Shown here: positions 1 through 64,000 of the stretch, in pieces
Layout: each line of letters starts with the position of its first letter
Numbering within the stretch: position 1 is the stretch's first letter
Source: Oceanispirochaeta sp.
GTDB lineage: Bacteria > Spirochaetota > Spirochaetia > DSM-2461
NCBI GenBank assembly: GCA_963663385.2
Contig: CAXXXD010000002.1
Span: 768,001 to 832,000 of the forward strand
Length of the DNA: 64,000 nucleotides
Direction: 5' to 3'
Program-made: the position numbers and the translations under genes
Notes under the pieces: generated by a model
Told to the model about the DNA's origin: nothing
What the model saw: the letters and a program-made list of their open reading frames with translations, nothing else
Databases searched by the model: none

Positions 1-573
1 AACGAAGAGGACGGGCATTCTGTCTGCATTATCGGTGTCACCGCCAATGCTTTCCCTCAGGATTTGAAAAAGTACTGGAAGGCCGGGATGAATGACTGCC
101 TGGTAAAGCCGTTTCGTAAACAGGATCTGTTTGACAAGATAAGCCACTGGGAGAAATTCTCCCGCATGAATTGGGGAATACATGAAGAGGGTATACCGAA
201 GATTTCAGAAGAGGACTCCCTGGTGTTTGAACCCCATACCCTTATGAATCGTGTCGATAACGACAGAGAGATGGCCCGTATCCTTCTGGAAGGGTTCCGG
301 GAAGAATCCCGCAAGTCTCTGAAACTGTTTGCGGGGCCTCTGGATGATGTCAGGGAAGATGAGCTTCACAGACATGCCCACTCCATAAAATCCGGGTCCC
401 TGAATATAGGAGCACCGCGCCTGGCAGAAGCGGCGGAAATCCTGGAGCGGGCTGCCAAAAATACATGGCACCACCTTTATCCGGATGCCATTGAAGCGGT
501 TGAAAGGGAGTATGCCAGCTGGCAGGAGAGTGCCGATGCGTGGGAAAACTCCCTTAGATCCATCCCTTCCTGA
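1..573 (+). CDS. Hybrid sensor kinase/response regulator, C-terminal part (REC end + HPt domain); 5' truncated by window edge
   Basis: Frame is open from base 1: ...IIGVTANAFPQDLKKYWKAGMNDCLVKPF (REC C-terminus), then HPt motif LHRHAHSIKSGSLNIGA. Confidence 0.85.
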   Translation, partial: NEEDGHSVCIIGVTANAFPQDLKKYWKAGMNDCLVKPFRKQDLFDKISHWEKFSRMNWGIHEEGIPKISEEDSLVFEPHTLMNRVDNDREMARILLEGFREESRKSLKLFAGPLDDVREDELHRHAHSIKSGSLNIGAPRLAEAAEILERAAKNTWHHLYPDAIEAVEREYASWQESADAWENSLRSIPS

Positions 574-594
574 CAGCTATTAAGCATTAAATGT

Positions 595-656
595 CAAAAT
601 CCTCATAGTTTTTGAAAATATGTCTCATATGCGGCAGAAAGATTCCCGTCCATAAT
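595..656 (+). promoter_or_regulatory. Candidate activator-dependent promoter of the sugar ABC operon (CTCATA direct repeats, CATAAT -10)
   Basis: CTCATA at 602-607 and 624-629 (22 bp period), CATAAT at 651-656, no good -35. Confidence 0.3.
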
Positions 657-728
657 ATATCCAGGACGGCTCCTGAAGGGTTCAACCCTTCTTCGAGACG
701 TACCCAAGATACTAATTGGAGGAAAATA

Positions 729-2030
729 ATGAAAAAAACAGTTATTTTTATGATGACTGTCCTGATGACTTTTTCGTTTGCACTGAGTGCCAACGGTCAG
801 CAGGAAGCAGCAGCTGACGGACCCGTCACTATTGAATTCTGGACCCATGAAGATCCCAATAGAGATGCCATTGAAAACCGTTATGTAGAAGAGTTTATGG
901 CTGCCAACCCCGATGTTACTGTAAACCGCGTAACCCACTCTTCAAAGAAAATCTTCGAACTGGTTCTGACTGCCTTCGCAGCCAACGCCGGTCCCGATAT
1001 TTTCAATATGCAGATTGAACAGGCTTACTCTTATATTATTAATGAAAGAGTTGCCCCCGTGGATTATATGGCTGCCGGGTATATCGATGCTGACGATATG
1101 GTGGATAAATTCATGGAAGGATCTCTGGATTCTGTTATTGTAGACGGCGAAGTCTACGGTATTCCCCTGGAACTGAATAACTGGGCTATTTACCTGAATA
1201 AACGTGTATTCGCCGATGCCGGTCTGGATGCTGAAAAAGACTATCCCAAGACATGGGAAGAAATGGCTGATATCTCTGAAAAACTGGTTCTCCGTGACGG
1301 AGAAATTATCACCCGCCGTGGTTTTGACTTCCGCTATCCCTACTACCTGATTTCCATGATTCCCATGGTGGAACAGCTCGGAGGAAAACTGGTAAGTGAT
1401 GATGGTAAAACCGCAATTATCGGTGATGAAGCCTGGATCCAGTTCCTGACTTTCATGCAGGAATGGGGCCCCAACGGCAGAAACCTCGGTTCTCCCACCT
1501 ATAAAAACGGTAGAAAACTTTTCAATATGGACAATAACGATATGGGTATGTGTATTTCCGGTCTCTACCAGGAAGCCCGTATCCGCAGTGATAATCAGGA
1601 ATTTTACGACAGCGGCGACTGGATGATCATTCCCTTCCCCGTATTCGAAAATGCTGTAAATAACGTAGCAAGCAACTTCTACGGACAGTACTACATGGTT
1701 AATGCCCAGAACTCCGCTCACGAAATAGAGACAGCCTGGGAACTGACCGGTTACATGATGGGTCATGAAGAAGAGTATCTGAAAGCGGTAAATATCATTC
1801 CTCCCTCAAAGAAGCTGATGAACTCCGAGACTTTCAAAAACATGCCTTACTCTGATGTTTTCGTAAACGATCTGGCCAGAGCCCATGTTGTCTATACAGC
1901 AGAGAACGGTGCCAAAATGGAAGAGCTTGTCAAGGAAGCGGTAGAATCCGTAATGCTCACCGGTATTGCTCCGGTTCAGGCTCACGCTACCCTGAAGGCT
2001 AAAGCTCAGGAACTGCTGAACGAGTATTGA
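729..2030 (+). CDS. Carbohydrate ABC transporter substrate-binding protein
   Basis: GGAGG RBS before ATG 729; signal MKKTVIFMM...SANGQQE; GPDIF, VYGIP and PKTWEE motifs of SBP family 1. Confidence 0.9.
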   Translation: MKKTVIFMMTVLMTFSFALSANGQQEAAADGPVTIEFWTHEDPNRDAIENRYVEEFMAANPDVTVNRVTHSSKKIFELVLTAFAANAGPDIFNMQIEQAYSYIINERVAPVDYMAAGYIDADDMVDKFMEGSLDSVIVDGEVYGIPLELNNWAIYLNKRVFADAGLDAEKDYPKTWEEMADISEKLVLRDGEIITRRGFDFRYPYYLISMIPMVEQLGGKLVSDDGKTAIIGDEAWIQFLTFMQEWGPNGRNLGSPTYKNGRKLFNMDNNDMGMCISGLYQEARIRSDNQEFYDSGDWMIIPFPVFENAVNNVASNFYGQYYMVNAQNSAHEIETAWELTGYMMGHEEEYLKAVNIIPPSKKLMNSETFKNMPYSDVFVNDLARAHVVYTAENGAKMEELVKEAVESVMLTGIAPVQAHATLKAKAQELLNEY

Positions 2031-2250
2031 GGTTTCCCTCAACCCTTTCTCGACTCCGCTCGAGAAGCGAGGATTCTTCTTCCAGAGGGAGAAGGGAATT
2101 AAGGACTTTGTAATTATAGAATAACTTATATACCCCTCTCCCTCGATTCCTGAGCGGAGTCGAGGGAGAGGGAATTAAGGGGTGAGGGCCTCAGGGCTGC
2201 CATCTCCCTCTCAATCTCCAGACAAAGTCATAGGGGGGGGAGCGGGGAGA
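2031..2250. repeat. Composite REP-like palindromic element
   Basis: CTCGACTCCGCTCG at 2049-2062; hairpin CCCTCTCCCTCGA...TCGAGGGAGAGGG at 2134-2172 containing GAGCGGAGTCGAG; GGGGTGAGGG tail; related motifs at 13.2, 24.3 and 37.2-37.5 kb. Confidence 0.75.
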
Positions 2251-2283
2251 TTTTATGCACCTCTTACTCTAGGAGATAATTTT

Positions 2284-3195
2284 ATGGGAAAAAAAATCCC
2301 TGTAGGAAAAATTGAAAGAAAACTGGCCCGCTGGGGATTGATCTTTGTCGCCCCTTCCATCGTCTTTTTCTCCATTTTCAGTTTTTATCCAATTTTCATG
2401 GCTTTTTATACAAGCCTTTTCAAGAAGAATCTGCTTTCTCTGAAGAAACCGGATTTTATCGGTTTGATGAACTATAAATACCTGTTTACTTCCGCGGATT
2501 TCTGGAATTCCGTAGAAGCTACCTTTGTATTTGCCCTTGGAACGTTTCTGCCTCTTCTTGTGTTAAGTTTGATGCTGGCAGCTTTTATTATGAATATTCC
2601 CAAGGCCGGACGGTTTTTCCAGATGGCCTATTATACCCCGGCGGTAATCTCGTCTGTAGTTTCCGCGGCCATATGGCTTTTAATCTTTGATCCCCGCGGG
2701 TTGGCTAACCAGTGGGCCAATGCCATTATGCAGACCCCCGGAATTGACCATCACTGGCTGGCAAACAGTATAACTGTCAGGATTTCAACGATGATTGTCT
2801 ACTTCTGGAAGTACATCGGTTACTTCGTGATCATCTTCATTTCCGGACTGGCTTCGATTCCGCCCAGTATGTATGAGGCCGCCAGGATAGACGGCGCTAC
2901 CGGCTGGAATGTTTTCTGGCGTATAACCTTTCCCCTCCTGAGGCCGACGGTTGTACTGGTTTCCATTATGAGTATGCTTCAGTGTCTGAAGACCTTCTCC
3001 ACCCAGTACCTCTTTACCCAGTCCGGAGCCCCGCAGGCGCCTATCAACGTTATCACCCTGAATATCTACAATACGGGTATTCGCGACTTCCGGATCGGCC
3101 GGGCCAGCGCCATGAGTATCATCCTGTTTTCTTTGATGCTCTTTTTTACCTGGCTGCAGTTCAAAGTGTCCAGATCCGACGATGTCAGTTATTAA
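2284..3195 (+). CDS. Carbohydrate ABC transporter permease
   Basis: AGGAG RBS before ATG 2284; TM helices; EAA loop YEAARIDGA. Confidence 0.92.
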   Translation: MGKKIPVGKIERKLARWGLIFVAPSIVFFSIFSFYPIFMAFYTSLFKKNLLSLKKPDFIGLMNYKYLFTSADFWNSVEATFVFALGTFLPLLVLSLMLAAFIMNIPKAGRFFQMAYYTPAVISSVVSAAIWLLIFDPRGLANQWANAIMQTPGIDHHWLANSITVRISTMIVYFWKYIGYFVIIFISGLASIPPSMYEAARIDGATGWNVFWRITFPLLRPTVVLVSIMSMLQCLKTFSTQYLFTQSGAPQAPINVITLNIYNTGIRDFRIGRASAMSIILFSLMLFFTWLQFKVSRSDDVSY

Positions 3196-3207
3196 GGAGG
3201 TCTGATA

Positions 3208-4065
3208 ATGAATAATACTCTTACTTATTTTAAGGAAAAATGGCCTCTTCTTGTAATGTATACCCTTCTCGGGTTGATGGTGCTTTTTACGGTCGCTCCT
3301 CTTCTGTTTATGACAACGGCATCTTTTATGCCTTCCAAAGAGATTGTAAAGATGCCCTATCGCTGGATTCCCAATACCCTGCACTGGCCAAACTTTTATA
3401 AAGCTATTGCCGGGAACGATATGCGTTATATGTTCCCCCGGAATATACTCAACTCTCTGATTGTAGCCATAGCGGTAACTCTGACCACTGTATTCCTGGC
3501 CTGTATGACCGGATACGGACTGGCCAAGTTCAGATTCAAGGGAAGAACAGTTGTCTTTCTTATGATAATGGCAACCATGATGATCCCCTTCGAAGCCATT
3601 ATGATTCCCCTCTATCTGGTTACAACCAAGATGGGTCTTCAGAACAGCTACGGCGGACTGATAATTCCCTTTATGGTAAATGCCTTCGGTGTGTTTATGA
3701 TGCGCCAGTACCTGGTTACATTCCCCGATGAATTCCTGGAGGCGGCCCGGATTGACGGGATGGGAGAGATGCGGATTTTCTGGTCCATCATATTCCCCAA
3801 CAGCGGACCGACCATTGCCACCCTGGCTATCCTGGCTTTCCGTGCCCAGTGGGATAACCTGCTCTGGCCCCTTCTGGTTGTTCAGTCCGAAAAGATGAAG
3901 ACCATACCTCTCTATATTGTTAAATTCACCGCAGAGAAGCATAGTGACGAGGGAGCCATGATGGCTGTAGCCCTTCTGGCCAGCATCCCCATGTTTATCC
4001 TGTTCTTTGCCCTGTCAGAATATTTTGTAGGCGGGTCTGCTGTCTACTCATCAAGGAAGGGGTAA
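3208..4065 (+). CDS. Carbohydrate ABC transporter permease
   Basis: AAGGAGG RBS; EAA loop LEAARIDG; WDNLLWP motif. Confidence 0.92.
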   Translation: MNNTLTYFKEKWPLLVMYTLLGLMVLFTVAPLLFMTTASFMPSKEIVKMPYRWIPNTLHWPNFYKAIAGNDMRYMFPRNILNSLIVAIAVTLTTVFLACMTGYGLAKFRFKGRTVVFLMIMATMMIPFEAIMIPLYLVTTKMGLQNSYGGLIIPFMVNAFGVFMMRQYLVTFPDEFLEAARIDGMGEMRIFWSIIFPNSGPTIATLAILAFRAQWDNLLWPLLVVQSEKMKTIPLYIVKFTAEKHSDEGAMMAVALLASIPMFILFFALSEYFVGGSAVYSSRKG

Positions 4066-4631
4066 TGCTCTATATCTTTGATATGGGTGGAGTTCTCCTT
4101 CACGGTGTTTTCGAGCTGAAAACCATTCTGGAAAACGCGGGGCATCACCTGGATCTGATGAATCTCTACCGGGATGACCTGATGGATAAACTGTCTGCCG
4201 GTCTGATTGAAGAGGATGCTTACTGGAAGGAATTCAATGCCCGTTACGGAACGGATATTGCCAGCCCTCAATGGGGGAGGCAGTTTAATCCGGAGGTCGA
4301 TCCGGAAATGATCGCCCTGATTAAAGAGCTGAAAAAGAATAACCGTGTGATCTGTGGAACCAATACCATAGAGGCTCACTGGCAGTTCAGTCAGGACAGG
4401 GGCGATTATAAGGTCTTTGATAAGGTTTATGCTTCTCATCTTATGGGTGTAGCCAAACCGGATGCGCGCTTCTGGGAGACTATCCTGGAGGAAGAGGGTG
4501 CAAAACCTGAAGAGGCTGTCTTTATTGATGATTTTCACGACAATGTCGATGCTGCCGCATCACTGGGGATCCGGAGTATTCTTTACAGCAATATCAATGC
4601 TCTGCGGGAGGAACTGACCCTTTCTGTTTGA
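4065..4631 (+). CDS. HAD-family phosphatase (YihX-like sugar-phosphate phosphatase)
   Basis: Motif I IFDMGGVL, KP motif, motif IV FIDD; TAATG coupling to the permease. Confidence 0.85.
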   Translation: MLYIFDMGGVLLHGVFELKTILENAGHHLDLMNLYRDDLMDKLSAGLIEEDAYWKEFNARYGTDIASPQWGRQFNPEVDPEMIALIKELKKNNRVICGTNTIEAHWQFSQDRGDYKVFDKVYASHLMGVAKPDARFWETILEEEGAKPEEAVFIDDFHDNVDAAASLGIRSILYSNINALREELTLSV

Positions 4632-5379
4632 GTCCGTTCTGGTACTGATTGGGGGTCACCCCGATGTACTTCCGGAACTGACCGCTGAAATAACTCATAT
4701 CCCGGAATCCTGTCATACGGGCAATCTCATTAATTCTGAGGCTCTGGTCCTGCATAAGTTCCAGAGCCTTTTTCAGTCTCAGATTCCTCAGGTACTCCAG
4801 GAAGGAGTAGTTTGTTTTGGAACGGAACAGACGGGACAGGTAACTTTCTGTAATTCCTATGTTTCCGGCGGCATCGGACAGGGATATATCGCTTGTGTAA
4901 TTCTGCTCAATAAAATCAATTGTCCGGTTTACATAGAAATCCTGCTTGTCCCCTTCGGGCGGCTTTATATACTCCCTGAAAGGGGAGGGGGACGGTCCGG
5001 CGGATGATTTCTGCTGTTTCAGCAGGGCCGAGACTTTTTTAAGAGCAGCATAGAACTCATCATCATCCACAGGTTTTGTTATGTAGTCTTTCACACCCAG
5101 CCGGATAGCTTGTCTGGCGTAGCTGAAGTCGCTGTAACCGGTAAGGATAAGAGCCGCCGGCGGGGGAGCGTTTTTCAGCATGTTTATACCGTCCTGCCCC
5201 GGCATCCTGATATCGGTAACGACCAGGTCCGGTTTAAGATTCCTGATCATCTCTTCTCCTTCCAGACCGTTTTCCGCCGAACCGATCACTTCGCAGTCAA
5301 AATCCTCCCAGGGCGTTGTCAGAAGAATTTCATCACGCACAAGTTTCTCATCTTCCACAACAAGAACCTTAATCCTCAT
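4594..5379 (-). CDS. Two-component response regulator, REC + AraC HTH (YesN-like)
   Basis: VVEDE, DLVVTDIRMP and KP in REC; YLSRLF...GFRDMSYFSGQFRKYIGVTP in AraC domain. Confidence 0.92.
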   Translation of the reverse strand: MRIKVLVVEDEKLVRDEILLTTPWEDFDCEVIGSAENGLEGEEMIRNLKPDLVVTDIRMPGQDGINMLKNAPPPAALILTGYSDFSYARQAIRLGVKDYITKPVDDDEFYAALKKVSALLKQQKSSAGPSPSPFREYIKPPEGDKQDFYVNRTIDFIEQNYTSDISLSDAAGNIGITESYLSRLFRSKTNYSFLEYLRNLRLKKALELMQDQSLRINEIARMTGFRDMSYFSGQFRKYIGVTPNQYQNGLKQKGSVPPAEH

Positions 5380-7084
5380 CTGTATCCTCCTCCAGCGGGG
5401 TCCACCGGATTCGTATTATAGTCATCCCTCCCTGACTCGTATAGGAGAGTCCGGCCCCATCTCCGTAAAAGAGTTTCAGCCTTCTGTTAACATTGGATAA
5501 TCCTATTCCCTTTTCTCCGTTTAATGCTTTCTGCCAGATCTTCCTGTTCAGGCTGTTCCCATTGTCGGCTATCTCAATACAGGGGGGATTACAGCTGCCG
5601 GTAATATGGATCCATCTCTCACCTGTCAGATTTTCCAGGCCGTGGATTACGGAATTCTCAACAACCGGTTGAAGAATCAGCCGCGGGATGGATTGCTCCA
5701 AAAGCTCATCCTCTATTTCTATGGACCAGTTGAAGTTCTCTCCGTAGCGGATTTTCTGGATCTGCAGGTATCCCTCCACCAGATCTATACTGTCCCTCAC
5801 TCTGCCCAGCTCTTCTCCCGAATCCATGGCGTTTCTGAGCAGTTTTCCCAGTTGTGTTATAATCAGGGTAATATCGTCCACTCCATGGAGCTTGGACAGG
5901 GCCTTTACCGTATTCAGCGTATTATAAAGAAAGTGGGGATTTATCTGGGATTGAAGAGCCTGGCGCTCTGCTGTCCGAAGGGCTTTCTCCCTCTCTACTC
6001 GCATCTCCAGAAGGGAGTGAATCTGCAGGGCCATATCGTTGAAACCGTGTATCAGGATATCAAATTCGTCTCCATTCGTTTCATCCATTCGAACAGTCAG
6101 GTCTCCCTCTTCCATTTTCTTCATGGCTTCCACCAATCCGGTCAGGGGCTGTGTTATTGTCCTGGCCAGACTCATCGCCATCAGGGAGGCGAGGATTAAA
6201 CCCGCTAAGGAGATAGCCAGTATGATCCGTATCAGTATTCCGATATTCGTCGTTACAGTTCCCAGTGTCAGGGTCCCCACAAGGGTAAGCTCTTCCGGAT
6301 AGAGGGTTTTATAGGCGACCAGAGTCTCTCCGGATATAAGAACTCCCGATTCCCCGGAGGGCACACGCCAGTCCAGGCCCGAAAAGTTTCCCGATTCATC
6401 CTCTCTGAAGAGATTTACAAATTTATAGGTGATATTATCCAGAAGGTAGATATCCGTAAAAAATCCCGCATTGATCAGCCTCATCTCGTCCGCCAGAGCC
6501 TGTGCATTCAGGTCGTAAATCAGATAGGCCGATTGATTTTCAGACGTCAGCAGATGGAAGAGGGACAGCGCTACCGTATCTCCCGCCGGATTGATGAAAC
6601 TGTCCACTATGGGGAAGGAGGTTCTGGATCTTTTCAATGCCGCATAGGTGCTGAGAGAAGGATCGGAGGAGTTGGGGTTGAAAATATCCGGAACCACGTG
6701 GGTTGAAAACAGGCGGGTTCCCTTTTGGTGAACAAGGTGTATGGAGGCATCTTCTATCCCTCCTGTGAGTTCCTTATATATTGTCGTGTAAAGCTTTGAA
6801 AGCTCCATCTTGTCAGGATAGTCCTCAGAGAACAGGACATCCCGTATGCCGGGGGTTTTTGACAGCTGTAAAGCCGATTCCCGGTAGTGATTGATGGTCA
6901 GATTCATCCTTGAACCCAAAAGTTCCATCCGGCCGTCCGATTGATCGCTGTATGTTGACTGGACCATACGGTTGGAGAACAGGATGGTGATTGTTCCCAG
7001 AAGAAGAACCTGAATCAAACCGCTGAGCAGTAAAGAGAGGAAAATCTTTGTCAGGAAGCGGCGGGGCAGAAAGCGGTATCTCAT
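5369..7084 (-). CDS. Sensor histidine kinase, YesM/LytS-type with HAMP
   Basis: LQSQINPHFLYNTL H-box, LQPVVENSVIHG, GIGLSNV; two TM segments; start placed at MRYRFL (7084). Confidence 0.9.
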   Translation of the reverse strand: MRYRFLPRRFLTKIFLSLLLSGLIQVLLLGTITILFSNRMVQSTYSDQSDGRMELLGSRMNLTINHYRESALQLSKTPGIRDVLFSEDYPDKMELSKLYTTIYKELTGGIEDASIHLVHQKGTRLFSTHVVPDIFNPNSSDPSLSTYAALKRSRTSFPIVDSFINPAGDTVALSLFHLLTSENQSAYLIYDLNAQALADEMRLINAGFFTDIYLLDNITYKFVNLFREDESGNFSGLDWRVPSGESGVLISGETLVAYKTLYPEELTLVGTLTLGTVTTNIGILIRIILAISLAGLILASLMAMSLARTITQPLTGLVEAMKKMEEGDLTVRMDETNGDEFDILIHGFNDMALQIHSLLEMRVEREKALRTAERQALQSQINPHFLYNTLNTVKALSKLHGVDDITLIITQLGKLLRNAMDSGEELGRVRDSIDLVEGYLQIQKIRYGENFNWSIEIEDELLEQSIPRLILQPVVENSVIHGLENLTGERWIHITGSCNPPCIEIADNGNSLNRKIWQKALNGEKGIGLSNVNRRLKLFYGDGAGLSYTSQGGMTIIRIRWTPLEEDTDED

Positions 7085-7321
7085 TACAGTCCATTGTACT
7101 TTATCTGCAGGATTTCCGGAAGAAGCGGGTAATAACTGCTTCGCGGATACTGCTGGCATATTTTTTTTATGGTCTGTTTTTCCGGGAATCCTCCGGGAAT
7201 TATACAAAAGAGTATTCGTATTTATTTTTAGAGTGTACAGCAGAAACCGGGCTCTCAGAGCCTGAGAGGTCTGAAGGTACTTGTTAACTAATAACTGTTT
7301 ACAATGACTTTCTGCTTATTA

Positions 7322-7346
7322 TTGACAAAAGGAATAATAATGTCAA
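7322..7346. promoter_or_regulatory. Palindrome TTGACA-N13-TGTCAA (candidate operator; right arm may also be the -35 of a minus-strand promoter)
   Basis: Same TGACA-N13-TGTCA core at 17999 and 33802. Confidence 0.5.
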
Positions 7347-7646
7347 AAACGTAGGAAAATCCTTATTATTTGCATAATTATACATTTAAATTGGATTATT
7401 ATACATTTTCCGAAACAACCAAATTGTAATATACAGCGTCGAAAAATTACATCCCCGTATTTTTTTTGTTGATTAATAAAGAAGTTCCGGACTAAAATAT
7501 TTCACTATACTTTTTCTTAATTAATCCTAAGTAACTATATCGAAAAGGGTTCCGGATGATCGCTCTTTCAGGTAGAAACATCTATGGTATGGTTCTTGCA
7601 TTATATTGGGAAAACTATAACTACATTTTTTATCTAAGGGGATAGT

Positions 7647-9272
7647 ATGAAGAAAATTCTTACAGTAAGCCTTATTCTATTGATGGCTTTGTCATTTACC
7701 GCTTTGTTTGCCGGCGGAGGACAGGAAGCTCCCGCTTCATCTGGCAGTGATGCACCCGCTGCTGAAAAAGACAGCAGATTCGGAGGCGTGCTTGTTTTCG
7801 CCCGTTCCGGTGATTCTGTCGGCCTCGATCCCGGTCGGGAAACCGACGGAGAATCTTTTTACGGAAGTACGCAGGTTTATGATACTCTGGTAGAGTTCGA
7901 ACCCGGAAAAACTTCTATACGGCCCGCTCTGGCTGAAAGCTGGACTTTTTCCGATGACGGACTGTCTGCCACCTTCAAATTGAGAAAAGGCGTCAAATTC
8001 CACGACGGAACCGATTTTAATGCGGATGCTGTTGTGTTCTCTTTTGAAAGACAGTTTAAAGAAGATCATCCCTTCTACGAAAACGGTCCCTGGAAATACT
8101 GGGGATATATGGGAATGAGCGATATTGTTGACGATGTAATTGCGGTTGACGATTACACTGTCACCTTCAAGCTGAAAGTCGTTGAGGCTCCCTTTATTGC
8201 CAACCTGGCCATGGATTTTGCCGCCATTGTTTCTCCCGCAGCAGCTGAAAAATACGGTGCTGATCTGGCTAACCATCCTGTAGGTACAGGCCCCTTTAAA
8301 TTCGTATCCTGGATTAAGGACGACAGCATTGTTTTTGAAAGAAACCCCGACTACTGGGGCGGAGATGTTTACCTGGACCGTCTGATTCTGAAAGTTATCC
8401 CCGATGCGACAGCACGCTGGCTGGCTCTTCAGAAAGGCGAAGTGGATGTCATTGACTTTCCTTCTCCCGAAGATCTGGATGAGATGAAGGCAACTGCCGG
8501 AATCAAAGTCATTCAGCAGGAAGGCCTCAACGTAGGTTACCTGGCTCTGAATAATGAAAAGGCGCCCTATGACAACGTACTGGTTCGTCAGGCCATGAAC
8601 TACGCCATCGACCGCGAAGAAATCGTAGCCGGTGTTTACGGCGCTGCCGGAAAACCTGCCAAGAACCCCCTGCCTCCCACCATGTGGTCCTACAATGACA
8701 GCATTGAAGCTTATCCCTACGATCCAGCCAAGGCCAGAGCCCTGTTGGCCGAAGCCGGTTATGCGGACGGTTTTAAAACCGAGATCTGGGCCATGCCCGT
8801 TGCAAGACCTTACAATCCCAATGGGAAAAAGGTGGCGGAAATTATGCAGGCTCAGCTGGCCAAAGTCGGAATCGAAGTGGAAATCGTATCCTACGAGTGG
8901 GGTACATACCTGGATAAATGCGATTACGGTGAACATCAGGCCGCCATGCTCGGTTGGACCGGTGATAATGGCGACCCAGACAACTTCCTGTGGGTTCTGC
9001 TTTCCAAGCAGGCTGCCGAAAAACCCGCCGGAAACATTGCTTTCTGGAAGAACGATGAGTTCACCAGCCTGATTGCGGAAGCCAAACAGGAAATGGATGT
9101 TGCCAAACGGACCGAACTGTACGAAAAAGCGCAGGTTGTGTTCCATGATGACGCTCCCTGGGTACCCATCGCCCACTCCGTTGTTTCCGAACCTATGAAA
9201 GAATCCGTACAGGATTTTTATCTCTACCCCACCGGAAAACGGGTCTTTGCCAAGGTATGGCTTAAGAAATAA
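7647..9272 (+). CDS. dppA: Dipeptide/oligopeptide ABC transporter substrate-binding protein
   Basis: SBP family 5: LAESW, FKLRKGVKFHDG, PVGTGPF, RPYNPNG, GWTGDNGDPDNF (DppA-like). Confidence 0.9.
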   Translation: MKKILTVSLILLMALSFTALFAGGGQEAPASSGSDAPAAEKDSRFGGVLVFARSGDSVGLDPGRETDGESFYGSTQVYDTLVEFEPGKTSIRPALAESWTFSDDGLSATFKLRKGVKFHDGTDFNADAVVFSFERQFKEDHPFYENGPWKYWGYMGMSDIVDDVIAVDDYTVTFKLKVVEAPFIANLAMDFAAIVSPAAAEKYGADLANHPVGTGPFKFVSWIKDDSIVFERNPDYWGGDVYLDRLILKVIPDATARWLALQKGEVDVIDFPSPEDLDEMKATAGIKVIQQEGLNVGYLALNNEKAPYDNVLVRQAMNYAIDREEIVAGVYGAAGKPAKNPLPPTMWSYNDSIEAYPYDPAKARALLAEAGYADGFKTEIWAMPVARPYNPNGKKVAEIMQAQLAKVGIEVEIVSYEWGTYLDKCDYGEHQAAMLGWTGDNGDPDNFLWVLLSKQAAEKPAGNIAFWKNDEFTSLIAEAKQEMDVAKRTELYEKAQVVFHDDAPWVPIAHSVVSEPMKESVQDFYLYPTGKRVFAKVWLKK

Positions 9273-9289
9273 GTCTACGGACTGGCAAT

Positions 9290-9322
9290 AGCCCTCCGGA
9301 ACCAGTTTCCGGAGGGCTTTTC
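9290..9322 (+). terminator. Stem-loop after dppA (partial terminator or mRNA stabiliser)
   Basis: AGCCCTCCGGAA-CCAGT-TTCCGGAGGGCT followed by a short T run. Confidence 0.7.
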
Positions 9323-9340
9323 CCCATTACAGAAGGTATT

Positions 9341-10354
9341 ATGATACGATTTATACTAAAACGTCTTTCCATGCTGCTCCCGACCCTTTTCGGGGTAGTT
9401 ACCCTTGTCTTTTTTATGATTGCTCTGGCTCCGGGAGATCCGGCGCGGGTTATGCTGGGGGAACGGGCCAGCAAAGAGAAAATTGAAAAACTGCGGGCTG
9501 ATCTGGGTTTGGATAAACCCCTGACACAGCAGTATGCCCTTTATCTGAAACGGGTGGTACACCTGGATTTCGGAAAATCCATTAAATCCGGTCAGCGGGT
9601 TATGGATGAAATAAAAGAACGCTTCCCTGCAACGGTGGAACTGGCTATCTGTGCCATGATTTTTGCCTCGGTCCTTGGAATCTGGATAGGCGTTCTTTCC
9701 GCAACAAAGAAAAATACCTGGATCGATTATACTTCCATGGTGGGGGCCCTCTTCGGGGTTTCCATGCCGGTTTTCTGGCTGGCTCTGGTCATGATTATGA
9801 TCTTTTCAGTTAATCTGAATATGTTCCCCACCGGGGGGCGTATGAATATCCGCTACTATTTTACGCCGGAAACAAATTTTTACCTGATCGATACGTTCAA
9901 ATATCTCTTTCAGGGGCATCCGGAATATTTCCTGTCTGCCCTGCATCACCTGATCATGCCTTCTGTAGCACTTGGGACAATTCCGCTGGCCATTATTGCC
10001 CGGACGACACGGAGCAGCATGCTGGAGGTTCTGAAACAGGACTATGTTAAAACCGTCCGTTCCGCGGGAATAAAGGAAAAACGGGTCATCTACCGCTATG
10101 CTCTGAGAAATGCCCTGCTGCCGGTTATAACAGTTATCGGTCTGCAATTCGGTCTGTTACTGGCCGGAGCCATACTGACGGAAACCATTTTTGCCTGGCC
10201 GGGGATCGGCAAATGGATTTATCAGGCTATTGAAGCCCGGGACTACCCCGCCGTTCAGGGAGGTATAATCATTATCTCCACCACTTTTGTCCTGATCAAT
10301 CTGGTAGTGGATATTCTCTATTCCGTTATTAATCCCAAGATCAGACTGCAGTAG
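9341..10354 (+). CDS. dppB: Peptide ABC transporter permease
   Basis: PGDPA, GLDKPL, RSSMLEVL, LRNALLPV motifs. Confidence 0.9.
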   Translation: MIRFILKRLSMLLPTLFGVVTLVFFMIALAPGDPARVMLGERASKEKIEKLRADLGLDKPLTQQYALYLKRVVHLDFGKSIKSGQRVMDEIKERFPATVELAICAMIFASVLGIWIGVLSATKKNTWIDYTSMVGALFGVSMPVFWLALVMIMIFSVNLNMFPTGGRMNIRYYFTPETNFYLIDTFKYLFQGHPEYFLSALHHLIMPSVALGTIPLAIIARTTRSSMLEVLKQDYVKTVRSAGIKEKRVIYRYALRNALLPVITVIGLQFGLLLAGAILTETIFAWPGIGKWIYQAIEARDYPAVQGGIIIISTTFVLINLVVDILYSVINPKIRLQ

Positions 10355-10369
10355 AAAGGAAAAAGCATT

Positions 10370-11245
10370 ATGAGTGAAACTACAGGGGTCATAGAGCTGG
10401 ATGAATCCCCTATAAAAGAGCATTGGCATCAGCTGAAGCGGAATAAAACCGCCATAGCCGGTCTTATCGTTATAATCCTGTTTATCCTGATCGGGGTTCT
10501 GGCACCCGTGCTGGCCCCTATGGATCCGCTGGAACAGAATATCGAACTGCGGAAATCCGCTCCCTTCAGCAATGGATTTATATTGGGAACGGATGATCTG
10601 GGACGGGATATGCTTTCCCGCCTGATCTATGGCGCCCGGATATCCATGATCATCGGGGTTATTTCCGTAAGTATCTCCCTTTTCTTCGGAATGGCAATCG
10701 GCATGATCTCTGCCTTTTACGGCGGAATTGTGGATAAGATCATCATGCGCTTTATAGACATCATGCTGGCTTTCCCCTATATCCTTTTGACCATCGTTAT
10801 CGTAGCCGTATTGGGGCCGTCCCTGGTAAACGGCATGATCGCCATCGGTATTTCCCAGATCCCCCGGTACGCCCGGGTTATGCGGGCTTCCGTTCTGTCC
10901 GAGAAGGAGAACGACTATGTCCTGGCGGAAAGAGCCCTGGGCGCTTCTGATATGGAACTGATGTTCCGTTCCATCCTGCCCAACTGTCTGGCTCCCATCT
11001 CCGTACAGGCGACACTGGGTGTGGGAACAGCCATACTCGATTCGGCGGCCCTCTCTTTTCTGGGACTGGGCGCCCAGCCTCCCACTCCCGAGTGGGGACT
11101 GATGATTGCCAGTTCCAAAGAGTTTGTCACAAGCGCCTGGTGGATAGTCACCTTTCCGGGTATTGCCACCCTGCTGGCTGTGCTGGGATTCAACCTTCTG
11201 GGGGATGGTCTCCGTGACATTCTGGATCCCCGGCTCCGAGATTAA
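10370..11245 (+). CDS. dppC: Peptide ABC transporter permease
   Basis: LGTDDLGRD, LSFLGLGAQPPTPEWG, GDGLRDILDP. Confidence 0.9.
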   Translation: MSETTGVIELDESPIKEHWHQLKRNKTAIAGLIVIILFILIGVLAPVLAPMDPLEQNIELRKSAPFSNGFILGTDDLGRDMLSRLIYGARISMIIGVISVSISLFFGMAIGMISAFYGGIVDKIIMRFIDIMLAFPYILLTIVIVAVLGPSLVNGMIAIGISQIPRYARVMRASVLSEKENDYVLAERALGASDMELMFRSILPNCLAPISVQATLGVGTAILDSAALSFLGLGAQPPTPEWGLMIASSKEFVTSAWWIVTFPGIATLLAVLGFNLLGDGLRDILDPRLRD

Positions 11246-11258
11246 GGAAAGGACTGAT

Positions 11259-12263
11259 ATGAGCGATAACAGATTACTTGCAATGGAAAATGTCAATGTC
11301 CACTTTCATACGAGACGGGGCATAGTGAGAGCTGTAAGGGATCTCTCCCTTCATATAGACAAGGGGGAAACCCTGGCACTGGTAGGAGAGTCGGGCTGCG
11401 GAAAATCCGTAACCGCCCATACCATAAACCAGCTTATCCCCATGCCGCCCGGAGTCATTGAGAGCGGTTCTGTCGTATTTAACGGGAAGGACCTGCTGAA
11501 ACTGCCGGCCAGAGATATTCAGGCCCTCCGGGGAACCCAGATCTCCATGATCTTCCAGGAGCCCATGACCAGCCTGAACCCTGTTTTTAAAATAGGCGAT
11601 CAGCTGGCGGACGTATTTATGTCTCATCAGAAGATGAAGAAAAAGGAAGCCCATGCCAGAGCGGTTGAACTGCTGGAAATGGTAAAAATCCCGTCTCCCG
11701 GGAAACGGGCCGATGACTATCCCCATCAGCTTTCGGGAGGGATGCGTCAGAGGGTTATGATTGCCATGGCTCTGGCCTCCCCCGAACCGGGACTGATGAT
11801 TGCCGATGAGCCGACAACCGCCCTCGATGTAACCATCCAGGCTCAGATCCTGGATCTTCTGACTGATCTGAAAGACAAGGTCAATATGGCTCTCCTGCTG
11901 ATTACGCACGATATGGGTGTTGTGGCGGAAACCGCAGACCGGGTTGTGGTTATGTATGCCGGCCGGAAGGTTGAGGAAGGAACGGTTTATCAGATCTTCG
12001 ATAACCCCTCCCATCCCTATACACTGGGACTGCTCAACTCCCTGCCGTCCAATGAGAAATACCGGAATGCCACCCGTCTTGAAGCTATCCCCGGAACGGT
12101 TCCCGATCTCCTGACTCTGGGAGAGGGCTGCCCCTTTGCCAACCGCTGCAAGTGGGCCGGTGAAGCCTGCGGGGAATCATTTCCCGGAGAGACCGTTCTG
12201 GAAAAGGGGCACACTATCTGGTGTCATTACGCCGACAGAGTCAAAAACGGGGAAGGGGAGTAA
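11259..12263 (+). CDS. dppD: Peptide ABC transporter ATP-binding protein
   Basis: GESGCGKS, LSGGMRQR, IADEPTTALD, C-terminal Cys motif; start at MSDNRLL after AAGGA. Confidence 0.9.
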   Translation: MSDNRLLAMENVNVHFHTRRGIVRAVRDLSLHIDKGETLALVGESGCGKSVTAHTINQLIPMPPGVIESGSVVFNGKDLLKLPARDIQALRGTQISMIFQEPMTSLNPVFKIGDQLADVFMSHQKMKKKEAHARAVELLEMVKIPSPGKRADDYPHQLSGGMRQRVMIAMALASPEPGLMIADEPTTALDVTIQAQILDLLTDLKDKVNMALLLITHDMGVVAETADRVVVMYAGRKVEEGTVYQIFDNPSHPYTLGLLNSLPSNEKYRNATRLEAIPGTVPDLLTLGEGCPFANRCKWAGEACGESFPGETVLEKGHTIWCHYADRVKNGEGE

Positions 12264-12264
12264 C

Positions 12265-13233
12265 ATGGAAAATTTAATGGAGGTGAAAGACCTCAAAAAA
12301 TACTACACCATCTCTTCCAGTGATATGAAAAGCGGAAAAGCTGTTCTGAAAGCTGTGGATGGCGTTTCTTTTGATCTGAAAAAAGGGGAGATCCTCGGTA
12401 TCGTAGGGGAATCGGGCTGCGGAAAATCCACCCTGGGAAAGACCGTGCTGCGTCTTCATGATAAAACCGATGGAAAGGTGCTGTACAATGGAGAGGATCT
12501 TTTTGAAATGAACCGCAGGGATATAACAGCTCTGCGGAGACGGATGCAGATGGTTTTCCAGGATCCCTTTTCCTCCCTGAATCCACGAAAGAAAATCGCC
12601 TCTCTTATAGGACAGCCTCTCAGAATCCATAATCACGGAACCCCGCAGGAAATCGCGGAGAAAGTAAACACCATAATGGAAGAGGTCGGGATCAATCCGC
12701 ATTATAAAAAGCGTTTCCCTCATCAGTTTTCCGGCGGACAGAGGCAGCGGATCGGGATTGCCCGCGCCCTGGCTCTTAATCCCGAGCTGGTTGTCTGCGA
12801 CGAGGCTGTTTCGGCTCTGGATGTTTCGGTCCAGGCCCAGATACTGAATCTGCTGCTGGACCTGCGTGAGAAGCATGATCTGACCTATATGTTTATAGCC
12901 CATGATCTGGCGGTCGTTGAATTTATCTCTACCCGTATTATTGTTATGTATCTGGGGAAGGTTGTTGAAGTAGCCTCAAAGGATGACCTGATGAAAAACC
13001 GCCTGCACCCCTATACGCAGGCTCTGTTTGCCGCTTTTCCCATGACCGATCCCTACAGGCGGGATAAAAAGGAAAAAATCGTAATGGGGGATGTCCCCAG
13101 TCCGGTAAATCCGCCGAAGGGCTGTCATTTCCATCCGCGCTGTCCCCATGCCAAAGATATCTGCCGGCAGGAGTATCCGCCTCTGAAGGACATGGGAGCC
13201 GGGCATTCTGTGGCCTGCTGGCTTCATCAGTAA
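12265..13233 (+). CDS. dppF: Peptide ABC transporter ATP-binding protein
   Basis: GESGCGKS, FSGGQRQR, CDEAVSALD, GCHFHPRC. Confidence 0.9.
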   Translation: MENLMEVKDLKKYYTISSSDMKSGKAVLKAVDGVSFDLKKGEILGIVGESGCGKSTLGKTVLRLHDKTDGKVLYNGEDLFEMNRRDITALRRRMQMVFQDPFSSLNPRKKIASLIGQPLRIHNHGTPQEIAEKVNTIMEEVGINPHYKKRFPHQFSGGQRQRIGIARALALNPELVVCDEAVSALDVSVQAQILNLLLDLREKHDLTYMFIAHDLAVVEFISTRIIVMYLGKVVEVASKDDLMKNRLHPYTQALFAAFPMTDPYRRDKKEKIVMGDVPSPVNPPKGCHFHPRCPHAKDICRQEYPPLKDMGAGHSVACWLHQ

Positions 13234-13305
13234 AACCTCCCCCGCCCCCTCGCTCCCCCCCCCCCCCCCGACCCCTCGACTCCGCTCGGGGATCAGGGGG
13301 GATTT
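13234..13305. repeat. REP-like element with C15 tract
   Basis: C15 at 13255-13269; CTCGACTCCGCTCG at 13275-13288, identical to the copy at 2049. Confidence 0.7.
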
Positions 13306-13355
13306 TTGCAGCCGCCCCTTTCAATTTATGAAACTCTGTTACTATAATTAAGTTG

Positions 13356-16037
13356 ATGTCGAAATATCAGTTCAGAAAAAACAAAGTTTTATTTATTGTA
13401 TTCTTCGGGGTGTTATTACCTTTCTTTTTATATGCGGATAATACCATGCCCCGGATTTTACTGTTATTCTCCTATCACTCCGGCCATGAATGGGAAGACA
13501 GTATCTATAATACTCTTGTCTCCGATCTGAAACAGCAGGTTCCCGGCAGCGAGCTCTTTCTGGAATATATGGATACAAAGAGATATAATCCGGAATCCCG
13601 AATCCCTGTTGTAAAGGGTCACCTCTCATCCTATCCCGCAGACTGGTTCTCCCTGATTATTGCAGTAGATGATAATGCCCTTCAGTTCCTGATCGACCAT
13701 GGGCAATCTCTCTATCCCGACACACCTGTTGTATTTTGCGGAATCAACGGCTACGAAGGGATGAAATCCCGCCTCCCCGCAGAGACCAGCGGTGTCGTGA
13801 GCCGGGTAAACCTGGAGGATACTCTTCTTCTGGCAAAGGGATTTATCCCGGATTTAAAAAGGATCTATGTTATAACTGACGCGACTCCTACGGGAGAGGG
13901 GAACCGTCAGATGGTTTTTAATCAGATAGGCGCCCTGCCGGATTCCCTGTCAGAGCTGGAGTTCCGGTTCCTTTCCGGCAGTGAATACAGCACGGATGAA
14001 ATGCTGACATGGACATCGGGATTGGAAAAGAATTCCATTATCCTGATGACCAGCTGGTATCAGGACAAAAACGGTTTATATATTGCCGAGAAGAAGCTGA
14101 TTGAAGAGCTCAACCGTTATTCTGCTGTCCCCGTTTTTAATATGCTTCATATCAGGCCGGGGCTTCTGGGCGGGAAAGTGACAACCGGTACAGTTCAGGC
14201 TGAGATAGCTTCCCGAATAGCCGCAGAAGTCCTTTCCGGCACTCCCGCATCGGAAATCCCGGTTGTTCTGGAAGATACCACAATTTACACGGTTGATTAT
14301 AAGCGCTTGCGGCACTGGGGATTCCGGATGAAAATGGTACCGGAGAATTCTCTGCTGTTAAATCCCTCTGTATTTTATGAGTATCGCGGAATGATCGGTT
14401 TTACTGTTCTGATCATGCTGATTCTCGTTCTCCTTTCGGGGGCATTGGGCTTTGCCATTATTAAACTGAAGAATGCCGGATCTCAACTGATTCAACAGAA
14501 AAACGAGTTATATATTACCCTGAAGTCCATTGGCGACGGTGTTATCTCTACGGATACGGACGCCCGTATTCTCTTTATGAACGGAGTGGCTGAAAAACTG
14601 ACCGGATGGACATGGAAAGAAGCGATCGGGCGGAAACTGGAAGATATTTTTATTATCCATAATGTCATAAGCGGGGAAACTGTAGACAATCCCGTTCAAA
14701 AGGTGCTGGAAAGCAGAAAAATTGTCGAACTGGCCAATCATACAGTACTAACGAGCCGCCAGGGGGAACAGTATCATATTGCAGACAGTGCGGCCCCCAT
14801 CCAGGGTTCCGACAATACAGAGCTGTTCGGTGTTGTCCTTGTGTTCAGGGATGTAACGGAACAGTATCAAACCAGAGAGGAATTGAAACAGAACCGGGAG
14901 CAGCTTAGACAGGCTGCCCGGATGGAGGCTGTCGGAAAGCTGGCCGGAGGAATCTCTCATGAGTTTAATAATCTGCTTCAGATTATCCTGGGGTATTCCC
15001 AGATCCTGAAAGAAGGAGAGAGTTCCAGGTTCGCCTGCGATATTGCAGACACTATCTATAAGACTTCATTAAGTGCCAGAGAACTTACCAGGCAGCTGCT
15101 CCTGTTCAGCCGGAAAGAGGGGGTAGAGAAGAAAGTCCTTTCTGTTTCCCATCTTATGAGGGATCTTCTACCGATGCTGGAACGTCTGCTGGAAGAGAAT
15201 ATTACACTGGAATCTGATATCTCTCTGGATGATGACTGGATATACGCGGATGCCAGGCAGCTGGAACAGGTTCTGATTAATCTGAGTGTGAATGCCAGAG
15301 ATGCCATGTCGAAAGGTGGAGTCCTGAGAATCACCACAGAGAACCGGATCCTTCCGGATAAAATCGAGGGGTTGGAGGGATCTATACCCAGGGGCCATTA
15401 TATTGTCATATCTGTCAGCGATACGGGTGATGGTATTGATCCGGAAATACTGCCCGAAATATTCGATCCGTTTTTTACTACAAAAGAGAAGGTGAAGGGA
15501 ACCGGTCTGGGACTATCCATTGTATACGGAATCATCAAACAGCATGAGGGTTATCTAAGTATTCATACAGAACCCTCCAGAGGAACCTGTTTCAATATCT
15601 ATCTTCCCAGTGTTAACCGTAATGTTGTTAAAAACGGGAATACCCGGGCTGCCGAGATCGAGAGAAACGGCCAGGGAATGATATGTATTGCGGAAGATGA
15701 TCCTCTTGTCAGAGAATTGACAGAGACAATGGTTCATGATTTGGGTTATGCCTCCCGCAGTTTTCCTGACGGCAGAGAACTTTTGAACTTTCTGATGAAT
15801 GAACCCGACAGGGCAATCGATCTTATTCTTATGGATGTTGTTATGCCTGTTATGGGTGGAGTGGAAGCCTGTCATCAGATCCGGAAGGCCGGTTTTAATA
15901 CTCCTGTCTTGTTTTCAAGCGGCTATACCCGGGAGAAACTGGCAGATCTGGGGTCCCTGGATAATATCAGATTAATGCATAAGCCTTTTACCCTGAAAGA
16001 GCTGAACGCCAATCTGAAGGAACTCCTCTCTTCATGA
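13356..16037 (+). CDS. Hybrid sensor histidine kinase (periplasmic ABC-SBP-like sensor, PAS, HisKA, HATPase, REC)
   Basis: SIGDGVISTD PAS start, GGISHEFNNLL, FDPFFTTK, GTGLGLS, C-terminal REC DLILMDVVMP; TATAAT at 13343. Confidence 0.9.
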   Translation: MSKYQFRKNKVLFIVFFGVLLPFFLYADNTMPRILLLFSYHSGHEWEDSIYNTLVSDLKQQVPGSELFLEYMDTKRYNPESRIPVVKGHLSSYPADWFSLIIAVDDNALQFLIDHGQSLYPDTPVVFCGINGYEGMKSRLPAETSGVVSRVNLEDTLLLAKGFIPDLKRIYVITDATPTGEGNRQMVFNQIGALPDSLSELEFRFLSGSEYSTDEMLTWTSGLEKNSIILMTSWYQDKNGLYIAEKKLIEELNRYSAVPVFNMLHIRPGLLGGKVTTGTVQAEIASRIAAEVLSGTPASEIPVVLEDTTIYTVDYKRLRHWGFRMKMVPENSLLLNPSVFYEYRGMIGFTVLIMLILVLLSGALGFAIIKLKNAGSQLIQQKNELYITLKSIGDGVISTDTDARILFMNGVAEKLTGWTWKEAIGRKLEDIFIIHNVISGETVDNPVQKVLESRKIVELANHTVLTSRQGEQYHIADSAAPIQGSDNTELFGVVLVFRDVTEQYQTREELKQNREQLRQAARMEAVGKLAGGISHEFNNLLQIILGYSQILKEGESSRFACDIADTIYKTSLSARELTRQLLLFSRKEGVEKKVLSVSHLMRDLLPMLERLLEENITLESDISLDDDWIYADARQLEQVLINLSVNARDAMSKGGVLRITTENRILPDKIEGLEGSIPRGHYIVISVSDTGDGIDPEILPEIFDPFFTTKEKVKGTGLGLSIVYGIIKQHEGYLSIHTEPSRGTCFNIYLPSVNRNVVKNGNTRAAEIERNGQGMICIAEDDPLVRELTETMVHDLGYASRSFPDGRELLNFLMNEPDRAIDLILMDVVMPVMGGVEACHQIRKAGFNTPVLFSSGYTREKLADLGSLDNIRLMHKPFTLKELNANLKELLSS

Positions 16038-16116
16038 AATCTTTACAATGAACGGCTTCCCTTCTTGTCACAGATGGGCCGAATTATTAGAATGAGGTCG
16101 ATTTTACGGAGGTTAT

Positions 16117-16254
16117 ATGGCTAAAAGGAATCCGGACTGTCCCTGTACCAATACATCGTGTCCCAGGCACGGCGACTGCGCTGCCTGCAAAGACTATCAT
16201 CACTCCATCGGCGGCCAGACCAGCTGCGAAAAGTTAAAGAGTAAAAATGGATAA
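16117..16254 (+). CDS. 45-aa Cys/His-rich small protein (putative metal-binding); not in ORF track
   Basis: GGAGG RBS; MAKRNPDCPCTNTSCPRHGDCAACKDYHHSIGGQTSCEKLKSKNG; overlaps the rlmB start by 8 nt. Confidence 0.7.
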   Translation: MAKRNPDCPCTNTSCPRHGDCAACKDYHHSIGGQTSCEKLKSKNG

Positions 16255-16999
16255 TTATATAACTTCCATTCATGGGATCGAAGAATCCCTGAAAAGGAAC
16301 CCCAAAGGGGCTGTGCTCTATATCTCCAAATCCAATAAAAGGATTGATCAGCTTGAGCAGACCGCCCTTAAAAAGGGGATTGCCGTTCATAAAGTGGAAA
16401 CTCCCGAAATGAACCGCCTGTGCGGGAAAGGGGAGAATAAAGGGGCGGCCCTGAAGGTCGGGATGAAACAGAGTGTTTCCGAAGTGCGCTATAAGGATAT
16501 TAAAAACTTCATACGGAATAATGAGGACCGGGACCAGCTCCTTGTTCTTATACTGGACGGGATTACGGATCCCCATAACTTCGGCGCCATTCTCCGCTCT
16601 GCCGATCAGTTCGGGGTTGATCTTGTGGTTACTCCCGAAAAACGGAGCGTCAGTATCAATGCAACGGTTGCCAAAGTCTCTGTGGGAGCCCACGCCTGGG
16701 TCCCCACCCTGCAGGTTACCAATATAGGGCGTACCATCGAAGAGCTTCAGAAACAGGGTTTCTGGATATACGGCGCCGATATGGGCGGCGGTACAGCAGC
16801 CGAAACGGATCTTAAGGGCCGTACGGTTATCGTTATGGGAAGCGAAGGGGAGGGAATCTCCCGTCTTATCCGTGAAAAATGTGATACCATGGTAAGCATC
16901 CCCATGAACGGACATGTGGACTCCCTCAATGTTTCAGTTGCCGCGGGAATCCTTATGTATGAGGTCGTTCGTCAGAGAGGCGTTCATAATTCAGCTTAA
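16247..16999 (+). CDS. rlmB: 23S rRNA (Gm2251) 2'-O-methyltransferase
   Basis: SPOUT motifs LDGITDPHNFGAILRS, MGSEGEG, IPMNGHVDSLNVSVA. Confidence 0.92.
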   Translation: MDNYITSIHGIEESLKRNPKGAVLYISKSNKRIDQLEQTALKKGIAVHKVETPEMNRLCGKGENKGAALKVGMKQSVSEVRYKDIKNFIRNNEDRDQLLVLILDGITDPHNFGAILRSADQFGVDLVVTPEKRSVSINATVAKVSVGAHAWVPTLQVTNIGRTIEELQKQGFWIYGADMGGGTAAETDLKGRTVIVMGSEGEGISRLIREKCDTMVSIPMNGHVDSLNVSVAAGILMYEVVRQRGVHNSA

Positions 17000-17926
17000 C
17001 TGTTCGATCAGATAGAGTCCGATCATGGTCGTAACGGCGGATGCCGCCGTGGTAAACATAACAATCAGGGCGGCCAGTTCCCCGTCGTTTTCCATGGATT
17101 CAGCCATCACATGGCTGGTCACGGCTGTGGGGGCTCCCAATATGAGAAATGTCATTCCCAGATCGTCTCCCCGGTATCCCAGTTTGTAAAAGACCGTTAC
17201 CCCTGCCAAAGGGAGGATCAGGAGTTTTATAAACGAAGCGCTCAGGGCCAGGGTGCCTTTATGCATCATTCCATGATAGGTCAGGGTCCCCCCGATGGTA
17301 ATAAGGGCCAGGGGGAGAGCCAGATCGGAAAGGTACCCCAGAAAACGTTTAATCGTCATGGGAACAGGTATTTCGAACAGGGAAAAGATCAGAGCTGTTG
17401 CCACCGATAGGATGATGGGGTTTTTCACTATGTTGGCAAGGGAGTGACTCAGTCCTTTCATGGTCAGGCCATGGAGGGGAACCGTCAGGGCTATAACGGA
17501 AAAAACATTGAAAATGGGAAGCAGAAACGCCAGGATCATGGCTCCCCGGGCCATCATCTCTTCTCCATACAGGTTGAGAATCAGGGCAATCCCGATAATG
17601 GCTACATTCCCGCGGAAAGCTCCCTGTACAAAGGGCCCCTTCTGTTTACTGTCTTTTATCTTCAGACTGAGAAGGACGCTGAACAGAAGGCTGCCCAGGA
17701 TAATCCCGCAAATCAGGAGGGTCTCCCGTATATTGAAAACCTGATTGAAATCCAGTGGGGATATCTTGAGAAAGACCAGCGCGGGCAGACCTATTTTAAA
17801 TACCAGTTTTGAAGCTCCGCTGAAGAAGCCTTCGCCCACGAGCTTTTTTCTCTTTATAAGCCAACCGCAGACAATCAGCAGGAATACGGGAAATACCCCT
17901 TCGAATATAAATAAGAGTGTAGACAT
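16991..17926 (-). CDS. AEC (auxin efflux carrier)-family transporter
   Basis: About 10 TM helices; FRGN..IIG, KNPII, LPLALITIG, APTA motifs; start uncertain (17926 or 17941). Confidence 0.85.
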   Translation of the reverse strand: MSTLLFIFEGVFPVFLLIVCGWLIKRKKLVGEGFFSGASKLVFKIGLPALVFLKISPLDFNQVFNIRETLLICGIILGSLLFSVLLSLKIKDSKQKGPFVQGAFRGNVAIIGIALILNLYGEEMMARGAMILAFLLPIFNVFSVIALTVPLHGLTMKGLSHSLANIVKNPIILSVATALIFSLFEIPVPMTIKRFLGYLSDLALPLALITIGGTLTYHGMMHKGTLALSASFIKLLILPLAGVTVFYKLGYRGDDLGMTFLILGAPTAVTSHVMAESMENDGELAALIVMFTTAASAVTTMIGLYLIEQLS

Positions 17927-17996
17927 GTCTATTTGTATCATCCCCGCCGCAAAAGGGTAAAGCGGAACGGGGTGAAAGGTACAATGAATCCGCATT

Positions 17997-18023
17997 AATG
18001 ACAAAAAGAAGTGTAATGTCATT
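17997..18023. promoter_or_regulatory. Palindrome AATGACA-N13-TGTCATT upstream of leuA (candidate operator)
   Basis: Perfect 7-bp arms; same core and spacing at 7323 and 33802. Confidence 0.55.
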
Positions 18024-18157
18024 TTAAAGAATGCTTTCCCTCGTTTTGCATATAGACTACACGGATAAAATTCTTTAGTATTTCATTTTATATAACCAAT
18101 TTTATTTTTTTATTGCGGTATATGCATCGCAATATGCCGCAAATCAAGGAGAGCTTC

Positions 18158-19849
18158 ATGAGTTACGATTACAGGAAGTATAAACCCTTCCCACCAGTTT
18201 CACTGCCTGACAGGACATGGCCGGACAAGGTCATTAAAACCGCACCCCAATGGTGCAGTGTTGATCTGAGAGATGGAAATCAGGCCCTACCCATTCCCAT
18301 GAATGTGGAAGAAAAACTGGAACTATTTGAGCTACTTCTAAAAATTGGTTTTAAAGAGATTGAAATCGGATTCCCCTCTGCGTCCCAGACAGAGTTTGAT
18401 TTTCTGAGAACACTTATCGATAGGAACCTGATTCCTGAGGATGTGACAATTCAGCTTCTCACACAGGCCAGAGAGCACCTTATAAGGCGTTCTTTCGAGG
18501 CCATAAAAGGCTGTAAAAATGTGATCATACATTTTTACAATTCCACTTCCACTCTGCAGAGGGATGTGGTTTTCCGGAAGAGCCGGAAAGAGATCATCGA
18601 TATTGCCGTAGAAGGGGCCAGGCTGATCAAAGAGATAGCCAGAGAACACCCGGAAACCAACCTCCGCTACGAGTACTCCCCAGAGAGTTTTACCGGAACG
18701 GAGCTGGACTTTGCCAGGGAAATCTGCGAAGCCGTGATGGATGTAATGGAACCGACCCCCGACAGCAAGCTGATCCTCAACCTTCCGGCTACAGTGGAGG
18801 GGCATACCCCCAATATTCACGCCGACCAGATCGAATGGTTCAGCAGGAATATTAAAAATCGGGACTGTGTCTCCATCAGCCTGCATGCTCATAACGACCG
18901 GGGAACCGGTGTGGCCGCAACAGAGCTGGCTGTTATGGCTGGTGCCGACAGGGTAGAGGGAACCCTCTTCGGAAACGGAGAGAGAACCGGAAACACGGAT
19001 CTAATGAATGTTGCGCTTAACCTGTATTCTCAGGGAATTGATCCTGAACTGGACTTCTCCAGGATGGACAGGATTGTGGAAATCTACAGGCGCTGTACAC
19101 GGATGGATGTCCATCCCCGTCACCCCTATGCGGGAGAGCTGGTCTACACCGCCTTTTCCGGGTCCCATCAGGATGCCATTAAAAAGGGACTTGACCGGTA
19201 CAATACGGAAAAACCTTTTCACTGGGAAATCCCCTACCTTCCTATCGATCCTTCCGACCTGAACAGAGAGTATGAAGCGATCATCAGGATCAACAGCCAG
19301 TCCGGTAAGGGGGGAGTCGCCTTCATTCTGGATTCCCAGTACGGTTACAAGCTGCCCAAGGCAATGCATCCCGAGTTCAGCAGTATAATCCAGAGGATCA
19401 CCGATGAAACCGGAAATGAGCTGAAGGGTGAGGAGGTCTATGAAGTATTCTCAAGGGAATACCTGGATGATTCGGGGCCCTATTCTCTGGTGGACTATGA
19501 GATCCATGCCAAGCTGGATTCCAAAAAGTCCGATGCGGAAAAACATGATGTGGGTATCCAATGTGCTCTCGATTATCATGGGGAAATCCTTCACCTGGAG
19601 GGACACGGAAACGGACCGATCGACGCTTTTTTCCATGCTCTTCAGGGATCAGGTGCCCCGAAAGTGGATTTCATCTCCTATGATGAGCATGCTCTGAGCG
19701 AAGGCGCCGATTCTCAGGCGGTTTGTTATATCGGAGTATCCGACTCGAAAGGCCGGCCCTTTTTTGGAGTAGGTGTAGACAGCAGCATCAATGCAGCGTC
19801 ATTAAAAGCGCTGCTCTGTGCGATAAACAGGATAGAAAAGAGAGCGTAA
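18158..19849 (+). CDS. leuA: 2-isopropylmalate synthase
   Basis: AAGGAG RBS; VDLRDGNQAL, HAHNDRG, GNGERTGN, GNGPIDAF regulatory domain. Confidence 0.95.
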   Translation: MSYDYRKYKPFPPVSLPDRTWPDKVIKTAPQWCSVDLRDGNQALPIPMNVEEKLELFELLLKIGFKEIEIGFPSASQTEFDFLRTLIDRNLIPEDVTIQLLTQAREHLIRRSFEAIKGCKNVIIHFYNSTSTLQRDVVFRKSRKEIIDIAVEGARLIKEIAREHPETNLRYEYSPESFTGTELDFAREICEAVMDVMEPTPDSKLILNLPATVEGHTPNIHADQIEWFSRNIKNRDCVSISLHAHNDRGTGVAATELAVMAGADRVEGTLFGNGERTGNTDLMNVALNLYSQGIDPELDFSRMDRIVEIYRRCTRMDVHPRHPYAGELVYTAFSGSHQDAIKKGLDRYNTEKPFHWEIPYLPIDPSDLNREYEAIIRINSQSGKGGVAFILDSQYGYKLPKAMHPEFSSIIQRITDETGNELKGEEVYEVFSREYLDDSGPYSLVDYEIHAKLDSKKSDAEKHDVGIQCALDYHGEILHLEGHGNGPIDAFFHALQGSGAPKVDFISYDEHALSEGADSQAVCYIGVSDSKGRPFFGVGVDSSINAASLKALLCAINRIEKRA

Positions 19850-19859
19850 GGAGAAAACT

Positions 19860-20921
19860 ATGTCATATAAAGTAGCGGTTCTTCCCGGAGACGGGATCGG
19901 GCCTGAAGTCATGAAGTCGGCGCTGGATGTACTGGCCGCCGTGGAGAAAAAGTTCGGTTTCAAACTGGAACTGGAAGAAGGTCTGATAGGCGGATGTGCT
20001 TACGATGAGACGGGCGATCCCCTTCCTGAAGCCACAAAGAAAATCTGCCTTGCAGCGGATGCTGTTCTTCTGGGAAGCATCGGCGGTCCCAAATGGGACG
20101 GTCTTCCCCCTGAGAAAACCCCGGAGCTGGGAGGCCTTCTTGCTATTCGTAAAATGCTTAAACTCTATGCCAACCTGCGTCCGGCTGTGATCTACGAAGA
20201 ACTGAAAGCCATGTCGCCCCTGTCCGATAAGGTGCTCCGGGAAAAGGTTGATCTTTTAACAGTTCGAGAACTGGCCCATGGTATCTACTTCGGTGAACCC
20301 AAAGAGCTGAGCGATGACAGAGGCCTTGATACCATGGTCTATACAAGGGCGCAGGTCGAACGTATTGCCCGTCAGGGATTTGAAGCAGCCCGGAGAAGAA
20401 ATAAAAAACTCTGCTCTGTAGATAAGGCCAATGTCCTCTCCTCCTCCAAACTCTGGAGAAAGGTTGTGATTGAGGTGGCCAAAGACTACCCCGATGTGGA
20501 ACTGACTCATATGTATGTGGATAATGCGGCCATGCAGCTGATGCTGAATCCCCTGCAGTTTGACGTTATTGTTACCTCCAACCTCTTCGGTGATATTCTC
20601 TCCGATGAATCGGCCGCTATCTGCGGATCCCTGGGAATGCTGCCTTCCGCTTCTCTGGGAGAGAAGATCAGCCTTTTTGAACCATCCGGCGGAAGCGCCC
20701 CCGATATTGCAGGCAAAGGCATTGCCAACCCCATTGCCCAGATCCTTTCTCTGGCCATGATGCTGGAAATCTCCTTTAACCTGAACGATGCGGCCGCTGC
20801 CATCCGCAAGGCTATTGATGATTGTGTAACCGGCGGTATCCGTACCGGTGATATTGTGGATCCCGGTATGAAGGCTGTTTCCACAGAAGAGATGACAAAA
20901 GAGATTATCAGCCGGATCTGA
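19860..20921 (+). CDS. leuB: 3-isopropylmalate dehydrogenase
   Basis: PGDGIGPEV, VDKANVL, NLFGDILSD, GSAPDIAGKGIANP. Confidence 0.95.
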   Translation: MSYKVAVLPGDGIGPEVMKSALDVLAAVEKKFGFKLELEEGLIGGCAYDETGDPLPEATKKICLAADAVLLGSIGGPKWDGLPPEKTPELGGLLAIRKMLKLYANLRPAVIYEELKAMSPLSDKVLREKVDLLTVRELAHGIYFGEPKELSDDRGLDTMVYTRAQVERIARQGFEAARRRNKKLCSVDKANVLSSSKLWRKVVIEVAKDYPDVELTHMYVDNAAMQLMLNPLQFDVIVTSNLFGDILSDESAAICGSLGMLPSASLGEKISLFEPSGGSAPDIAGKGIANPIAQILSLAMMLEISFNLNDAAAAIRKAIDDCVTGGIRTGDIVDPGMKAVSTEEMTKEIISRI

Positions 20922-20950
20922 TCTCTTTCTGATTTAGCGTAAACGTGCTG

Positions 20951-20983
20951 AAGGGCTGTCCGATTCCGGGCAGCCCTTTTTTT
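20951..20983 (+). terminator. Rho-independent terminator after leuB
   Basis: AAGGGCTGTCCG-ATTC-CGGGCAGCCCTT-TTTTT. Confidence 0.85.
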
Positions 20984-21080
20984 CGATTCCTGATTTCCTT
21001 TATGGCAGTGACTCCCTGATTACCCTCCTTCAGTGCTGTTTCCACGACTCTTCTGATAGAAATGATCTTCTTTGAAGATT

Positions 21081-21130
21081 TTGTATGAATTAATATGAAT
21101 CCATATGAATTAACTTGATCGTATATGATC
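21081..21130 (+). promoter_or_regulatory. Five 10-bp-phased direct repeats (candidate operator array)
   Basis: ttgtATGAAT taatATGAAT ccatATGAAT taacTTGATC gtatATGATC just upstream of the oxidoreductase operon. Confidence 0.55.
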
Positions 21131-21193
21131 GTGTGTGTTATGCTGTCACTATATAACCAGTAGAGCGGCCCTGTTTTATAGTAAGGAGTTCAG

Positions 21194-22654
21194 ATGTCAG
21201 AAGTATTTGATGTAACAGTTATCGGAGCCGGAGTGACCGGTGCGGCCATTGCCCGGAAGCTTTCATCCTACAATTTGAAAACTGTCATTGTCGAAAAGGA
21301 GTGCGATGTCAGCTTCGGGGTGTCAAAGGCGAATTCCGGGATCATTCACGGCGGATTCCACCATGATTCCTCCTCCCTGAAATCCCGTCTGGAGGTTAAG
21401 GGAAATATTATGTTCGATCAGCTGAAGGAAGAGCTGCACTTTCCTTTTACCCGCTGCGGCATTGTAGTGGCGGCCTTCAATAACGAAGAGATGCGAACCG
21501 TTGAAAAACTTTATGAAAACGGTGTGAATAACAAGGCTGTAGGCATTGAATTGTGTAATCACGAGCGGATACTTGCCCTCGAACCCAAATTGAATCCCGA
21601 TGTAACGGGCGGTCTGTATGCTCCGGGAGGAGGGATTATCGAGCCCTACCGTTTTGTCTTTGCTCTTATGGAATCAGCCGGAAAGAACGGGGTTGAACTT
21701 CTGAAAGGTTTTCGGGTCGTCAGGGGGGTGCTGAAGGGAGACTATTATGAGATAAGCGCCGAAGACAGCCGGGTTATCAGGTCCAGATGGGTTGTGAATG
21801 CGGCAGGGCTGTACTGTGATCAGGTTTCCAGAGCCTTTCAGGCGGAAGAGTACGAGATTAAAGCCCGAAAGGGAGAGGAGTTTCTGCTGGATAAAAACTC
21901 ACCCGCCTATACAAGCCGGGTTGTTTTCCCGGCCCCTTCCAGAAAATCCAAGGGGATGCTGGTTATTCCCACGGTGGAGAAGACCACCATGGTGGGACCC
22001 ACAGCTGAAATGGTTGAGGACAAAGAGGATGCCGCCACATCCCGGGAGAATTTCTTCAAGATCTTTTCCAGTGCCAAAAGGCTGGTACCGGCAGTTTCGG
22101 AAAGGGATATTATCACCTCCTTTACCGGCCTCAGGCCGACTCTGGAGGGGGAGGATTTTTATATCAGCCCTTCCGGTAAAATCCCCCGTTTTATTCAGGT
22201 GGCCGGGATTCAGTCTCCTGGCCTGACCGCCTCTCCGGCTATTGCGGATTATGTGAAGGATATTCTGAAGAAACAGGGGCTTCGGCTGGTTGAAAAGCCG
22301 GATTATGATCCCCATATCGATAGGGTCCCCCGTTTTCATAACAGCAGCCGGGAAGAAGTGGACAGGCTGATAAAGGAAAATCCCGCCTACGGGGAAATCA
22401 TCTGCCGCTGTGAAAGTATTTCAGAAGCAGAGATTGTTGCCGCTATCCGGCAGGGTCATACGACTCTGGATGGAATCAAGTTCTATACAAGAGCCATGAT
22501 GGGGCGCTGCCAGGGTGGATTCTGCACCTATAAGATAATGAAAATTATCTCCCGGGAGACGGGAATCCCCATGGATGAGATCACAAAAAGGGGCGGATCC
22601 AGCTGGATTGTTAATAAAAAGGTGGGGGATTATCCCCTGGGAAAAGAATCATGA
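21194..22654 (+). CDS. FAD-dependent oxidoreductase with C-terminal BFD-like [2Fe-2S] domain (GlpA-like glycerol-3-phosphate dehydrogenase)
   Basis: VIGAGVTG, SKANSGIIHGG, SPGLTASPA, ICRCE...GRCQGGFC. Confidence 0.85.
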   Translation: MSEVFDVTVIGAGVTGAAIARKLSSYNLKTVIVEKECDVSFGVSKANSGIIHGGFHHDSSSLKSRLEVKGNIMFDQLKEELHFPFTRCGIVVAAFNNEEMRTVEKLYENGVNNKAVGIELCNHERILALEPKLNPDVTGGLYAPGGGIIEPYRFVFALMESAGKNGVELLKGFRVVRGVLKGDYYEISAEDSRVIRSRWVVNAAGLYCDQVSRAFQAEEYEIKARKGEEFLLDKNSPAYTSRVVFPAPSRKSKGMLVIPTVEKTTMVGPTAEMVEDKEDAATSRENFFKIFSSAKRLVPAVSERDIITSFTGLRPTLEGEDFYISPSGKIPRFIQVAGIQSPGLTASPAIADYVKDILKKQGLRLVEKPDYDPHIDRVPRFHNSSREEVDRLIKENPAYGEIICRCESISEAEIVAAIRQGHTTLDGIKFYTRAMMGRCQGGFCTYKIMKIISRETGIPMDEITKRGGSSWIVNKKVGDYPLGKES

Positions 22655-23913
22655 AAAAGATTACCAAAGAAGTTCTTGTCATAGGCGGCGGTTCCGCCGG
22701 AATGGCCGCTGCAGCCGAAATTTCAGAGAAGGGGCATTCTGTTGTCATTATTGAACGGGAATCCACCATGGGCGGTATCCTCAATCAGTGTATTCACAAC
22801 GGGTTTGGTCTGCACCGCTTTAAAGAGGAACTGACCGGTCCGGAATATGCCGAAAAATACATCGGTATCATAAAAGGACTGGGTATTGAATACTATACGG
22901 GAACAACCGTATCCGAAATTGAAGATAGGGGGGATTATAAAGTTGTTTATGCCTTTTCTTCCGTTAACGGAATGCTGGAAATAACCGTACAGGCCATTGT
23001 CCTGGCTATGGGGTGCCGTGAAAGAAACCGGGGGAATATCGGTACCGCCGGAACCAGGCCCTCCGGAATCTATACGGCGGGCCTGGCCCAGAGGCTGGTC
23101 AATGTGGACGGCCTGATGCCAGGATCAAGGTGTGTGATTGTAGGCTCGGGCGATATCGGTCTGATTATGGCCAGACGGATGTCCTGGGTGGGAGCGAAGG
23201 TCAGCGCTGTGGTGGAGATTCAGCCCTATCCGGCAGGTCTGACCAGAAATATCGTTCAGTGTCTGAATGACTTTGATATTCCCCTCTACCTCTCCCATGT
23301 GGTATCCCGGATTTATGGAAAGGACCGGGTGGAAGGCGTGGATATTACCCCTCTGAAAAACGGTATGGAAATGGTAGAGGATACCTTTCATGTGGAGTGC
23401 GACACCCTTCTTCTCTCCGTGGGGCTCGTCCCGGATAACGAAGTGTCACAGAAAGCGGGGGTAGAAATCAACAAAGAGACCAGCGGTCCCCTTGTTGACA
23501 GCAGGCTGATGACCAGTGTGGAGGGGATTTTTGCCAGCGGCAATGTGCTGCATGTTCACGATCTGGTGGATTATGTCACTGAAGAGTCACAGCGCTGCGG
23601 GACTTATGTTTGCGAATATCTTGAAAACAGAAAAGAGCAGGAACAGTATTCCATTACGCCCGGGAGCAACCTAAAATATGTTGTTCCCAATAAGTTTGCA
23701 GCCGGAAGGGATAATAAATTTTATATGCGGAGTATGATTGTCAAGAATCAGGCCCAGCTTGTTCTTACTCTGGACGGGAAAGAGATCGTACGAAAAAAAC
23801 AGACTCACATTCAGCCGTCCGAGATGATCAGCTATACCCTGAAAAAAGAGGACCTTCCACAGGAAGCATTAAATGAAGACAGCTGTCTGGAAATCAGTCT
23901 GATGGAATCATAA
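22651..23913 (+). CDS. FAD/NAD(P)-dependent pyridine nucleotide-disulfide oxidoreductase (partner of the GlpA-like subunit)
   Basis: IGGGSAG, GGILNQCIHNGFG, GSGDIGLIMARR, GNVLHVHDLVD; ATGA overlap. Confidence 0.85.
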   Translation: MKKITKEVLVIGGGSAGMAAAAEISEKGHSVVIIERESTMGGILNQCIHNGFGLHRFKEELTGPEYAEKYIGIIKGLGIEYYTGTTVSEIEDRGDYKVVYAFSSVNGMLEITVQAIVLAMGCRERNRGNIGTAGTRPSGIYTAGLAQRLVNVDGLMPGSRCVIVGSGDIGLIMARRMSWVGAKVSAVVEIQPYPAGLTRNIVQCLNDFDIPLYLSHVVSRIYGKDRVEGVDITPLKNGMEMVEDTFHVECDTLLLSVGLVPDNEVSQKAGVEINKETSGPLVDSRLMTSVEGIFASGNVLHVHDLVDYVTEESQRCGTYVCEYLENRKEQEQYSITPGSNLKYVVPNKFAAGRDNKFYMRSMIVKNQAQLVLTLDGKEIVRKKQTHIQPSEMISYTLKKEDLPQEALNEDSCLEISLMES

Positions 23914-23938
23914 TCAAAAGGGAAACGAGGAGAAAAGT

Positions 23939-24313
23939 ATGAAAAAGAGCATGATCTGTATCAGCTGCCCCATCGGGTGTCATCTGACGGTTTCCTGCAG
24001 TGACAGTGAAACTGTTACCCCTGAGACCATTCAGGTGGAGGGAAATAAATGCCCCCGGGGGATAATCTACGGCAAAGAGGAGATATTCGCTCCCAAACGG
24101 GTTGTTACCGCAACCTGTGCCATTGAATCGGGGCTGATGGACCGTATACCTGTAAAATCCACCGGAGCCGTAATGAAAGAGGATATCAACGGACTTCTGA
24201 AGGAGCTGTATCAGATGCGGCTGACGGCGCCCGCAAAAATGGGAGATGTGATTATCCGTGACTATAAAAAATCCGGTGTGGATATTGTCACCACCCGGTC
24301 ATTGCTGAGTTAA
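23939..24313 (+). CDS. DUF1667-family small metal-binding protein
   Basis: CISCPIGC...GNKCPRG; third gene of the conserved GlpA-like triad. Confidence 0.85.
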   Translation: MKKSMICISCPIGCHLTVSCSDSETVTPETIQVEGNKCPRGIIYGKEEIFAPKRVVTATCAIESGLMDRIPVKSTGAVMKEDINGLLKELYQMRLTAPAKMGDVIIRDYKKSGVDIVTTRSLLS

Positions 24314-24342
24314 AACCTTTTCCCTACACCTTCGGGGGAAGG
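24299..24342 (+). repeat. Imperfect direct repeat copy 1 (DUF1667 3' end + hairpin)
   Basis: TCATTGCTGAGTTAAAACCTTTTCCCTACACCTTCGGGGGAAGG; copy 2 at 24531-24576. Confidence 0.8.
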
Positions 24343-24360
24343 TGTGTTATTAAAGTTACT

Positions 24361-24390
24361 TCTCCCCATGAGGGGAGACCGAGAGGGGTC
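24361..24390. repeat. REP-like palindrome
   Basis: TCTCCCCATGAGGGGAGACCGAGAGGGGTC; its reverse complement resembles GACCCCTCTCAGTCTCCCC...GGGGAGA at about 37354. Confidence 0.65.
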
Positions 24391-24397
24391 TGGCCTG

Positions 24398-24535
24398 TCA
24401 GTAGTAGTAATACAAATTTCCGCTTATATCGAAGGATGTTACACCCACCCCATAAATATTAAAATCCATTTCCAGCCTTTCCGGGTCGCAATAAGTAAAA
24501 TTGATGTCCCACCCCGTGCTGGCCTGGATCTCATT
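24398..24535 (-). pseudogene. Orphan 3' fragment of a divergent allele of the adjacent lipoprotein gene
   Basis: Translates NEIQASTGWDINFTYCDPERLEMDFNIYGVGVTSFDISGNLYYYY*, about 22/45 identical by manual alignment to the C-terminus of 24609..26240; no start or RBS for the full fragment. Confidence 0.85.
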
Positions 24536-24576
24536 GCTAAGTTAAAAACCATTTCCCTTCACCCTTCGGGGGAAGG
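24531..24576 (+). repeat. Imperfect direct repeat copy 2 (second DUF1667 3' end + hairpin)
   Basis: TCATTGCTAAGTTAAAAACCATTTCCCTTCACCCTTCGGGGGAAGG; still reads S-L-L-S-stop like the DUF1667 end. Confidence 0.8.
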
Positions 24577-24608
24577 GTTAGGGATGGGGGTCTGAGAAGG
24601 GGGTTCTT

Positions 24609-26240
24609 TTATCGATAATAATAAAGCTTTCCATTGATATTATATGTACCACCGGCATCCTGAATAGTAAAATCAACTACAAGGGTTTCCTCTGTATTCA
24701 TATCAAAGTTGATAGGCCATCCGGCTTGAGCTTCTATCTCATTCGGTGAATTGTCAGGATGTCTGAACCAGACCATATCATCTACAGTATCAAGAGTCGT
24801 ATAACCGCTGGTATCACCGATGGTTATGGGAAAAGATCCGTCTGTTTCCAGCTCAATTCCATGATCGCCTGATATTGTAAAGTTCAGGGTAGCGCCTTCT
24901 GCTCTTGTTGTAAACTCTGCCGATACATCACTTGAATAGAAGTATTGGTTTGGTATGGAATTAATCATTCCCGTATATTGAACGGCATGATATTTCTGCG
25001 GCGTACTGCTGGAGCCGGTTTTATATAACAGATTCATATTAACAGCATCTGTATCGTAACTGCCGCTGTCGGAAATATTAAAACTGAAGTTTTGAACCTC
25101 ACCCAAGTTAACATCATCCCAACCGGGGAATTTGGGGTAGCGTACTTCCATGCCGATACTGTCATTTATGGCTGTTGAACCTCCTCCGAAATAATCCGTC
25201 CCATTATGATTTGATGATACATTCCATCTGTTGAATGTTGAATCATAGCTAATGTTATGGGATGTTCCGATACCGCTGGAACGATTAATAAACAGATTGT
25301 AATTCAGGTTTGTGTCATAAGAACCATAACTGTCATTGAATGTATAAAAAGCATAGATAAAGTTCTCATCCTGAGCCAGATATATCTCATTATAATCTGA
25401 ATTGTACTGACTATAACCGTCTGTTTCGTCCGGATCAGTATACCAGGGAGAAATGGAAGCCCAGTCCTCATTGTTTCCATCTATAACCGGAGTCAGTACG
25501 GGTAAATTCAAAACGGACTGATCAATATCCGGATCGGTCTGCCAGGTGGGTCTGAGTACGAAGGAAGGGGCATTATCCGTATCGTCCACGGTTCTGCTCT
25601 CACTCTCGTACCACATGTCCACATTCAGTTCATAAGCGGTCCCGTATTCCAGGTTCTCCAGGTAGCTCCCCTTGTAGATGGCCACCTCCAGGGCGTTGGC
25701 GTCCGTATCCATCCCGGCAAAGCGGATCTGGGGATTGGCAATATTCGTCCACTCCCAGCTTGTGGATTCATTCTTGTACCCCATCCAGGTATTGTACGAA
25801 CCGTTTATATCATGGCTCATACTGAAAATCTGAAGATGGCTGCCGTGACCTTCCTCATCAACTTCAGGTCCGTTCATATTAACATGAATATGCAGCTCTT
25901 CTGTCTGACAGGGAGGGTAACCGTGGGTTGATATATAGAGGTAAATATTGTTGGCGTCCTCCGCTATTTTTATCTGGTACAGGTCTCCCCCGTCGGGCAT
26001 TTCGGTACCTTCGGCAAGATCTCCTTCGGAGTCCACGTAAACCGGGGATATGGCGTCCCAGTCCGCGGTATCACCATCAATTACAAGACCTTCCGCACTG
26101 GCAATTTCTCCGGAACTGACGTTCCGGTCCGGGTCATAGGGGTTGTCGAACTCGTAGTCATTATATAAAAAGCACCCTCCTGCCAGAGTCAGGGTCAGGA
26201 GGGCCGCTAGAATATAAGGTGATCTTTTCATGTTTTTCAT
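24609..26240 (-). CDS. Acidic lipoprotein with two internal DOMON/CBM9-like repeats, function unknown
   Basis: Signal peptide with lipobox LAGGC; repeats VIDGDTADWDAISPVYVD...EDANNIY and VIDGNNEDWASISPWYTD...QDENFIY. Confidence 0.75.
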   Translation of the reverse strand: MKNMKRSPYILAALLTLTLAGGCFLYNDYEFDNPYDPDRNVSSGEIASAEGLVIDGDTADWDAISPVYVDSEGDLAEGTEMPDGGDLYQIKIAEDANNIYLYISTHGYPPCQTEELHIHVNMNGPEVDEEGHGSHLQIFSMSHDINGSYNTWMGYKNESTSWEWTNIANPQIRFAGMDTDANALEVAIYKGSYLENLEYGTAYELNVDMWYESESRTVDDTDNAPSFVLRPTWQTDPDIDQSVLNLPVLTPVIDGNNEDWASISPWYTDPDETDGYSQYNSDYNEIYLAQDENFIYAFYTFNDSYGSYDTNLNYNLFINRSSGIGTSHNISYDSTFNRWNVSSNHNGTDYFGGGSTAINDSIGMEVRYPKFPGWDDVNLGEVQNFSFNISDSGSYDTDAVNMNLLYKTGSSSTPQKYHAVQYTGMINSIPNQYFYSSDVSAEFTTRAEGATLNFTISGDHGIELETDGSFPITIGDTSGYTTLDTVDDMVWFRHPDNSPNEIEAQAGWPINFDMNTEETLVVDFTIQDAGGTYNINGKLYYYR

Positions 26241-26427
26241 TATAGCAGAGGATCTTACCAGACTCTATGTTAAATTTAAACAAGCCCGTCATTTCCAATG
26301 GTTCTTCTGTCAGGAATTAGAGATAATCCGGTTAGTGAACGGTTGACTTTTACCTGTTCCGTTAAGGTTTGTTAACATGGGCGGTTTTTCTTTGACTAAA
26401 TGGCGGTTCTGTTTTTAATGTGTTTTT

Positions 26428-27309
26428 ATGGACCAACTGGATCAATTGGAAAGCATCGGCATCCGCATCCTCCGGGAAGCGTATGCCAACTTCAGGAACC
26501 TGTGCATGCTCTGGTCAATCGGCAAAGACAGCACCGTCCTCCTGTGGCTGGCCCGTAAAGCCTTCTACGGTCATGTCCCTTTTCCTCTGGTGCACATCGA
26601 TACCCATCATAAAATCCCGGAGATGATCGAGTACCGGGACCGTCTGACCAGGGAGTGGAAACTCCCCATGGTTTACGGGGAGAACGCGGAAGCCCTCGAA
26701 GCCAAACAAACCTTCCCGGACGGGAAGGCCGACCGTCTGACCTGCTGCCGGCTGCTTAAGGCGGAAGCCCTGAAGAATACCCTGAACGGAAGCTGGAAGC
26801 GCTACCGTTTTGATCATAACGCCGACCGGTATGCTCCGGATGAAGACACAGAGATGTATACCGGTGTCATCGTGGGCGTCCGGGCGGATGAAGAGGGCTC
26901 CCGTTCCAAGGAGAGGTATTTCAGCCCCCGGGACAGGGAGAATATCTGGGATGTGGGGGACCAGCCCCCCGAGTTCTGGAACCAGTTTAAAACGGATTAT
27001 GCTCCGGGAACCCATGTCAGGATCCATCCCCTTCTGGACTGGACTGAGCTGAATATCTGGGAGTATATCCAGAGGGAGAGTATCCCGACGGTCTCCCTCT
27101 ATTACAACCGGGGGGACGGCAAACGCTACCGGTCTCTGGGCTGCGGCCCCTGTACGGTTCCCGTGGAATCGGATGCCAGGACTGTGGCGGAAATTATCGA
27201 AGAGCTGAAAACCGGCAGGTTCGCCAATATAGCCGAGCGGTCCGGTCGGGCCCAGGACAAGGATGACGGGGGCGGTCTGGAAACCCTCAGGCGGGACGGG
27301 TACATGTAA
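26428..27309 (+). CDS. cysD: Sulfate adenylyltransferase subunit 2
   Basis: [10 protein letters not shown]-loop, [35 protein letters not shown]-terminal GYM; TAATG coupling to cysN. Confidence 0.92.
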
Positions 27310-29117
27310 TGCGGAAAGAACAGATGAATATCGTTTTTACCGGTCATGTGGATCACGGAAAGAGCACCGTGGTGGGGCGTCTCCTGGCAGACACGGAGAG
27401 CCTTCCCGAAGGAAAGCTGGAACAGGTGAAAAAAGAGTGTGAGAGAAACTCAAAACCCTTCGAGTATGCCTTTCTGCTGGATGCTCTCAAGGATGAACAG
27501 TCCCAGGGAATTACTATCGATTCGGCCCGGGTGTTTTTCAACACGGATAAGCGGGACTACATAATTATTGATGCGCCGGGGCATATAGAGTTTCTGAAAA
27601 ACATGATTACCGGAGCGGCCCGGGCGGAAGCGGCCTTCCTGGTGATTGATGCGGACGAAGGGGTCCAGGAAAACTCCCGCCGTCACGGCTACCTCCTTTC
27701 CATGCTGGGAATCCGGCAGCTTTGCGTACTGGTTAATAAAATGGACCTTGTTGACTACAGCCGGCCTGTCTATAACCGGATCGTCCGGAGGTATACCCGC
27801 TTTCTGCGGAATATCAATCTGAGTGATGTCAATTTTATTCCTGTCAGCGGCCGGGAAGGGGACAATATCTTTCACAAGGGTGAGAACATGCCCTGGTGGG
27901 ACGGGGGAACGGTTCTGGATCTGCTGGATAATTTTGAAAAAGAGAAGGACCTGATCCATCTGCCCATGCGGATGCCCGTTACGGATATCTACAAATTTAC
28001 CAATCACGGCGACAGCCGGCGTATTATAGCCGGCACTGTGGAAACGGGGTATTTCACTCAGGGGGACGAACTGATCTTCTACCCCTCCGGGAAGAAAAGC
28101 CGCATAAAATCGGTGGAGGCATTTAACGCGGATGTCCCTGACAGAATCAGTGCCGGCATGGCTACCGGGGTGACTCTGGAAGAGCAGATCTATCTTTCCC
28201 GGGGGGCTGTCGCCTGCCGGTCCGACCAGATGCCCCCCAAAGTGGGGAACTGCCTTAAAGTCAGCCTTTTCTGGCTGGGGAAAGAGTCCCTGAAAACGGG
28301 GAAAGAGTACTTCCTCAAGACTGGAACCGCCAGAGTCCGGGCCCAGCTTGTGGAAGTTTCAAGGGTCATAGACGCATCTACCCTTGATGCCGAAGTCAGG
28401 GATAATCAGGTGAACCGTCATGATGTGGCCGAATGCGTATTCAGTCTGCAGAAGGCAATCGCCTTTGATCTGGTGGAAGAACTTCCTCAGACCAGCCGTT
28501 TCGTTCTGGTGGATGAGTATGAAATCGCCGGGGGCGGGATTATCCGTGATCTGGATGACCGGGGACAGGCCGAGTATGGGGAAAAACTGATCAGGCGGAA
28601 CCTGGAATGGGAGAATGGCATTGTAACAGAACTGGACCGGATGCAGGCTTACGGTCAGAGACCCGCCCTTATCCTTGTTACGGGAGAACAGGGCTGCGGG
28701 AAAAAAGTTTTTGCGGAAAAGCTGGAAAAAGAGTTTTTCCGTCTGGAGAAGAAAGTCTACTACCTGGGGTATAAAAGCCTTGAATACGGGCTGGATTCGG
28801 ATCTGAAGACGGGAAAGCGCTTCCGGCTGCAGCAGGCTGTCCGGGAGGAGCATATCCGCAGGATTGCCGAAATTGCCCATATTATGATGGATGCCGGGCT
28901 TTTTCTTATCATCAGGATTGATAACCTGTCTTATGAGGAACGGGATCTGATTCAGCTTCTGATCGGTTCGTCCCGACTGAAAACTGTATGGGTCGGGAAG
29001 GATATAACAACGGATATAGAACCGGACTGGCATATTAAACGGCCACTGGATGTGGACGAACACATGAGGAAGGTGGAACAGATTATGATCGATTGGGAAC
29101 TGGTAGAGGTACGGTGA
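27309..29117 (+). CDS. cysN: Sulfate adenylyltransferase subunit 1 (GTPase) fused to a degenerate APS-kinase-like domain
   Basis: [25 protein letters not shown]-terminal GEQGCGKK...[17 protein letters not shown]. Confidence 0.9.
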
Positions 29118-30409
29118 TGAGTGGAGCATTTGAAAAATCGGAATACAAAGTGAAAGCCCTCTGCTGCGGCAGAATCCTGAGCGATGAGGGACAGCCCCTG
29201 GTCTGTCCGGATTGCCCGGAATCTCATTTTTTAAGGACAGAATATGCAGACAAACAGCTGAAACTCAAAGACGATTCTCTCGGTTTGTATAAATACAGCG
29301 GATGGCTGCCGGTTGAGAGAGTCCTGGAGGGATCCGCCGCTCCCGTCAGCTATAGAAGTACCGCTCTGGCAGAAAAACTGGGGCTGGAAAATCTCTGGAT
29401 AACCTTTAACGGCTGGTGGCCTGAAAAAGGGGCCGCCATGAAAACAGGAACATTCAAGGAGTGCGAAGCCTATTCGGTTTGCGCCCGTATCCCACGGGAT
29501 AAAAAGGGCATTCTGGTTGTGGCATCCGCGGGAAATACGGCGCGGGCTTTTGCCCGGGTCTGCTCCGATAACAATATCCCCCTTGTTATTACCATTCCCG
29601 AAGATAATATTGGGGCCATGTGGTCGGATAAACCCCTGGCGGACTGTGTGAAAATAGTGGCGGTTTCAGCGGGGGCCGACTATTTTGATGCCATTTCCCT
29701 GGCGGGGAAGCTCTGCAGGGGAGAAGGCTATTTCCCCGAAGGGGGCGCCAGGAATATAGCCCGCCGGGACGGAATGGGGACAACCGTCCTGTCTGCGGTA
29801 ACCGCCATGGGACGAATCCCGGACTACTATTTTCAGGCTGTCGGAAGCGGAACCGGCGCCATTGCCGCCTGGGAGGCAAATCTGCGCTTTCTGAAAGACG
29901 GACGGTACGGGAACAGCAAGATGAAGCTTATGGTCTCCCAGAACGCCCCTTTTCAGATAATCTATGATTCCTGGAAACAGGACAGCCGGGGACTGGTTCC
30001 CCTGGATGATAATCTGGCCCGGGATCAGGTAACGGCCATGGATGCCAAGGTCCTGTCCAACCGCAAGCCTCCGTACTCCCTTCCCGACGGGCTCTATGAT
30101 GCCCTGAAAGACTCGAAAGGGGATGTTTTCCTGGCAGACAACAGGGAAGCTGAAGAGGCCGGACGGCTGTTTCAGGAGTGTGAAGGCATTGATATCTCCC
30201 CGGCGGCTTCGGTTGCGGTTGCTTCTCTGGTGAAGGCCGTCGAAAGCGGCGCTGTGGGAAGGAAAGAAAGAATTATGCTGAATATTACAGGGGGCGGAAC
30301 AAAGCGTTTCGCCGCCGAGTTTACTGTGCGGTATGCCGGGGCTGATCTTGTCTTTGATCCGGATGTGGAAGAGGGAACTCTGATAGACGAAGTTAATAAA
30401 TTATTTTAA
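29117..30409 (+). CDS. Cysteate synthase (PLP enzyme, threonine-synthase fold; CapA-like)
   Basis: TGTFKECEA PLP lysine, VASAGNTARAF, GGARNIARRDGMGT, YFQAVGSGTG, VLSNRKPPYS; TGATG coupling to cysN. Confidence 0.85.
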   Translation: MSGAFEKSEYKVKALCCGRILSDEGQPLVCPDCPESHFLRTEYADKQLKLKDDSLGLYKYSGWLPVERVLEGSAAPVSYRSTALAEKLGLENLWITFNGWWPEKGAAMKTGTFKECEAYSVCARIPRDKKGILVVASAGNTARAFARVCSDNNIPLVITIPEDNIGAMWSDKPLADCVKIVAVSAGADYFDAISLAGKLCRGEGYFPEGGARNIARRDGMGTTVLSAVTAMGRIPDYYFQAVGSGTGAIAAWEANLRFLKDGRYGNSKMKLMVSQNAPFQIIYDSWKQDSRGLVPLDDNLARDQVTAMDAKVLSNRKPPYSLPDGLYDALKDSKGDVFLADNREAEEAGRLFQECEGIDISPAASVAVASLVKAVESGAVGRKERIMLNITGGGTKRFAAEFTVRYAGADLVFDPDVEEGTLIDEVNKLF

Positions 30410-30448
30410 TACTGGTCCGCCGGATGACGGATACAAGGAGATAATAAA

Positions 30449-31735
30449 ATGAGCGTGGACATTTTTGACAAATGTAAAGGAGACGGAGGTTACTTCGGAA
30501 AATACCGGGCGGCAGGAGATAAAGATCTGACAAGACCCACTATGGACCCCATCCCCGGAAAGACCATGATGTACAACAACGAGGAGTATGTCATGTGGTC
30601 CGTGAACAACTATATTGGACTGGCTGAAAATCAGGAGATAAAGGCTGCCGCCGCACAGGCTCTTGAAACATACGGAACAAGCGCCCCCATGGGATCCCGG
30701 ATGATGAGCGGCAATACCATTCATCATCAGAACCTGGAAAAGCGTTTTGCAGAACTGTCCCGGAAAGAGGCTGCCTACCTTTTTAACTTTGGCTATCTGG
30801 GCGTTCTGGGTATTGTGTCCTCCCTCTGCGGTCCCAAAGATACGGTCGTGGTGGATAAACTGGCCCATGCCTGTATCCTGGATGCGGCCATGATGGCAAA
30901 AGCTTCGGGAGCAAAGATCCGTTACTTCAAGCACAACAACATGGAAGACCTGGAACAGGTTTTGGATAGTGTCAATAAAGACCGGGAAGGCGGTGTGATG
31001 ATCCTGATTGAAGGCGTGTACGGTATGACTGGCGACCTGGCGGATCTGCCCGGCATCTGCGCCCTGAAAGAGAAGTACAACGCCCGTCTGTTTATCGATG
31101 ATGCTCACGGTATAGGTGTTATGGGCGAAAAGGGCCGTGGAACGGGAGACCACTTCGGTGTTCAGGACAGGATCGATATCTACTTCGGAACCTTTGCCAA
31201 GGCTTTCGCTTCCATAGGCGGCTTCTGTGCGGCCGATCAGGATGTTATCGACTGGATCGCCTACAACTCAAGAACCCAGGTTTTTGCCAAGAGCCTCCCC
31301 ATGGTCTATGTAAAAACCCTGGATAAAACCCTGGACTATGTTATTGACGGGGATAACCGCAGAAAGACAATGTGGGACAACTCGAACAAGCTGAGAGACG
31401 GTCTGCGGGATCTGGGATACTACATCGGCACAGGGGAGTCTCCCATCTGTTCCGTTTTTACTCCTACCGGGAGTGATGATCCCAATGGAATGGGGGTCCG
31501 GATGGTAAAATACCTCAGGGAGAATAACATCTTTGTTACGGCTGTTGTATACCCCGTTATCCCTCCCGGGCTTTGTATGTTCCGGATGATCCCCACCACA
31601 TCCCATACGGATGCGGAAATCAATAGAACTATTGAGGTATTCGCCGCCATGAAAAAGGACCTTGATCTGGAAGACACCGTAACGGAAGAGGATATCAGAA
31701 AGATCAGCAAAGTCTACAGAAAAAGACAGGACTGA
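30449..31735 (+). CDS. Cysteate acyl-ACP/CoA C-acyltransferase (3-ketocapnine synthase, SulA/CapB-type alpha-oxoamine synthase)
   Basis: WSVNNYIGLA, HACILD, DDAHG, GTFAK(251) PLP lysine, QVFAK(281)SLPM; directly after cysteate synthase. Confidence 0.82.
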   Translation: MSVDIFDKCKGDGGYFGKYRAAGDKDLTRPTMDPIPGKTMMYNNEEYVMWSVNNYIGLAENQEIKAAAAQALETYGTSAPMGSRMMSGNTIHHQNLEKRFAELSRKEAAYLFNFGYLGVLGIVSSLCGPKDTVVVDKLAHACILDAAMMAKASGAKIRYFKHNNMEDLEQVLDSVNKDREGGVMILIEGVYGMTGDLADLPGICALKEKYNARLFIDDAHGIGVMGEKGRGTGDHFGVQDRIDIYFGTFAKAFASIGGFCAADQDVIDWIAYNSRTQVFAKSLPMVYVKTLDKTLDYVIDGDNRRKTMWDNSNKLRDGLRDLGYYIGTGESPICSVFTPTGSDDPNGMGVRMVKYLRENNIFVTAVVYPVIPPGLCMFRMIPTTSHTDAEINRTIEVFAAMKKDLDLEDTVTEEDIRKISKVYRKRQD

Positions 31736-31736
31736 T

Positions 31737-32444
31737 GTGAAAAACAGAGTTACACTCTGGTGTCATGAGTTGGCTGGGGCCTCCCCGCAGGAGGTTCTTG
31801 CCTGGGCTTATAAAACATTTGATCTGTCCAGAATCGCTCTCTCTAACAGTCTGGGGCTGGAGGACATGGTATTAACGGATATGCTGATGAAACTCGATCA
31901 GGAGTTCCCCGTATTCACCCTGGATACGGGGCGTCTCTTTCAGGAAACCTATGATCTGATGGAAGAGGCTCGGCTTAAATGGAAGCTGTCCATGAAGGTT
32001 CTGTTTCCCGACAGGGCTGCCGTCGAGGCTCTTGTCCGGGAAAAAGGGCCGAACTCCTTCTATTACAGCCTGGAAAACCGGAAAGAGTGCTGCCGTATAC
32101 GGAAAATTGACCCCCTCAAACGGGAGCTGTCCACCCTGGATGCCTGGATCTGCGGGCTCCGGAAGGAGCAGTCGGTTACCCGGACGGCGGTTCGGAAGGT
32201 GGAGTGGGATGAGGCGTTCGGTCTGATTAAATTGAACCCGCTGGCAGACTGGTCGGAGCAGCAGTGCAGGGATTATGCAAAGGACAATCATGTTCCCGTG
32301 CACTCTCTTCATAAAAAAGGGTTTCCCTCTATCGGCTGCGCCCCCTGTACCAGAGCTGTTAAGCCGGGAGAGGATATACGGGCCGGCCGCTGGTGGTGGG
32401 AGAATCCCGAAAGCAGGGAGTGCGGGCTGCATAGGAAATCTTGA
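31737..32444 (+). CDS. cysH: Adenosine 5'-phosphosulfate (APS) reductase, [4Fe-4S] type
   Basis: LDTG, ECCRIRK, SIGCAPCT, RAGRWWWE, ECGLH; GTG start. Confidence 0.9.
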   Translation: MKNRVTLWCHELAGASPQEVLAWAYKTFDLSRIALSNSLGLEDMVLTDMLMKLDQEFPVFTLDTGRLFQETYDLMEEARLKWKLSMKVLFPDRAAVEALVREKGPNSFYYSLENRKECCRIRKIDPLKRELSTLDAWICGLRKEQSVTRTAVRKVEWDEAFGLIKLNPLADWSEQQCRDYAKDNHVPVHSLHKKGFPSIGCAPCTRAVKPGEDIRAGRWWWENPESRECGLHRKS

Positions 32445-32486
32445 GGTATCCGAAGTCCCATGCTAATATTCTCTCCGGAGAATACT

Positions 32487-33659
32487 ATGAAAATAAAGTC
32501 GCCGTTATTTTATATAAAACTGTTTTTACTAATCTTTTCATTCTTCCTTTTTTCATGTGAAGAGGCCGGTAACACAGCTCCCGATGAAGAACTGGAGGAG
32601 ATCGTTGAGGAGGAATCAGCCTCCATCTTTTTTAGAAATCCACCGGCCAACGGATCGGCCCTGCCTTCGGAGTTTTCCTTGAATGCGGCCTATTCCATTC
32701 CGGATTCCCTTTTTCAGGAAGGGCACAGTTATTCTATTAAGGCCTGTTTTGAAACGGCAGACGGTTGCTATGAGGCGGCAGATTTCCCTCTGACAGAACA
32801 GTCTAAGACATCCTTCTCCATCAGTTTTGCCCTTACCAGTGAGGGGCTTCCTACCGATGCGGTTGTTCCTTTCAATCTGTCCCTTGCCCTGTACGATACA
32901 ACGGTCGATCCGGCTGTAAAGCTCTGTTCCTCCTCTTCCATTCAGTATAATGGAGTGGCATACGGGAACTGGTATGAAATAGGCTCAAAAATTGTAATTA
33001 CCAATACGCAGATGTGGATCTACCATTACAAGGGGTCCGGCCGGGGGTATGTAGCTGATATGAGGGGCTCCATGGTAAGGTTGGGGCACAACAAATATCA
33101 GACCAATGTGGAACAGGAATTTGATTCTGATACGGGAGAGTGGGTGGATATTCCCGAAGAATATCTTTCCCGGTACGTTTCTGTTGACTACCTAAATGTA
33201 CAGAAAGACGGGCGTCTGCATATCTGTAACGAAGCGGGGGATATTACCCATAATATGCTCCCCTCTGAAAGTGGCTACACCTATGACGCGGATTATTCCG
33301 GTAAGTGGTGGACTGATGATCTGAAGATAGACCCGGCGGATAATGGATCGGTTCTGTGGTTTTCTGATAATTATTTTCAGCTACAGCAGGATGATCAGCA
33401 GAAAGGAGAAGATGCTTCTTTTCCTGTATATGAGATCGGAACAGTCTCAGATAATGCCGGAACCCTGACCCTGAATGTCACTCATGTGGGCAGCGGAGAG
33501 GGCTTTGAGGAAATCGATTCGGGAAAAGAATATACCTTTACCTATGTTTATGATCCTGATGCTGTACCTGATGAGACTCTCGTTCTGACGGGCGGTCCGT
33601 TTATTGACGGCGGTGCCACTGTTTTGAACTTTGACTTATCCAGTAAATATGAAAAATAG
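32487..33659 (+). CDS. Hypothetical acidic lipoprotein
   Basis: GGAG RBS before MKIKSPLFY; hydrophobic stretch ending FLFSC (spirochaetal lipobox); no family recognised. Confidence 0.7.
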   Translation: MKIKSPLFYIKLFLLIFSFFLFSCEEAGNTAPDEELEEIVEEESASIFFRNPPANGSALPSEFSLNAAYSIPDSLFQEGHSYSIKACFETADGCYEAADFPLTEQSKTSFSISFALTSEGLPTDAVVPFNLSLALYDTTVDPAVKLCSSSSIQYNGVAYGNWYEIGSKIVITNTQMWIYHYKGSGRGYVADMRGSMVRLGHNKYQTNVEQEFDSDTGEWVDIPEEYLSRYVSVDYLNVQKDGRLHICNEAGDITHNMLPSESGYTYDADYSGKWWTDDLKIDPADNGSVLWFSDNYFQLQQDDQQKGEDASFPVYEIGTVSDNAGTLTLNVTHVGSGEGFEEIDSGKEYTFTYVYDPDAVPDETLVLTGGPFIDGGATVLNFDLSSKYEK

Positions 33660-33688
33660 AAAGCTCTTTTCAAGGAGGCTCAGTTTAT

Positions 33689-33713
33689 AAAACCGCTGAA
33701 TAGCGGTTTTTTT
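33689..33713 (+). terminator. Rho-independent terminator
   Basis: AAAACCGCT-GAAT-AGCGGTTTT-TTT. Confidence 0.85.
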
Positions 33714-33800
33714 ATGCCCGAATCCCTAGTATATTCACACTATTTTGAGAAAATCCCCTTTTCATATAAGAAAAAACCTTATAAGGTATAGAGTGTTAAA

Positions 33801-33825
33801 ATGACAAAATCACTTAAAGTGTCAA
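33801..33825. promoter_or_regulatory. Palindrome TGACA-N13-TGTCA upstream of the dehydrogenase-FabH fusion (candidate operator)
   Basis: TGACA at 33802-33806, TGTCA at 33820-33824; about 25 bp before the ATG. Confidence 0.55.
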
Positions 33826-33849
33826 AATAAGACCAGTCAGGAGAGGGGA

Positions 33850-36800
33850 ATGGAACTTAAAACAATCAGAGAATATTTCAAGTATATGGTCACCGCCCGG
33901 GAATTGGATCTTCTGGAACAGAGTTATACGGGAAGGGGCGAAGCTTTCTTTCATGTTTCCGGTGCCGGTCATGAAGGTTCCTGTATTTTAAATAGTGTAT
34001 TGGAGGAGCAGGATTATCTCCATGTCCATTACAGGGATAAAGCCCTGATGATGGCCCGGGGTATGGATCCCGAAATGTTTTTTCTGTCCCTTTTTAATAA
34101 AGAAGGATCTCATTCCAAAGGACGGCAGATGGTCGCCCATATGAGCGACCCCGACCATAATATCCTCAGTATGGCCGGTCCTGTGGGAAACAGTAACCTC
34201 CATGCTGCAGGTGTGGCAGAAGCTGTAAAAGGGCAGAAAGGAAATCCCGTTGTTCTCAGTTCTCTGGGAGATGGAATGTCTCAGGAAGGGGATGTGCTCG
34301 AAGCCATAGCCCATGCGGCCCGGAAAGAACTTCCGGTTCTTTTTCTGGTTCAGGACAACGGTTTTGCTATTTCTACCAAAACAAAAGGGAATACCTTTTT
34401 TTCCCGGCCGGAAGGAGAGGCAGATTCGTTCTACGGCATACCCATTACCAGAATGGATGGCCGCTACCCCCAGAACCTTTACAGGCCCATGAAAGAGGTC
34501 GTGGACGGTATCCGGCAAACGGGGAAACCCGCCATCATTGTCATGTCCGTGGAACGCCTTCACAGTCATACCAATGCGGATGACCATAGAGTCTACCGGA
34601 CCGATGAAGAGATCAAAGCCCTTCATGAATCAAGTGATCCGGTGGATCAGCTGCACAGCTGGCTTCTGGATCAGGGTGTTTCGGAAGATGAACTGGCTGC
34701 AGAACGGCAAGAGATTATCGCCGATCTGAAAGAGAAGGCCCATAAAGCCCAGATTTCTCCCGAACCCGAGCCTGTCTATACAGCCAAAAAAGAGATCCCT
34801 GCTCATCTCACCGACCGGAAGCAGGAGTACCGCGGTACCCCCGGCAAGGAAGAACTGACCATGCTGGAAGCGATTAAGGAGACCCTCCGTTTTCACCTGG
34901 ACCGTAATCCCGCAGTAGAACTGTTCGGGGAGGACCTGGAAGATCCCAAGGGGGATGTATTCGGACTGACCAAAACCCTTTCGACCCAGTTCCCCGGACG
35001 GGTTGAAAACAGTCCTCTGGCGGAAGCCTCCATTGTCGGTCTGTCTATCGGGCGGGCTCTGGCGGGTAAACACCCTGTTGCTTTCCTCCAGTTTGCCGAC
35101 TTTCTGCCTATTGCCTTCAATCAGCTGTGGGCCGATGCAGGGAGCATGTACTGGCGAACCGAAGGCGGATGGGAGTGCCCCATGATCATTATGGTCTCCT
35201 GTGGTGCCTACAAGCCCGGAATCGGTCCCTTCCATGCCTCCAGTATGGAAGCCGTTGCCGCGCATATTCCCGGTATCGATGTGGTTATGCCCTCTACAGC
35301 AGGAGATGCTGCCGGTCTGCTCAACGCGGCCTTTGAATCGGGAAGACCAACCGTATATTTCTATCCTAAAGTTTGCCTCAACGATGTTCAGGCAAAAACA
35401 AGTTCTGATGTTTCCCGCCAGCTTGTTCCCCTGGGAATTGCCAGAAAAGTCAGCGAAGGCGAACACGTCACCTTTGTTTCATACGGCAATACAATAAGGC
35501 TGTGTCAGAAAGCGGCGGAAGCTCTGGGTAAACACAATATTACAAGTGATCTTATTGACCTTCGTTCCATCTCCCCCTGGGATCAGGAGATGGTTCTGGA
35601 ATCAGCCGAAAAAACAGGCCGGGTGATTATCGTTCATGAAGAGAATAAAACAGCCTCGATCTCTTCGGAAGTGGCTGCCTTTCTGGCGGAAAAATCCTCC
35701 CGAAAACTGAATATTAAACGAATTACCCGGGAAGATACCTATGTTCCCTGTAATTTTGATTGTCAGCTGGAAGTCCTTCCTTCCTACAAAGGAATTCTGG
35801 AAGCGGCTGCAGAGATGTTCGGCGGATCTGTCTGCTGGAAGAAGGAAGAGCTGGCTCAGGCCGGTTCTTTTACGGTCGAGATAATCGGTACCAGTCCGGC
35901 AGATGAAACGGCTACCGTTATTGAATGGAAGGTTGAAGCCGGTGATACCATTGAAGAGGGTGATCTGCTGGCTGAGATCGAAGCGGACAAGGCGGCAGCC
36001 GAGATGAAGTCCCCCGTTTCCGGTGTTGTCGAAGAGCTGATCCTGGAGGAGGGAGAGGCTGTCGCCATCGGCGCCCCCGCTCTCAAGGTAAAAACCAGCG
36101 AAACTGCCGCGGTCTCTCTCAAGCCTAAAACCAAAGAGGAGCCCGGGGAACCCGTTATCACCGGGATGACAGTTGTTTCAGAGACAAAAGATTCCGTTCC
36201 GGCAGCAGCCTCCGGAGACCGCCGCCCCTTCCTGCTGGATATTGCAGGTGTGCAGGGCAGCCGGGAAGTCCTGAATGATGAGATTATGGAATCCTGTTCC
36301 GGATGGAGTGAGGGCGAAATCCTGAAAATGACGGGAATCGAGAAGCGGAACTGGATTGGTGAAGGGGAGGATGTGGTCTCCCTGGCCAGTAAAGCCGCCA
36401 AAACTGTTCTTGAGAGAAACAGCCTTACCCTGGATGATCTCAGTCTGATTCTTGTTTCAAGCGGAACCCCCGGTACCATGACACCTTCCCTGGCAACACG
36501 GGTGCAATACAACTTAATGCCCGACGGCAAGAGGCAGCCGGCCTGTGCCGCTTTTGATATCAATGCCGCCTGTTCCGGTTACCTGTACGGTCTGCAGTCC
36601 TCCTGGGACTTTCTGAACAGCCGGCCCGACGGGCTTATTCTGCTTATTACGGCTGAGGTTCTGTCCCCCCTGGTGGATCCTTCCGATAAATCCACATCTG
36701 CTGTGTTTGGCGACGGCGCAACCGCCTCTCTGATCGCCGGAGTGGACCACGCTCTGAAGAACAGGGGGCGGGCCAGGATTTTCCGGCCCGTTACCGCAGC

Positions 36801-37191
36801 ATCGGGTGAACCCGGGGATATCCTGACGGTTCCCGCCAATCCGGCCGAGACTATCTATATGCATGGTCCCAAAGTGTATCTGGAAGCTGTTGCCAGCATG
36901 ATCTCTGTTCTGGATGATGCCTGTAAACAGGAGGAGAAGGGACTGGATGAACTGTCCCTGATTGTCCCGCATCAGGCTAATCAGAGGATTATCAATGCGG
37001 TACGTCAGAGACTGAAGATCGAAGAAGATCAGATATACAGCGAGATCCGCTACAGGGGAAATACTTCCTCCTGTACAATCCCGTTCTGTCTGGAATCCCT
37101 GATACAGGACGGGCGTTCCGGCCAGACCCTCGGGATGACAGCTTTCGGCGGCGGTTTCACCTCCGCCGGGGGACTGCTGGAAATCCTTTAA
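33850..37191 (+). CDS. Fusion protein: 2-oxoacid dehydrogenase E1alpha + E1beta + lipoyl domain + beta-ketoacyl-ACP synthase III (FabH)
   Basis: TPP motif GDG...VQDN; E1beta FGEDL, SPLAEASIVG, GPFHA; lipoyl EADK(714)A; KAS III triad AAC(908)SG, PH(1041)QAN, GN(1071)TS, TAFGGG. Confidence 0.9.
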   Translation: MELKTIREYFKYMVTARELDLLEQSYTGRGEAFFHVSGAGHEGSCILNSVLEEQDYLHVHYRDKALMMARGMDPEMFFLSLFNKEGSHSKGRQMVAHMSDPDHNILSMAGPVGNSNLHAAGVAEAVKGQKGNPVVLSSLGDGMSQEGDVLEAIAHAARKELPVLFLVQDNGFAISTKTKGNTFFSRPEGEADSFYGIPITRMDGRYPQNLYRPMKEVVDGIRQTGKPAIIVMSVERLHSHTNADDHRVYRTDEEIKALHESSDPVDQLHSWLLDQGVSEDELAAERQEIIADLKEKAHKAQISPEPEPVYTAKKEIPAHLTDRKQEYRGTPGKEELTMLEAIKETLRFHLDRNPAVELFGEDLEDPKGDVFGLTKTLSTQFPGRVENSPLAEASIVGLSIGRALAGKHPVAFLQFADFLPIAFNQLWADAGSMYWRTEGGWECPMIIMVSCGAYKPGIGPFHASSMEAVAAHIPGIDVVMPSTAGDAAGLLNAAFESGRPTVYFYPKVCLNDVQAKTSSDVSRQLVPLGIARKVSEGEHVTFVSYGNTIRLCQKAAEALGKHNITSDLIDLRSISPWDQEMVLESAEKTGRVIIVHEENKTASISSEVAAFLAEKSSRKLNIKRITREDTYVPCNFDCQLEVLPSYKGILEAAAEMFGGSVCWKKEELAQAGSFTVEIIGTSPADETATVIEWKVEAGDTIEEGDLLAEIEADKAAAEMKSPVSGVVEELILEEGEAVAIGAPALKVKTSETAAVSLKPKTKEEPGEPVITGMTVVSETKDSVPAAASGDRRPFLLDIAGVQGSREVLNDEIMESCSGWSEGEILKMTGIEKRNWIGEGEDVVSLASKAAKTVLERNSLTLDDLSLILVSSGTPGTMTPSLATRVQYNLMPDGKRQPACAAFDINAACSGYLYGLQSSWDFLNSRPDGLILLITAEVLSPLVDPSDKSTSAVFGDGATASLIAGVDHALKNRGRARIFRPVTAASGEPGDILTVPANPAETIYMHGPKVYLEAVASMISVLDDACKQEEKGLDELSLIVPHQANQRIINAVRQRLKIEEDQIYSEIRYRGNTSSCTIPFCLESLIQDGRSGQTLGMTAFGGGFTSAGGLLEIL

Positions 37192-37197
37192 TAACGA

Positions 37198-37508
37198 ACT
37201 CCCTCTCCCGGCCCCTCTCAATCTCCCCAAAGGGGAGACATCAGTTTGATTTCCCTCCCTTGGAGGGATTAAGGGAGGCTGGAGAGGGCGGATGCATCCC
37301 CGAGCAGTAAACGTAGTTTACGACCAGGGGAATCAAAGGGTGAGGGTTTACCGGACCCCTCTCAGTCTCCCCAGGGGGGAGAAGTCAATTCGGTTTCCCC
37401 TCCTTTGGAGGGGATCAAGGGGAGGCCGGGAATCAAAGGGTGAGGGGGAGGTTCCGGAAGATACAATTGATGGGTTGTACTTGCTCCGGATACCCGAGCG
37501 GAGTCGAG
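37198..37508. repeat. Cluster of REP/REPIN-like palindromes between convergent genes
   Basis: Two units CCCCTCTCA(A/G)TCTCCCC..GGGGAGA-spacer-CCCTCC(C/T)TTGGAGGG..AAGGG(G)AGGC at about 37212 and 37356; GGAATCAAAGGGTGAGGG twice; CGAGCGGAGTCGAG at 37495-37508. Confidence 0.8.
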
Positions 37509-37511
37509 AGG

Positions 37512-38579
37512 CTAGTCCTTCACCCGTCCCAGACCAAGCATTTTCAGCATCCATCTGGGAAGGGCCTTCTCCGGATCCCTTTTCTGCAGGTTCAGATACC
37601 AGTTCCACTTTTTCAAAATGGGGATCTTGTGGGTCTCCACAAATTCGATCAGGGTACCGTCCGGATCTTCTATATAGGTAAAACGTCCGGCCGCCTCTCC
37701 CATATCAAAAGAGTTCCTGCTGTCCACTGTAAAAGGGTAGCCCATGGCATTCAGTTTTTCTCCCAGACCGTCCATATTATAAATATCAAAGCAGAGATGG
37801 ATAAAACCGGCGTCTCCCCAGTAGCGGCCTTCGAATACTTTCCCAGGAGCTCGGTCCAGGCTCTGTATCAGTTCTATGCTGCTGTAGCCGAACATCTCCG
37901 CAAAAGCCCCTTTCCTGGGTTCCGTGTGGGTCAGAAGAACTCTCCGGAATGTCCCGTCTCCACCGGGAAGGGCTGCAAGATCCTTAAAACAACCGGTCTG
38001 ATCGTAGGCAATAACCGGAAAACCCAGGGCTTCCCGATAGAGAGGCAGGACCTTGTCTATATCGCCGACCCCTACGCTGGCGCCGCAGGGACCGCCGGTC
38101 AAGCCGGGTTTTCCGTAAAAGTCGTCTCTTTGAGTCTGGACAATATCAAAAATGTTCCCGAAGGGATCCCGGACAAAGAAGTGCTCCATCCCTGCAGGAT
38201 CCTTCATAATGCCGCCCGGCAGGTCCAGTCCTTCATCACTGTAAAAGGCATAGGTCCTTTTTACATCGGGTGATTTGATTTTTCCTGTAAGAATGCCCAG
38301 GTCTCCGATCTTCAGAGGCTCCGCTGGAGAGGCTGTTTTCCGGCTGGTATACTGCCATATTTCAAAACCGCTCCCGCCAGTCAGGTTCAAAGCCAGAACC
38401 GCATCCCGCCCCTGCACCTTGTTACCCGTATACTGTGTCATCAAAGGGGCATCCGCTGCCTCCTGAAAGACAGGAATATCCATTCCAAAGTATTTTCTGT
38501 ACCACTCCCAGGCTTTGTCCCGGTCGGCTACTCCAATCCCAAGCTGCTGAATCCCGCTGATTATAATGCTCATATTCAT
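37512..38579 (-). CDS. VOC (glyoxalase/bleomycin-resistance fold) protein with tandem domains
   Basis: IQQLGIGV, FEIWQY, FFVRDPFGN, GFIHLCFDI, YIEDPDGTLIEFVE. Confidence 0.8.
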   Translation of the reverse strand: MNMSIIISGIQQLGIGVADRDKAWEWYRKYFGMDIPVFQEAADAPLMTQYTGNKVQGRDAVLALNLTGGSGFEIWQYTSRKTASPAEPLKIGDLGILTGKIKSPDVKRTYAFYSDEGLDLPGGIMKDPAGMEHFFVRDPFGNIFDIVQTQRDDFYGKPGLTGGPCGASVGVGDIDKVLPLYREALGFPVIAYDQTGCFKDLAALPGGDGTFRRVLLTHTEPRKGAFAEMFGYSSIELIQSLDRAPGKVFEGRYWGDAGFIHLCFDIYNMDGLGEKLNAMGYPFTVDSRNSFDMGEAAGRFTYIEDPDGTLIEFVETHKIPILKKWNWYLNLQKRDPEKALPRWMLKMLGLGRVKD

Positions 38580-38712
38580 CTTCCTTGTTCCGTGATTTGA
38601 TTTGGAGGGAAGTCCTCTGTCGTCTGTTCCGGGAGAGGCTCCATGAGAATCTGTAAATTATTGTATTCTTATTATGTCAGAAAATAAAGAAGATTCAATT
38701 AAGAGAAGCCAT

Positions 38713-39726
38713 CTAGTCAGGCTGGTAGTCCCGGCGGCTTTTAAGCATTCCCATATACTCACGGAATACCTTCTGGTAGCTGTCAAAACTGTCGGAATGG
38801 ACCATTTTATTACGGATTTCCGAAGAACCGGGCAGTCCTTTGGTGTAAGCGCACATCTGTTTCTTCATCTCGTTGACGGCTGTGGTTTCATTCTTGTAAC
38901 CGACAGCCAGTTTCAACTGCCTGAATGCTGTATTCATTTTTTCCGCAGGGGTGGGAGGAGGGAGGATTTCGCCTGTCTGCAGGTAGTGCTTTATTTCCCT
39001 GAATAGAAATGGGTTGCCAATAACCCCGCGGGCCAGCATTACACCGTCAATCCCCGTCTCTTCCAGAACCTGCTTTACTGCCTCGGGTGAAAACATATCC
39101 CCCGATCCCAGTACGGGAAGGTCTCCCATAGCGTCCTTCAGTTTTTTCAGGTGATTCCAGTCTGCAGTTCCCCCGTATCCCTGGCTCCTTGTGCGTGCAT
39201 GCATGCAAACCATGGCCGCACCGGCTCTGACAGCTTTTTCCGCTGCTTCAAGGAAGTTCAGAGTATTGGCGTCCCAGCCTGTGCGGATTTTAACAGTTAC
39301 CGGTATATCCGTATTATCCTTCATGGCTCTTACAATAGCCGCCAGGTTGTCCGTATCCCGCATCAGGGCTGAACCGGCACCGGATTTGATGATTTTGGGA
39401 ACGGGACATCCGCAGTTCAAGTCTATAACAAGGGGTTTATACGGGTTCACTTTTCTTACCGCTGCGCCGGCTGTCTCCGGACTGCCGGCAAAAACCTGAA
39501 CAGCATAGTACTCCTCAGAGTCGGCTTTTTCCAGCAGACCTTCCGTCTTCTCGCTGTTCCTGACCAGGGCCTCGCAGGATACCATTTCCGTATAGGTCAG
39601 ATCGGCGCCCATTTCAAAACAAACGGACCGGAAAGCCCGGTCCGTATAGCCGGCCAGAGGCGCCATGAATATATTCCCGGGCACACTGACGGATTCAATT
39701 TTTATCGGGTGATGCAGAGAACTCAT
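38713..39726 (-). CDS. dusB: tRNA-dihydrouridine synthase B
   Basis: APLAGYTD, DLNCGCP, VTVKIRTGWD, HART, ARGVIGNP. Confidence 0.9.
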   Translation of the reverse strand: MSSLHHPIKIESVSVPGNIFMAPLAGYTDRAFRSVCFEMGADLTYTEMVSCEALVRNSEKTEGLLEKADSEEYYAVQVFAGSPETAGAAVRKVNPYKPLVIDLNCGCPVPKIIKSGAGSALMRDTDNLAAIVRAMKDNTDIPVTVKIRTGWDANTLNFLEAAEKAVRAGAAMVCMHARTRSQGYGGTADWNHLKKLKDAMGDLPVLGSGDMFSPEAVKQVLEETGIDGVMLARGVIGNPFLFREIKHYLQTGEILPPPTPAEKMNTAFRQLKLAVGYKNETTAVNEMKKQMCAYTKGLPGSSEIRNKMVHSDSFDSYQKVFREYMGMLKSRRDYQPD

Positions 39727-40499
39727 TCTATACCGAACAGATTCCTTGCGTTATCGTAAAGCGCCTGATAAACCTCTTCCTCCGGTTCTTCCCTCAGGTA
39801 GGCAATGAAGTCGGCTGTAGAGGGCAGGTACATGGGTTTGTTCCGTTTTCCCCTATAGGCGGCAGGAACCATAAACGGGCTCTCGCTTTCTATGACAATC
39901 CTGTCCAGAGGGAGGTAGCGAACCGTATCGTGCAGATTTCTGGCATTCCTGTATGTTACGTTTCCCGCAAAAGAGAAATACATATTTTCATGCTGGCTCA
40001 GGATCTTCCTGGCATACTCCCAATCCTCTGAGTAGCAGTGGAGCACACCGCCCTTCGAAGGCATCCTGGTACTCAGAATTTCCTGAATATCCTTTCCCGC
40101 GTTTCTGTTATGTATGATTACGGGTTTATCGTTCTGATCTGCAATTTCCAGCTGCGCGATAAAGAGTTCCACCTGGGAGCTCTTATCTCCGAATTTGCGA
40201 AAATAATCCAGGCCCGTTTCTCCGAGAGCTACAACTTTATTCATCTGAAGTCCCTCGGATATCTTCTGTTCCCAGTCCGGTCCGGGATTCTGTACTTCAG
40301 AAGGGGATACTCCTATGGCAAATACAACATTGGATGCTGAAGACAGGTTATTGTAAAGATCAAAGAAATCATACAGGTTGTTACATATACTCATTATATA
40401 TGAGACATTTTCCTGACGCGCTTCCTGAGTTATTATAAGTTGTTCAATAGGGTCTTCATGAATCAGACCTATATGGGCGTGAGTATCAAAATACTGCAT
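39723..40499 (-). CDS. tatD: TatD-family nuclease
   Basis: DTHAH, GETGLDY, IIHNR, VLHCYS, IESESPF. Confidence 0.88.
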   Translation of the reverse strand: MQYFDTHAHIGLIHEDPIEQLIITQEARQENVSYIMSICNNLYDFFDLYNNLSSASNVVFAIGVSPSEVQNPGPDWEQKISEGLQMNKVVALGETGLDYFRKFGDKSSQVELFIAQLEIADQNDKPVIIHNRNAGKDIQEILSTRMPSKGGVLHCYSEDWEYARKILSQHENMYFSFAGNVTYRNARNLHDTVRYLPLDRIVIESESPFMVPAAYRGKRNKPMYLPSTADFIAYLREEPEEEVYQALYDNARNLFGIE

Positions 40500-40896
40500 G
40501 GGGTACCGCTTTTATCTGGGATTAGAAAGATTATAAAATCTTCTACATGTTTATCATAACAAACATGGCAAGTCAATAATATATAATGCAGGCTGGCTGC
40601 ATTAAACCCTTACACCTATTATTACGTCATTTCTCTGTCAAAACAAGAAAAAAGAGGAATTCTTTTGATATTTTTTTTATACATATTATAAAAACGGGAT
40701 TTCTATAATATTTCTAACAGAAAATCAGGGTTTCCTTATAATAGAATTGAGAATTTTACTTATCAGGTGTATAATCTGTATGTTTCTAAAGGATCTAAAC
40801 TGCCTTGACGGCCATTTCACGATTTTCATCTTGTCTTACTCTTTAGAAATAGTGTAGATTGTACGAAAATAAAATATCAGTGTCCAAGGAGTTTTT

Positions 40897-41913
40897 GTGG
40901 CGGGCAGAAAAGGGCGCCGTTCCAAATCCGGTAGTTCAGGCGGGTTTTTTGGAAGGTTTATCCAGTCAGGACGGCAGAAGATTACTATTATGCTCATTCC
41001 TCATTCCGAGAAAAGGGTTTTTAATTTTCAAATTTCCCTGTTTGCGCTCTCTTTTGTAAGCGTTCTCCTTGTTTCCCTTATTGTCACATTTATCTGGCTT
41101 ACAGCCGATTTTTCCGGAACAAATGATCTTCTTGCTTCCCGCTCCCAGGATCTGGAGCATAGTGAAGCCAGTCTTGAAATACTGCGGGATGAAGTAAGCG
41201 AACTTATTAATTCCACCGATAATTTTCAGAACACCCTGGTCCAGACTATGGGCGTGCTGGGTCTGGATTCGGCTGTTCGTGAAGGAATGGTATCCAGCGG
41301 GGGCGATCTGACATCTTTTTTCAATGTGGAACAATCCGAAAGCGGTTCCCTGAGCGAGACTATTGAGCTTCAGAAGCTGAAAACATCCCTGGATAATTCC
41401 ATTACATCCCTCAACGAAATAGGTCAGGTTCTGAACAGTCAGAAGGAACTGCTTTCCGATATACCATCTCTCTGGCCTCTCAAGGGGGTGCAGGGGCATG
41501 TTACTGCTGTATTCGGTCCATCCATTCATCCGTTTACCGGCCAATGGTATCTGCATAAGGGACTCGATATTGCCTACGGGTATGGCGTCCCCATCGTTTC
41601 TACAGCAAATGGAAAAATTATCGAAGTGGGAAATGATGAAAAGGGTTATGGAAATTATGTGGTTATCCGCCATAAATACGGTTTCTATACTAAATATGCC
41701 CATATGCAGAGGATGTATGTAAAACCCGGTCAGGAGCTCTCTCAGGGGGATGTTATCGGGACCATGGGTAATACTGGGCTTTCAACCGGTCCCCACCTTC
41801 ATTATGAAGTCCGTATCGGAGCCCAGGTCGTCGATCCTACCAAATATATTAATATGACCGACAAGAGTGATGTCTTTACCAGGGTTACCCGAAATCTTCA
41901 GAAATATAAATAA
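40897..41913 (+). CDS. M23 family peptidoglycan endopeptidase with TM and coiled coil
   Basis: AAGGAG RBS + GTG; HKGLD, YAHM, STGPHLHYEV. Confidence 0.9.
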   Translation: MAGRKGRRSKSGSSGGFFGRFIQSGRQKITIMLIPHSEKRVFNFQISLFALSFVSVLLVSLIVTFIWLTADFSGTNDLLASRSQDLEHSEASLEILRDEVSELINSTDNFQNTLVQTMGVLGLDSAVREGMVSSGGDLTSFFNVEQSESGSLSETIELQKLKTSLDNSITSLNEIGQVLNSQKELLSDIPSLWPLKGVQGHVTAVFGPSIHPFTGQWYLHKGLDIAYGYGVPIVSTANGKIIEVGNDEKGYGNYVVIRHKYGFYTKYAHMQRMYVKPGQELSQGDVIGTMGNTGLSTGPHLHYEVRIGAQVVDPTKYINMTDKSDVFTRVTRNLQKYK

Positions 41914-41931
41914 TCTCAAAAGGTACATCTC

Positions 41932-42351
41932 ATGAGCGACTATCTTAAAAGCCATTCTTTTATAAACTCAATAATCGGAGAAGGAACCAGGTTCAGCGGA
42001 GAGCTGGTCCTGGACGGTCTTCTCAGGATCGACGGAGACTTTTCCGGAAGTATTGAAACTACCGGTAAAGTTCTGGTTGGAAAAAGCGGACGGGCGGAAT
42101 GTAATATTATTGCCGGTACCGTTGTTGTAGGCGGAATTGTCCGGGGAAACATTTATTCATCAGGGAAAGTTGTCATCCTTTCAACCGGTATGGTTATCGG
42201 GAATATTCATGCTCCCCGTATGGTCGTTGAAGAGGGGGTCCTCCTGCATGGAAACTGCCGTATTGTCAACGAGAGCGATAATCAGGATAAAGTCAAGGTA
42301 CTAAGTCCTGCCGGATCCTATTCAGTTGAATGGGACAAGTCGAGGGAATAG
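41932..42351 (+). CDS. Bactofilin (polymer-forming cytoskeletal protein)
   Basis: SIIGEGTRFSG, LRIDG, VVGG.V.GNI beta-helix repeats. Confidence 0.9.
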   Translation: MSDYLKSHSFINSIIGEGTRFSGELVLDGLLRIDGDFSGSIETTGKVLVGKSGRAECNIIAGTVVVGGIVRGNIYSSGKVVILSTGMVIGNIHAPRMVVEEGVLLHGNCRIVNESDNQDKVKVLSPAGSYSVEWDKSRE

Positions 42352-42357
42352 GTATAT

Positions 42358-42858
42358 ATGGACAAGCTGGGGATCGTCGGGAGCGCTATGGTTCCCCATC
42401 CGGAAAAGCGGTCCGGTAAAAAAGTGGAAAAAGAGAAATCCCGCGGGGTTTCATTCAAGAGCCGACTGGTTAAGAGCAGTGATGAAGTTGAGTATGCTGC
42501 CAGTGGGATGGCAGCGGGTGGCTTAATCGGAACGGAAACAACAGAAGAACTGCTGGACGAAGTGTATCAGCTGGGAGAACTCCTGAAAAAGGACCCTTCT
42601 TTTTCCGCATTGAAAAAGTATAAGAATTCTGTAAAACGTTTTTATAAATATGTAGTGAGTCACAGCCTGGAAGCGGACCGTGTAAATGGTCGTCTCAATC
42701 CGAGAACCATGTCACGAAAACAGTACACACTTATTTCCATCGTTGATGAGAAGCTGGAGCGCCTCGGGGCTTGTGTATTAAAAAATCAGAAGGATCAGCT
42801 GGACATTTTAAAAAAGGTGGATGAGATCTATGGCATCCTGGTTGATCTGAGACGGTAG
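42358..42858 (+). CDS. YaaR/DUF327-family protein
   Basis: LLDEV...G..L...P....YK..VK.F pattern; C-terminal VDEIYGILVDL. Confidence 0.8.
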   Translation: MDKLGIVGSAMVPHPEKRSGKKVEKEKSRGVSFKSRLVKSSDEVEYAASGMAAGGLIGTETTEELLDEVYQLGELLKKDPSFSALKKYKNSVKRFYKYVVSHSLEADRVNGRLNPRTMSRKQYTLISIVDEKLERLGACVLKNQKDQLDILKKVDEIYGILVDLRR

Positions 42859-42916
42859 GCAAGGGTTTCTGAAGGCGTTAGAGCGCCGCCAAATGCAAAT
42901 TAAGGAGCTGTTCAGT

Positions 42917-43819
42917 ATGAGTGCTGACAAACATAAAGACCACCAGAAGTCCGGTGGCGGTCCTCTGGATCCTTCCCAGTATCCGGGGGGGCTGTTCAGG
43001 GCAAAGATCCCTCATTCCAGTGAAACCGAAATTATAACGCCTCCCGAGGGAGAAGCTTATCAGACCGGAGACCAGGTTATCATTAAAACCCGCTACGGTA
43101 ACGATATGGTAACTGTTCTGGGACAATTCAGTGATTATTCCCATATCCGGAAAGGGGATATAAGGGCTGTCGTGCGTCGTGTGAGCGAAGATGACCTGAA
43201 AAAGGCTGAGTCTCTCAGAACCAAGGAGGATGATGCCTACCGTATCTGCCGGGAAAAAATCGATAAACATAAACTGGAAATGGCTCTTGTATCAGCTCAC
43301 TACCTTCTGGATGAACCAAAGGTTATGTTCTTCTTTACAGCGGAGAACAGGATCGATTTCAGAGAGCTGGTAAAGGATCTGGTTTCTATTTTCAAGATGC
43401 GCATAGAGCTCCGTCAGATTGGGGTTCGGGATGAATCCCGGGTTCTGGGAGGGCTGGGGGTCTGCGGCCGGGACTACTGCTGTCATGGGCTGACGGATCA
43501 TCTGAGTCCTGTTTCCATCAAAATGGCGAAAGAACAGAATCTGTCTCTGAATTCCATGAAGATCTCCGGCCCCTGCGGACGGCTTCTGTGCTGCCTTTCC
43601 TATGAATACGACTATTATCAGGAAGAGAAGAAAAAGCTCCCTTCAGAGGGAAGCCGTATACACTGGGATGGCACTACTTTTAAGGTTGTAGAGGTAAATA
43701 TCTTTTCAAAGAAAATTAAATTAACCGGAAATGACGGCCGTTTTCTGGATCTTTCCACTGCTGAAGTGGAATATGATAAGGAATCCAAAGGGTGGACGTT
43801 AAATCCTGTAGAAATTTAG
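42917..43819 (+). CDS. ricT: PSP1-domain Fe-S regulatory protein RicT (YaaT)
   Basis: RIDFRELVKDL, RIELRQIGVRDE, GVCGRDYCC, KISGPCGRLLCCL; start placed after AAGGAG. Confidence 0.85.
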   Translation: MSADKHKDHQKSGGGPLDPSQYPGGLFRAKIPHSSETEIITPPEGEAYQTGDQVIIKTRYGNDMVTVLGQFSDYSHIRKGDIRAVVRRVSEDDLKKAESLRTKEDDAYRICREKIDKHKLEMALVSAHYLLDEPKVMFFFTAENRIDFRELVKDLVSIFKMRIELRQIGVRDESRVLGGLGVCGRDYCCHGLTDHLSPVSIKMAKEQNLSLNSMKISGPCGRLLCCLSYEYDYYQEEKKKLPSEGSRIHWDGTTFKVVEVNIFSKKIKLTGNDGRFLDLSTAEVEYDKESKGWTLNPVEI

Positions 43820-43829
43820 ACTTGTCTTG

Positions 43830-43859
43830 TTGACAGTCTTTACGTATCTTTGTTAATAT
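43830..43859 (+). promoter_or_regulatory. Sigma70-type promoter
   Basis: TTGACA at 43830-43835; extended -10 TGnTAATAT ending at 43859. Confidence 0.6.
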
Positions 43860-43888
43860 CCATCTGCTAATGAAATAAGGAGTCGAAT

Positions 43889-44062
43889 ATGGCAGGAGTT
43901 AGTAAGAACGCCCGTATCGGTTCAGGAACACATAAGTTTTTCTGTAATGACTGCGGTGGTGAAGTGAAGATGCGGTCAATTTTTTCCAACGGTCGGATGA
44001 AACATCTCTGCGAATGCGAGAAGTGTAAACGTCAGGAAAGAAGACCCAGCGATTTCAAATAA
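43889..44062 (+). CDS. 57-aa basic zinc-ribbon protein (candidate ribosomal protein); not in ORF track
   Basis: TAAGGAG RBS and own promoter; MAGVSKNARIGSGTHKFFCNDCGGEVKMRSIFSNGRMKHLCECEKCKRQERRPSDFK. Confidence 0.85.
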   Translation: MAGVSKNARIGSGTHKFFCNDCGGEVKMRSIFSNGRMKHLCECEKCKRQERRPSDFK

Positions 44063-44111
44063 ACTGAATTCGCTTTTATTGTAGATTCCTTTCGAAGAAT
44101 CAAGTTAAGTC

Positions 44112-44141
44112 TTGACACTACGGAAGGTTATCTGTTATTTT
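44112..44141 (+). promoter_or_regulatory. Sigma70-type promoter of rpsT
   Basis: TTGACA at 44112-44117; TGnTATTTT ending at 44141. Confidence 0.55.
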
Positions 44142-44181
44142 CAACAAACTGAATTTTGATAATTATGGGGAGGTAAAGACA

Positions 44182-44445
44182 GTGCCTAATTCTAATGATG
44201 CTGCAAAAAGACATCGTCAGAGTCTTAAAGCAAGAGCGCATAATCGTTCTATTAAAAGTACTGTCCGAACCAGTATTAAATCTTTTGAAGCGGCTGTAAA
44301 AAACCATGACAAGGCCGAGGCCGAAGCAACATTTGCTCGGTTCGTAAAACTGATTGATACTGCTGCGGGCAAGGGATTGTATCACAAAAACACGGCAGCC
44401 AGAAAGAAGTCCAGGCTTCATAAGGCTTTAGCCAAACTGGCATAA
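44182..44445 (+). CDS. rpsT: 30S ribosomal protein S20
   Basis: GGAGG RBS + GTG; AKRHRQS..N...[20 protein letters not shown]. Confidence 0.95.
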
Positions 44446-44481
44446 TAAAGAAAATCAAATCTATATCTATAGAGAAGAGAT

Positions 44482-44784
44482 ATGACAGAGAATAAGCTAA
44501 CTAAGGCTGAAATCATTGAACACATCTATGATGAGTCTGGTATCAGCCGGAAAGATATTCACAATGTGATCGATTCTTTCTTTGGAGAAGTAAAAGACGC
44601 TCTGGAAGATGACAGAGTAGTAGAGCTTAGAGGTTTCGGAACTTTTGAGATCCGGACAAGAAAAGGCCGGGAAAAAGCCCGGAATCCTAAAACCGGAGAA
44701 ATTGTACCAGTGGAAAGCCATGGTGTAACAGTTTTCAGACCGGGTAAGGAATTGAAAAAACTGGCATGGCCTTTGCGGAAGTAA
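44482..44784 (+). CDS. HU/IHF-family DNA-binding protein (Hbb-like)
   Basis: LTKAEI, VELRGFGTF, ARNPKTGE, FRPGKELK; follows rpsT as in Borrelia. Confidence 0.92.
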   Translation: MTENKLTKAEIIEHIYDESGISRKDIHNVIDSFFGEVKDALEDDRVVELRGFGTFEIRTRKGREKARNPKTGEIVPVESHGVTVFRPGKELKKLAWPLRK

Positions 44785-46433
44785 CCGGAAGGACCATAGC
44801 TTTCAAGAAGCGGAAAGATGCTGCGATTATTGCAAATTTTGTATTGACCGTACTTTCCGCGGTTGTTTTTTCTCTGGCTTTTCCAGGATTGCTAAGTGAA
44901 AAGGGAATGCCTTTAATGGCATTCCTTTTTTTTATCCCTCTTGTACAGGTTCTGAATCGATGTTCATGGCCCGGGCTGTTTATCTATGCCTGGATACATG
45001 CCTTTGTCAGCTATGCCCTATTTAATTTCTGGCTGGCGGATTTTCATCCTCTTACCATAATTATTGTTCCCCTTATCTATGTAGGGTACTACACCCTGCT
45101 GTTTCCTCTGCTGAAAGCAGCAGCTCTGCTATGGCCCCGTTCAGGTTTCCTGTTGCAGGCTTTAATCTGGACATCTTATGAATTCCTTAAATCCAAAGGA
45201 TTCCTCGGTTACTCATATGGAACAATCGGTTCCGCCTTTTATGAATGGCCGCTTCTTGTGCGCAGCTCTTCCCTGACCGGGATTTGGGGGCTCTCTCTGC
45301 TGGCCGTTCTGTGCGGTGCATGGATTGGAAATGCTTTTAATTTTTCAAAAGTATGCAGGAGTCTTAAGATCTGGTGTTTCTACCAGAAGGCCGGTATCGG
45401 AATTGTTCTGTATGCTCTTATCCTTGTTCTGTACGGTGCATTTTCAATCGTTGATTATTCAGAAGCTCCCCGCTATGATATTGCTCTGACACAACATAAT
45501 GCCGATTCCTGGAAAGGCGGATACAAGGCTTTCCGGGATAACTATATTTCCCTGCGGGACCTTAGTCTGGAAGTACAGGAAAAACACAACCCCGATTTGA
45601 TTGTATGGCCGGAAACCGCCTTTGTCCCGACTATCTTCTATCATAAAACCTACAGGCAGAATGCCTCCTCTCTCTCTCTCGTTGAGGATCTGGAGAGGTT
45701 TCTGTCCACTCAGGCTGTTTCCTACCTGCTGGGTAACGACGATGCCAGAAAGGAACCGGCTCCAGACAGCGGAGAGCTGGTGAGGGTTGATTACAATGCC
45801 GCCCTGTTTTATAAAGGCGGAGAGTGGAAAGATCAGTATAGAAAAAAGCATCTTGTTCCTTTTACAGAACACTTCCCCTATAAAGAAAGATTCCCTCTGA
45901 TTTATCAGATGCTGCTGGATGCGGATACCCACTTCTGGAAACAGGGAGACAGTTTTAATCTTATTGATACGGGACAGTACAGAATCGGGACTCCTATCTG
46001 TTTTGAAGATACATTTGGATATATAAGCCGTGAGTTTGTAAGGAAAGGGGCGGATATTATTGTCAATCTGTCAAACGATGCCTGGTCCGGTTCGGTTGTT
46101 GCAGAAAAGCAGCATTTTATGCTGAGCGTATTCCGGGCTGCGGAAAACAGACGGTCTATGGTGCGAAGCACGAATACCGGTATAACCGCATGGGTCGACC
46201 CCAATGGGGTCATTCAGGATGAGCTGCCTCCCTTTGTCTCAGCAGTAATGGTTGCCTCTGTTCCTGTGTACAACGATACCGTTACGCTGTATACCCTGTG
46301 GGGGGACTGGTTTGCCTGGGTCTGTCTTGCAGGTGCTTTTGCCGGTTTATCAGCCGGATTGGTCCTAAGATTGACAATAAGGTTAAGAAGTAGGAAAATA
46401 GAAGTGCAGGTATGCAACAGGGGGCCGGAATGA
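44766..46433 (+). CDS. lnt: Apolipoprotein N-acyltransferase
   Basis: TM region plus nitrilase triad VWPE, YRKKHLVPFTE, PICFE; SNDAW, RSTNTG. Confidence 0.92.
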   Translation: MAFAEVTGRTIAFKKRKDAAIIANFVLTVLSAVVFSLAFPGLLSEKGMPLMAFLFFIPLVQVLNRCSWPGLFIYAWIHAFVSYALFNFWLADFHPLTIIIVPLIYVGYYTLLFPLLKAAALLWPRSGFLLQALIWTSYEFLKSKGFLGYSYGTIGSAFYEWPLLVRSSSLTGIWGLSLLAVLCGAWIGNAFNFSKVCRSLKIWCFYQKAGIGIVLYALILVLYGAFSIVDYSEAPRYDIALTQHNADSWKGGYKAFRDNYISLRDLSLEVQEKHNPDLIVWPETAFVPTIFYHKTYRQNASSLSLVEDLERFLSTQAVSYLLGNDDARKEPAPDSGELVRVDYNAALFYKGGEWKDQYRKKHLVPFTEHFPYKERFPLIYQMLLDADTHFWKQGDSFNLIDTGQYRIGTPICFEDTFGYISREFVRKGADIIVNLSNDAWSGSVVAEKQHFMLSVFRAAENRRSMVRSTNTGITAWVDPNGVIQDELPPFVSAVMVASVPVYNDTVTLYTLWGDWFAWVCLAGAFAGLSAGLVLRLTIRLRSRKIEVQVCNRGPE

Positions 46434-46651
46434 TCTCTGAAGAAAAACGAAAAGTTCTTGAATTGTTTGCAGAGGGAAGAGAACTCTACAAAAAGAGAAG
46501 TTTTTCCGATGCCATGAAGAAGTTTGCAGAAGCTCTGAAGATGGATCAGGATGATGGACCTTCGAAAGTATACTATGCCAGATGCCGTATGTATCTGGAA
46601 AATCCGCCTCCTCCCGAGTGGGACGGCGTATTTACAATGAAAACAAAATAA
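46430..46651 (+). CDS. Small TPR-like protein
   Basis: ATGA overlap with lnt stop; F..G..LY.....F..A...F..AL..D..DGPS, PPP.WDGVF. Confidence 0.75.
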   Translation: MISEEKRKVLELFAEGRELYKKRSFSDAMKKFAEALKMDQDDGPSKVYYARCRMYLENPPPPEWDGVFTMKTK

Positions 46652-46669
46652 ATAGAAAACAGGAAAATC

Positions 46670-47074
46670 ATGACATTACCTAAGGATATAGAATCAATTT
46701 CGACCATATTGGGCAGTGAGACTGTCTTTAAAGGGACGATGAAGTTCAGTAAACCTCTTAAAATTGATGGAAAATACGAGGGGCATATAGAATCTTCGGG
46801 CTTTCTCTATATTGAGGAAGGAGCTGAAGTGCGGGCTGATATTAAAGTCGGTTCCATTGTGGTAGGCGGAATAGTATACGGGGATATTGAAGCGTCGGAA
46901 AAACTCGAAATGCTGGCAACCGGGCAGGTTGTCGGAAATATCCGTACTTCCAGACTGAAAATAGCCGACGGAGTCCGTTTTGAAGGCAAATGCGATATGA
47001 TCAGCGACCATGAAAGCGTCGATGTTTTTTCAGCGCCGGTCGCTCAGTTGAAACAGGATTATAATGAGCTCTGA
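46670..47074 (+). CDS. Bactofilin (second copy)
   Basis: TILG..TVFKG, LKIDG, VVGG.V.GDI, V.GNI. Confidence 0.9.
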   Translation: MTLPKDIESISTILGSETVFKGTMKFSKPLKIDGKYEGHIESSGFLYIEEGAEVRADIKVGSIVVGGIVYGDIEASEKLEMLATGQVVGNIRTSRLKIADGVRFEGKCDMISDHESVDVFSAPVAQLKQDYNEL

Positions 47075-47564
47075 CAGGGCTCTCTCTCTTTTGGATACCT
47101 GCAGAAAAAAAGGACTTCGCATAGTGACTGCCGAATCCTGTACAGGCGGACTGATCGGCGGTGCGCTGACTGAAGTTCCCGGCAGTTCGGATGTTTTCTG
47201 GGGCGGGTTTCTGACCTATGCCAATGAGGCAAAGGTGGATATTCTGGGAGTGGATAGGGAGATCCTGCAGGACAAGGGAGCGGTTTCTGAAGAAGTTGTA
47301 ACCCAGATGCTCAGGGGCGCTCTTGAGAAAAGCGGTGCAGATCTTGCGTTGGCAGTCTCCGGAGTTGCCGGGCCCGGCGGAGGAACCAGGGATAAACCTG
47401 TCGGTACCGTATGGATCGGAGCTGCAACAGCGGGTGGGCGACTATGTACCCGCAAGTACCTTTTTAAGGGAAATCGCCAGAAAATACGCCTGGAAACAGT
47501 AACAAAATCTCTTGAGATGGCAGAAAAGATCATTTTAAATGATTCCTGTCTTGACAGCGAATAG
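47064..47564 (+). CDS. CinA C-terminal domain / NMN deamidase (PncC)
   Basis: TAESCTGG, PGSS, TYANEAK, GAVS, SGVAGPGGG..KPVGTV. Confidence 0.9.
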   Translation: MSSDRALSLLDTCRKKGLRIVTAESCTGGLIGGALTEVPGSSDVFWGGFLTYANEAKVDILGVDREILQDKGAVSEEVVTQMLRGALEKSGADLALAVSGVAGPGGGTRDKPVGTVWIGAATAGGRLCTRKYLFKGNRQKIRLETVTKSLEMAEKIILNDSCLDSE

Positions 47565-47698
47565 TCTGCATCATATATTTTAGCAGTAGATATCCCTGCG
47601 TAAATCAAGTCTGAATCTTCACTTATAATTCAAGATATAAAAGAGTTATGAAGAATTAGCATATAAATACTATTAATAATTATTGTTTTGGAGAAATT

Positions 47699-49564
47699 AT
47701 GGCGATTATCCGGAAAAATCTGGTTGATCTCCAGGACGACCAAACTGGCGCTTCTGATAATGAAGCACAGAAGGAGCTTGGCCTGGACACCGTAGCGCAG
47801 CCTTCCAGTGAAGACTCGCCTGAAAGCGAACCCCGCACTGTAAAAGTTAAAAAAGCGACTGTAAAGAAAAGAGTAAGTGCAAAGAAAGTGGAAACGAAAG
47901 AAACTGAACCCAGAGAGCCCGAAGGGGATACAGCCGCCGAGGATTCCTATTCAGCTGAAGCTGAAACTGATGTGGAAGAAGCTAAAGTTGTAGTTCCCAG
48001 AAAACGGCTCAGAAAGAAAAAAGTCGTTGCAGAAGCCCCGGCAGAAGAGAGTGCAGTAGTAAAAGAGGCTGAAACAACCGCACCTTCTGACTCAGGATCT
48101 GAGGCTGACGAGGAAACCCCGGCAGCAGATGAAGCCGAAAATGCGGTTTTCGCCGAAACCGCACCTTTTGATGCATCCGTATCGAATAACAGTAACAATA
48201 GCCGGCGTTCAGGCGGTTCGTATAATAGACGGAAAAACGGGAAGTCAAGGCGGGATCAGAACAAAAATCAGAGACAATCCGCTCTCCCGACGGATGATCA
48301 GCCGCGTATTACGATAAATGATCTTTCTGTAATGACTATGCCCTCCCTCAGACAGTATGCGGAAGATATGGACCTGGGAAGGGATGATCTGATCACCCTG
48401 AAGAAGCAGGAAGTAATCTTTGCCATCCTCAAAGCCCATATCGAAAACAACGGAGTTATTTTTGCCTATGGCGCGCTGGAAATCCTTCCTGACGGGTATG
48501 GATTTCTCCGTTCTCCCCAGAATTCCTATCTTCCCGGAGGAGACGATATTTATATATCCCCTTCTCAGATAAGGCTGTTTAATCTGAAAACAGGAGATAC
48601 CGTATACGGCCAGATCCGCTCTCCGAAAGAGGGAGAACGTTTTTTTGCCATGCTTCGCGTGGTCAGCGTCAACTTTGACGAAACCAGTGTAGCCCAGACG
48701 CGTATATCCTTTGAAAATCTGACGCCCCTGTATCCCAAGCAGAGACTGAATATGGAAACGAAGATTCCCGATCCTTCCACAAGGATGATTAATCTGTTCT
48801 GTCCCATCGGTATGGGGCAGAGGGGGCTTATCGTATCTCCTCCCCGGTCCGGTAAAACAGTTATTCTGCAGAAAATAGCCAATGCTATTACAGAAAACCA
48901 TCCCAGCGCCCAGTTGATTGTTCTGCTTATTGATGAACGTCCGGAAGAAGTTACGGATATGCGGCGCAGTGTTCAGGGGGAAGTTATCGCCTCCACTTTT
49001 GATGAACAGGCCAGCCGTCATGTTCAGGTAGCGGAAATGGTCCTGGAAAAAGCCAGACGGCTTGTGGAGCATAAAAAAGATGTTATCATCCTCCTGGACT
49101 CTATTACAAGACTGGCACGCGCCTACAACCAGACAGTACCTACTTCCGGTAAAATCCTTTCGGGTGGTGTGGATTCCAATGCTCTCCACAGACCGAAAAG
49201 GTTTTTCGGAGCCGCCCGTAATATTGAAGACGGCGGAAGCCTGACAATTGTTGCCACAGCTCTGGTGGAAACCGGAAGCCGTATGGATGAGGTCATTTTT
49301 GAAGAGTTCAAGGGAACCGGTAATATGGAACTGGTTCTGGATCGCCGTCTGGCGGATAAGAGGGTTTTCCCTGCTATCAATATCAAGAAGTCAGGAACCC
49401 GTAAGGAGGATCTGCTTTTAACCAGTGAAGAGCTGAACAAAATGTGGATACTCAGAAAGGTGCTTAGTCCCATGGATGATATGGAAGTGACCGAAATGAT
49501 TGTTGACAAAATGCGTAAAACCAAGAATAATGAGGCGTTCCTGAAGTCGATGAATACGACATAG
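47699..49564 (+). CDS. rho: Transcription termination factor Rho with long N-terminal low-complexity extension
   Basis: [43 protein letters not shown]. Confidence 0.95.
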
Positions 49565-49621
49565 GTCAAATTATGCGAATAACGGGATCTTTGAAACGGA
49601 GATCTCCTGGAGGATAAATAT

Positions 49622-49831
49622 ATGAAAGAAGGAATTCATCCCAAATATGAGGATGCTACTGTAAAATGTGCATGCGGGAACGTAATTCAGACTCGTTCTA
49701 CACACGGTGATATGGACGTTGAAATCTGCAGCGCCTGTCATCCTTTTTACACAGGTAAACAGAAACTGGTTGATACGGCCGGTCGTGTTGAAAGATTCAA
49801 CAGAAAATACGGTATCAAATCCAAGGACTGA
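49622..49831 (+). CDS. rpmE: 50S ribosomal protein L31 (Zn-binding type)
   Basis: [29 protein letters not shown]. Confidence 0.97.
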
Positions 49832-49860
49832 TTCTAGTCCGGTTAGTGCAGATTATGCAG

Positions 49861-49888
49861 GCTGTCGCGATTTTGCGGCAGCTTTTTT
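49861..49888 (+). terminator. Rho-independent terminator after rpmE
   Basis: GCTGTCGCG-ATTT-TGCGGCAGC-TTTTTT. Confidence 0.75.
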
Positions 49889-50038
49889 CATTTATAAGCG
49901 ATAATTAATCAGCTATTCAGTCCCTCTTTAGGCAGTTTCATCAGTCTAAATTCTTCCGCAGGTATTTTTTATTGAAATATTATTTAACATGACTTACTAT
50001 GAAAGTGTGTTTGACACCAGTGTTACAGGACTAGGGTA

Positions 50039-51181
50039 ATGGAAGAAATTCAGATTCTTCATAAGGAAATGCATGGGAATGAACCGCAGGTATGCGTTAA
50101 AGTTCCCGGGAAGCTTGATCTTATGGGGGAGCATACGGAGTACTTTGAAGGATTAGTCCTTTCTTTGGCCGTAAACAAATACCTTTATGTATCTCTTTCG
50201 GAGCGGGAGGATAACTCTGTCCGCTGTTATTCTGAAAATTATAAAGAAAGAAAAAAATCCTCCCTGTCCGGACTGAAGTATAAAAGAGAAGATCGTTGGG
50301 CCAATTATGTAAAAGGTGCTGTCTCTGTAATGATGCAGCTCGGCTGTCCGGTCCGGGGACTGGATATTACGATCTTAAGTGAAATTCCGGAACAGGTCGG
50401 CTTGGGGTCTTCTTCTGCGCTGACACTGGCTGTTGTTCTGGCTTTGAAACAGATTTACCAGTTTGATGTCTCCGATATTCAGCTTGTGGAAGCTGCCCGC
50501 CTGGCTGAGATGAAATTCATGAAAAAAGATCCCGGTATTACGGCTTGTACCGTCGCCTATTATGCGAAGAAGGGGCACGCCCTGCTGATTGATACCAGAA
50601 CCATGGATATGGAGTATATCGATATTGATTTTTCGCCAGTGATCTTTCTTATTACTGATTCTCACGTTCCCAACGGCAACGGTTATGGCGAAACGGAAGA
50701 TCTCAGCAAGGTTAATGAAGAGTGCCTGACGTCCCTGCATAAAGTCAGAAAAAATCAGCTTCTTAAAGATCTCTCTTATAATGATATGAGGAGCGGCCTG
50801 GAGAGTTATCCCGAACATATAAGACGGCGCTGCCTTCATGTGGTTCAGGAGATCCACAGGGTAATGGAAATGCGTTCCGCTCTGGAGCATAGGGATTTGG
50901 TGACTGTCGGGAAATTGATGAGCCGCTCCCATGAAAGCCTGCGGGATCTGCTGGAGATATCCTGTCCCGAGCTAGACTGGCTGGTTAAACGGGCAAATGA
51001 AACCAACGGGATATTCGGATCCCGGATGATAGGGAATGGCTTCGGCGGCTGTACAATTAACCTGATAAATGTTAATAATATTCCATTATACGATGAACAT
51101 TTGGAAGAATATGACCGTATTTTCGGTTTCAAGGCAAACCATTTTATTTGCGTACCCGTTTCCGGTGTGAAGTATCAATAA
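50039..51181 (+). CDS. Galactokinase-like GHMP protein with altered substrate and catalytic motifs
   Basis: PGKLDLMGEHTEY, WANYVKG, IPEQVGLGSSSA, SHESLRD..EISCPELD, GSRMIGNGFGGC. Confidence 0.8.
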   Translation: MEEIQILHKEMHGNEPQVCVKVPGKLDLMGEHTEYFEGLVLSLAVNKYLYVSLSEREDNSVRCYSENYKERKKSSLSGLKYKREDRWANYVKGAVSVMMQLGCPVRGLDITILSEIPEQVGLGSSSALTLAVVLALKQIYQFDVSDIQLVEAARLAEMKFMKKDPGITACTVAYYAKKGHALLIDTRTMDMEYIDIDFSPVIFLITDSHVPNGNGYGETEDLSKVNEECLTSLHKVRKNQLLKDLSYNDMRSGLESYPEHIRRRCLHVVQEIHRVMEMRSALEHRDLVTVGKLMSRSHESLRDLLEISCPELDWLVKRANETNGIFGSRMIGNGFGGCTINLINVNNIPLYDEHLEEYDRIFGFKANHFICVPVSGVKYQ

Positions 51182-51204
51182 TTTATCTAAAGAGATGATT
51201 CTTA

Positions 51205-51954
51205 ATGAAAATACTGATTACAAATGACGACGGGATTTACAGCCCGGGATTGCAGATTCTGAAAGAAGTCCTGTCAAAAAAACATGACATTTGGGTAATG
51301 GCGCCCGATGGCGACCGGAGCGGCACTTCCCAGTCGATTACTCTGCGGGACCCCGTTAAGATCAGGAAAATAGATGATCAGTCCTGGTCATGCAGCGGAA
51401 CGCCAACCGATTGTATCGTATACGGTACGGGAGGATTCCTTCCTGTGGATGTGGATCTGGTTCTTTCCGGGATCAATATAGGTCCCAATCTGGGCACGGA
51501 TCTGCTCTATTCCGGTACAGCGGCCGCTGCCCGTCAGGCTGCGTTGCATGATTTTCCGGCTATAGCCGTTTCTCTTAATCGATTCGATCCTCCTTTTGAT
51601 TTTGAGGGGATAGCCGAATTTGTTCTCAAGCATCTGGAGGAACTGAAAGGCCTTTGGGAGGACAGCTGTTTCTTTAATATGAACTTTCCCTCCGAGATGG
51701 ATGTGGATTCCCGTATGGAGTGGACCTGGCCTGCCAGACGGATCTATAACGATGAGGTTGTTCAATTCGAATCCCCCCGGCAGGAAGGCACTTACTGTTT
51801 TCTGAAAGGGAGTATTGTCTCTTCCCAGAATACCGAGGGTTCAGATGTCCTTGCCGTGAAAAGGGGTAACGTCTCTATTTCTGCTGTACGGGTAGCTCCC
51901 GCTATTGTTGAACATATTGGAAAAATACCGGAAAGTGCGGGGTCATATCACTGA
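51205..51954 (+). CDS. surE: 5'/3'-nucleotidase SurE
   Basis: ILITNDDG, SGTS, GTPTDC, SGINIGPNLG, YSGT. Confidence 0.93.
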   Translation: MKILITNDDGIYSPGLQILKEVLSKKHDIWVMAPDGDRSGTSQSITLRDPVKIRKIDDQSWSCSGTPTDCIVYGTGGFLPVDVDLVLSGINIGPNLGTDLLYSGTAAAARQAALHDFPAIAVSLNRFDPPFDFEGIAEFVLKHLEELKGLWEDSCFFNMNFPSEMDVDSRMEWTWPARRIYNDEVVQFESPRQEGTYCFLKGSIVSSQNTEGSDVLAVKRGNVSISAVRVAPAIVEHIGKIPESAGSYH

Positions 51955-52625
51955 TGTCCCATAGAGAAGACGGTTTGACACTCTATGAGAGTGGTTTATA
52001 CGAAGATGCCCTGGATGCTTTTCTGTCCGAGGATATAGATCCGGTGGAAGATGCGGAACTGGCCTATCTGATAGGTCTCTGCTATACCCGGACGCGTGAG
52101 TATAATGCGGCTGTTTTCTATATGGAAAAGTCTCTGGAGCAGGACAGCTCTTTTTTGAGGGCTTATCAGATAAGAATGGTTTTAGGGTATATCTATAATA
52201 TAACCGGGAACTATCCGGCGGCAGAGATGCAGATGCGTCAGATTCTGGATGATGGTTTCGAATCATCCCAGATCTATACCTCTCTGGGGTTTGCTCTATG
52301 GAACAAGGGGAGTGTTCCCGATGCCATTGATTACCTGACACGGGCAATCGAGATTGATCCCGATAATCCCAATACACTGAATTCCCTGGGGTATATTATG
52401 GCAGAAGAAGGAATCAACCCGGAAAAAGCTGTTGAGTACTGCCGTAAAGCTGTAGATCTGAACCCTGAAAATGGAAATTACCTTGACTCTCTGGGGTGGG
52501 CGCTGTTTAAAACGGGGAGCACCGATGAAGCCCGGACCTATCTGGAGCGGGCCGTAAAAAGAATTGGTGACAGCCCCGATATTCGGGAGCATTTGAATGT
52601 GCTGGAGCGTTATGACAGATTCTAG
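51954..52625 (+). CDS. TPR-repeat protein
   Basis: Multiple TPR units; NSLGY, YLDSLGW. Confidence 0.85.
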   Translation: MSHREDGLTLYESGLYEDALDAFLSEDIDPVEDAELAYLIGLCYTRTREYNAAVFYMEKSLEQDSSFLRAYQIRMVLGYIYNITGNYPAAEMQMRQILDDGFESSQIYTSLGFALWNKGSVPDAIDYLTRAIEIDPDNPNTLNSLGYIMAEEGINPEKAVEYCRKAVDLNPENGNYLDSLGWALFKTGSTDEARTYLERAVKRIGDSPDIREHLNVLERYDRF

Positions 52626-54657
52626 AATAAGAAACATTCTATTTCTATTGCTATTCATCTCTATTTCCTCATTGAATTCCCAGCAGAACAGTGCGGTTGA
52701 TTCTGTCAGTATTCAGGCTGCGGAAGAGTTTCGCTGGGGAGTTGTATCCTTTCACGAAGGGCTTTATAACAAAGCAATTCTCTCTCTTGAGAAATCATTG
52801 GCGCTTGATCCTGATAATATCCTGACCAGTTTCTGGCTGGGGAGAGGGTATTATCAGTCGGGGTTCGAGGAGGCTGCTCTGAATGAGTGGCAGAATCTGA
52901 TAGACCAGGGTAACGCCGGATCCGCCCTTATGAGCTTTTCCGAAATAGTGACAGACCGGAGAGGTCTGTCCAGGGAACTAAAATCCAGTGACCGGCTGGT
53001 AGAACTTTATGATATCCCCCGGGAGCAGGAGGGTTTTACCTTTTATAATCGTCCCGTTTCCGTTACATCCTCACCAGATGGTGACGGCAGTTTTTACCTT
53101 TTGTCCTATTTAAATGGCGACCTGCTGCAAATCAGTACAACCGGCCGGATCAGTCATGTTCTTTCGGGCGGTGTTCTGGGTTTTGACAGGCCCTTCGATA
53201 TGGATTTCCTCTCCCCGGATCAGATGGTTGTTTCCGAGTATGGAGCAGACCGGATTTCAATCTGTTCCCGGGCCGGTTTCCGTGTTAATACTATAGGGAG
53301 TCATGGAACCGGGGATGGTGAGTTATTAGGTCCTCAGTATATTGCTGTTTCGGATGATCAATACATCTATGTGTCCGAATGGGGTAACCGCAGGATAAGC
53401 AAATTCAATCTGGAAGGAGATTTTATACTCTCTTTCGGAAGGCCCCGGGCGGATTTTTCCGGTTTGAGAGGGCCTAGCGGTCTACAGCTTCGTAACGGGC
53501 TGGTTTATGTGGCTGATTCCATGACCGGCAGGATTGAAGTATTCGATGAAAGCGGTAACTTTATACAAACTCTGATCAGGGAGGGGCTGAAAGCACCCGA
53601 AGACCTGCTGTTTATTGATGACGATTCTCTTTTAATCACAGATGAAGGACAGATCCTCGTTTATGATATGGATAAAGATGTTATCTCTGTCGCCTCAGAT
53701 CTTGAGGGAATGGGAAAGCGTGTCCTCAGTATTACTCAGGACGGTAACGGGAATATTGTCGCCGCTGATTTTGACCGGAATTCCGTATCTGTCATGACCG
53801 ATCTGGCAACCCTGTATGCCGGTCTCTTTCTCCGGATAAACAGAATCAATACGGCTGAGTATCCCCTGGTGCATGTCGATTTTACAGTGGAAGACCGATG
53901 GGGGAAACCTGTTGTGGGGCTGGATCAGAAAAACTTTTATCTGAGAGAGGAGGGATTGACAATAAAAGACTTTGAACTGTCATTTGCCGGTTACAGCAAC
54001 CGGGATCTGAGTATTTCTGTTCTGGTGGATAACAGCAGTTCCCTTTCTGATAAAAAGGATCTGATTCAGGATGGGGTAAGAAGCCTTTTCCGGAATTTAT
54101 CATCCTCTGATGATGCCAACCTTATAAGTATTAAGGATTCTCCCCAGGTCCTTCTGGAACCGGGTGAAAATCTGGTGGATATCCTGTCTGATTTGACATC
54201 CGAATGGTCCGACCATCCGGCCATTGCCTCGGGGTTGCGATTGGGCGCGTCCCAGCTGATTCCGGACAGGAAGAGGAAGGCTGTCATTTTTTTTACGGAC
54301 GGCCGTATACACCCCGAAACTTTTGTAGATTACGGGTTGCAGGATATGGCGCAGTATCTGAATAACAACGGTATTGCTTTCTATCCGGTTTATCTGGAAC
54401 CGGACTACAGAAATACCGAACTTGACTATATAGCCAGGGAGACCGGGGGCAGTTCCCACTACCTGTTGCAGCCCAGGGGTATCCTTCCGCTTCTGGAGGA
54501 TATCCGTTCGGGCGGCAATGGTTTTTATACTTTGAGTTACAATGCCGTGACACCTACCAGGTTCGGCCAGGCTTACATCCCTTTGACTCTTGAGGTAAAC
54601 TATGTTCGCAAGAGCGGCCGGGATGAACTTGGCTATTTCGGCCCTCTGGAATATTGA
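52612..54657 (+). CDS. Exported protein with TPR, NHL-repeat beta-propeller and C-terminal vWA-like domain
   Basis: Signal peptide; GPQYIAV..YVSEWGNRRISKF and YVADS...RIEVFD NHL repeats; VLVDNSSS and FFTDG MIDAS-like residues. Confidence 0.8.
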   Translation: MTDSRIRNILFLLLFISISSLNSQQNSAVDSVSIQAAEEFRWGVVSFHEGLYNKAILSLEKSLALDPDNILTSFWLGRGYYQSGFEEAALNEWQNLIDQGNAGSALMSFSEIVTDRRGLSRELKSSDRLVELYDIPREQEGFTFYNRPVSVTSSPDGDGSFYLLSYLNGDLLQISTTGRISHVLSGGVLGFDRPFDMDFLSPDQMVVSEYGADRISICSRAGFRVNTIGSHGTGDGELLGPQYIAVSDDQYIYVSEWGNRRISKFNLEGDFILSFGRPRADFSGLRGPSGLQLRNGLVYVADSMTGRIEVFDESGNFIQTLIREGLKAPEDLLFIDDDSLLITDEGQILVYDMDKDVISVASDLEGMGKRVLSITQDGNGNIVAADFDRNSVSVMTDLATLYAGLFLRINRINTAEYPLVHVDFTVEDRWGKPVVGLDQKNFYLREEGLTIKDFELSFAGYSNRDLSISVLVDNSSSLSDKKDLIQDGVRSLFRNLSSSDDANLISIKDSPQVLLEPGENLVDILSDLTSEWSDHPAIASGLRLGASQLIPDRKRKAVIFFTDGRIHPETFVDYGLQDMAQYLNNNGIAFYPVYLEPDYRNTELDYIARETGGSSHYLLQPRGILPLLEDIRSGGNGFYTLSYNAVTPTRFGQAYIPLTLEVNYVRKSGRDELGYFGPLEY

Positions 54658-54660
54658 TCT

Positions 54661-54975
54661 ATGTTTTTTACTAAAAAAGGAAAAGCCCGTTGGGAGGGAT
54701 ACTGCCTCCGCTGTGGAAAATGCTGCTATGAGAAGGAGTTTATTCCCGGAGGAACTCTGATAACTAACTATAGTAAACCCTGCCGGTTCCTTAATGAGGA
54801 AACCCGTAAGTGCAATGTGTATGTAAACCGTTTCAATGCCTGTAAGGAGTGCAGGAAAGTAAACCTGTGGACAGCTCTCTTTTCTCCAGCCCTTCCTCCC
54901 GACTGCGGGTATGTGATTAATGTGCGGAATCGTTTCCGGCTTCGGGAAATCCGGAATCTGTGGAAGACTTTCTGA
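54661..54975 (+). CDS. CxxCxxCC cysteine-cluster protein (YkgJ-like)
   Basis: CLRCGKCC...PCRFL...CNVY..RF..C..C. Confidence 0.75.
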   Translation: MFFTKKGKARWEGYCLRCGKCCYEKEFIPGGTLITNYSKPCRFLNEETRKCNVYVNRFNACKECRKVNLWTALFSPALPPDCGYVINVRNRFRLREIRNLWKTF

Positions 54976-55154
54976 GGGATTTTCCTGGTCATTAGTTTGT
55001 CAGAGCGGGAGAATATACGGATCTGAATACAGGGATCACCTATTTGGAAGGATAGTACGGGATTAAATAATGAAAAATCCCGAAAACTTACAGGTCGATC
55101 AGCCTGTCTAGACCTACAGCATTTGATTCATATATAATAATTTCAGTTAACAAT

Positions 55155-56327
55155 ATGAGAAAATTCCCATTCACGGCCATTGTCGGCCAGGACACAATGA
55201 AATCTGCTCTGATTTTGAACGCTATCGATCCGTCCATAGGCGGAGTTCTGATCCGCGGTCACAAGGGCACTGCAAAAAGTACAGCGGTACGTTCTCTGGT
55301 GGAACTGCTTCAGCCCCTTAAAGTTGTAGAAGGATGTCCCTATCACTGTGATCCGGATGCATCCGGTTTCATTCATGACGACTGCCGGGTAAAAGCGGAA
55401 AGGGGAGAGGCACTTCCTTCAATTGAAGTCGCTGTCCCTCTCGTCGAACTGCCTCTCGGGGCAACAGAGGACCGGCTTGTGGGATCTCTGCACATTGAAC
55501 GTGCTATACACTCCGGAGAGAGGGTTTTCGAGCCCGGTCTTCTTGCTGCAGCCAACCGCGGTATACTCTATGTGGACGAAGTGAATCTGCTGGACGATCA
55601 TCTGGTGGATCTTTTGCTCGATACAGCAGCATCCGGAGTCAACCGTGTGGAACGGGAGGGGGTCTCCGAGATTCATCCGGCCGATTTTATCCTGATTGGA
55701 ACCATGAATCCCGAAGAGGGTGAACTCAGGCCTCAGTTTCTGGATCGTTTCGGACTCTGTACCAGTGTAATCGGGGAAAAGGATGTTAAGCGGCGCAGTA
55801 CCCTGATCCGCAGGCGTCTGGATTTTGAAAAGGATCCCCAGGCATTCTGTAAAAGCTGGGAAGCATCCCAGAATATGCTGCGGGAGCAGATCGCACAGGC
55901 CCGTCGGCACCTACCTGATATTTCCGTTCCGGATGAGATACTGGATAATGCTTCTGCTCTGGCTGTCAAAGTCGGGGCTCAGGGACACCGCGCGGAAATC
56001 ACCATGGTAAAAGTGGCAACGGCCCTTGCCGCTTTCCAGGAACGGGAGGCTGTTACTCCTGCGGATGTACTGACAGCTGCCACTATGGTGCTTCCCCACC
56101 GGCTTGACCGTTTTATTGAACACGGTGGCGCAGAACTCCCTAAGGAGCTGCTGGATGCGCTGCAGGAAGTTTTTGGAGAGCTTCCTTTTATTCATGAGGA
56201 AGAAGAAGCTGACGATGATTTTGATCCTATGTTTGATCCGGATGAAGATATTTTTCCCGGTTCTTTTGCCGGGGGGATGCCGATTTTTTCTTTCTTAAAA
56301 AAAAAGCACCCAGCACTGTTCTTCTAG
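55155..56327 (+). CDS. Mg/Co chelatase AAA+ subunit (ChlI-like); zero-frame product of a frameshifted chlD-type gene
   Basis: [50 protein letters not shown]; acidic linker before the stop. Confidence 0.88.
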
Positions 56328-57106
56328 GGGATGAAACCCCTCTTCGTCTATCTCTGGAGGAGCATAATATCCTGCCGGGACGTAAACTGCGAAGAGTATC
56401 CCGCAGCGGCAGGCATTTAGCCTCCGTCCCCGTTCAGTCTGCCGATCAGATGAATGATATAGATCTTCTGGCAACCTGTATGGCTGCTGCCATGCGCCGT
56501 ACACCCGGAGAGTCTCCTTTAGCAGGCAACGGTATTGTCCTGCAGGATCTCCGTCGCCGGATTCGCGTCCAGCCGGTAAAGAAAACAATCCTCTTTTTAC
56601 TGGATGCTTCTGATTCCATGCTTCTGGAAGAGCAGATGAAACTGGCAAAGGGCGCTGTCCTGGGTCTTCTGACCCAGGCCTATCAGAAGCGTTACCGTGT
56701 TGGTGTAATTGTTTTTCATCATTGGCATGCCAGGGAGATCCTGCCTCCCACAACCAGCATTGCCCGAGCCCGTCAGGCTCTGCAGGCTGTAGCAACCGGA
56801 GGAGGGACCCCCCTTGCCGACGGCCTTCATACTGTTCTCCAGGTCGTTCGTTCAGAGCGTATCCGTCATCCCAATGATATGCCGCAGCTTATTCTGGTAA
56901 CCGACGGGAAACCCTCAGTACCCAGAACTCCCGGGGCCGATCTCAGGCAGGAAGTTCTGGAGCTTGCCGGTCAATTCCCCGCCCGGAATATTCCGGCCAT
57001 GGTACTGTCCACTGCAGAACCGGGGAAGGTCCTCCGGGAACTGGCGGTTTATCTGAAAGCGCCTCTCCGGAAGCTCCGGGATGTAGTGCATAGTTACGAT
57101 ACCTAA
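55155..57106 (+). CDS. Full-length ChlD-like chelatase subunit (AAA+ linker vWA, about 650 aa) made by a -1 frameshift at 56297-56306
   Basis: The -1 frame is open from the A9 run through 56450 into the vWA domain ([22 protein letters not shown]). Confidence 0.75.
56295..56341 (+). other. Slippery site TTA AAA AAA AAG (A9; A_AAA_AAG heptamer) with downstream hairpin
   Basis: A run at 56297-56305 in the phase required for -1 frameshifting; AGGGG-ATGAAA-CCCCT at 56326-56341. Confidence 0.75.
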
Positions 57107-57177
57107 CCCAGCAAATAATCAGCTGTAACCGAATACTTCTTGCGTTCCTGATTCAAAAACTCCGAATCAGTCAGTTA

Positions 57178-58485
57178 TCAGGAAACCAGATCGCCTGTCA
57201 GGGAGAGACCTGTGGAACCAGTTATTTTAACCCGGCAGAACCGGCCGGTCATATCATCCGCTTCTCCTGTGAAGTGGATATTGATCTTTCCTTCGGTCAG
57301 TCCGGCGTACTTTTTTTCGTCCCGGGATTTCCCCGTTACCAGAACGGTCTGTTCTGTTCCGACAAGTTTTCTGTTGAATTCTCCGGCGCTTTTGATAAAT
57401 ACATCCGATAGAATATGAAGGCGTTCTTTTTTTATTTCCTGAGCAACTTCGTCTTCCCAGCGGGCGCTGACGGCTCCCGGTCGGGGGGAGTATGTGGCGA
57501 TAAAAGCCATATTATAGCGGAATTCCGCCAAAGCCCGGCGGGTATTTTCAAACTGTTCATCCGTTTCGGTGGTAAATCCGACAATGATGTCGGTAAAGAT
57601 TGTCGCTTCGGGCATAAGTTCCCGGATTTTATGTACAATCTTTCTGTAATCTTCCAGACTGTATTTCCGGTTCATTTTTTTCAGTACTTCGTTATCTCCG
57701 GATTGGAGAGGAAGGTGAACCTGTTTCGCCAGACACTTATACCGGGACATTATCTCCAGAACGTCATCGGTCATATCCCTGGGGTGGGGAGACGTAAAGT
57801 AGACCCAGAAGGGCGTATCCGATTCCTCGCCTTTTTTACCTATCTCTTCCAGAAGCCGGGGGAAGGTCAGTTCCTCCCCTTTTTTATCCAGGCCATAGGA
57901 GTTCACATTCTGTCCCAGAAGGGTAATGGATTTATACCCTTTGCCGATCAGACTGTCCAGTTCATCCAGAACTTCACCGGATGGGCGGGAGACTTCCCGG
58001 CCCCTGGTATAGGGAACCGCGCAGTAGGTACAGAACTTGTCGCAGCCGTTCTGAATGGGGATGAAGGCTTCGTAACCGGACTGATAGGAGGGATCAATGT
58101 GCCAGAACTCCTCCTGGTTGTGATGCTTCAGGCCTGTGGGAGTTACAATCCCGTATTGACTGATCATTTCGGGTAGACCCGCAATATCATTTGTTTCAAA
58201 CACCAGGTCGAAGGATTTCAAAAAGGTTTTCCTGTCTTTCGGCAGGAGACATCCCGTGACAAAGGTTATCAGGTTCCTGTCCTTTTTCCATTTGTTCCAG
58301 AGATGGATCCGGGTGTGTACCTTATCGATGGCTTTCTGCCGGACCGAACAGGCGATAATCCCCAGAATATCCGCTTCTTCCTCTTTTTCCGTGGGTTCGA
58401 ATCCCATATCCTTAAAGACCGTTTTCAATCGTTCCGAATCGGACAGATTCATTTGACAGCCGAGGGTCAATACATAATATTTCAT
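57178..58485 (-). CDS. miaB: tRNA-2-methylthio-N6-dimethylallyladenosine synthase
   Basis: TLGCQMN, ACSVR, radical SAM CDKFCTYC, LLGQNVNSY, TSPHPRD, YSPRPG, TRAM domain. Confidence 0.92.
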   Translation of the reverse strand: MKYYVLTLGCQMNLSDSERLKTVFKDMGFEPTEKEEEADILGIIACSVRQKAIDKVHTRIHLWNKWKKDRNLITFVTGCLLPKDRKTFLKSFDLVFETNDIAGLPEMISQYGIVTPTGLKHHNQEEFWHIDPSYQSGYEAFIPIQNGCDKFCTYCAVPYTRGREVSRPSGEVLDELDSLIGKGYKSITLLGQNVNSYGLDKKGEELTFPRLLEEIGKKGEESDTPFWVYFTSPHPRDMTDDVLEIMSRYKCLAKQVHLPLQSGDNEVLKKMNRKYSLEDYRKIVHKIRELMPEATIFTDIIVGFTTETDEQFENTRRALAEFRYNMAFIATYSPRPGAVSARWEDEVAQEIKKERLHILSDVFIKSAGEFNRKLVGTEQTVLVTGKSRDEKKYAGLTEGKINIHFTGEADDMTGRFCRVKITGSTGLSLTGDLVS

Positions 58486-58495
58486 GATGCTGTAA

Positions 58496-59272
58496 CTATT
58501 TTCCTTTAAACCAGGCAATCACTTCGTCTGCCACTTCTTCCTTGTCACATCCGTCGACAATAACGTGGGGACTTTCTTTCAGGACAACCCGTTTTGTTTC
58601 TGTGCTGGCAATACCTTTCTCTATAATATCCGCTGCCTCAGGTGGTACCGTTTTATCCCCTAAGGAGACAATAGTCAAGGCGGGAGCTGTTACATCACAG
58701 AGTTTTTTTGCCGCCATTTTCTGCAGTATGATAAGATCCTCTATTTTGGCCGTATCATAAAAAGCCCAGTACTCTTTGCCTATCTCTTTCCGCTCTGCCA
58801 GTTCCTCATCATCCGGAGACCATCCGCTTTCTACGGACTTGACGAAATACTTCAGATAGGGAGCTGAATAAAAAAGCTTGTTGTATATTAGAACCGCCGG
58901 AGCCATCAGGGCTATCCTGTCGGGATTGAAGTTCTCGGCCAGAAGGAGGGTAAGTACGGCGCCCATGGAGAGGCCTGCAACATACACTTTCTTATGACGG
59001 CTTTTAAGATTCAGGTACTCATCGACTACACAGCGGAGCCAGTCCCTGTATCCCGACTCATGAAAGTCATACCGGTTTGTGCCGTGACCGGGCAGGCGGG
59101 GACAGGATACCGTATACCCTTCATCTGCCAACCGGCTGAACAGATAGCTGAATTCTCCTGTTATTCCACGGTGGCCATGAATCAGGAGAACTGCTTCATC
59201 GCCCCCTTTATGAAAAAGAGACTGCCCCAGAGGGAAGATACTTGTTGCTGCTGGTATTTTTCTGAAATTCAT
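58496..59272 (-). CDS. Alpha/beta-fold carboxylesterase / monoacylglycerol lipase-like protein
   Basis: LLIHG, LPGHG, nucleophile elbow GLSMG, D..V and H of the triad. Confidence 0.85.
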   Translation of the reverse strand: MNFRKIPAATSIFPLGQSLFHKGGDEAVLLIHGHRGITGEFSYLFSRLADEGYTVSCPRLPGHGTNRYDFHESGYRDWLRCVVDEYLNLKSRHKKVYVAGLSMGAVLTLLLAENFNPDRIALMAPAVLIYNKLFYSAPYLKYFVKSVESGWSPDDEELAERKEIGKEYWAFYDTAKIEDLIILQKMAAKKLCDVTAPALTIVSLGDKTVPPEAADIIEKGIASTETKRVVLKESPHVIVDGCDKEEVADEVIAWFKGK

Positions 59273-59315
59273 AAGTCAAAGATAACAAAGAACTGATCTT
59301 TGTAAAAGAAGAAAA

Positions 59316-60176
59316 TCAGGACTCACTCTCAATAATCGCTTCATTGGTCGGGTTCTCGGGAATATCTTCCCTGATCTGATTCTCTTCCGGTTCGGAAGGC
59401 TTTTCCGGATCGCAGGATTCTACTGTCCCCTCGCCGGGAAAGAGGGGATGAAGCAGGTGGGTCAGGCAAACGGAAAAGGAAAGATTCAGGCGGATGATAT
59501 AAAAACCGTCTACTTCCGTTGATGCCGTATAATCGGCCAGAGTTGCACTTAACGAGAACGGAAATTCTCTGCTGTAGAATTCCAGTAGAAAAGAATCGGT
59601 GAGGTTCTTCAATAACGTTTCTTCTGTATCGATAAAGAAGGTGGCCCTGTTTAAAGAGATATCGATCAGCCTGACAGGCAGTTTGTCTCCCTCGTCCCTT
59701 CTGATATGGGCTATCTTTTCCAGACCGATCGGGAGTATCTCCTTCAGGGAGAAAATCCTGGATTTAAACTCGCTCGCATCATACATCTGAAAATACAGAG
59801 TCTTTCTCTGAAAATAATCAATAAGAATTCGATTGTAAATGTCAGGGGTATTCTGAAAATCCGCTGTTAACAGGCATTGGTTCCGGCTGCTGTTCAGCTG
59901 CCGGAAATCACGCAGCTGCAGCCTTATAAACAGGGGAACCGGTTTTTTATAATCGGGCAGATTGAATTCAAGGTGAAGCATCAGGACGGAATCATTGCCT
60001 TCCGTAATAATTTTCTGCTCCCTCGGGCTGAGAATCAGAAGAACCTTGCAGGATTTCAGGGAAAGGGCATAGGGTACGCAGGACAGTTTATAGTCATCGG
60101 TTTTGATTAGACACCTGTTTCGGATAATTCCCAGATTATGAATTAAAAAAGGGTTAAGTGTTATTGTGTCTTCCAT
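59316..60176 (-). CDS. Spirochaete PlzA-like (PilZN3 + PilZ) protein with degenerate c-di-GMP motifs
   Basis: LSCVPYALSLKSCKVLLIL N-terminal pattern; LIDIS in the second domain. Confidence 0.55.
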   Translation of the reverse strand: MEDTITLNPFLIHNLGIIRNRCLIKTDDYKLSCVPYALSLKSCKVLLILSPREQKIITEGNDSVLMLHLEFNLPDYKKPVPLFIRLQLRDFRQLNSSRNQCLLTADFQNTPDIYNRILIDYFQRKTLYFQMYDASEFKSRIFSLKEILPIGLEKIAHIRRDEGDKLPVRLIDISLNRATFFIDTEETLLKNLTDSFLLEFYSREFPFSLSATLADYTASTEVDGFYIIRLNLSFSVCLTHLLHPLFPGEGTVESCDPEKPSEPEENQIREDIPENPTNEAIIESES

Positions 60177-60254
60177 AGGGGGGGGGCTTCCTACCTTTTC
60201 CCGGACGAAAAATCTATTCCATTATAGCACTGAAAAGCACTATTATACCAATAA

Positions 60255-61196
60255 TTAATGGAATAAAGCTCCAATACTCTCTCCTGTATGAATCCTTTTT
60301 ATTGCTTCCGAGAAAAGAGGCGCTATGGTCAGGCAGTGCAGTCCGGTAAAGACTTTTGTCTCCGGGATATGGACCGTGTTTGTTACTACAACAGTATCGA
60401 TCGGGGATGCTTTCAGGTTCTCCACGGCCCTTCCGCAGAGTACCGGATGTACCGCTCCGGTTACAATTTTTTTTACACCGGTTTTTTCAAGGGTTTCCGC
60501 TGTTTTGCAGATGGTTCCCCCTGTTGATATTTCATCATCAAAGACAATGGCTGTCCGGTTTTTCACATCTCCCACGACTTCTCCCTGGATAACTTCCGTA
60601 TCGCTGATCCGTCTTTTATCGATAATGGCCAGGGGAACCCCAAGCTGCTGGGCAAAACGCCCGGCTCTTTTGGCTCCTCCCGCATCGGTGGCTACCGTAA
60701 CCAGATCCGGGAGTTCGTAATGTTCCCTGAAATAGTCAGCCATGATGGGAATGGCTGTCAGATGATCAACGGGTACACTGAAAAAACCGTGAACCTGGTC
60801 GGAGTGAAGGTCCATGGTCAGAATGCGGCCGGCTCCTGATGCCTTGAGCAGGTCCGCTATAAGACGGGCTGTGATAGAGATCCGGGGGGCGTCCTTCTTG
60901 TCAGAGCGGGCATAGGAGTAGTAGGGGATTACCGCTGTAATCCGCCCGGCGGAGGCGCTCCGCAGGGCATCCAGGGTAATCAGCAGAGTCATCAGGTTCT
61001 GGCTGACCGGTTCTGTCAGGGGCTGTACGACAAAAACATCCCTTTCCCGTACATTCTCCTGAATCTGTACGGAAAGGTTATCGTTGGAAAAGCGGGAGAC
61101 TTCCATCGGGCTTAATTCGATGCCCAGATTCTGACATATCTGTCCGGTAAGATCCGGATTGGCACCGCCGCAGAAAACCTTCAGCTTATCTTTCAT
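60255..61196 (-). CDS. prs: Ribose-phosphate pyrophosphokinase
   Basis: VIPYYSYARSDKK, MDLH..Q..GFF, DAGG, IDKRR, DDEISTGGT. Confidence 0.93.
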   Translation of the reverse strand: MKDKLKVFCGGANPDLTGQICQNLGIELSPMEVSRFSNDNLSVQIQENVRERDVFVVQPLTEPVSQNLMTLLITLDALRSASAGRITAVIPYYSYARSDKKDAPRISITARLIADLLKASGAGRILTMDLHSDQVHGFFSVPVDHLTAIPIMADYFREHYELPDLVTVATDAGGAKRAGRFAQQLGVPLAIIDKRRISDTEVIQGEVVGDVKNRTAIVFDDEISTGGTICKTAETLEKTGVKKIVTGAVHPVLCGRAVENLKASPIDTVVVTNTVHIPETKVFTGLHCLTIAPLFSEAIKRIHTGESIGALFH

Positions 61197-63025
61197 GTAT
61201 TTTTTCCCAGTACCTTAAGGGCCAGTTCCACCTTGCCGAAAGGAGCGCTGACCTGAAATCCCTGAACGTATTTCTCTATGGACTCGCATATCTCAGAGGC
61301 TATCCTGATACCTTCAGCAATACCTTCTTCCCTTGTTTGGCAACGGCTCATCCTTTCCATGACTGAGTCGGGAACTTCCACTCCCGGTACTTCATTCCGC
61401 ATAAACTCGGCGTTCTTGTAACTCACAAGGGGCCATACCCCGGCAATAACGGGGATCTCCTTAAAGGCTGCAGCCTTTTCCAGAAAGTTCAGAAGAGCCA
61501 TGGGATCAAAAACAGGCTGGGTAATGGCGAATTCGGCCCCTGCTTCGATTTTTTTACGGTACCGGTCCAGTTCCAGTCCGGGAGAAACGGCACAGGGATT
61601 GGCACCCACTCCTGTAAAGATAGATGTGGGGGGCGACAGGGGATTCCCGCCGAAATCCCGCCCGTGGTTCATATTATGAACAACCTGTGTCAGACCTATG
61701 GCATCTACATCAAAAACCCCCGTAACCTCGGGGTAATCCCCCGATTTGGGCGGATCTCCCGTAATAACCAGGAAGTTCTTTAATCCAGCGGCAACACTGC
61801 CCAGGATGTCCGACTGCATCCCCAGCAGATTCCGGTCCCGGCAGGTGTAGTGCAGAACCGCTTCTATTCCGGCGTCTTTCTGTACCGCCGCTGCAGCAAT
61901 CATGGGAGACACCCTGGCGCTGGCCCGGGGGCCGTCGGGAATATTGATGGCATCGACGCCGTGATAGGCACAGATGCGGGCTTTATTGATAAACGGGGTA
62001 AGATCTGTGCTCCTGGGCGGGGTAATCTCGATGGAGGTAACCTTGACCCCCTGTTTAAGCAGGCAGGCCAGACGGGATTTTTCCTCCTGGGGAACGGGCT
62101 GGAAATCGCCGTCCGATTGTACGACGGCTTTTATCTCTATATGTTTTTTGACAACACTGATGGATTTTACAGACCGGGCGGCAATCCTTATATGATCGGG
62201 GGTGGTCCCGCAGCAGCCGCCTACGCCCCTGACCCCGAGCTCCATGAATTTCTTGGCGTATTCGGAAAAGTATTCGGGGTTGGAGAGATAGATCATGCGC
62301 CCGTCCAGCTCCTTGGGAAACCCCGCATTGGGCATAATAATGACCGGTTTTTTCGTATAATCCATTGCCTCCTGAACCCATTCATAAAGATGGGAGGGGC
62401 CGGTTCCGCAGTTCAGGCCGATAATCTGTACGGCAGGGCTTTTATTCAGCTTGTCCATGACAATCCGCAGGCTCTCCCCCCCGGGAGTATACCCTTCTTC
62501 GGTCAGGGTGAAGGAGGTACAAACAGGCAATCCTGCAGAGGAAACCGCTTCTGCCGCCAGAAGGAGTTCGGCGCTGTGGCTGAATGTTTCCAGAAGGATC
62601 ATATCCACACCGCCTTCCTTCAGGGCTTCCGCCTGCTCTTTGAATACGGCGGACAGCTCCTCTTTCCTGTCATCCGTTACTATCTGGCCTGACTTGAGAC
62701 AGGGCCCCATGGATCCCGCCACGTAGGCGTCGTCTCCGGCTTCTTTACGGGCCAGCACCGCCGCCGCCTTATTTATCTCGGCGACCTTGTCGCCCAGACC
62801 GTGTTCGGTCAGTTTTATCCGGTTGGCTCCAAAACTGTTTGTTTCAAGTACATCCGCGCCGGCTTCTTTATATTCCCTGTGTATTTCACTAACTATATCC
62901 GGGGAGATCAGGTTTAATTCGTCATAACAGCGGTTGATGAAGATTCCCTTGCTGTACAACATTGTACCCATGGCGCCATCGAATACCAGGGGCTGCTCTT
63001 TTATTCTTTCAAGAATGGGTTTCAT
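61193..63025 (-). CDS. Bifunctional homocysteine S-methyltransferase / methylenetetrahydrofolate reductase (YitJ-like)
   Basis: DGAMGT, GLNCG, PNAG, GGCCGT; second domain HYTCRDRN, ITGDPP, ITQPVFD. Confidence 0.92.
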   Translation of the reverse strand: MKPILERIKEQPLVFDGAMGTMLYSKGIFINRCYDELNLISPDIVSEIHREYKEAGADVLETNSFGANRIKLTEHGLGDKVAEINKAAAVLARKEAGDDAYVAGSMGPCLKSGQIVTDDRKEELSAVFKEQAEALKEGGVDMILLETFSHSAELLLAAEAVSSAGLPVCTSFTLTEEGYTPGGESLRIVMDKLNKSPAVQIIGLNCGTGPSHLYEWVQEAMDYTKKPVIIMPNAGFPKELDGRMIYLSNPEYFSEYAKKFMELGVRGVGGCCGTTPDHIRIAARSVKSISVVKKHIEIKAVVQSDGDFQPVPQEEKSRLACLLKQGVKVTSIEITPPRSTDLTPFINKARICAYHGVDAINIPDGPRASARVSPMIAAAAVQKDAGIEAVLHYTCRDRNLLGMQSDILGSVAAGLKNFLVITGDPPKSGDYPEVTGVFDVDAIGLTQVVHNMNHGRDFGGNPLSPPTSIFTGVGANPCAVSPGLELDRYRKKIEAGAEFAITQPVFDPMALLNFLEKAAAFKEIPVIAGVWPLVSYKNAEFMRNEVPGVEVPDSVMERMSRCQTREEGIAEGIRIASEICESIEKYVQGFQVSAPFGKVELALKVLGKNT

Positions 63026-63101
63026 TAATCTCTCCTTGGATTTGTATAATTGAATTATCCATAATTATTGAGAATTGATCAAAGGGGATCGAAATTCTCT
63101 T

Positions 63102-64000
63102 TCAGACCGCAAAATATTTGGCCTGCGGGTGATGGGCCACAAGAGCCGAAGTACTCTGTTCCGGAACCATTTCATAGTTTTCCGTCAGGCTGATCCCTAT
63201 CCTTTCGGGTTTCAGCATGGCAAAGAGCAGTTTGTGCGCACTGATATCGGGGCAGGACGGGTAGCCGAATCCGTAGCGGGACCCCTGGTATTTCTGAGTG
63301 ATATAGCCCTGAATCCCTTCCGGTTCACTTCCGGCAATCCCCATTTCCCGGCGCATCCTGCGGTGCCAGTACTCTGCCAGCGCATCAGTGAATTCCACAC
63401 TGAAGGCATGCAGCATCATGTAGTCATGGTAGGCATCCGCTTTATAGAGTTCCGCGGTCCTTTTACTGACCTCTTCTCCGATCGTTACAACGAAAAGGCC
63501 CGCCACATCGCCCCCCTCTTCAGCGTTTTTAAAATAGTCGGACAGGCAGATAAACGGGGCTTCATTCTGGCGGGGAAAGTCAAAGTCGATTTCCTTCCCC
63601 TCATGGGTCATAACAAGGTGGTTCCCCCGGCTTTCGCAGGGGAAGTACCCGTAGGCCGCTGAGGGGGTAATCAGTTTTTCATCCCTGAACTGCCGGCAGA
63701 ACTCCTGATAGAGGGGTTCCACTTCGGTCCGGATCAGCTTTTCATACTCCCCGTTTGTCATTTTTCCCCGGCGGTATCCCCAGCGGCCCCGGAAAAGGGC
63801 CTGTTTATTAATCAGGGAAAGGACTTCTTCAATATCTATATCCGTAACAATGCGGTCTCCCGTGAAAGGCGGTTCCGGGACTGTGTTATCCCGGGTAATT
63901 TCCGATTTCTGTCCCGGAAGAACGGATTTCTCACCGGCCGTTTCTTCCCAGAAAGCCGGTTCCAGTTTTCCCTCTTCGAAGTCCCGGACTTTTTTCAGGG
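63102..64000 (-). CDS. metH: Cobalamin-dependent methionine synthase, C-terminal activation domain; 5' truncated by window edge
   Basis: Frame is open to the window end (...PEPPFTG...LFRGRWGY); FDFPRQ, ALAEYWH, RYGFGYPSCPD, PEQSTSA..HHPQAKYF. Confidence 0.9.
   Translation of the reverse strand, partial: LKKVRDFEEGKLEPAFWEETAGEKSVLPGQKSEITRDNTVPEPPFTGDRIVTDIDIEEVLSLINKQALFRGRWGYRRGKMTNGEYEKLIRTEVEPLYQEFCRQFRDEKLITPSAAYGYFPCESRGNHLVMTHEGKEIDFDFPRQNEAPFICLSDYFKNAEEGGDVAGLFVVTIGEEVSKRTAELYKADAYHDYMMLHAFSVEFTDALAEYWHRRMRREMGIAGSEPEGIQGYITQKYQGSRYGFGYPSCPDISAHKLLFAMLKPERIGISLTENYEMVPEQSTSALVAHHPQAKYFAV

Follow-up and report, generated by a model that had tools for sequence, protein, structure and literature searches.

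Gene content and signals of the locus

Within the window (the whole 64,000-nucleotide stretch of Oceanispirochaeta sp. DNA analysed here), positions 26428 to 33659 hold six co-directional genes: cysD, cysN, a cysteate synthase gene, a gene for a CFAT/SulA/CapB-type acyltransferase, an APS reductase gene (cysH), and an orphan lipoprotein gene. A first-pass annotation had reported the first five, and all were recovered on the plus strand where it placed them, with the tight junctions it described. cysD and cysN overlap at TAATG and share nucleotide 27309; cysN and the cysteate synthase gene overlap at TGATG and share nucleotide 29117; a 39-bp gap (30410-30448) lies between the synthase and CFAT-type genes, and 1 bp (31736) separates the latter from cysH. 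The sixth open reading frame, absent from that annotation, begins 15 bp 3' of cysH and is followed by a terminator-like hairpin.

Two conserved elements precede cysD on the plus strand. The motif TTAAGrTTTnTTAAy (26362..26376), whose core letters do not vary among the upstream regions aligned from the genus (9/9), is a candidate regulator site. A promoter-like element (26392..26421), missed by a consensus scan, comprises a -35 sequence, TTGACT (26392-26397), and a -10-like sequence, TAATGT (26416-26421); in the same alignment TTGAC is invariant (9/9) and the TAnnGT hexamer is kept. The -10-like sequence ends 6 nt 5' of the cysD ATG, a position that suggests a leaderless or near-leaderless transcript. 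At the other end, the 399-aa orphan (32460..33659, +) has a lipoprotein-like signal peptide, no match in Pfam or NCBIfam, only itself as a database match, and no homologue in the fetched loci of relatives. A SulP sulfate permease occupies its slot in two genus relatives, and the gene appears to be a strain-specific passenger in a variable position. The hairpin (33689..33713, +; 9-bp stem, 4-nt loop and U-run in the centroid fold) has an unexceptional energy relative to shuffled sequences (z = -1.03) and was not among the terminators from a pattern scan. As the single terminator-like structure after the sixth gene, it would close the operon.

The sulfate activation genes are divergent. cysD (26428..27309, +) encodes a probable paralogue of the sulfate adenylyltransferase small subunit (PF01507, 128.8 bits) that lies above the cut-off of NF003587 (340 bits; cut-off 195) and below that of TIGR02039 (237.9 bits; cut-off 396.6), with 75-90% identity in spirochaete relatives. 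cysN (27309..29117, +) is predicted to encode the GTPase subunit (TIGR02034, 338.8 bits; cut-off 336.1) and ends in a degenerate APS-kinase-like domain (apsK TIGR00455, 43.7 bits; cut-off 138.7). In this protein Walker A reads GEQGCGKK, with the Ser/Thr missing, and the LDGDN and C-terminal motifs present in the genome's canonical CysNC are absent; the match to the bifunctional CysNC model NF004035 is also below cut-off (434.3 bits; cut-off 715). By the sub-cut-off apsK score and the missing motifs the APS kinase domain is not intact, and the kinase-like tail is probably inactive. A second CysD (474 bits) and a bifunctional CysNC (910 bits; apsK 240.7), above all curated cut-offs used for CysD and CysN, are encoded on a different contig, within a glycan cluster. 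cysH (31737..32444, +), present in single copy in the genome, encodes a thioredoxin-dependent APS reductase (TIGR02055, 255.8 bits; cut-off 235.3) whose translation carries the CC...CxxC cluster motif and a C-terminal ECGLH, which we take to mark APS rather than PAPS reductases.

The product of 29117..30409 (+) was identified as a cysteate synthase of the archaeal, ThrC-like type, upholding the original call: it exceeds the TIGR03844 equivalog cut-off (474.7 bits; cut-off 324.9), scores at most 66 bits with threonine synthase models, and aligns end to end with PDB 9k3c, "Cysteate synthase" (500.6 bits; residues 5-427 against 4-426). It is predicted to convert O-phosphoserine and sulfite to cysteate.

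The next gene (30449..31735, +) was assigned as a probable cysteate fatty acyltransferase (CFAT/SulA/CapB-type alpha-oxoamine synthase) from structure matches, pocket residues and a tree. Its product falls under all NCBIfam cut-offs for serine palmitoyltransferase (SPT), BioF and Kbl and so carries no formal family name; the SPT model NF047600 gives 297.4 bits (cut-off 640). The SulA/CapB identity proposed earlier nevertheless agrees with its scores against solved enzymes: 348.1 bits for the Capnocytophaga CFAT (CapB/COCFAT, 28eh), its best solved match, and 325.8 bits for SulA (7u7h, aligned over residues 3-405), versus 230 bits for the SPT of Sphingobacterium multivorum (3a2b). Similarity to the two solved long-chain CFATs is full-length and includes the N-terminal region. 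We mapped by alignment the pocket residues named for COCFAT in the available text of PMC13692747. Sixteen of 18 cysteate/PLP pocket residues are identical (N53, G82, F114, G115, Y116, H140, C142, E188, D217, H220, F246, T248, A250, K251, F279 and K281); the two differences are A82S, which gives the SPT residue at that place, and M277V. K251 aligns with the catalytic PLP lysine, Lys250 of COCFAT, and the surroundings of the COCFAT PLP-cysteate adduct, as given in that text, include trans-subunit Lys280, also kept here, and Phe113-Gly114-Tyr115 (PMC13692747). SPT is likewise a fold-type I PLP enzyme built on the alpha-oxoamine synthase scaffold, with the same chemistry, but differs at F-G-Y 114-116, C142, E188, F246, A250 and K281. 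In the tree, the window's protein groups mainly with spirochaete sequences (36 rows; SH-aLRT 96). This clade is the sister group of the Bacteroidota CFAT clade containing orthologues of characterised enzymes (45 rows, 100; joint SH-aLRT 99) and lies outside it; other alpha-oxoamine synthases form a separate clade of 17 rows, and the rows of the tree as a whole include no assayed enzyme or named SPT. The predicted product from cysteate and an acyl thioester is a 3-ketocapnine-type base.

Downstream on the minus strand, 37512..38579 encodes a two-domain VOC (glyoxalase/dioxygenase-fold) metalloenzyme (PF00903) that has no specific NCBIfam family. Its structural model (pLDDT 89.9) matches two-domain VOC proteins at TM 0.5-0.6.

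Distribution and genomic context

To determine how broadly these genes occur, we examined 400 genomes sampled across the phylum, 40 relatives and 10 genomes of the genus, counting the CFAT-type gene at ≥49% identity. In the phylum sample the cysteate synthase was present in 24/400 genomes, and the CFAT-type gene in 23/24 synthase-positive versus 0/376 synthase-negative genomes; among the relatives, 18 of 19 synthase-positive genomes carried it. The VOC gene followed the same pattern (18/24 versus 0/376 in the phylum sample), occurred in 20/40 relatives (all 19 synthase-positive genomes plus one CFAT-positive genome), and adjoins the CFAT gene in many loci. Within the genus, 8/10 genomes have all three genes and the other two have none. 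The order cysD-cysN-synthase-CFAT-cysH was kept in 8/8 fetched genus loci when synteny was checked as first suggested, with a SulP sulfate permease inserted in two of these eight operons, and recurred in three loci of two other families. The conserved genus order and the 23/24 versus 0/376 co-occurrence together indicate an arrangement beyond chance. Among the spirochaete families sampled, at least seven conserve the module, which appears to have been kept vertically. The sequences themselves show what the genes are, how they are ordered and coupled, how far they are conserved and how often they occur together.

The association has exceptions. One relative (G438) has the CFAT and VOC genes with no TIGR03844 match, and a Bacillus-labelled record carries a CFAT-clade gene without a cysteate synthase; the latter suggests that the CFAT clade may not always depend on a TIGR03844-type synthase.

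The genome itself (98% complete, four contigs) was searched for related functions. No sulfite-reductase domain (NIR_SIR, PF01077) was found in it or in 5/5 other CFAT-clade genomes checked. CysK, SerC and a SulP homologue are encoded away from the operon, CysK on another contig. These observations bear out the earlier view that the cluster does not serve cysteine synthesis. Together, the missing sulfite-reductase domain, the second, canonical CysD-CysNC and the degenerate tail of the operon CysN make the operon look dedicated to sulfonate synthesis.

A putative route from sulfate to a sulfonated base

We consider it likely that the operon is self-contained and leads from sulfate to a sulfonated long-chain base. 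The divergent CysD/CysN pair would convert sulfate to APS, which would not be drained to PAPS because the APS-kinase-like tail of CysN is probably inactive. The iron-sulfur enzyme CysH would reduce APS to sulfite, and the ThrC-like synthase would use sulfite to replace the phosphate of O-phosphoserine, giving cysteate. The CFAT-type PLP enzyme would then join cysteate to the acyl group of a long-chain acyl-ACP or acyl-CoA by decarboxylative condensation, giving 3-ketocapnine or a close analogue. Since the genome lacks a detectable sulfite reductase, sulfite would have no route to sulfide, and cysteine would be made by CysK with sulfide taken from outside. We infer all of these activities, as well as the acyl substrate and its chain length, the later steps and the final lipid.

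We assume that unlinked enzymes reduce this product to capnine and N-acylate it to a membrane sulfonolipid. As first noted, no SDR ketoreductase or N-acyltransferase was found in the window, and a genome-wide search recovered twelve scattered PF00106 genes, none linked to the operon. Known 3-ketocapnine reductases (KCRs) are unlinked and of low identity (mLife paper). The sulfonolipid literature that we searched names no enzyme for capnine N-acylation. The VOC protein, inherited together with the synthase and CFAT genes, may contribute an additional step or substitute for one.

It is improbable, in our assessment, that the condensing enzyme instead uses a short or medium acyl thioester to make a soluble sulfonated amino-ketone, a signal or secondary metabolite rather than a membrane lipid. 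CqsA-type alpha-oxoamine synthases produce autoinducers, chain-length preference is not readable from sequence, the reductase and N-acyltransferase are not linked to the operon, and the protein weakly matches the quorum-sensing autoinducer synthase model NF005526 (187.8 bits; cut-off 428). However, its likeness to the two long-chain CFATs extends over the full length, N-terminal region included, its clade is sister to that of the Bacteroidota CFATs, and the CAI-1 synthase in the PDB scores just 105.6 bits.

We give still less credence to cysteate as an end product or as the precursor of a soluble sulfonate (an osmolyte, taurine or a sulfopyruvate derivative), with an ordinary SPT, BioF or Kbl beside it. 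Cysteate synthase is known in methanogens, where it serves coenzyme M synthesis, and the TIGR03844 control match was to Methanosarcina; the alpha-oxoamine synthase, moreover, is under every curated NCBIfam cut-off. Yet the 16 conserved pocket residues include K281, absent from SPT, the synthase and CFAT-type genes almost never occur apart, no sulfopyruvate decarboxylase reached its cut-off (best 94.2 bits; cut-off 147.95), and a separate alpha-oxoamine synthase paralogue is encoded on contig 1.

Finally, although cysD, cysN and cysH are classical assimilation genes and most of what is known of sulfonolipid genes comes from Bacteroidota, ordinary sulfate assimilation for cysteine and methionine, or a Bacteroidota contaminant or recent transfer, is very hard to credit given the missing sulfite-reductase domain here and in the five other genomes, the separate spirochaete CFAT clade, a window G+C in line with the four contigs, and the linkage of operon and FlaA on one multi-megabase contig in 5/5 relatives checked. 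With three FlaA genes in the genome as well, the spirochaete origin holds.

Relation to known pathways and the VOC candidate

The preferred reading, a sulfonated long-chain base made from sulfate, has partial precedents. Alistipes finegoldii and Odoribacter use the same two enzyme types for sulfonolipids, pairing a TIGR03844 cysteate synthase of the ThrC-like kind with a condensing enzyme of the SulA/CFAT type (PMC10191378); here, in contrast, the phylum is Spirochaetota and both genes are translationally coupled to CysDN and CysH in one operon. In 45 fetched Bacteroidota-labelled loci, none had a synthase within 10 kb of the CFAT gene, and the genes are not clustered in Chryseobacterium gleum or A. 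finegoldii (mLife paper). A CapA/CapB/CapC capnine pathway is known in Capnocytophaga ochracea and Ornithobacterium rhinotracheale (Liu et al. 2022, cited in PMC10191378); the spirochaete operon differs in using the archaeal-type synthase in place of CapA and in having no linked CapC-like reductase. That review, in its available text, describes CapA and the archaeal-type synthase as non-homologous (PMC10191378). Consistent with this, TIGR03844 is absent from 41 of the 50 named CFAT-bearing genomes that were searched. The assimilatory CysDN(C)-CysH-CysJI pathway shares the CysD, CysN and APS reductase families, whereas the spirochaete genome has no detectable sulfite reductase, its operon CysN tail is degenerate, and the predicted sulfite acceptor is phosphoserine.

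As lipids of the outer membrane and of signalling, sulfonolipids have been linked in the literature to gliding motility, to the development of choanoflagellates and to TLR4-linked immune effects. In line with the first-pass annotation, our literature search found no sulfonolipid pathway described in Spirochaetota, and a 2023 review, in its available text, limits sulfonolipid synthesis to Bacteroidota (PMC10191378). If the proposed route is correct, spirochaetes would be a second phylum with sulfonolipid biosynthesis, and cultured relatives allow a direct lipidomics test. The operon also suggests a sulfite source for sulfonolipids in anaerobes that lack sulfite reductase: a private CysDN-CysH branch, insulated from PAPS synthesis.

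Beyond the earlier annotation, we report the sixth gene, the second CysDN(C) paralogue, the spread of the module among spirochaetes, and the co-inheritance of the VOC metalloenzyme (37512-38579) with the synthase and CFAT genes. That co-inheritance makes the VOC protein a candidate accessory enzyme for an extra pathway step; it could, for example, epimerise or isomerise the alpha-amino-ketone intermediate or oxidise the chain. The fullest version of the proposal, that several free-living spirochaete lineages make capnine-type sulfonolipids through an autonomous operon with a kinase-dead CysNC paralogue that reserves APS for sulfite formation and with the VOC protein as an unrecognised enzyme of synthesis, is put forward tentatively, as possible rather than probable. 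For a missing step, the VOC protein offers a concrete candidate that is testable in Bacteroidota models too, and we also found it in some CFAT-bearing Bacteroidota.

Gene content and layout of the operon

The first-pass annotation had placed five tightly coupled genes on one strand at 26428-32444 of the window, and an ORF listing together with direct reading of the junctions confirmed this arrangement, including the overlaps TAATG and TGATG and the gaps of 39 bp and 1 bp. Located 15 bp 3′ of cysH, a further ORF, the sixth (32460-33659; 399 aa), encodes a lipoprotein-type signal peptide with a terminal Cys. The earliest hairpin with a U-run in the operon lies at 33689-33713, 3′ of this sixth ORF, and the transcription unit therefore most likely comprises six genes. 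In an alignment of nine sequences from the genus, a TTGAC −35 element upstream of cysD was invariant, and all nine sequences shared a −10-like hexamer (TAnnGT) ending 6 nt 5′ of the cysD ATG and, farther 5′, the motif TTAAGrTTTnTTAAy. These conserved elements suggest a regulated cysD transcript that is leaderless or near-leaderless. A pattern scan of the window, which failed to pick up the conserved cysD promoter and the terminal hairpin, returned no excess of promoter-like sites (15 versus 9.9 in shuffled sequences) or terminator-like sites (17 versus 14.1), and an Rfam search of the whole window yielded no families at gathering score.

Family models were matched by each of the sulfate-processing genes. 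CysD scored 340 bits against NF003587 (cut-off, 195) and fell below the cut-off of TIGR02039 (237.9 versus 396.6 bits), CysN exceeded that of TIGR02034 (338.8 versus 336.1 bits), and CysH exceeded that of the APS reductase model TIGR02055 (255.8 versus 235.3 bits), with the motifs CC...CxxC and ECGLH present in its translation. The C-terminal domain of CysN matched the Pfam APS kinase family at 42 bits and TIGR00455 at 43.7 bits (below the cut-off of 138.7). The third gene (29117-30409) matched the cysteate synthase equivalog TIGR03844 at 474.7 bits (cut-off, 324.9) and could be aligned from end to end with 9k3c, a solved "Cysteate synthase" (500.6 bits); a literature search on this solved enzyme found no paper. 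The fourth gene (30449-31735) encodes an alpha-oxoamine synthase that scored under all curated NCBIfam cut-offs (SPT, BioF, Kbl, and ALAS). Its top solved relative was the Capnocytophaga cysteate-C-fatty acyltransferase (CFAT) 28eh (348.1 bits); it scored 325.8 bits against the Alistipes SulA entry 7u7h and 230 bits against serine palmitoyltransferase. PMC13692747 names residues that line the adduct of PLP and cysteate in CFAT, and 16 of these 18 residues, mapped by alignment, are identical in the window protein, among them K251 (the catalytic Lys), Tyr116, and K281 (the trans-subunit Lys); the differences are A82S and M277V.

We infer all enzyme activities of the following route. CysDN would convert sulfate to APS, CysH would convert APS to sulfite, and the synthase would form cysteate from sulfite and O-phosphoserine. 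CFAT would then join cysteate to an acyl thioester, giving a 3-ketocapnine-type base whose reduction and N-acylation would fall to enzymes encoded away from the operon. The ketocapnine reductases known so far are scattered SDRs of low identity (mLife paper); the host genome contains 12 SDR genes. Sequence, context, and phyletic pattern all lend good support to interpreting the locus as a putative sulfonolipid-base operon.

The orphan lipoprotein encoded by the sixth ORF was rejected as a part of the pathway. It has neither a family nor a homolog, its sole match among 5.8 billion proteins (near lengths only) was itself, and comparison revealed no relation to the lipoprotein encoded upstream. 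The latter, a 543-aa lipoprotein-like ORF (24609-26240, reverse strand) divergent from cysD, matched no family; in 5 of 8 genus loci, a weak homolog (26 to 31% identity) stands at this place. Upstream of the operon, an apparently unrelated three-gene set (21194-24313, forward strand) encodes an FAD enzyme that resembles glycerol-3-phosphate oxidase and carries a BFD [2Fe-2S] domain, a flavoprotein of the Pyr_redox_2 family, and a DUF1667 protein.

Sulfur supply and genome of origin

No NIR_SIR domain was detected in the host genome by a search that matched 11 of 14 control genomes, and none was found in five of five further genomes with a CFAT-clade gene. cysH is present in single copy, and CysK, SerC, and a SulP homolog are encoded outside the operon. 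A second, canonical CysD (TIGR02039, 474 bits) is encoded on contig 4 (fetched locus L153:7998-11615) with a bifunctional CysNC whose APS kinase domain is intact (NF004035, 910 bits; apsK, 240.7 bits). The neighbors of this pair are a GT2 glycosyltransferase, UDP-galactopyranose mutase, an exporter of the ABC-2 type, and a protein of the TauE family, and the pair probably supplies PAPS for sulfated surface glycans. When aligned to the contig-4 CysNC, the CysN tail of the operon was found to lack the Walker A Ser/Thr, LDGDN, and the C-terminal motif, all of which are required for APS kinase activity. These findings are most simply read as a division of labor in which the operon CysDN would provide APS for CysH and the resulting sulfite would pass to cysteate. 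The genome without a NIR_SIR domain, the single cysH, and the separate canonical CysD/CysNC support the initial proposal that the operon serves sulfonate and not cysteine synthesis.

A Bacteroidota origin of the contig, raised as a concern at the outset, was excluded on the following grounds. The host genome (5.3 Mb, four contigs, 98% complete, with the window on contig 2) contains three genes for FlaA, a family matched in 0 of 14 control genomes. FlaA genes and the operon share one multi-megabase contig in all five relatives checked, and the closest named CFAT relatives (56 to 62% identity) are all labeled as spirochaetes.

Distribution, synteny, and CFAT phylogeny

In a phylum sample of 400 other genomes, TIGR03844 was detected in 24. 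A CFAT-type match of at least 49% identity was present in 23 of these 24 synthase-positive genomes versus none of the remaining 376, and all remaining matches of the CFAT search were at or below 38% identity. The sole synthase-positive exception, G070, is an 89% complete genome in 590 contigs. Among the forty nearest relatives, 19 carried the synthase, 19 the CFAT type, and 18 both; in one genome, G420, the synthase lies at the end of a contig. A genome of the same class assembled in one contig (G438) carries a CFAT-type gene adjoining a partial homolog of the VOC protein described below (C1:1322688-1324733) and has no TIGR03844 match at an E value of ≤1e-60, reflecting either another cysteate source or a decaying pathway.

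Both genes occur in eight of the ten other genomes of the genus. The synteny check proposed with the original reading showed that the order cysD-cysN-synthase-CFAT-cysH is kept in 8/8 fetched genus loci. A SulP/STAS sulfate permease is encoded between cysH and the downstream fusion gene in two genomes of the genus (G408, L135:6245-7891; G412, L137:13353-15002), in the slot that the orphan lipoprotein occupies in the window. Other genera of the family share the order cysD-cysN-synthase-CFAT, and an APS reductase over the family cut-off was encoded away from this core in all three genomes checked. The operon core was also found in three loci of two other families (f57 and f58), followed by cysH in two of them; the third stretch stops at the contig end. 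In a further family (f19), the synthase was present in 17/17, unlinked to CFAT.

Across 80 named loci, the synthase adjoined CFAT in seven, all labeled as spirochaetes. The two genes were adjacent in none of the 45 loci labeled as Bacteroidota. Fifty genomes from these 80 CFAT loci were searched and nine carried TIGR03844, which agrees with the use by Flavobacteria-type producers of CapA, described in the review PMC10191378 as no relative of this synthase.

A CFAT tree (IQ-TREE quick mode, LG+G4) was computed from 101 rows, comprising the window protein, one paralog encoded elsewhere in its genome, and sequences of 99 of the 101 loci; L108 (match too short) and L133 (no CFAT) were left out. 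The window's CFAT fell in a clade of 36 rows (SH-aLRT, 96) made up of 32 spirochaete sequences, two from Aminicenantes, one from a Bacteroidetes-labeled MAG, and one from a Bacillus-labeled record. This clade was sister to a Bacteroidota clade of 45 rows (support, 100; joint support, 99), and seventeen rows of mixed phyla (36 to 39% identity) lay outside both. The rows include no assayed enzyme, and it is therefore the PDB comparison and the pocket residues that place the window protein within the family. The Bacillus salacetis record (L048; 52 to 54% identity) is nested among spirochaete sequences, and searches of its genome for TIGR03844, NIR_SIR, and VOC gave no match; the CFAT-clade gene could represent a transfer or have a different substrate.

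The claim that no such pathway had been described in Spirochaetota agrees with a search of the non-subscription literature, which found no relevant sulfonolipid, capnine, or cysteate synthase paper on spirochaetes. Two human-microbiota surveys report loose homologs in 13 and 21 phyla; their accessible text names no spirochaetes, and neither does the one supplement file consulted from the 13-phyla survey. The genomic evidence gives good support for a predicted variant of a known pathway in a phylum without a prior description of it; the operon stands out for its self-sufficiency, and there is a candidate new partner enzyme.

VOC protein, fusion protein, and candidate reductases

Convergent to the operon, a gene at 37512-38579 (reverse strand) encodes a two-domain VOC protein of 355 aa. 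Its ortholog directly abuts the CFAT 3′ end in six of nine annotated spirochaete loci and in three further fetched loci (L132, L146, and L147); in Oceanispirochaeta, the fusion gene intervenes between the two. Across related, and hence non-independent, genomes, VOC homologs were found in 18 of 24 synthase-positive genomes of the phylum sample (8 at 47 to 55% identity, 10 at 28 to 33%) and 0 of 376 others, in 20 of the 40 nearest relatives (all 19 synthase-positive genomes plus G438), and in 13 of 31 named genomes of the CFAT clade and 0 of 19 in the outer clades, a pattern repeated in several families and two phyla. The structure model was confident (pLDDT, 89.9) and resembled PcpA, monomeric glyoxalase I, and GLOD4 (TM, 0.5 to 0.6; 11 to 15% identity). 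The fold search returned generic two-domain VOC proteins only, sequence comparison with PDB and NCBIfam gave no specific match, and a literature search linking VOC proteins to sulfonolipids found nothing relevant. The invariant residues Gln11/Gln12, Glu73, His261, and Glu312/Glu315 could form a metal site. We consider the VOC protein a candidate new partner enzyme of the operon.

The gene at 33850-37191 (forward strand) encodes a fusion of 1113 aa that combines E1 alpha and E1 beta of a 2-oxoacid dehydrogenase, a lipoyl domain, and a KAS III of the FabH type; its translation retains the lipoyl DKA lysine and the Cys/His/Asn motifs. The fusion has no E2 catalytic domain, but such domains are encoded elsewhere in the host genome, so the missing E2 implies nothing. 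A canonical FabH is also encoded in the genome. The architecture is common to the best 120 database matches listed, the named ones among which are all spirochaetes, and a literature search for an E1-lipoyl-FabH fusion found nothing relevant. We speculate that a branched acyl group might pass from lipoamide directly to KAS III. A role as dedicated primer supplier for the operon was rejected on distribution: the fusion occurs in 10/10 genus genomes, including two without the operon, and in three other sampled families without the synthase, and it was found in none of seven same-family genomes with the operon core.

In two spirochaete lineages whose synthase is unlinked, the gene divergent from CFAT and beside it (L046:5440-6462 and L049:8803-9849) encodes an NAD(P)H ketoreductase of the PanE/ApbA family, a possible ketocapnine reductase in these lineages. 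A fused E1 alpha-beta protein (~757 aa) is encoded a few kilobases away in the same two loci and adjoins the synthase in L031 and L036.

Follow-up and report, generated by a model that had tools for sequence, protein, structure and literature searches.

The closest described systems are the branched-chain 2-oxoacid dehydrogenase complex (E1alpha2beta2/E2/E3) and the condensing enzyme FabH, which the complex feeds via acyl-CoA in Bacillus, Staphylococcus and Listeria. Bacterial fatty-acid synthesis is known to be initiated by FabH with acyl-CoA, by malonyl-ACP decarboxylase or by enzymes of the FabB/FabY type. The gene described here lies in a window of 64,000 nucleotides (the whole stretch of DNA that was analysed) and encodes an E1alpha-E1beta-lipoyl-KAS III fusion of 1113 codons. 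According to the open frame and Pfam, it occupies positions 33850..37191 of the + strand, stop codon included; its start codon is ATG, with GGAGAGGGGA ahead of it.

The E1alpha (TPP-binding) domain covers residues 12-308 (33883..34773, + strand; Pfam E1_dh, 147.7 bits, cut-off 22) and carries the TPP/Mg motif G140-D141-G142...N170, as well as H240 within an SHTNADD loop. It is followed by the E1beta domain at residues 335-656 (34852..35817, + strand), in which Pfam recognised Transket_pyr (residues 335-507, 74.2 bits, cut-off 27) and Transketolase_C (residues 531-637, 96.1 bits, cut-off 25.9). The alpha and beta parts of E1 are on a single chain, unlike in the heterotetrameric alpha/beta class of E1, where two distinct chains bind to an E2 core. 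The lipoyl domain (residues 673-748, 35866..36093, + strand; Pfam Biotin_lipoyl at residues 688-743, 57.2 bits, above its cut-off) is a beta-strand domain in the AF2 model, and its lipoyl-lysine K714 (codon 35989-35991) is inside an EADKA motif. From there, a flexible linker rich in Pro, Ala, Glu and Lys leads to KAS III (residues 749-793, 36094..36228, + strand). This linker was delimited with AF2 and the alignment, is variable in the family alignment, and its AF2 means for the 10-residue blocks of residues 751-790 are 57, 77, 63 and 42, residues 777-788 being below 50.

The KAS III (FabH-type) domain occupies residues 794-1113 (36229..37188, + strand) and matches Pfam ACP_syn_III at residues 902-964 (60.1 bits) and ACP_syn_III_C at residues 1028-1111 (75.5 bits), both above the Pfam cut-offs. 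It contains C908, H1041, N1071 and R1046 (equivalent to E. coli R249), and presents E823, K947 and T878 in place of E. coli W32, R151 and F87, respectively. The Pfam search found no E2 catalytic domain (PF00198) and no E3_binding domain in the fusion protein at E <= 0.01, and the PF00198 model does pick up two true E2 genes elsewhere in the same genome. The original prediction of an ORF with a TPP motif, E1beta, lipoyl K714 and a KAS III triad is confirmed by the open frame, Pfam and the residue columns, and its claim that the E2 catalytic domain is lacking is confirmed by the PF00198 search.

Regarding the family, the same Pfam set was found in 118 of the 120 best database relatives of the fusion. 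Residues were compared in a set of 125 members, formed by 119 proteins of at least 1090 aa and six translations of the loci L047-L052; two partial proteins below that length were left out. G140, G142 and N170 of the TPP motif are present in 125/125, and position 141 is occupied by D in 90 members and by E in the other 35. H240, E392 and H462 of the E1 part are invariant or nearly so, where the role of H240 is assumed from its likeness to the 'HSTSDD' loop of E1alpha. The lipoyl motif E711-A712-D713-K714 and the C908/H1041/N1071 triad (C112/H244/N274 in E. coli FabH) are also kept by all 125 members. A second set consisted of 66 full-length fusions from loci of several phyla, some spirochaetes included, after leaving out 14 of 80 loci that were cut by contig ends or split; the Cys-His-Asn triad is again present in all of them.

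The locus scan done with a single protein gave only one true relative, and the scan based on an alignment gave the wider locus set. The family is found in at least Spirochaetota, Planctomycetota, Kiritimatiellota/Verrucomicrobiota, Lentisphaerota, Pseudomonadota, Actinomycetota and two candidate phyla. Planctomycetota, Kiritimatiellota/Verrucomicrobiota and Pseudomonadota are among the phyla with complete single frames. Except for L120 (two frames), every locus with enough contig has the fusion in one unbroken frame. A common split form, made of free lipoyl-KAS III proteins of 430-590 aa, was considered and rejected: nearly all of these 'shorter' relatives proved to be in full-length fused frames or cut by contig ends, and therefore no such form is claimed. 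The split exceptions are L120 and G332, the latter with three overlapping frames. Members of the family are labelled in the databases as 'transketolase', 'TPP-dependent enzyme', 'beta-ketoacyl-ACP synthase 3' or '2-oxoisovalerate dehydrogenase E1', and this present annotation is misleading. A literature search lying mostly outside the subscription journals found no study of an E1-lipoyl-KAS III fusion.

The most informative part of the protein is the KAS III domain. In FabH, the adenine of CoA is stacked between Trp32 and Arg151 (PMC4606726). E. coli FabH numbering was mapped onto the family by alignment of the excised KAS III domains. The W32 position is D in 99 fusions, E in 20 and another non-aromatic residue in 6 (aromatic in 0/125), and Arg is found at the R151 position in 0/125; in the second set, W32 and R151 are both kept in 0/66. 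In contrast, T28, W32, R36 and R151 are all retained in the control set of 21/21 stand-alone Spirochaetota FabHs, and the stand-alone fabH of the same genome retains W32 and R151. Concerning the rest of the active site, the equivalent of R249, the ACP-docking residue according to E. coli FabH mutagenesis, is present in 122/125 and 65/66 fusions. The pantetheine-tunnel residues M207, G209 and N247 are conserved, likewise F304-G306 and the oxyanion residues, and R36, a pantetheine-phosphate contact, is found in 101/125 members. W819, four residues ahead of the W32 position, is invariant within the spirochaete clade, where it is a possible shifted stacking platform.

Furthermore, the F87 position is T or S in 125/125 and 64/66 fusions, and this replacement points to a roomier acyl pocket; in M. 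tuberculosis FabH, it is a Thr at position 87 that gives access to the long acyl channel. The fused KAS III scores below the curated NCBIfam FabH cut-offs (227.5 < 249 for PRK09352 and 190.1 < 292.1 for TIGR00747), and the stand-alone fabH of the same genome is above both (403.5 and 359.7, respectively). Its best solved relatives (E. coli 1HN9/1HNJ, Aquifex 2EBD and S. aureus 1ZOW) match at 123-145 bits across the whole domain. In a quick IQ-TREE tree, fused and stand-alone KAS III domains fall on opposite sides of one branch (88 versus 23 rows, SH-aLRT 100).

Since the CoA-adenine clamp is lost and the triad, the tunnel and R249 are kept, the best reading of these sequences would be a direct acyl transfer from the acyl-dihydrolipoyl arm to the fused KAS III. 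Two ideas of the original prediction gain support here: CoA-independent acyl transfer, from the residues just described, and FabH in place of the E2 core, as KAS III sits at the E2-core position and PF00198 is absent. In the mechanism that we infer, which extends to the substrate, the lipoyl-to-Cys transfer, the product and a role for E3, the fused E1alpha-beta with TPP would decarboxylate a 2-oxoacid, which in this spirochaete is most likely branched, such as 4-methyl-2-oxopentanoate, and E1 would then reductively acylate the lipoyl group on the protein's own K714. The arm, on its flexible linker of about 45 residues, would reach into the tunnel of KAS III with its acyl-dihydrolipoyl thioester, where the acyl group could pass to Cys908 without an acyl-CoA intermediate. 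KAS III would condense it with malonyl-ACP via H1041/N1071, docking through R1046, and type II fatty-acid synthesis would start from the resulting 3-oxoacyl-ACP. Finally, the reduced arm would be re-oxidised in trans by one of the two dihydrolipoyl dehydrogenases (Lpd) encoded in the genome, which also has two genes of LplA/LipB-type lipoyl ligases. A predicted complex of the lipoyl domain (672-756) with two copies of KAS III (795-1113), built with its own alignment, obtained a score of 0.07 (mark 0.32), which gives no answer on binding in either direction. On balance, we lean towards the fusion being a self-contained '2-oxoacid-primed KAS III', a stand-alone unit probably fed by a branched-chain 2-oxoacid and working with no acyl-CoA intermediate.

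As to the substrate class, the likeliest candidate is a branched-chain 2-oxoacid, with pyruvate as its rival. The same machine could use pyruvate (or 2-oxobutyrate) to make acetoacetyl-ACP (or 3-oxopentanoyl-ACP), that is, a CoA-independent straight-chain starter, but we consider this unlikely. In its favour, the top NCBIfam matches of both E1 halves are PDH-named E1 models, all below cut-offs (PRK11892, 201 bits; TIGR03181, 170 bits). The best solved relatives of the E1beta part are from P. aerophilum, T. thermophilus and G. stearothermophilus, and the G. stearothermophilus PDH reaches 162 bits versus 168 bits for the T. thermophilus branched-chain enzyme. For E1alpha, the solved structures give a mixed picture: the best matches are human BCKDH (113.7 bits) and T. 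thermophilus (106.5 bits), and P. putida BCKDH E1alpha, with 46.5-46.8 bits, is below the PDH E1alphas (73-78 bits). Moreover, the family is also present in Pirellulaceae, Neisseriaceae, Methylococcaceae and Devosia, groups which are not known for branched (iso/anteiso) fatty acids. However, an AceE-type PDH is already encoded in the genome, as is a normal FabH of the acetyl-CoA type whose CoA clamp is intact, and the change of F87 to Thr/Ser across the family fits an acyl group larger than acetyl. Iso-branched fatty acids are also reported for cultured relatives: the major fatty acids of Oceanispirochaeta strains include iso-C13:0 and iso-C15:0 (PMC11129491), and those of Pontiella include iso-even ones (PMC7356697).

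Elsewhere in the window, leuA-leuB is located at 18113-20921; it was counted as support for the branched-chain reading.

The presence of E2 in the carriers raises another explanation, which is that of a 'Rosetta-stone' fusion with the old chemistry, where a separate E2 makes acyl-CoA, the fused FabH uses it, and the fusion provides proximity only. It had been claimed that no E2 or E3 gene is nearby, and this holds within the window: the nearest ones belong to aceE-aceF-lpd (G000:C2:861173-866564), about 29 kb past the window end, and a second set is found in an E2-E3-fused E1alpha-beta cluster on contig C4. The use of this absence as a sign of E2 independence fails, since E2 is present in the own genome and in 8/8 other fusion-bearing genomes tested, so that independence is not arguable from gene absence. 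E2 and E3 genes, which occur in the own genome and in 8/8 other carriers tested, are, together with the conserved R36 and pantetheine-tunnel residues, what the old chemistry would call for. Nevertheless, this explanation seems quite improbable given the CoA-adenine clamp, which is kept in none of the fusions of either set and in all the stand-alone FabHs of the control. In addition, Pfam found no peripheral-subunit-binding domain for docking on an E2 core, and E2 is not a conserved neighbour, no neighbour family recurring in more than 10 of 86 loci around the fusion.

The position of KAS III, exactly that of the E2 catalytic domain, could also suggest that it is an acyltransferase only, a stand-in for the E2 core that unloads the acyl group of the lipoyl arm onto free CoA or holo-ACP with no condensation. 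KAS III can run its first half-reaction, the thioester exchange at the active-site Cys, in both directions, which would agree with such a role. However, the His-Asn pair for malonyl decarboxylation is retained in every fusion of both sets and R249 in nearly all of them, and there is little probability of a transfer-only role because pure transfer would not need these residues.

The surroundings of the gene bear on a last proposal. The same strand carries cysD-cysNC-cysteate synthase-AOS-cysH-lipoprotein, and the fusion gene follows 190 bp downstream. Between them, an intrinsic-terminator-like hairpin follows the lipoprotein gene (33689..33714, + strand; 9-bp stem AAAACCGCU/AGCGGUUUU, loop GAAU, then a T run), with a folding energy of -13.9 kcal/mol and z = -2.55, although the consensus scan did not list it. 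There is also a promoter-like site, ATGACA-16-CAAAAT with TG (33801..33828, + strand), a consensus match only, 22 nt ahead of the ribosome-binding site of the fusion gene; 5 such sites were found in the region versus 3.2 expected. The nearest relative retains a 141-codon AOS gene fragment at the same spot, and therefore the adjacency is older than that split, and the relative that lost the operon still has an intact fusion gene (84% identity). Cysteate synthase (TIGR03844) was found in 0/9 other fusion-bearing genomes, eight of them at least 99% complete and one a MAG of unknown completeness; in the phylum sample of 401 genomes, it is present in 25 and the fusion in 9, both only in this genome. 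Hence, despite the short gap and the AOS fragment, the original idea of a dedicated supplier of iso-branched acyl groups for the adjacent cysteate/capnine-type sulfonolipid operon is unsupported by the co-occurrence check, the intervening signals and the low recurrence of every neighbour family, and has very little chance of being right. The fusion gene looks like a stand-alone housekeeping unit whose adjacency to the operon is incidental.

The same genome has fabH-fabD-fabG-fabF elsewhere. At E <= 1e-10, no FabH-family match other than the fusion was obtained in genome G345 (99% complete), which does have a FabF-like gene; for some genomes, G345 among them, the fusion may be the only initiating condensing enzyme. 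Chances appear evenly balanced that the family represents a widespread, undescribed form of fatty-acid initiation, an E2-less module where KAS III would receive its acyl group from a lipoyl-lysine instead of coenzyme A. If so, a CoA-free route would join the known ways of starting bacterial fatty-acid synthesis, and it would explain how 2-oxoacids derived from amino acids are channelled to membrane lipids, bypassing the acyl-CoA pool. Provided that such a transfer does take place, another acyl-accepting enzyme could replace the E2 core in a 2-oxoacid dehydrogenase complex, and engineers would have a compact single-chain module to supply fatty-acid or polyketide synthesis with starter units of their choice.

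Compared with known systems, the fusion shares alpha and beta E1 on a single chain with other fused E1alpha-beta proteins, such as the 819-aa protein of the genome's own E2-E3-E1alpha-beta cluster and a second one of 779 aa from an Atlas cluster, auto-named 'acetoin dehydrogenase E1'. Unlike the fusion, these have no lipoyl domain or KAS III, are encoded beside E2 and E3, and are only about 30% identical to it in E1beta. PRK11892-type PDH E1beta (464-position model, matched over fusion residues 271-655) also has a lipoyl domain joined to E1beta; an E2 lipoyl domain of the same genome matches the first 115 positions of the model, which therefore includes a lipoyl domain. However, that domain is N-terminal and accompanied by a normal E2 core, whereas the fusion has it on the C-terminal side, with a ketosynthase after it.

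With the FabH/KAS III of type II synthesis, the fused domain has in common the triad, the oxyanion and tunnel residues and R249, but it differs in W32 (D/E), R151 (not Arg) and F87 (T/S), and forms a clade separate from the sampled stand-alone FabHs. The branched-chain 2-oxoacid dehydrogenase complex resembles the fusion in E1_dh, Transket_pyr and Transketolase_C, in the TPP motif with the active-site His and Glu, in the lipoyl-lysine swinging arm and in the proposed outcome, where a KAS III with Cys-His-Asn makes a branched 3-oxoacyl-ACP starter. In contrast to the complex, the fusion is on one chain with no E2 core and no E3/E1-binding domain, its lipoyl domain lies between E1beta and KAS III, and the acyl-CoA intermediate is probably skipped because its KAS III is devoid of the CoA-adenine clamp.

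The gene at 33850-37191 (+) of the window is a single frame of 1113 open codons, which starts with ATG and has GGAGAGGGGA just ahead of it. Its product (P0001) matches, above cut-off, the Pfam domains E1_dh (residues 12-308), Transket_pyr (335-507), Transketolase_C (531-637), Biotin_lipoyl (688-743), ACP_syn_III (902-964) and ACP_syn_III_C (1028-1111). Neither the E2 catalytic domain nor the E3-binding domain is matched in P0001 by Pfam at E <= 0.01. The single-chain E1alpha-E1beta-lipoyl-KAS III architecture of the original prediction is confirmed by these domains and by the family alignment, including its lack of an E2 catalytic domain, and the residue numbers assigned to the lipoyl lysine (K714) and to the KAS III triad (C908, H1041 and N1071) were right in the alignment of family members. 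NCBIfam models match the same parts of the protein, each under its curated cut-off, and the FabH models score 227.5 (cut-off 249) and 190.1 (cut-off 292.1). The AlphaFold2 model, built with a 61-row alignment, is confident, with a mean pLDDT of 85.2 and a pTM of 0.65, and the lipoyl domain is joined in it to KAS III by a low-confidence linker (10-residue block means of 57, 77, 63 and 42 over residues 751-790, with residues 777-788 below 50).

The fusion is a conserved family and no accident of this Oceanispirochaeta genome (G000). The same Pfam set is found in 118 of the 120 best database relatives, with 1099-1178 residues, while the remaining two are partial; identity to P0001 across the 120 is 52-95%, and the closest named relatives are 'Spirochaetaceae bacterium 4572_59' (84%) and unclassified Oceanispirochaeta (72%). 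Moreover, a profile scan with one genome per species returned at least 586 relatives among 592 candidate stretches. Considering the best 80 of these loci, the complete frame is present wherever the contig is long enough, except for L120, where it is broken into two frames. According to the record titles, their hosts are Planctomycetota, Kiritimatiellota/Verrucomicrobiota (Pontiella, Tichowtungia, Opitutaceae), Lentisphaeria, Sumerlaeota, Hydrogenedentota, Alpha-, Beta- and Gammaproteobacteria (Devosia, Neisseriaceae, Methylococcaceae, Cysteiniphilum, Fastidiosibacter), one actinobacterial family and Spirochaetota. Concerning the last phylum, lipoyl-KAS III lies in a frame of more than 1100 codons in 8 of 401 sampled genomes, G000 counted, and is split in a ninth (G332); the remaining matching genomes have only stand-alone FabHs of about 330 residues, with 29-38% identity among the matches listed. 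In a quick maximum-likelihood tree, one branch (SH-aLRT 100) parts 88 fused KAS III domains from 23 stand-alone FabHs, a small outgroup made up of 21 Spirochaetota FabHs, E. coli FabH and the fabH of G000 itself, and the sub-clades of the fused domains mostly match phyla.

Regarding G332, its fusion lies in three frames of 204, 507 and 453 aa with 4-bp overlaps (locus L053, 8823-12315, -), the first cut being inside E1alpha, and a second copy lies in four short frames (locus L054, 7755-9896, +). In the quick tree, a long branch leads to its KAS III part. These copies may be decaying or may represent a genuine split form.

As judged from the residues kept across 125 family members (119 database proteins of at least 1090 aa and six translated from loci L047-L052), every module looks catalytically competent. 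The TPP motif G-[DE]-G...N is kept, and E392, H240 and H462 of the E1 halves, the lipoyl motif EADK714A and the Cys-His-Asn of KAS III are invariant. The acyl-CoA donor site was compared, with positions numbered after E. coli FabH (K-12 gene as reference), between these 125 members, 66 fusions from the profile-scan loci and 21 stand-alone Spirochaetota FabHs. According to PMC4606726, the CoA adenine is sandwiched between Trp32 and Arg151 of FabH. The Trp32 position is W in all 21 stand-alone enzymes, and is occupied by D (99), E (20), G (3) and T, S and N (one each) in the 125 members and by D (45), A (12), E (6), G (2) and S (1) in the 66 fusions. The Arg151 position is R in 21 of 21 stand-alone FabHs and in no fusion of either set, the 125 members having P (67), A (19), K (17), F (8), H (5), G (5) and others. 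Both W32 and R151 are present in the fabH of G000 itself, and T28 and R36 in the 21 stand-alone enzymes. The Phe87 position also differs, being F in 18 of the 21, T (119) or S (6) in the 125 members and T (53), S (11) or C (2) in the 66 fusions. On the other hand, Arg249, the ACP-docking residue of E. coli FabH, is kept in 122 of 125, 65 of 66 and 21 of 21 sequences, respectively, and conservation in the 125 members extends to the tunnel residues M207, G209, N247 and F304-G306.

The fused KAS III retains the look of a condensing enzyme using malonyl-ACP but has lost that of an enzyme gripping acyl-CoA by its nucleotide end, as would be expected if the acyl group came on the protein's own lipoyl arm. 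There are two caveats to the loss of this grip: R36 is still present in 101 of the 125 members, and W819 (window 36304-36306), four residues ahead of the Trp32 position, does not vary within the 61-row spirochaete alignment. The residue at the W819 position varies in other phyla, and one alignment places W in the neighbouring column in 29 of 66 fusions.

The requirements in trans of the proposed cycle, in which the acyl group would pass from the lipoyl arm directly to KAS III, are all encoded in G000, which has two dihydrolipoyl dehydrogenases, two LplA/LipB-type enzymes and a canonical fabH-fabD-fabG-fabF cluster. This genome also has two complete conventional 2-oxoacid dehydrogenase systems: aceE-aceF-lpd, about 29 kb past the window, and a cluster at 413042-418231 (+) of contig C4 (locus L008, 3043-8232) in the order E2, E3 and fused E1alpha-beta, the latter of 819 aa and devoid of lipoyl and KAS III domains. 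All 8 of the other carriers tested have an E2 as well. Hence, the absence of E2 could not be retained as support for E2 independence, which has to be argued from the fusion protein's own features and not from gene absence. Furthermore, in G345, a genome 99% complete (contig C5, 1872575-1873903), no FabH-family match other than the fusion reaches E <= 1e-10, and a FabF-like gene has 290.8 bits, under the cut-off. This fits an initiating role, and that genome may depend on the fusion alone for the initiating condensation.

The substrate is the weakest link of this reading. Against solved structures, E1alpha scores highest with human BCKDH (113.7 bits), followed by the branched-chain E1 of T. thermophilus (106.5) and, lower, by PDH E1alphas (73-78 bits), although P. 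putida BCKDH reaches merely 46.5-46.8 bits. E1beta scores do not separate substrate classes, and the NCBIfam E1 matches are PDH-named, all under cut-off. Pyruvate is a rival substrate, and it gains from the presence of the family in groups that are not known to have iso/anteiso fatty acids. Physiology favours a branched-chain substrate in the Oceanispirochaeta lineage: PMC11129491 and PMC7356697 give iso-C13:0 and iso-C15:0 among the major fatty acids of Oceanispirochaeta strains, and i-C12:0, i-C14:0 and i-C18:0 for Pontiella, respectively. The genes leuA (848.6 bits) and leuB (493.3 bits) are located at 18113-20921 (+) of the window, 13 kb upstream of the fusion. The product of LeuB, 4-methyl-2-oxopentanoate, is a candidate substrate.

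The same strand carries, upstream of the fusion, a tight operon (26428-33659) with cysD (26428-27309), cysN/C (27309-29117), a cysteate synthase (29093-30409; TIGR03844, 474.6 bits, above cut-off), an SPT/BioF/Kbl-like alpha-oxoamine synthase under all cut-offs (30449-31735), an APS/PAPS reductase (31737-32444) and a 399-aa lipoprotein without family match (32460-33659). No SDR-type reductase was found within it. In line with the original prediction, it is plausibly a capnine-type module, and it would form a self-sufficient set from sulfate through cysteate to aminosulfonate in a spirochaete. The idea that the fusion feeds this operon was not supported. The lipoprotein gene is followed by a hairpin that has a 9-bp stem and a T run (33689-33714; -13.9 kcal/mol, z = -2.55), a promoter-like site (33801-33828) precedes the fusion, and cysteate synthase was found in none of the 9 other carriers. 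Of the 401 Spirochaetota genomes sampled, 25 have it, among them every one of the 17 from family f19, and G000 alone has it together with the fusion; none of the neighbour families is shared by more than 10 of 86 fusion loci, and such sharing is lineage synteny. The nearest relative (locus L011) has the fusion, at 10001, with the downstream Dus, TatD, M23 peptidase and bactofilin genes. Just upstream it has a 141-codon oxoamine synthase fragment (9164-9586, +), which matches residues 151-291 of the enzyme in the window at 90% identity; a 123-aa C-terminal fragment of an FAD oxidase lies nearby. These fragments seem to be remnants of an operon since deleted. The nearest relative has lost the operon and retained the fusion gene, which appears to be a separate unit. 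Downstream in the window, a 129-aa ORF without family match (37292-37681, +) and a 355-aa glyoxalase-fold gene (37512-38579, -) overlap in the 3' part of the latter, of which just the last 127 residues match in the closest relative.

The CoA-independent primer role is strengthened by the loss of the CoA clamp and is unproven; we consider it slightly the better bet, and hold a branched-chain substrate in particular with less confidence. No description of an E1-lipoyl-KAS III fusion was found in the literature searched, and this is a widespread, uncharacterised enzyme architecture. Among known systems, the closest is the BCKDH complex together with FabH, which it feeds via acyl-CoA. Like that pair, the fusion has an E1, a lipoyl arm and a ketosynthase; unlike it, it has no E2 and, on present evidence, would have no CoA step. 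Compared with E2 it lacks the defining catalytic domain, and compared with canonical FabH it falls below the curated cut-offs and lacks the CoA clamp, so it is described as working like them and as a member of neither.
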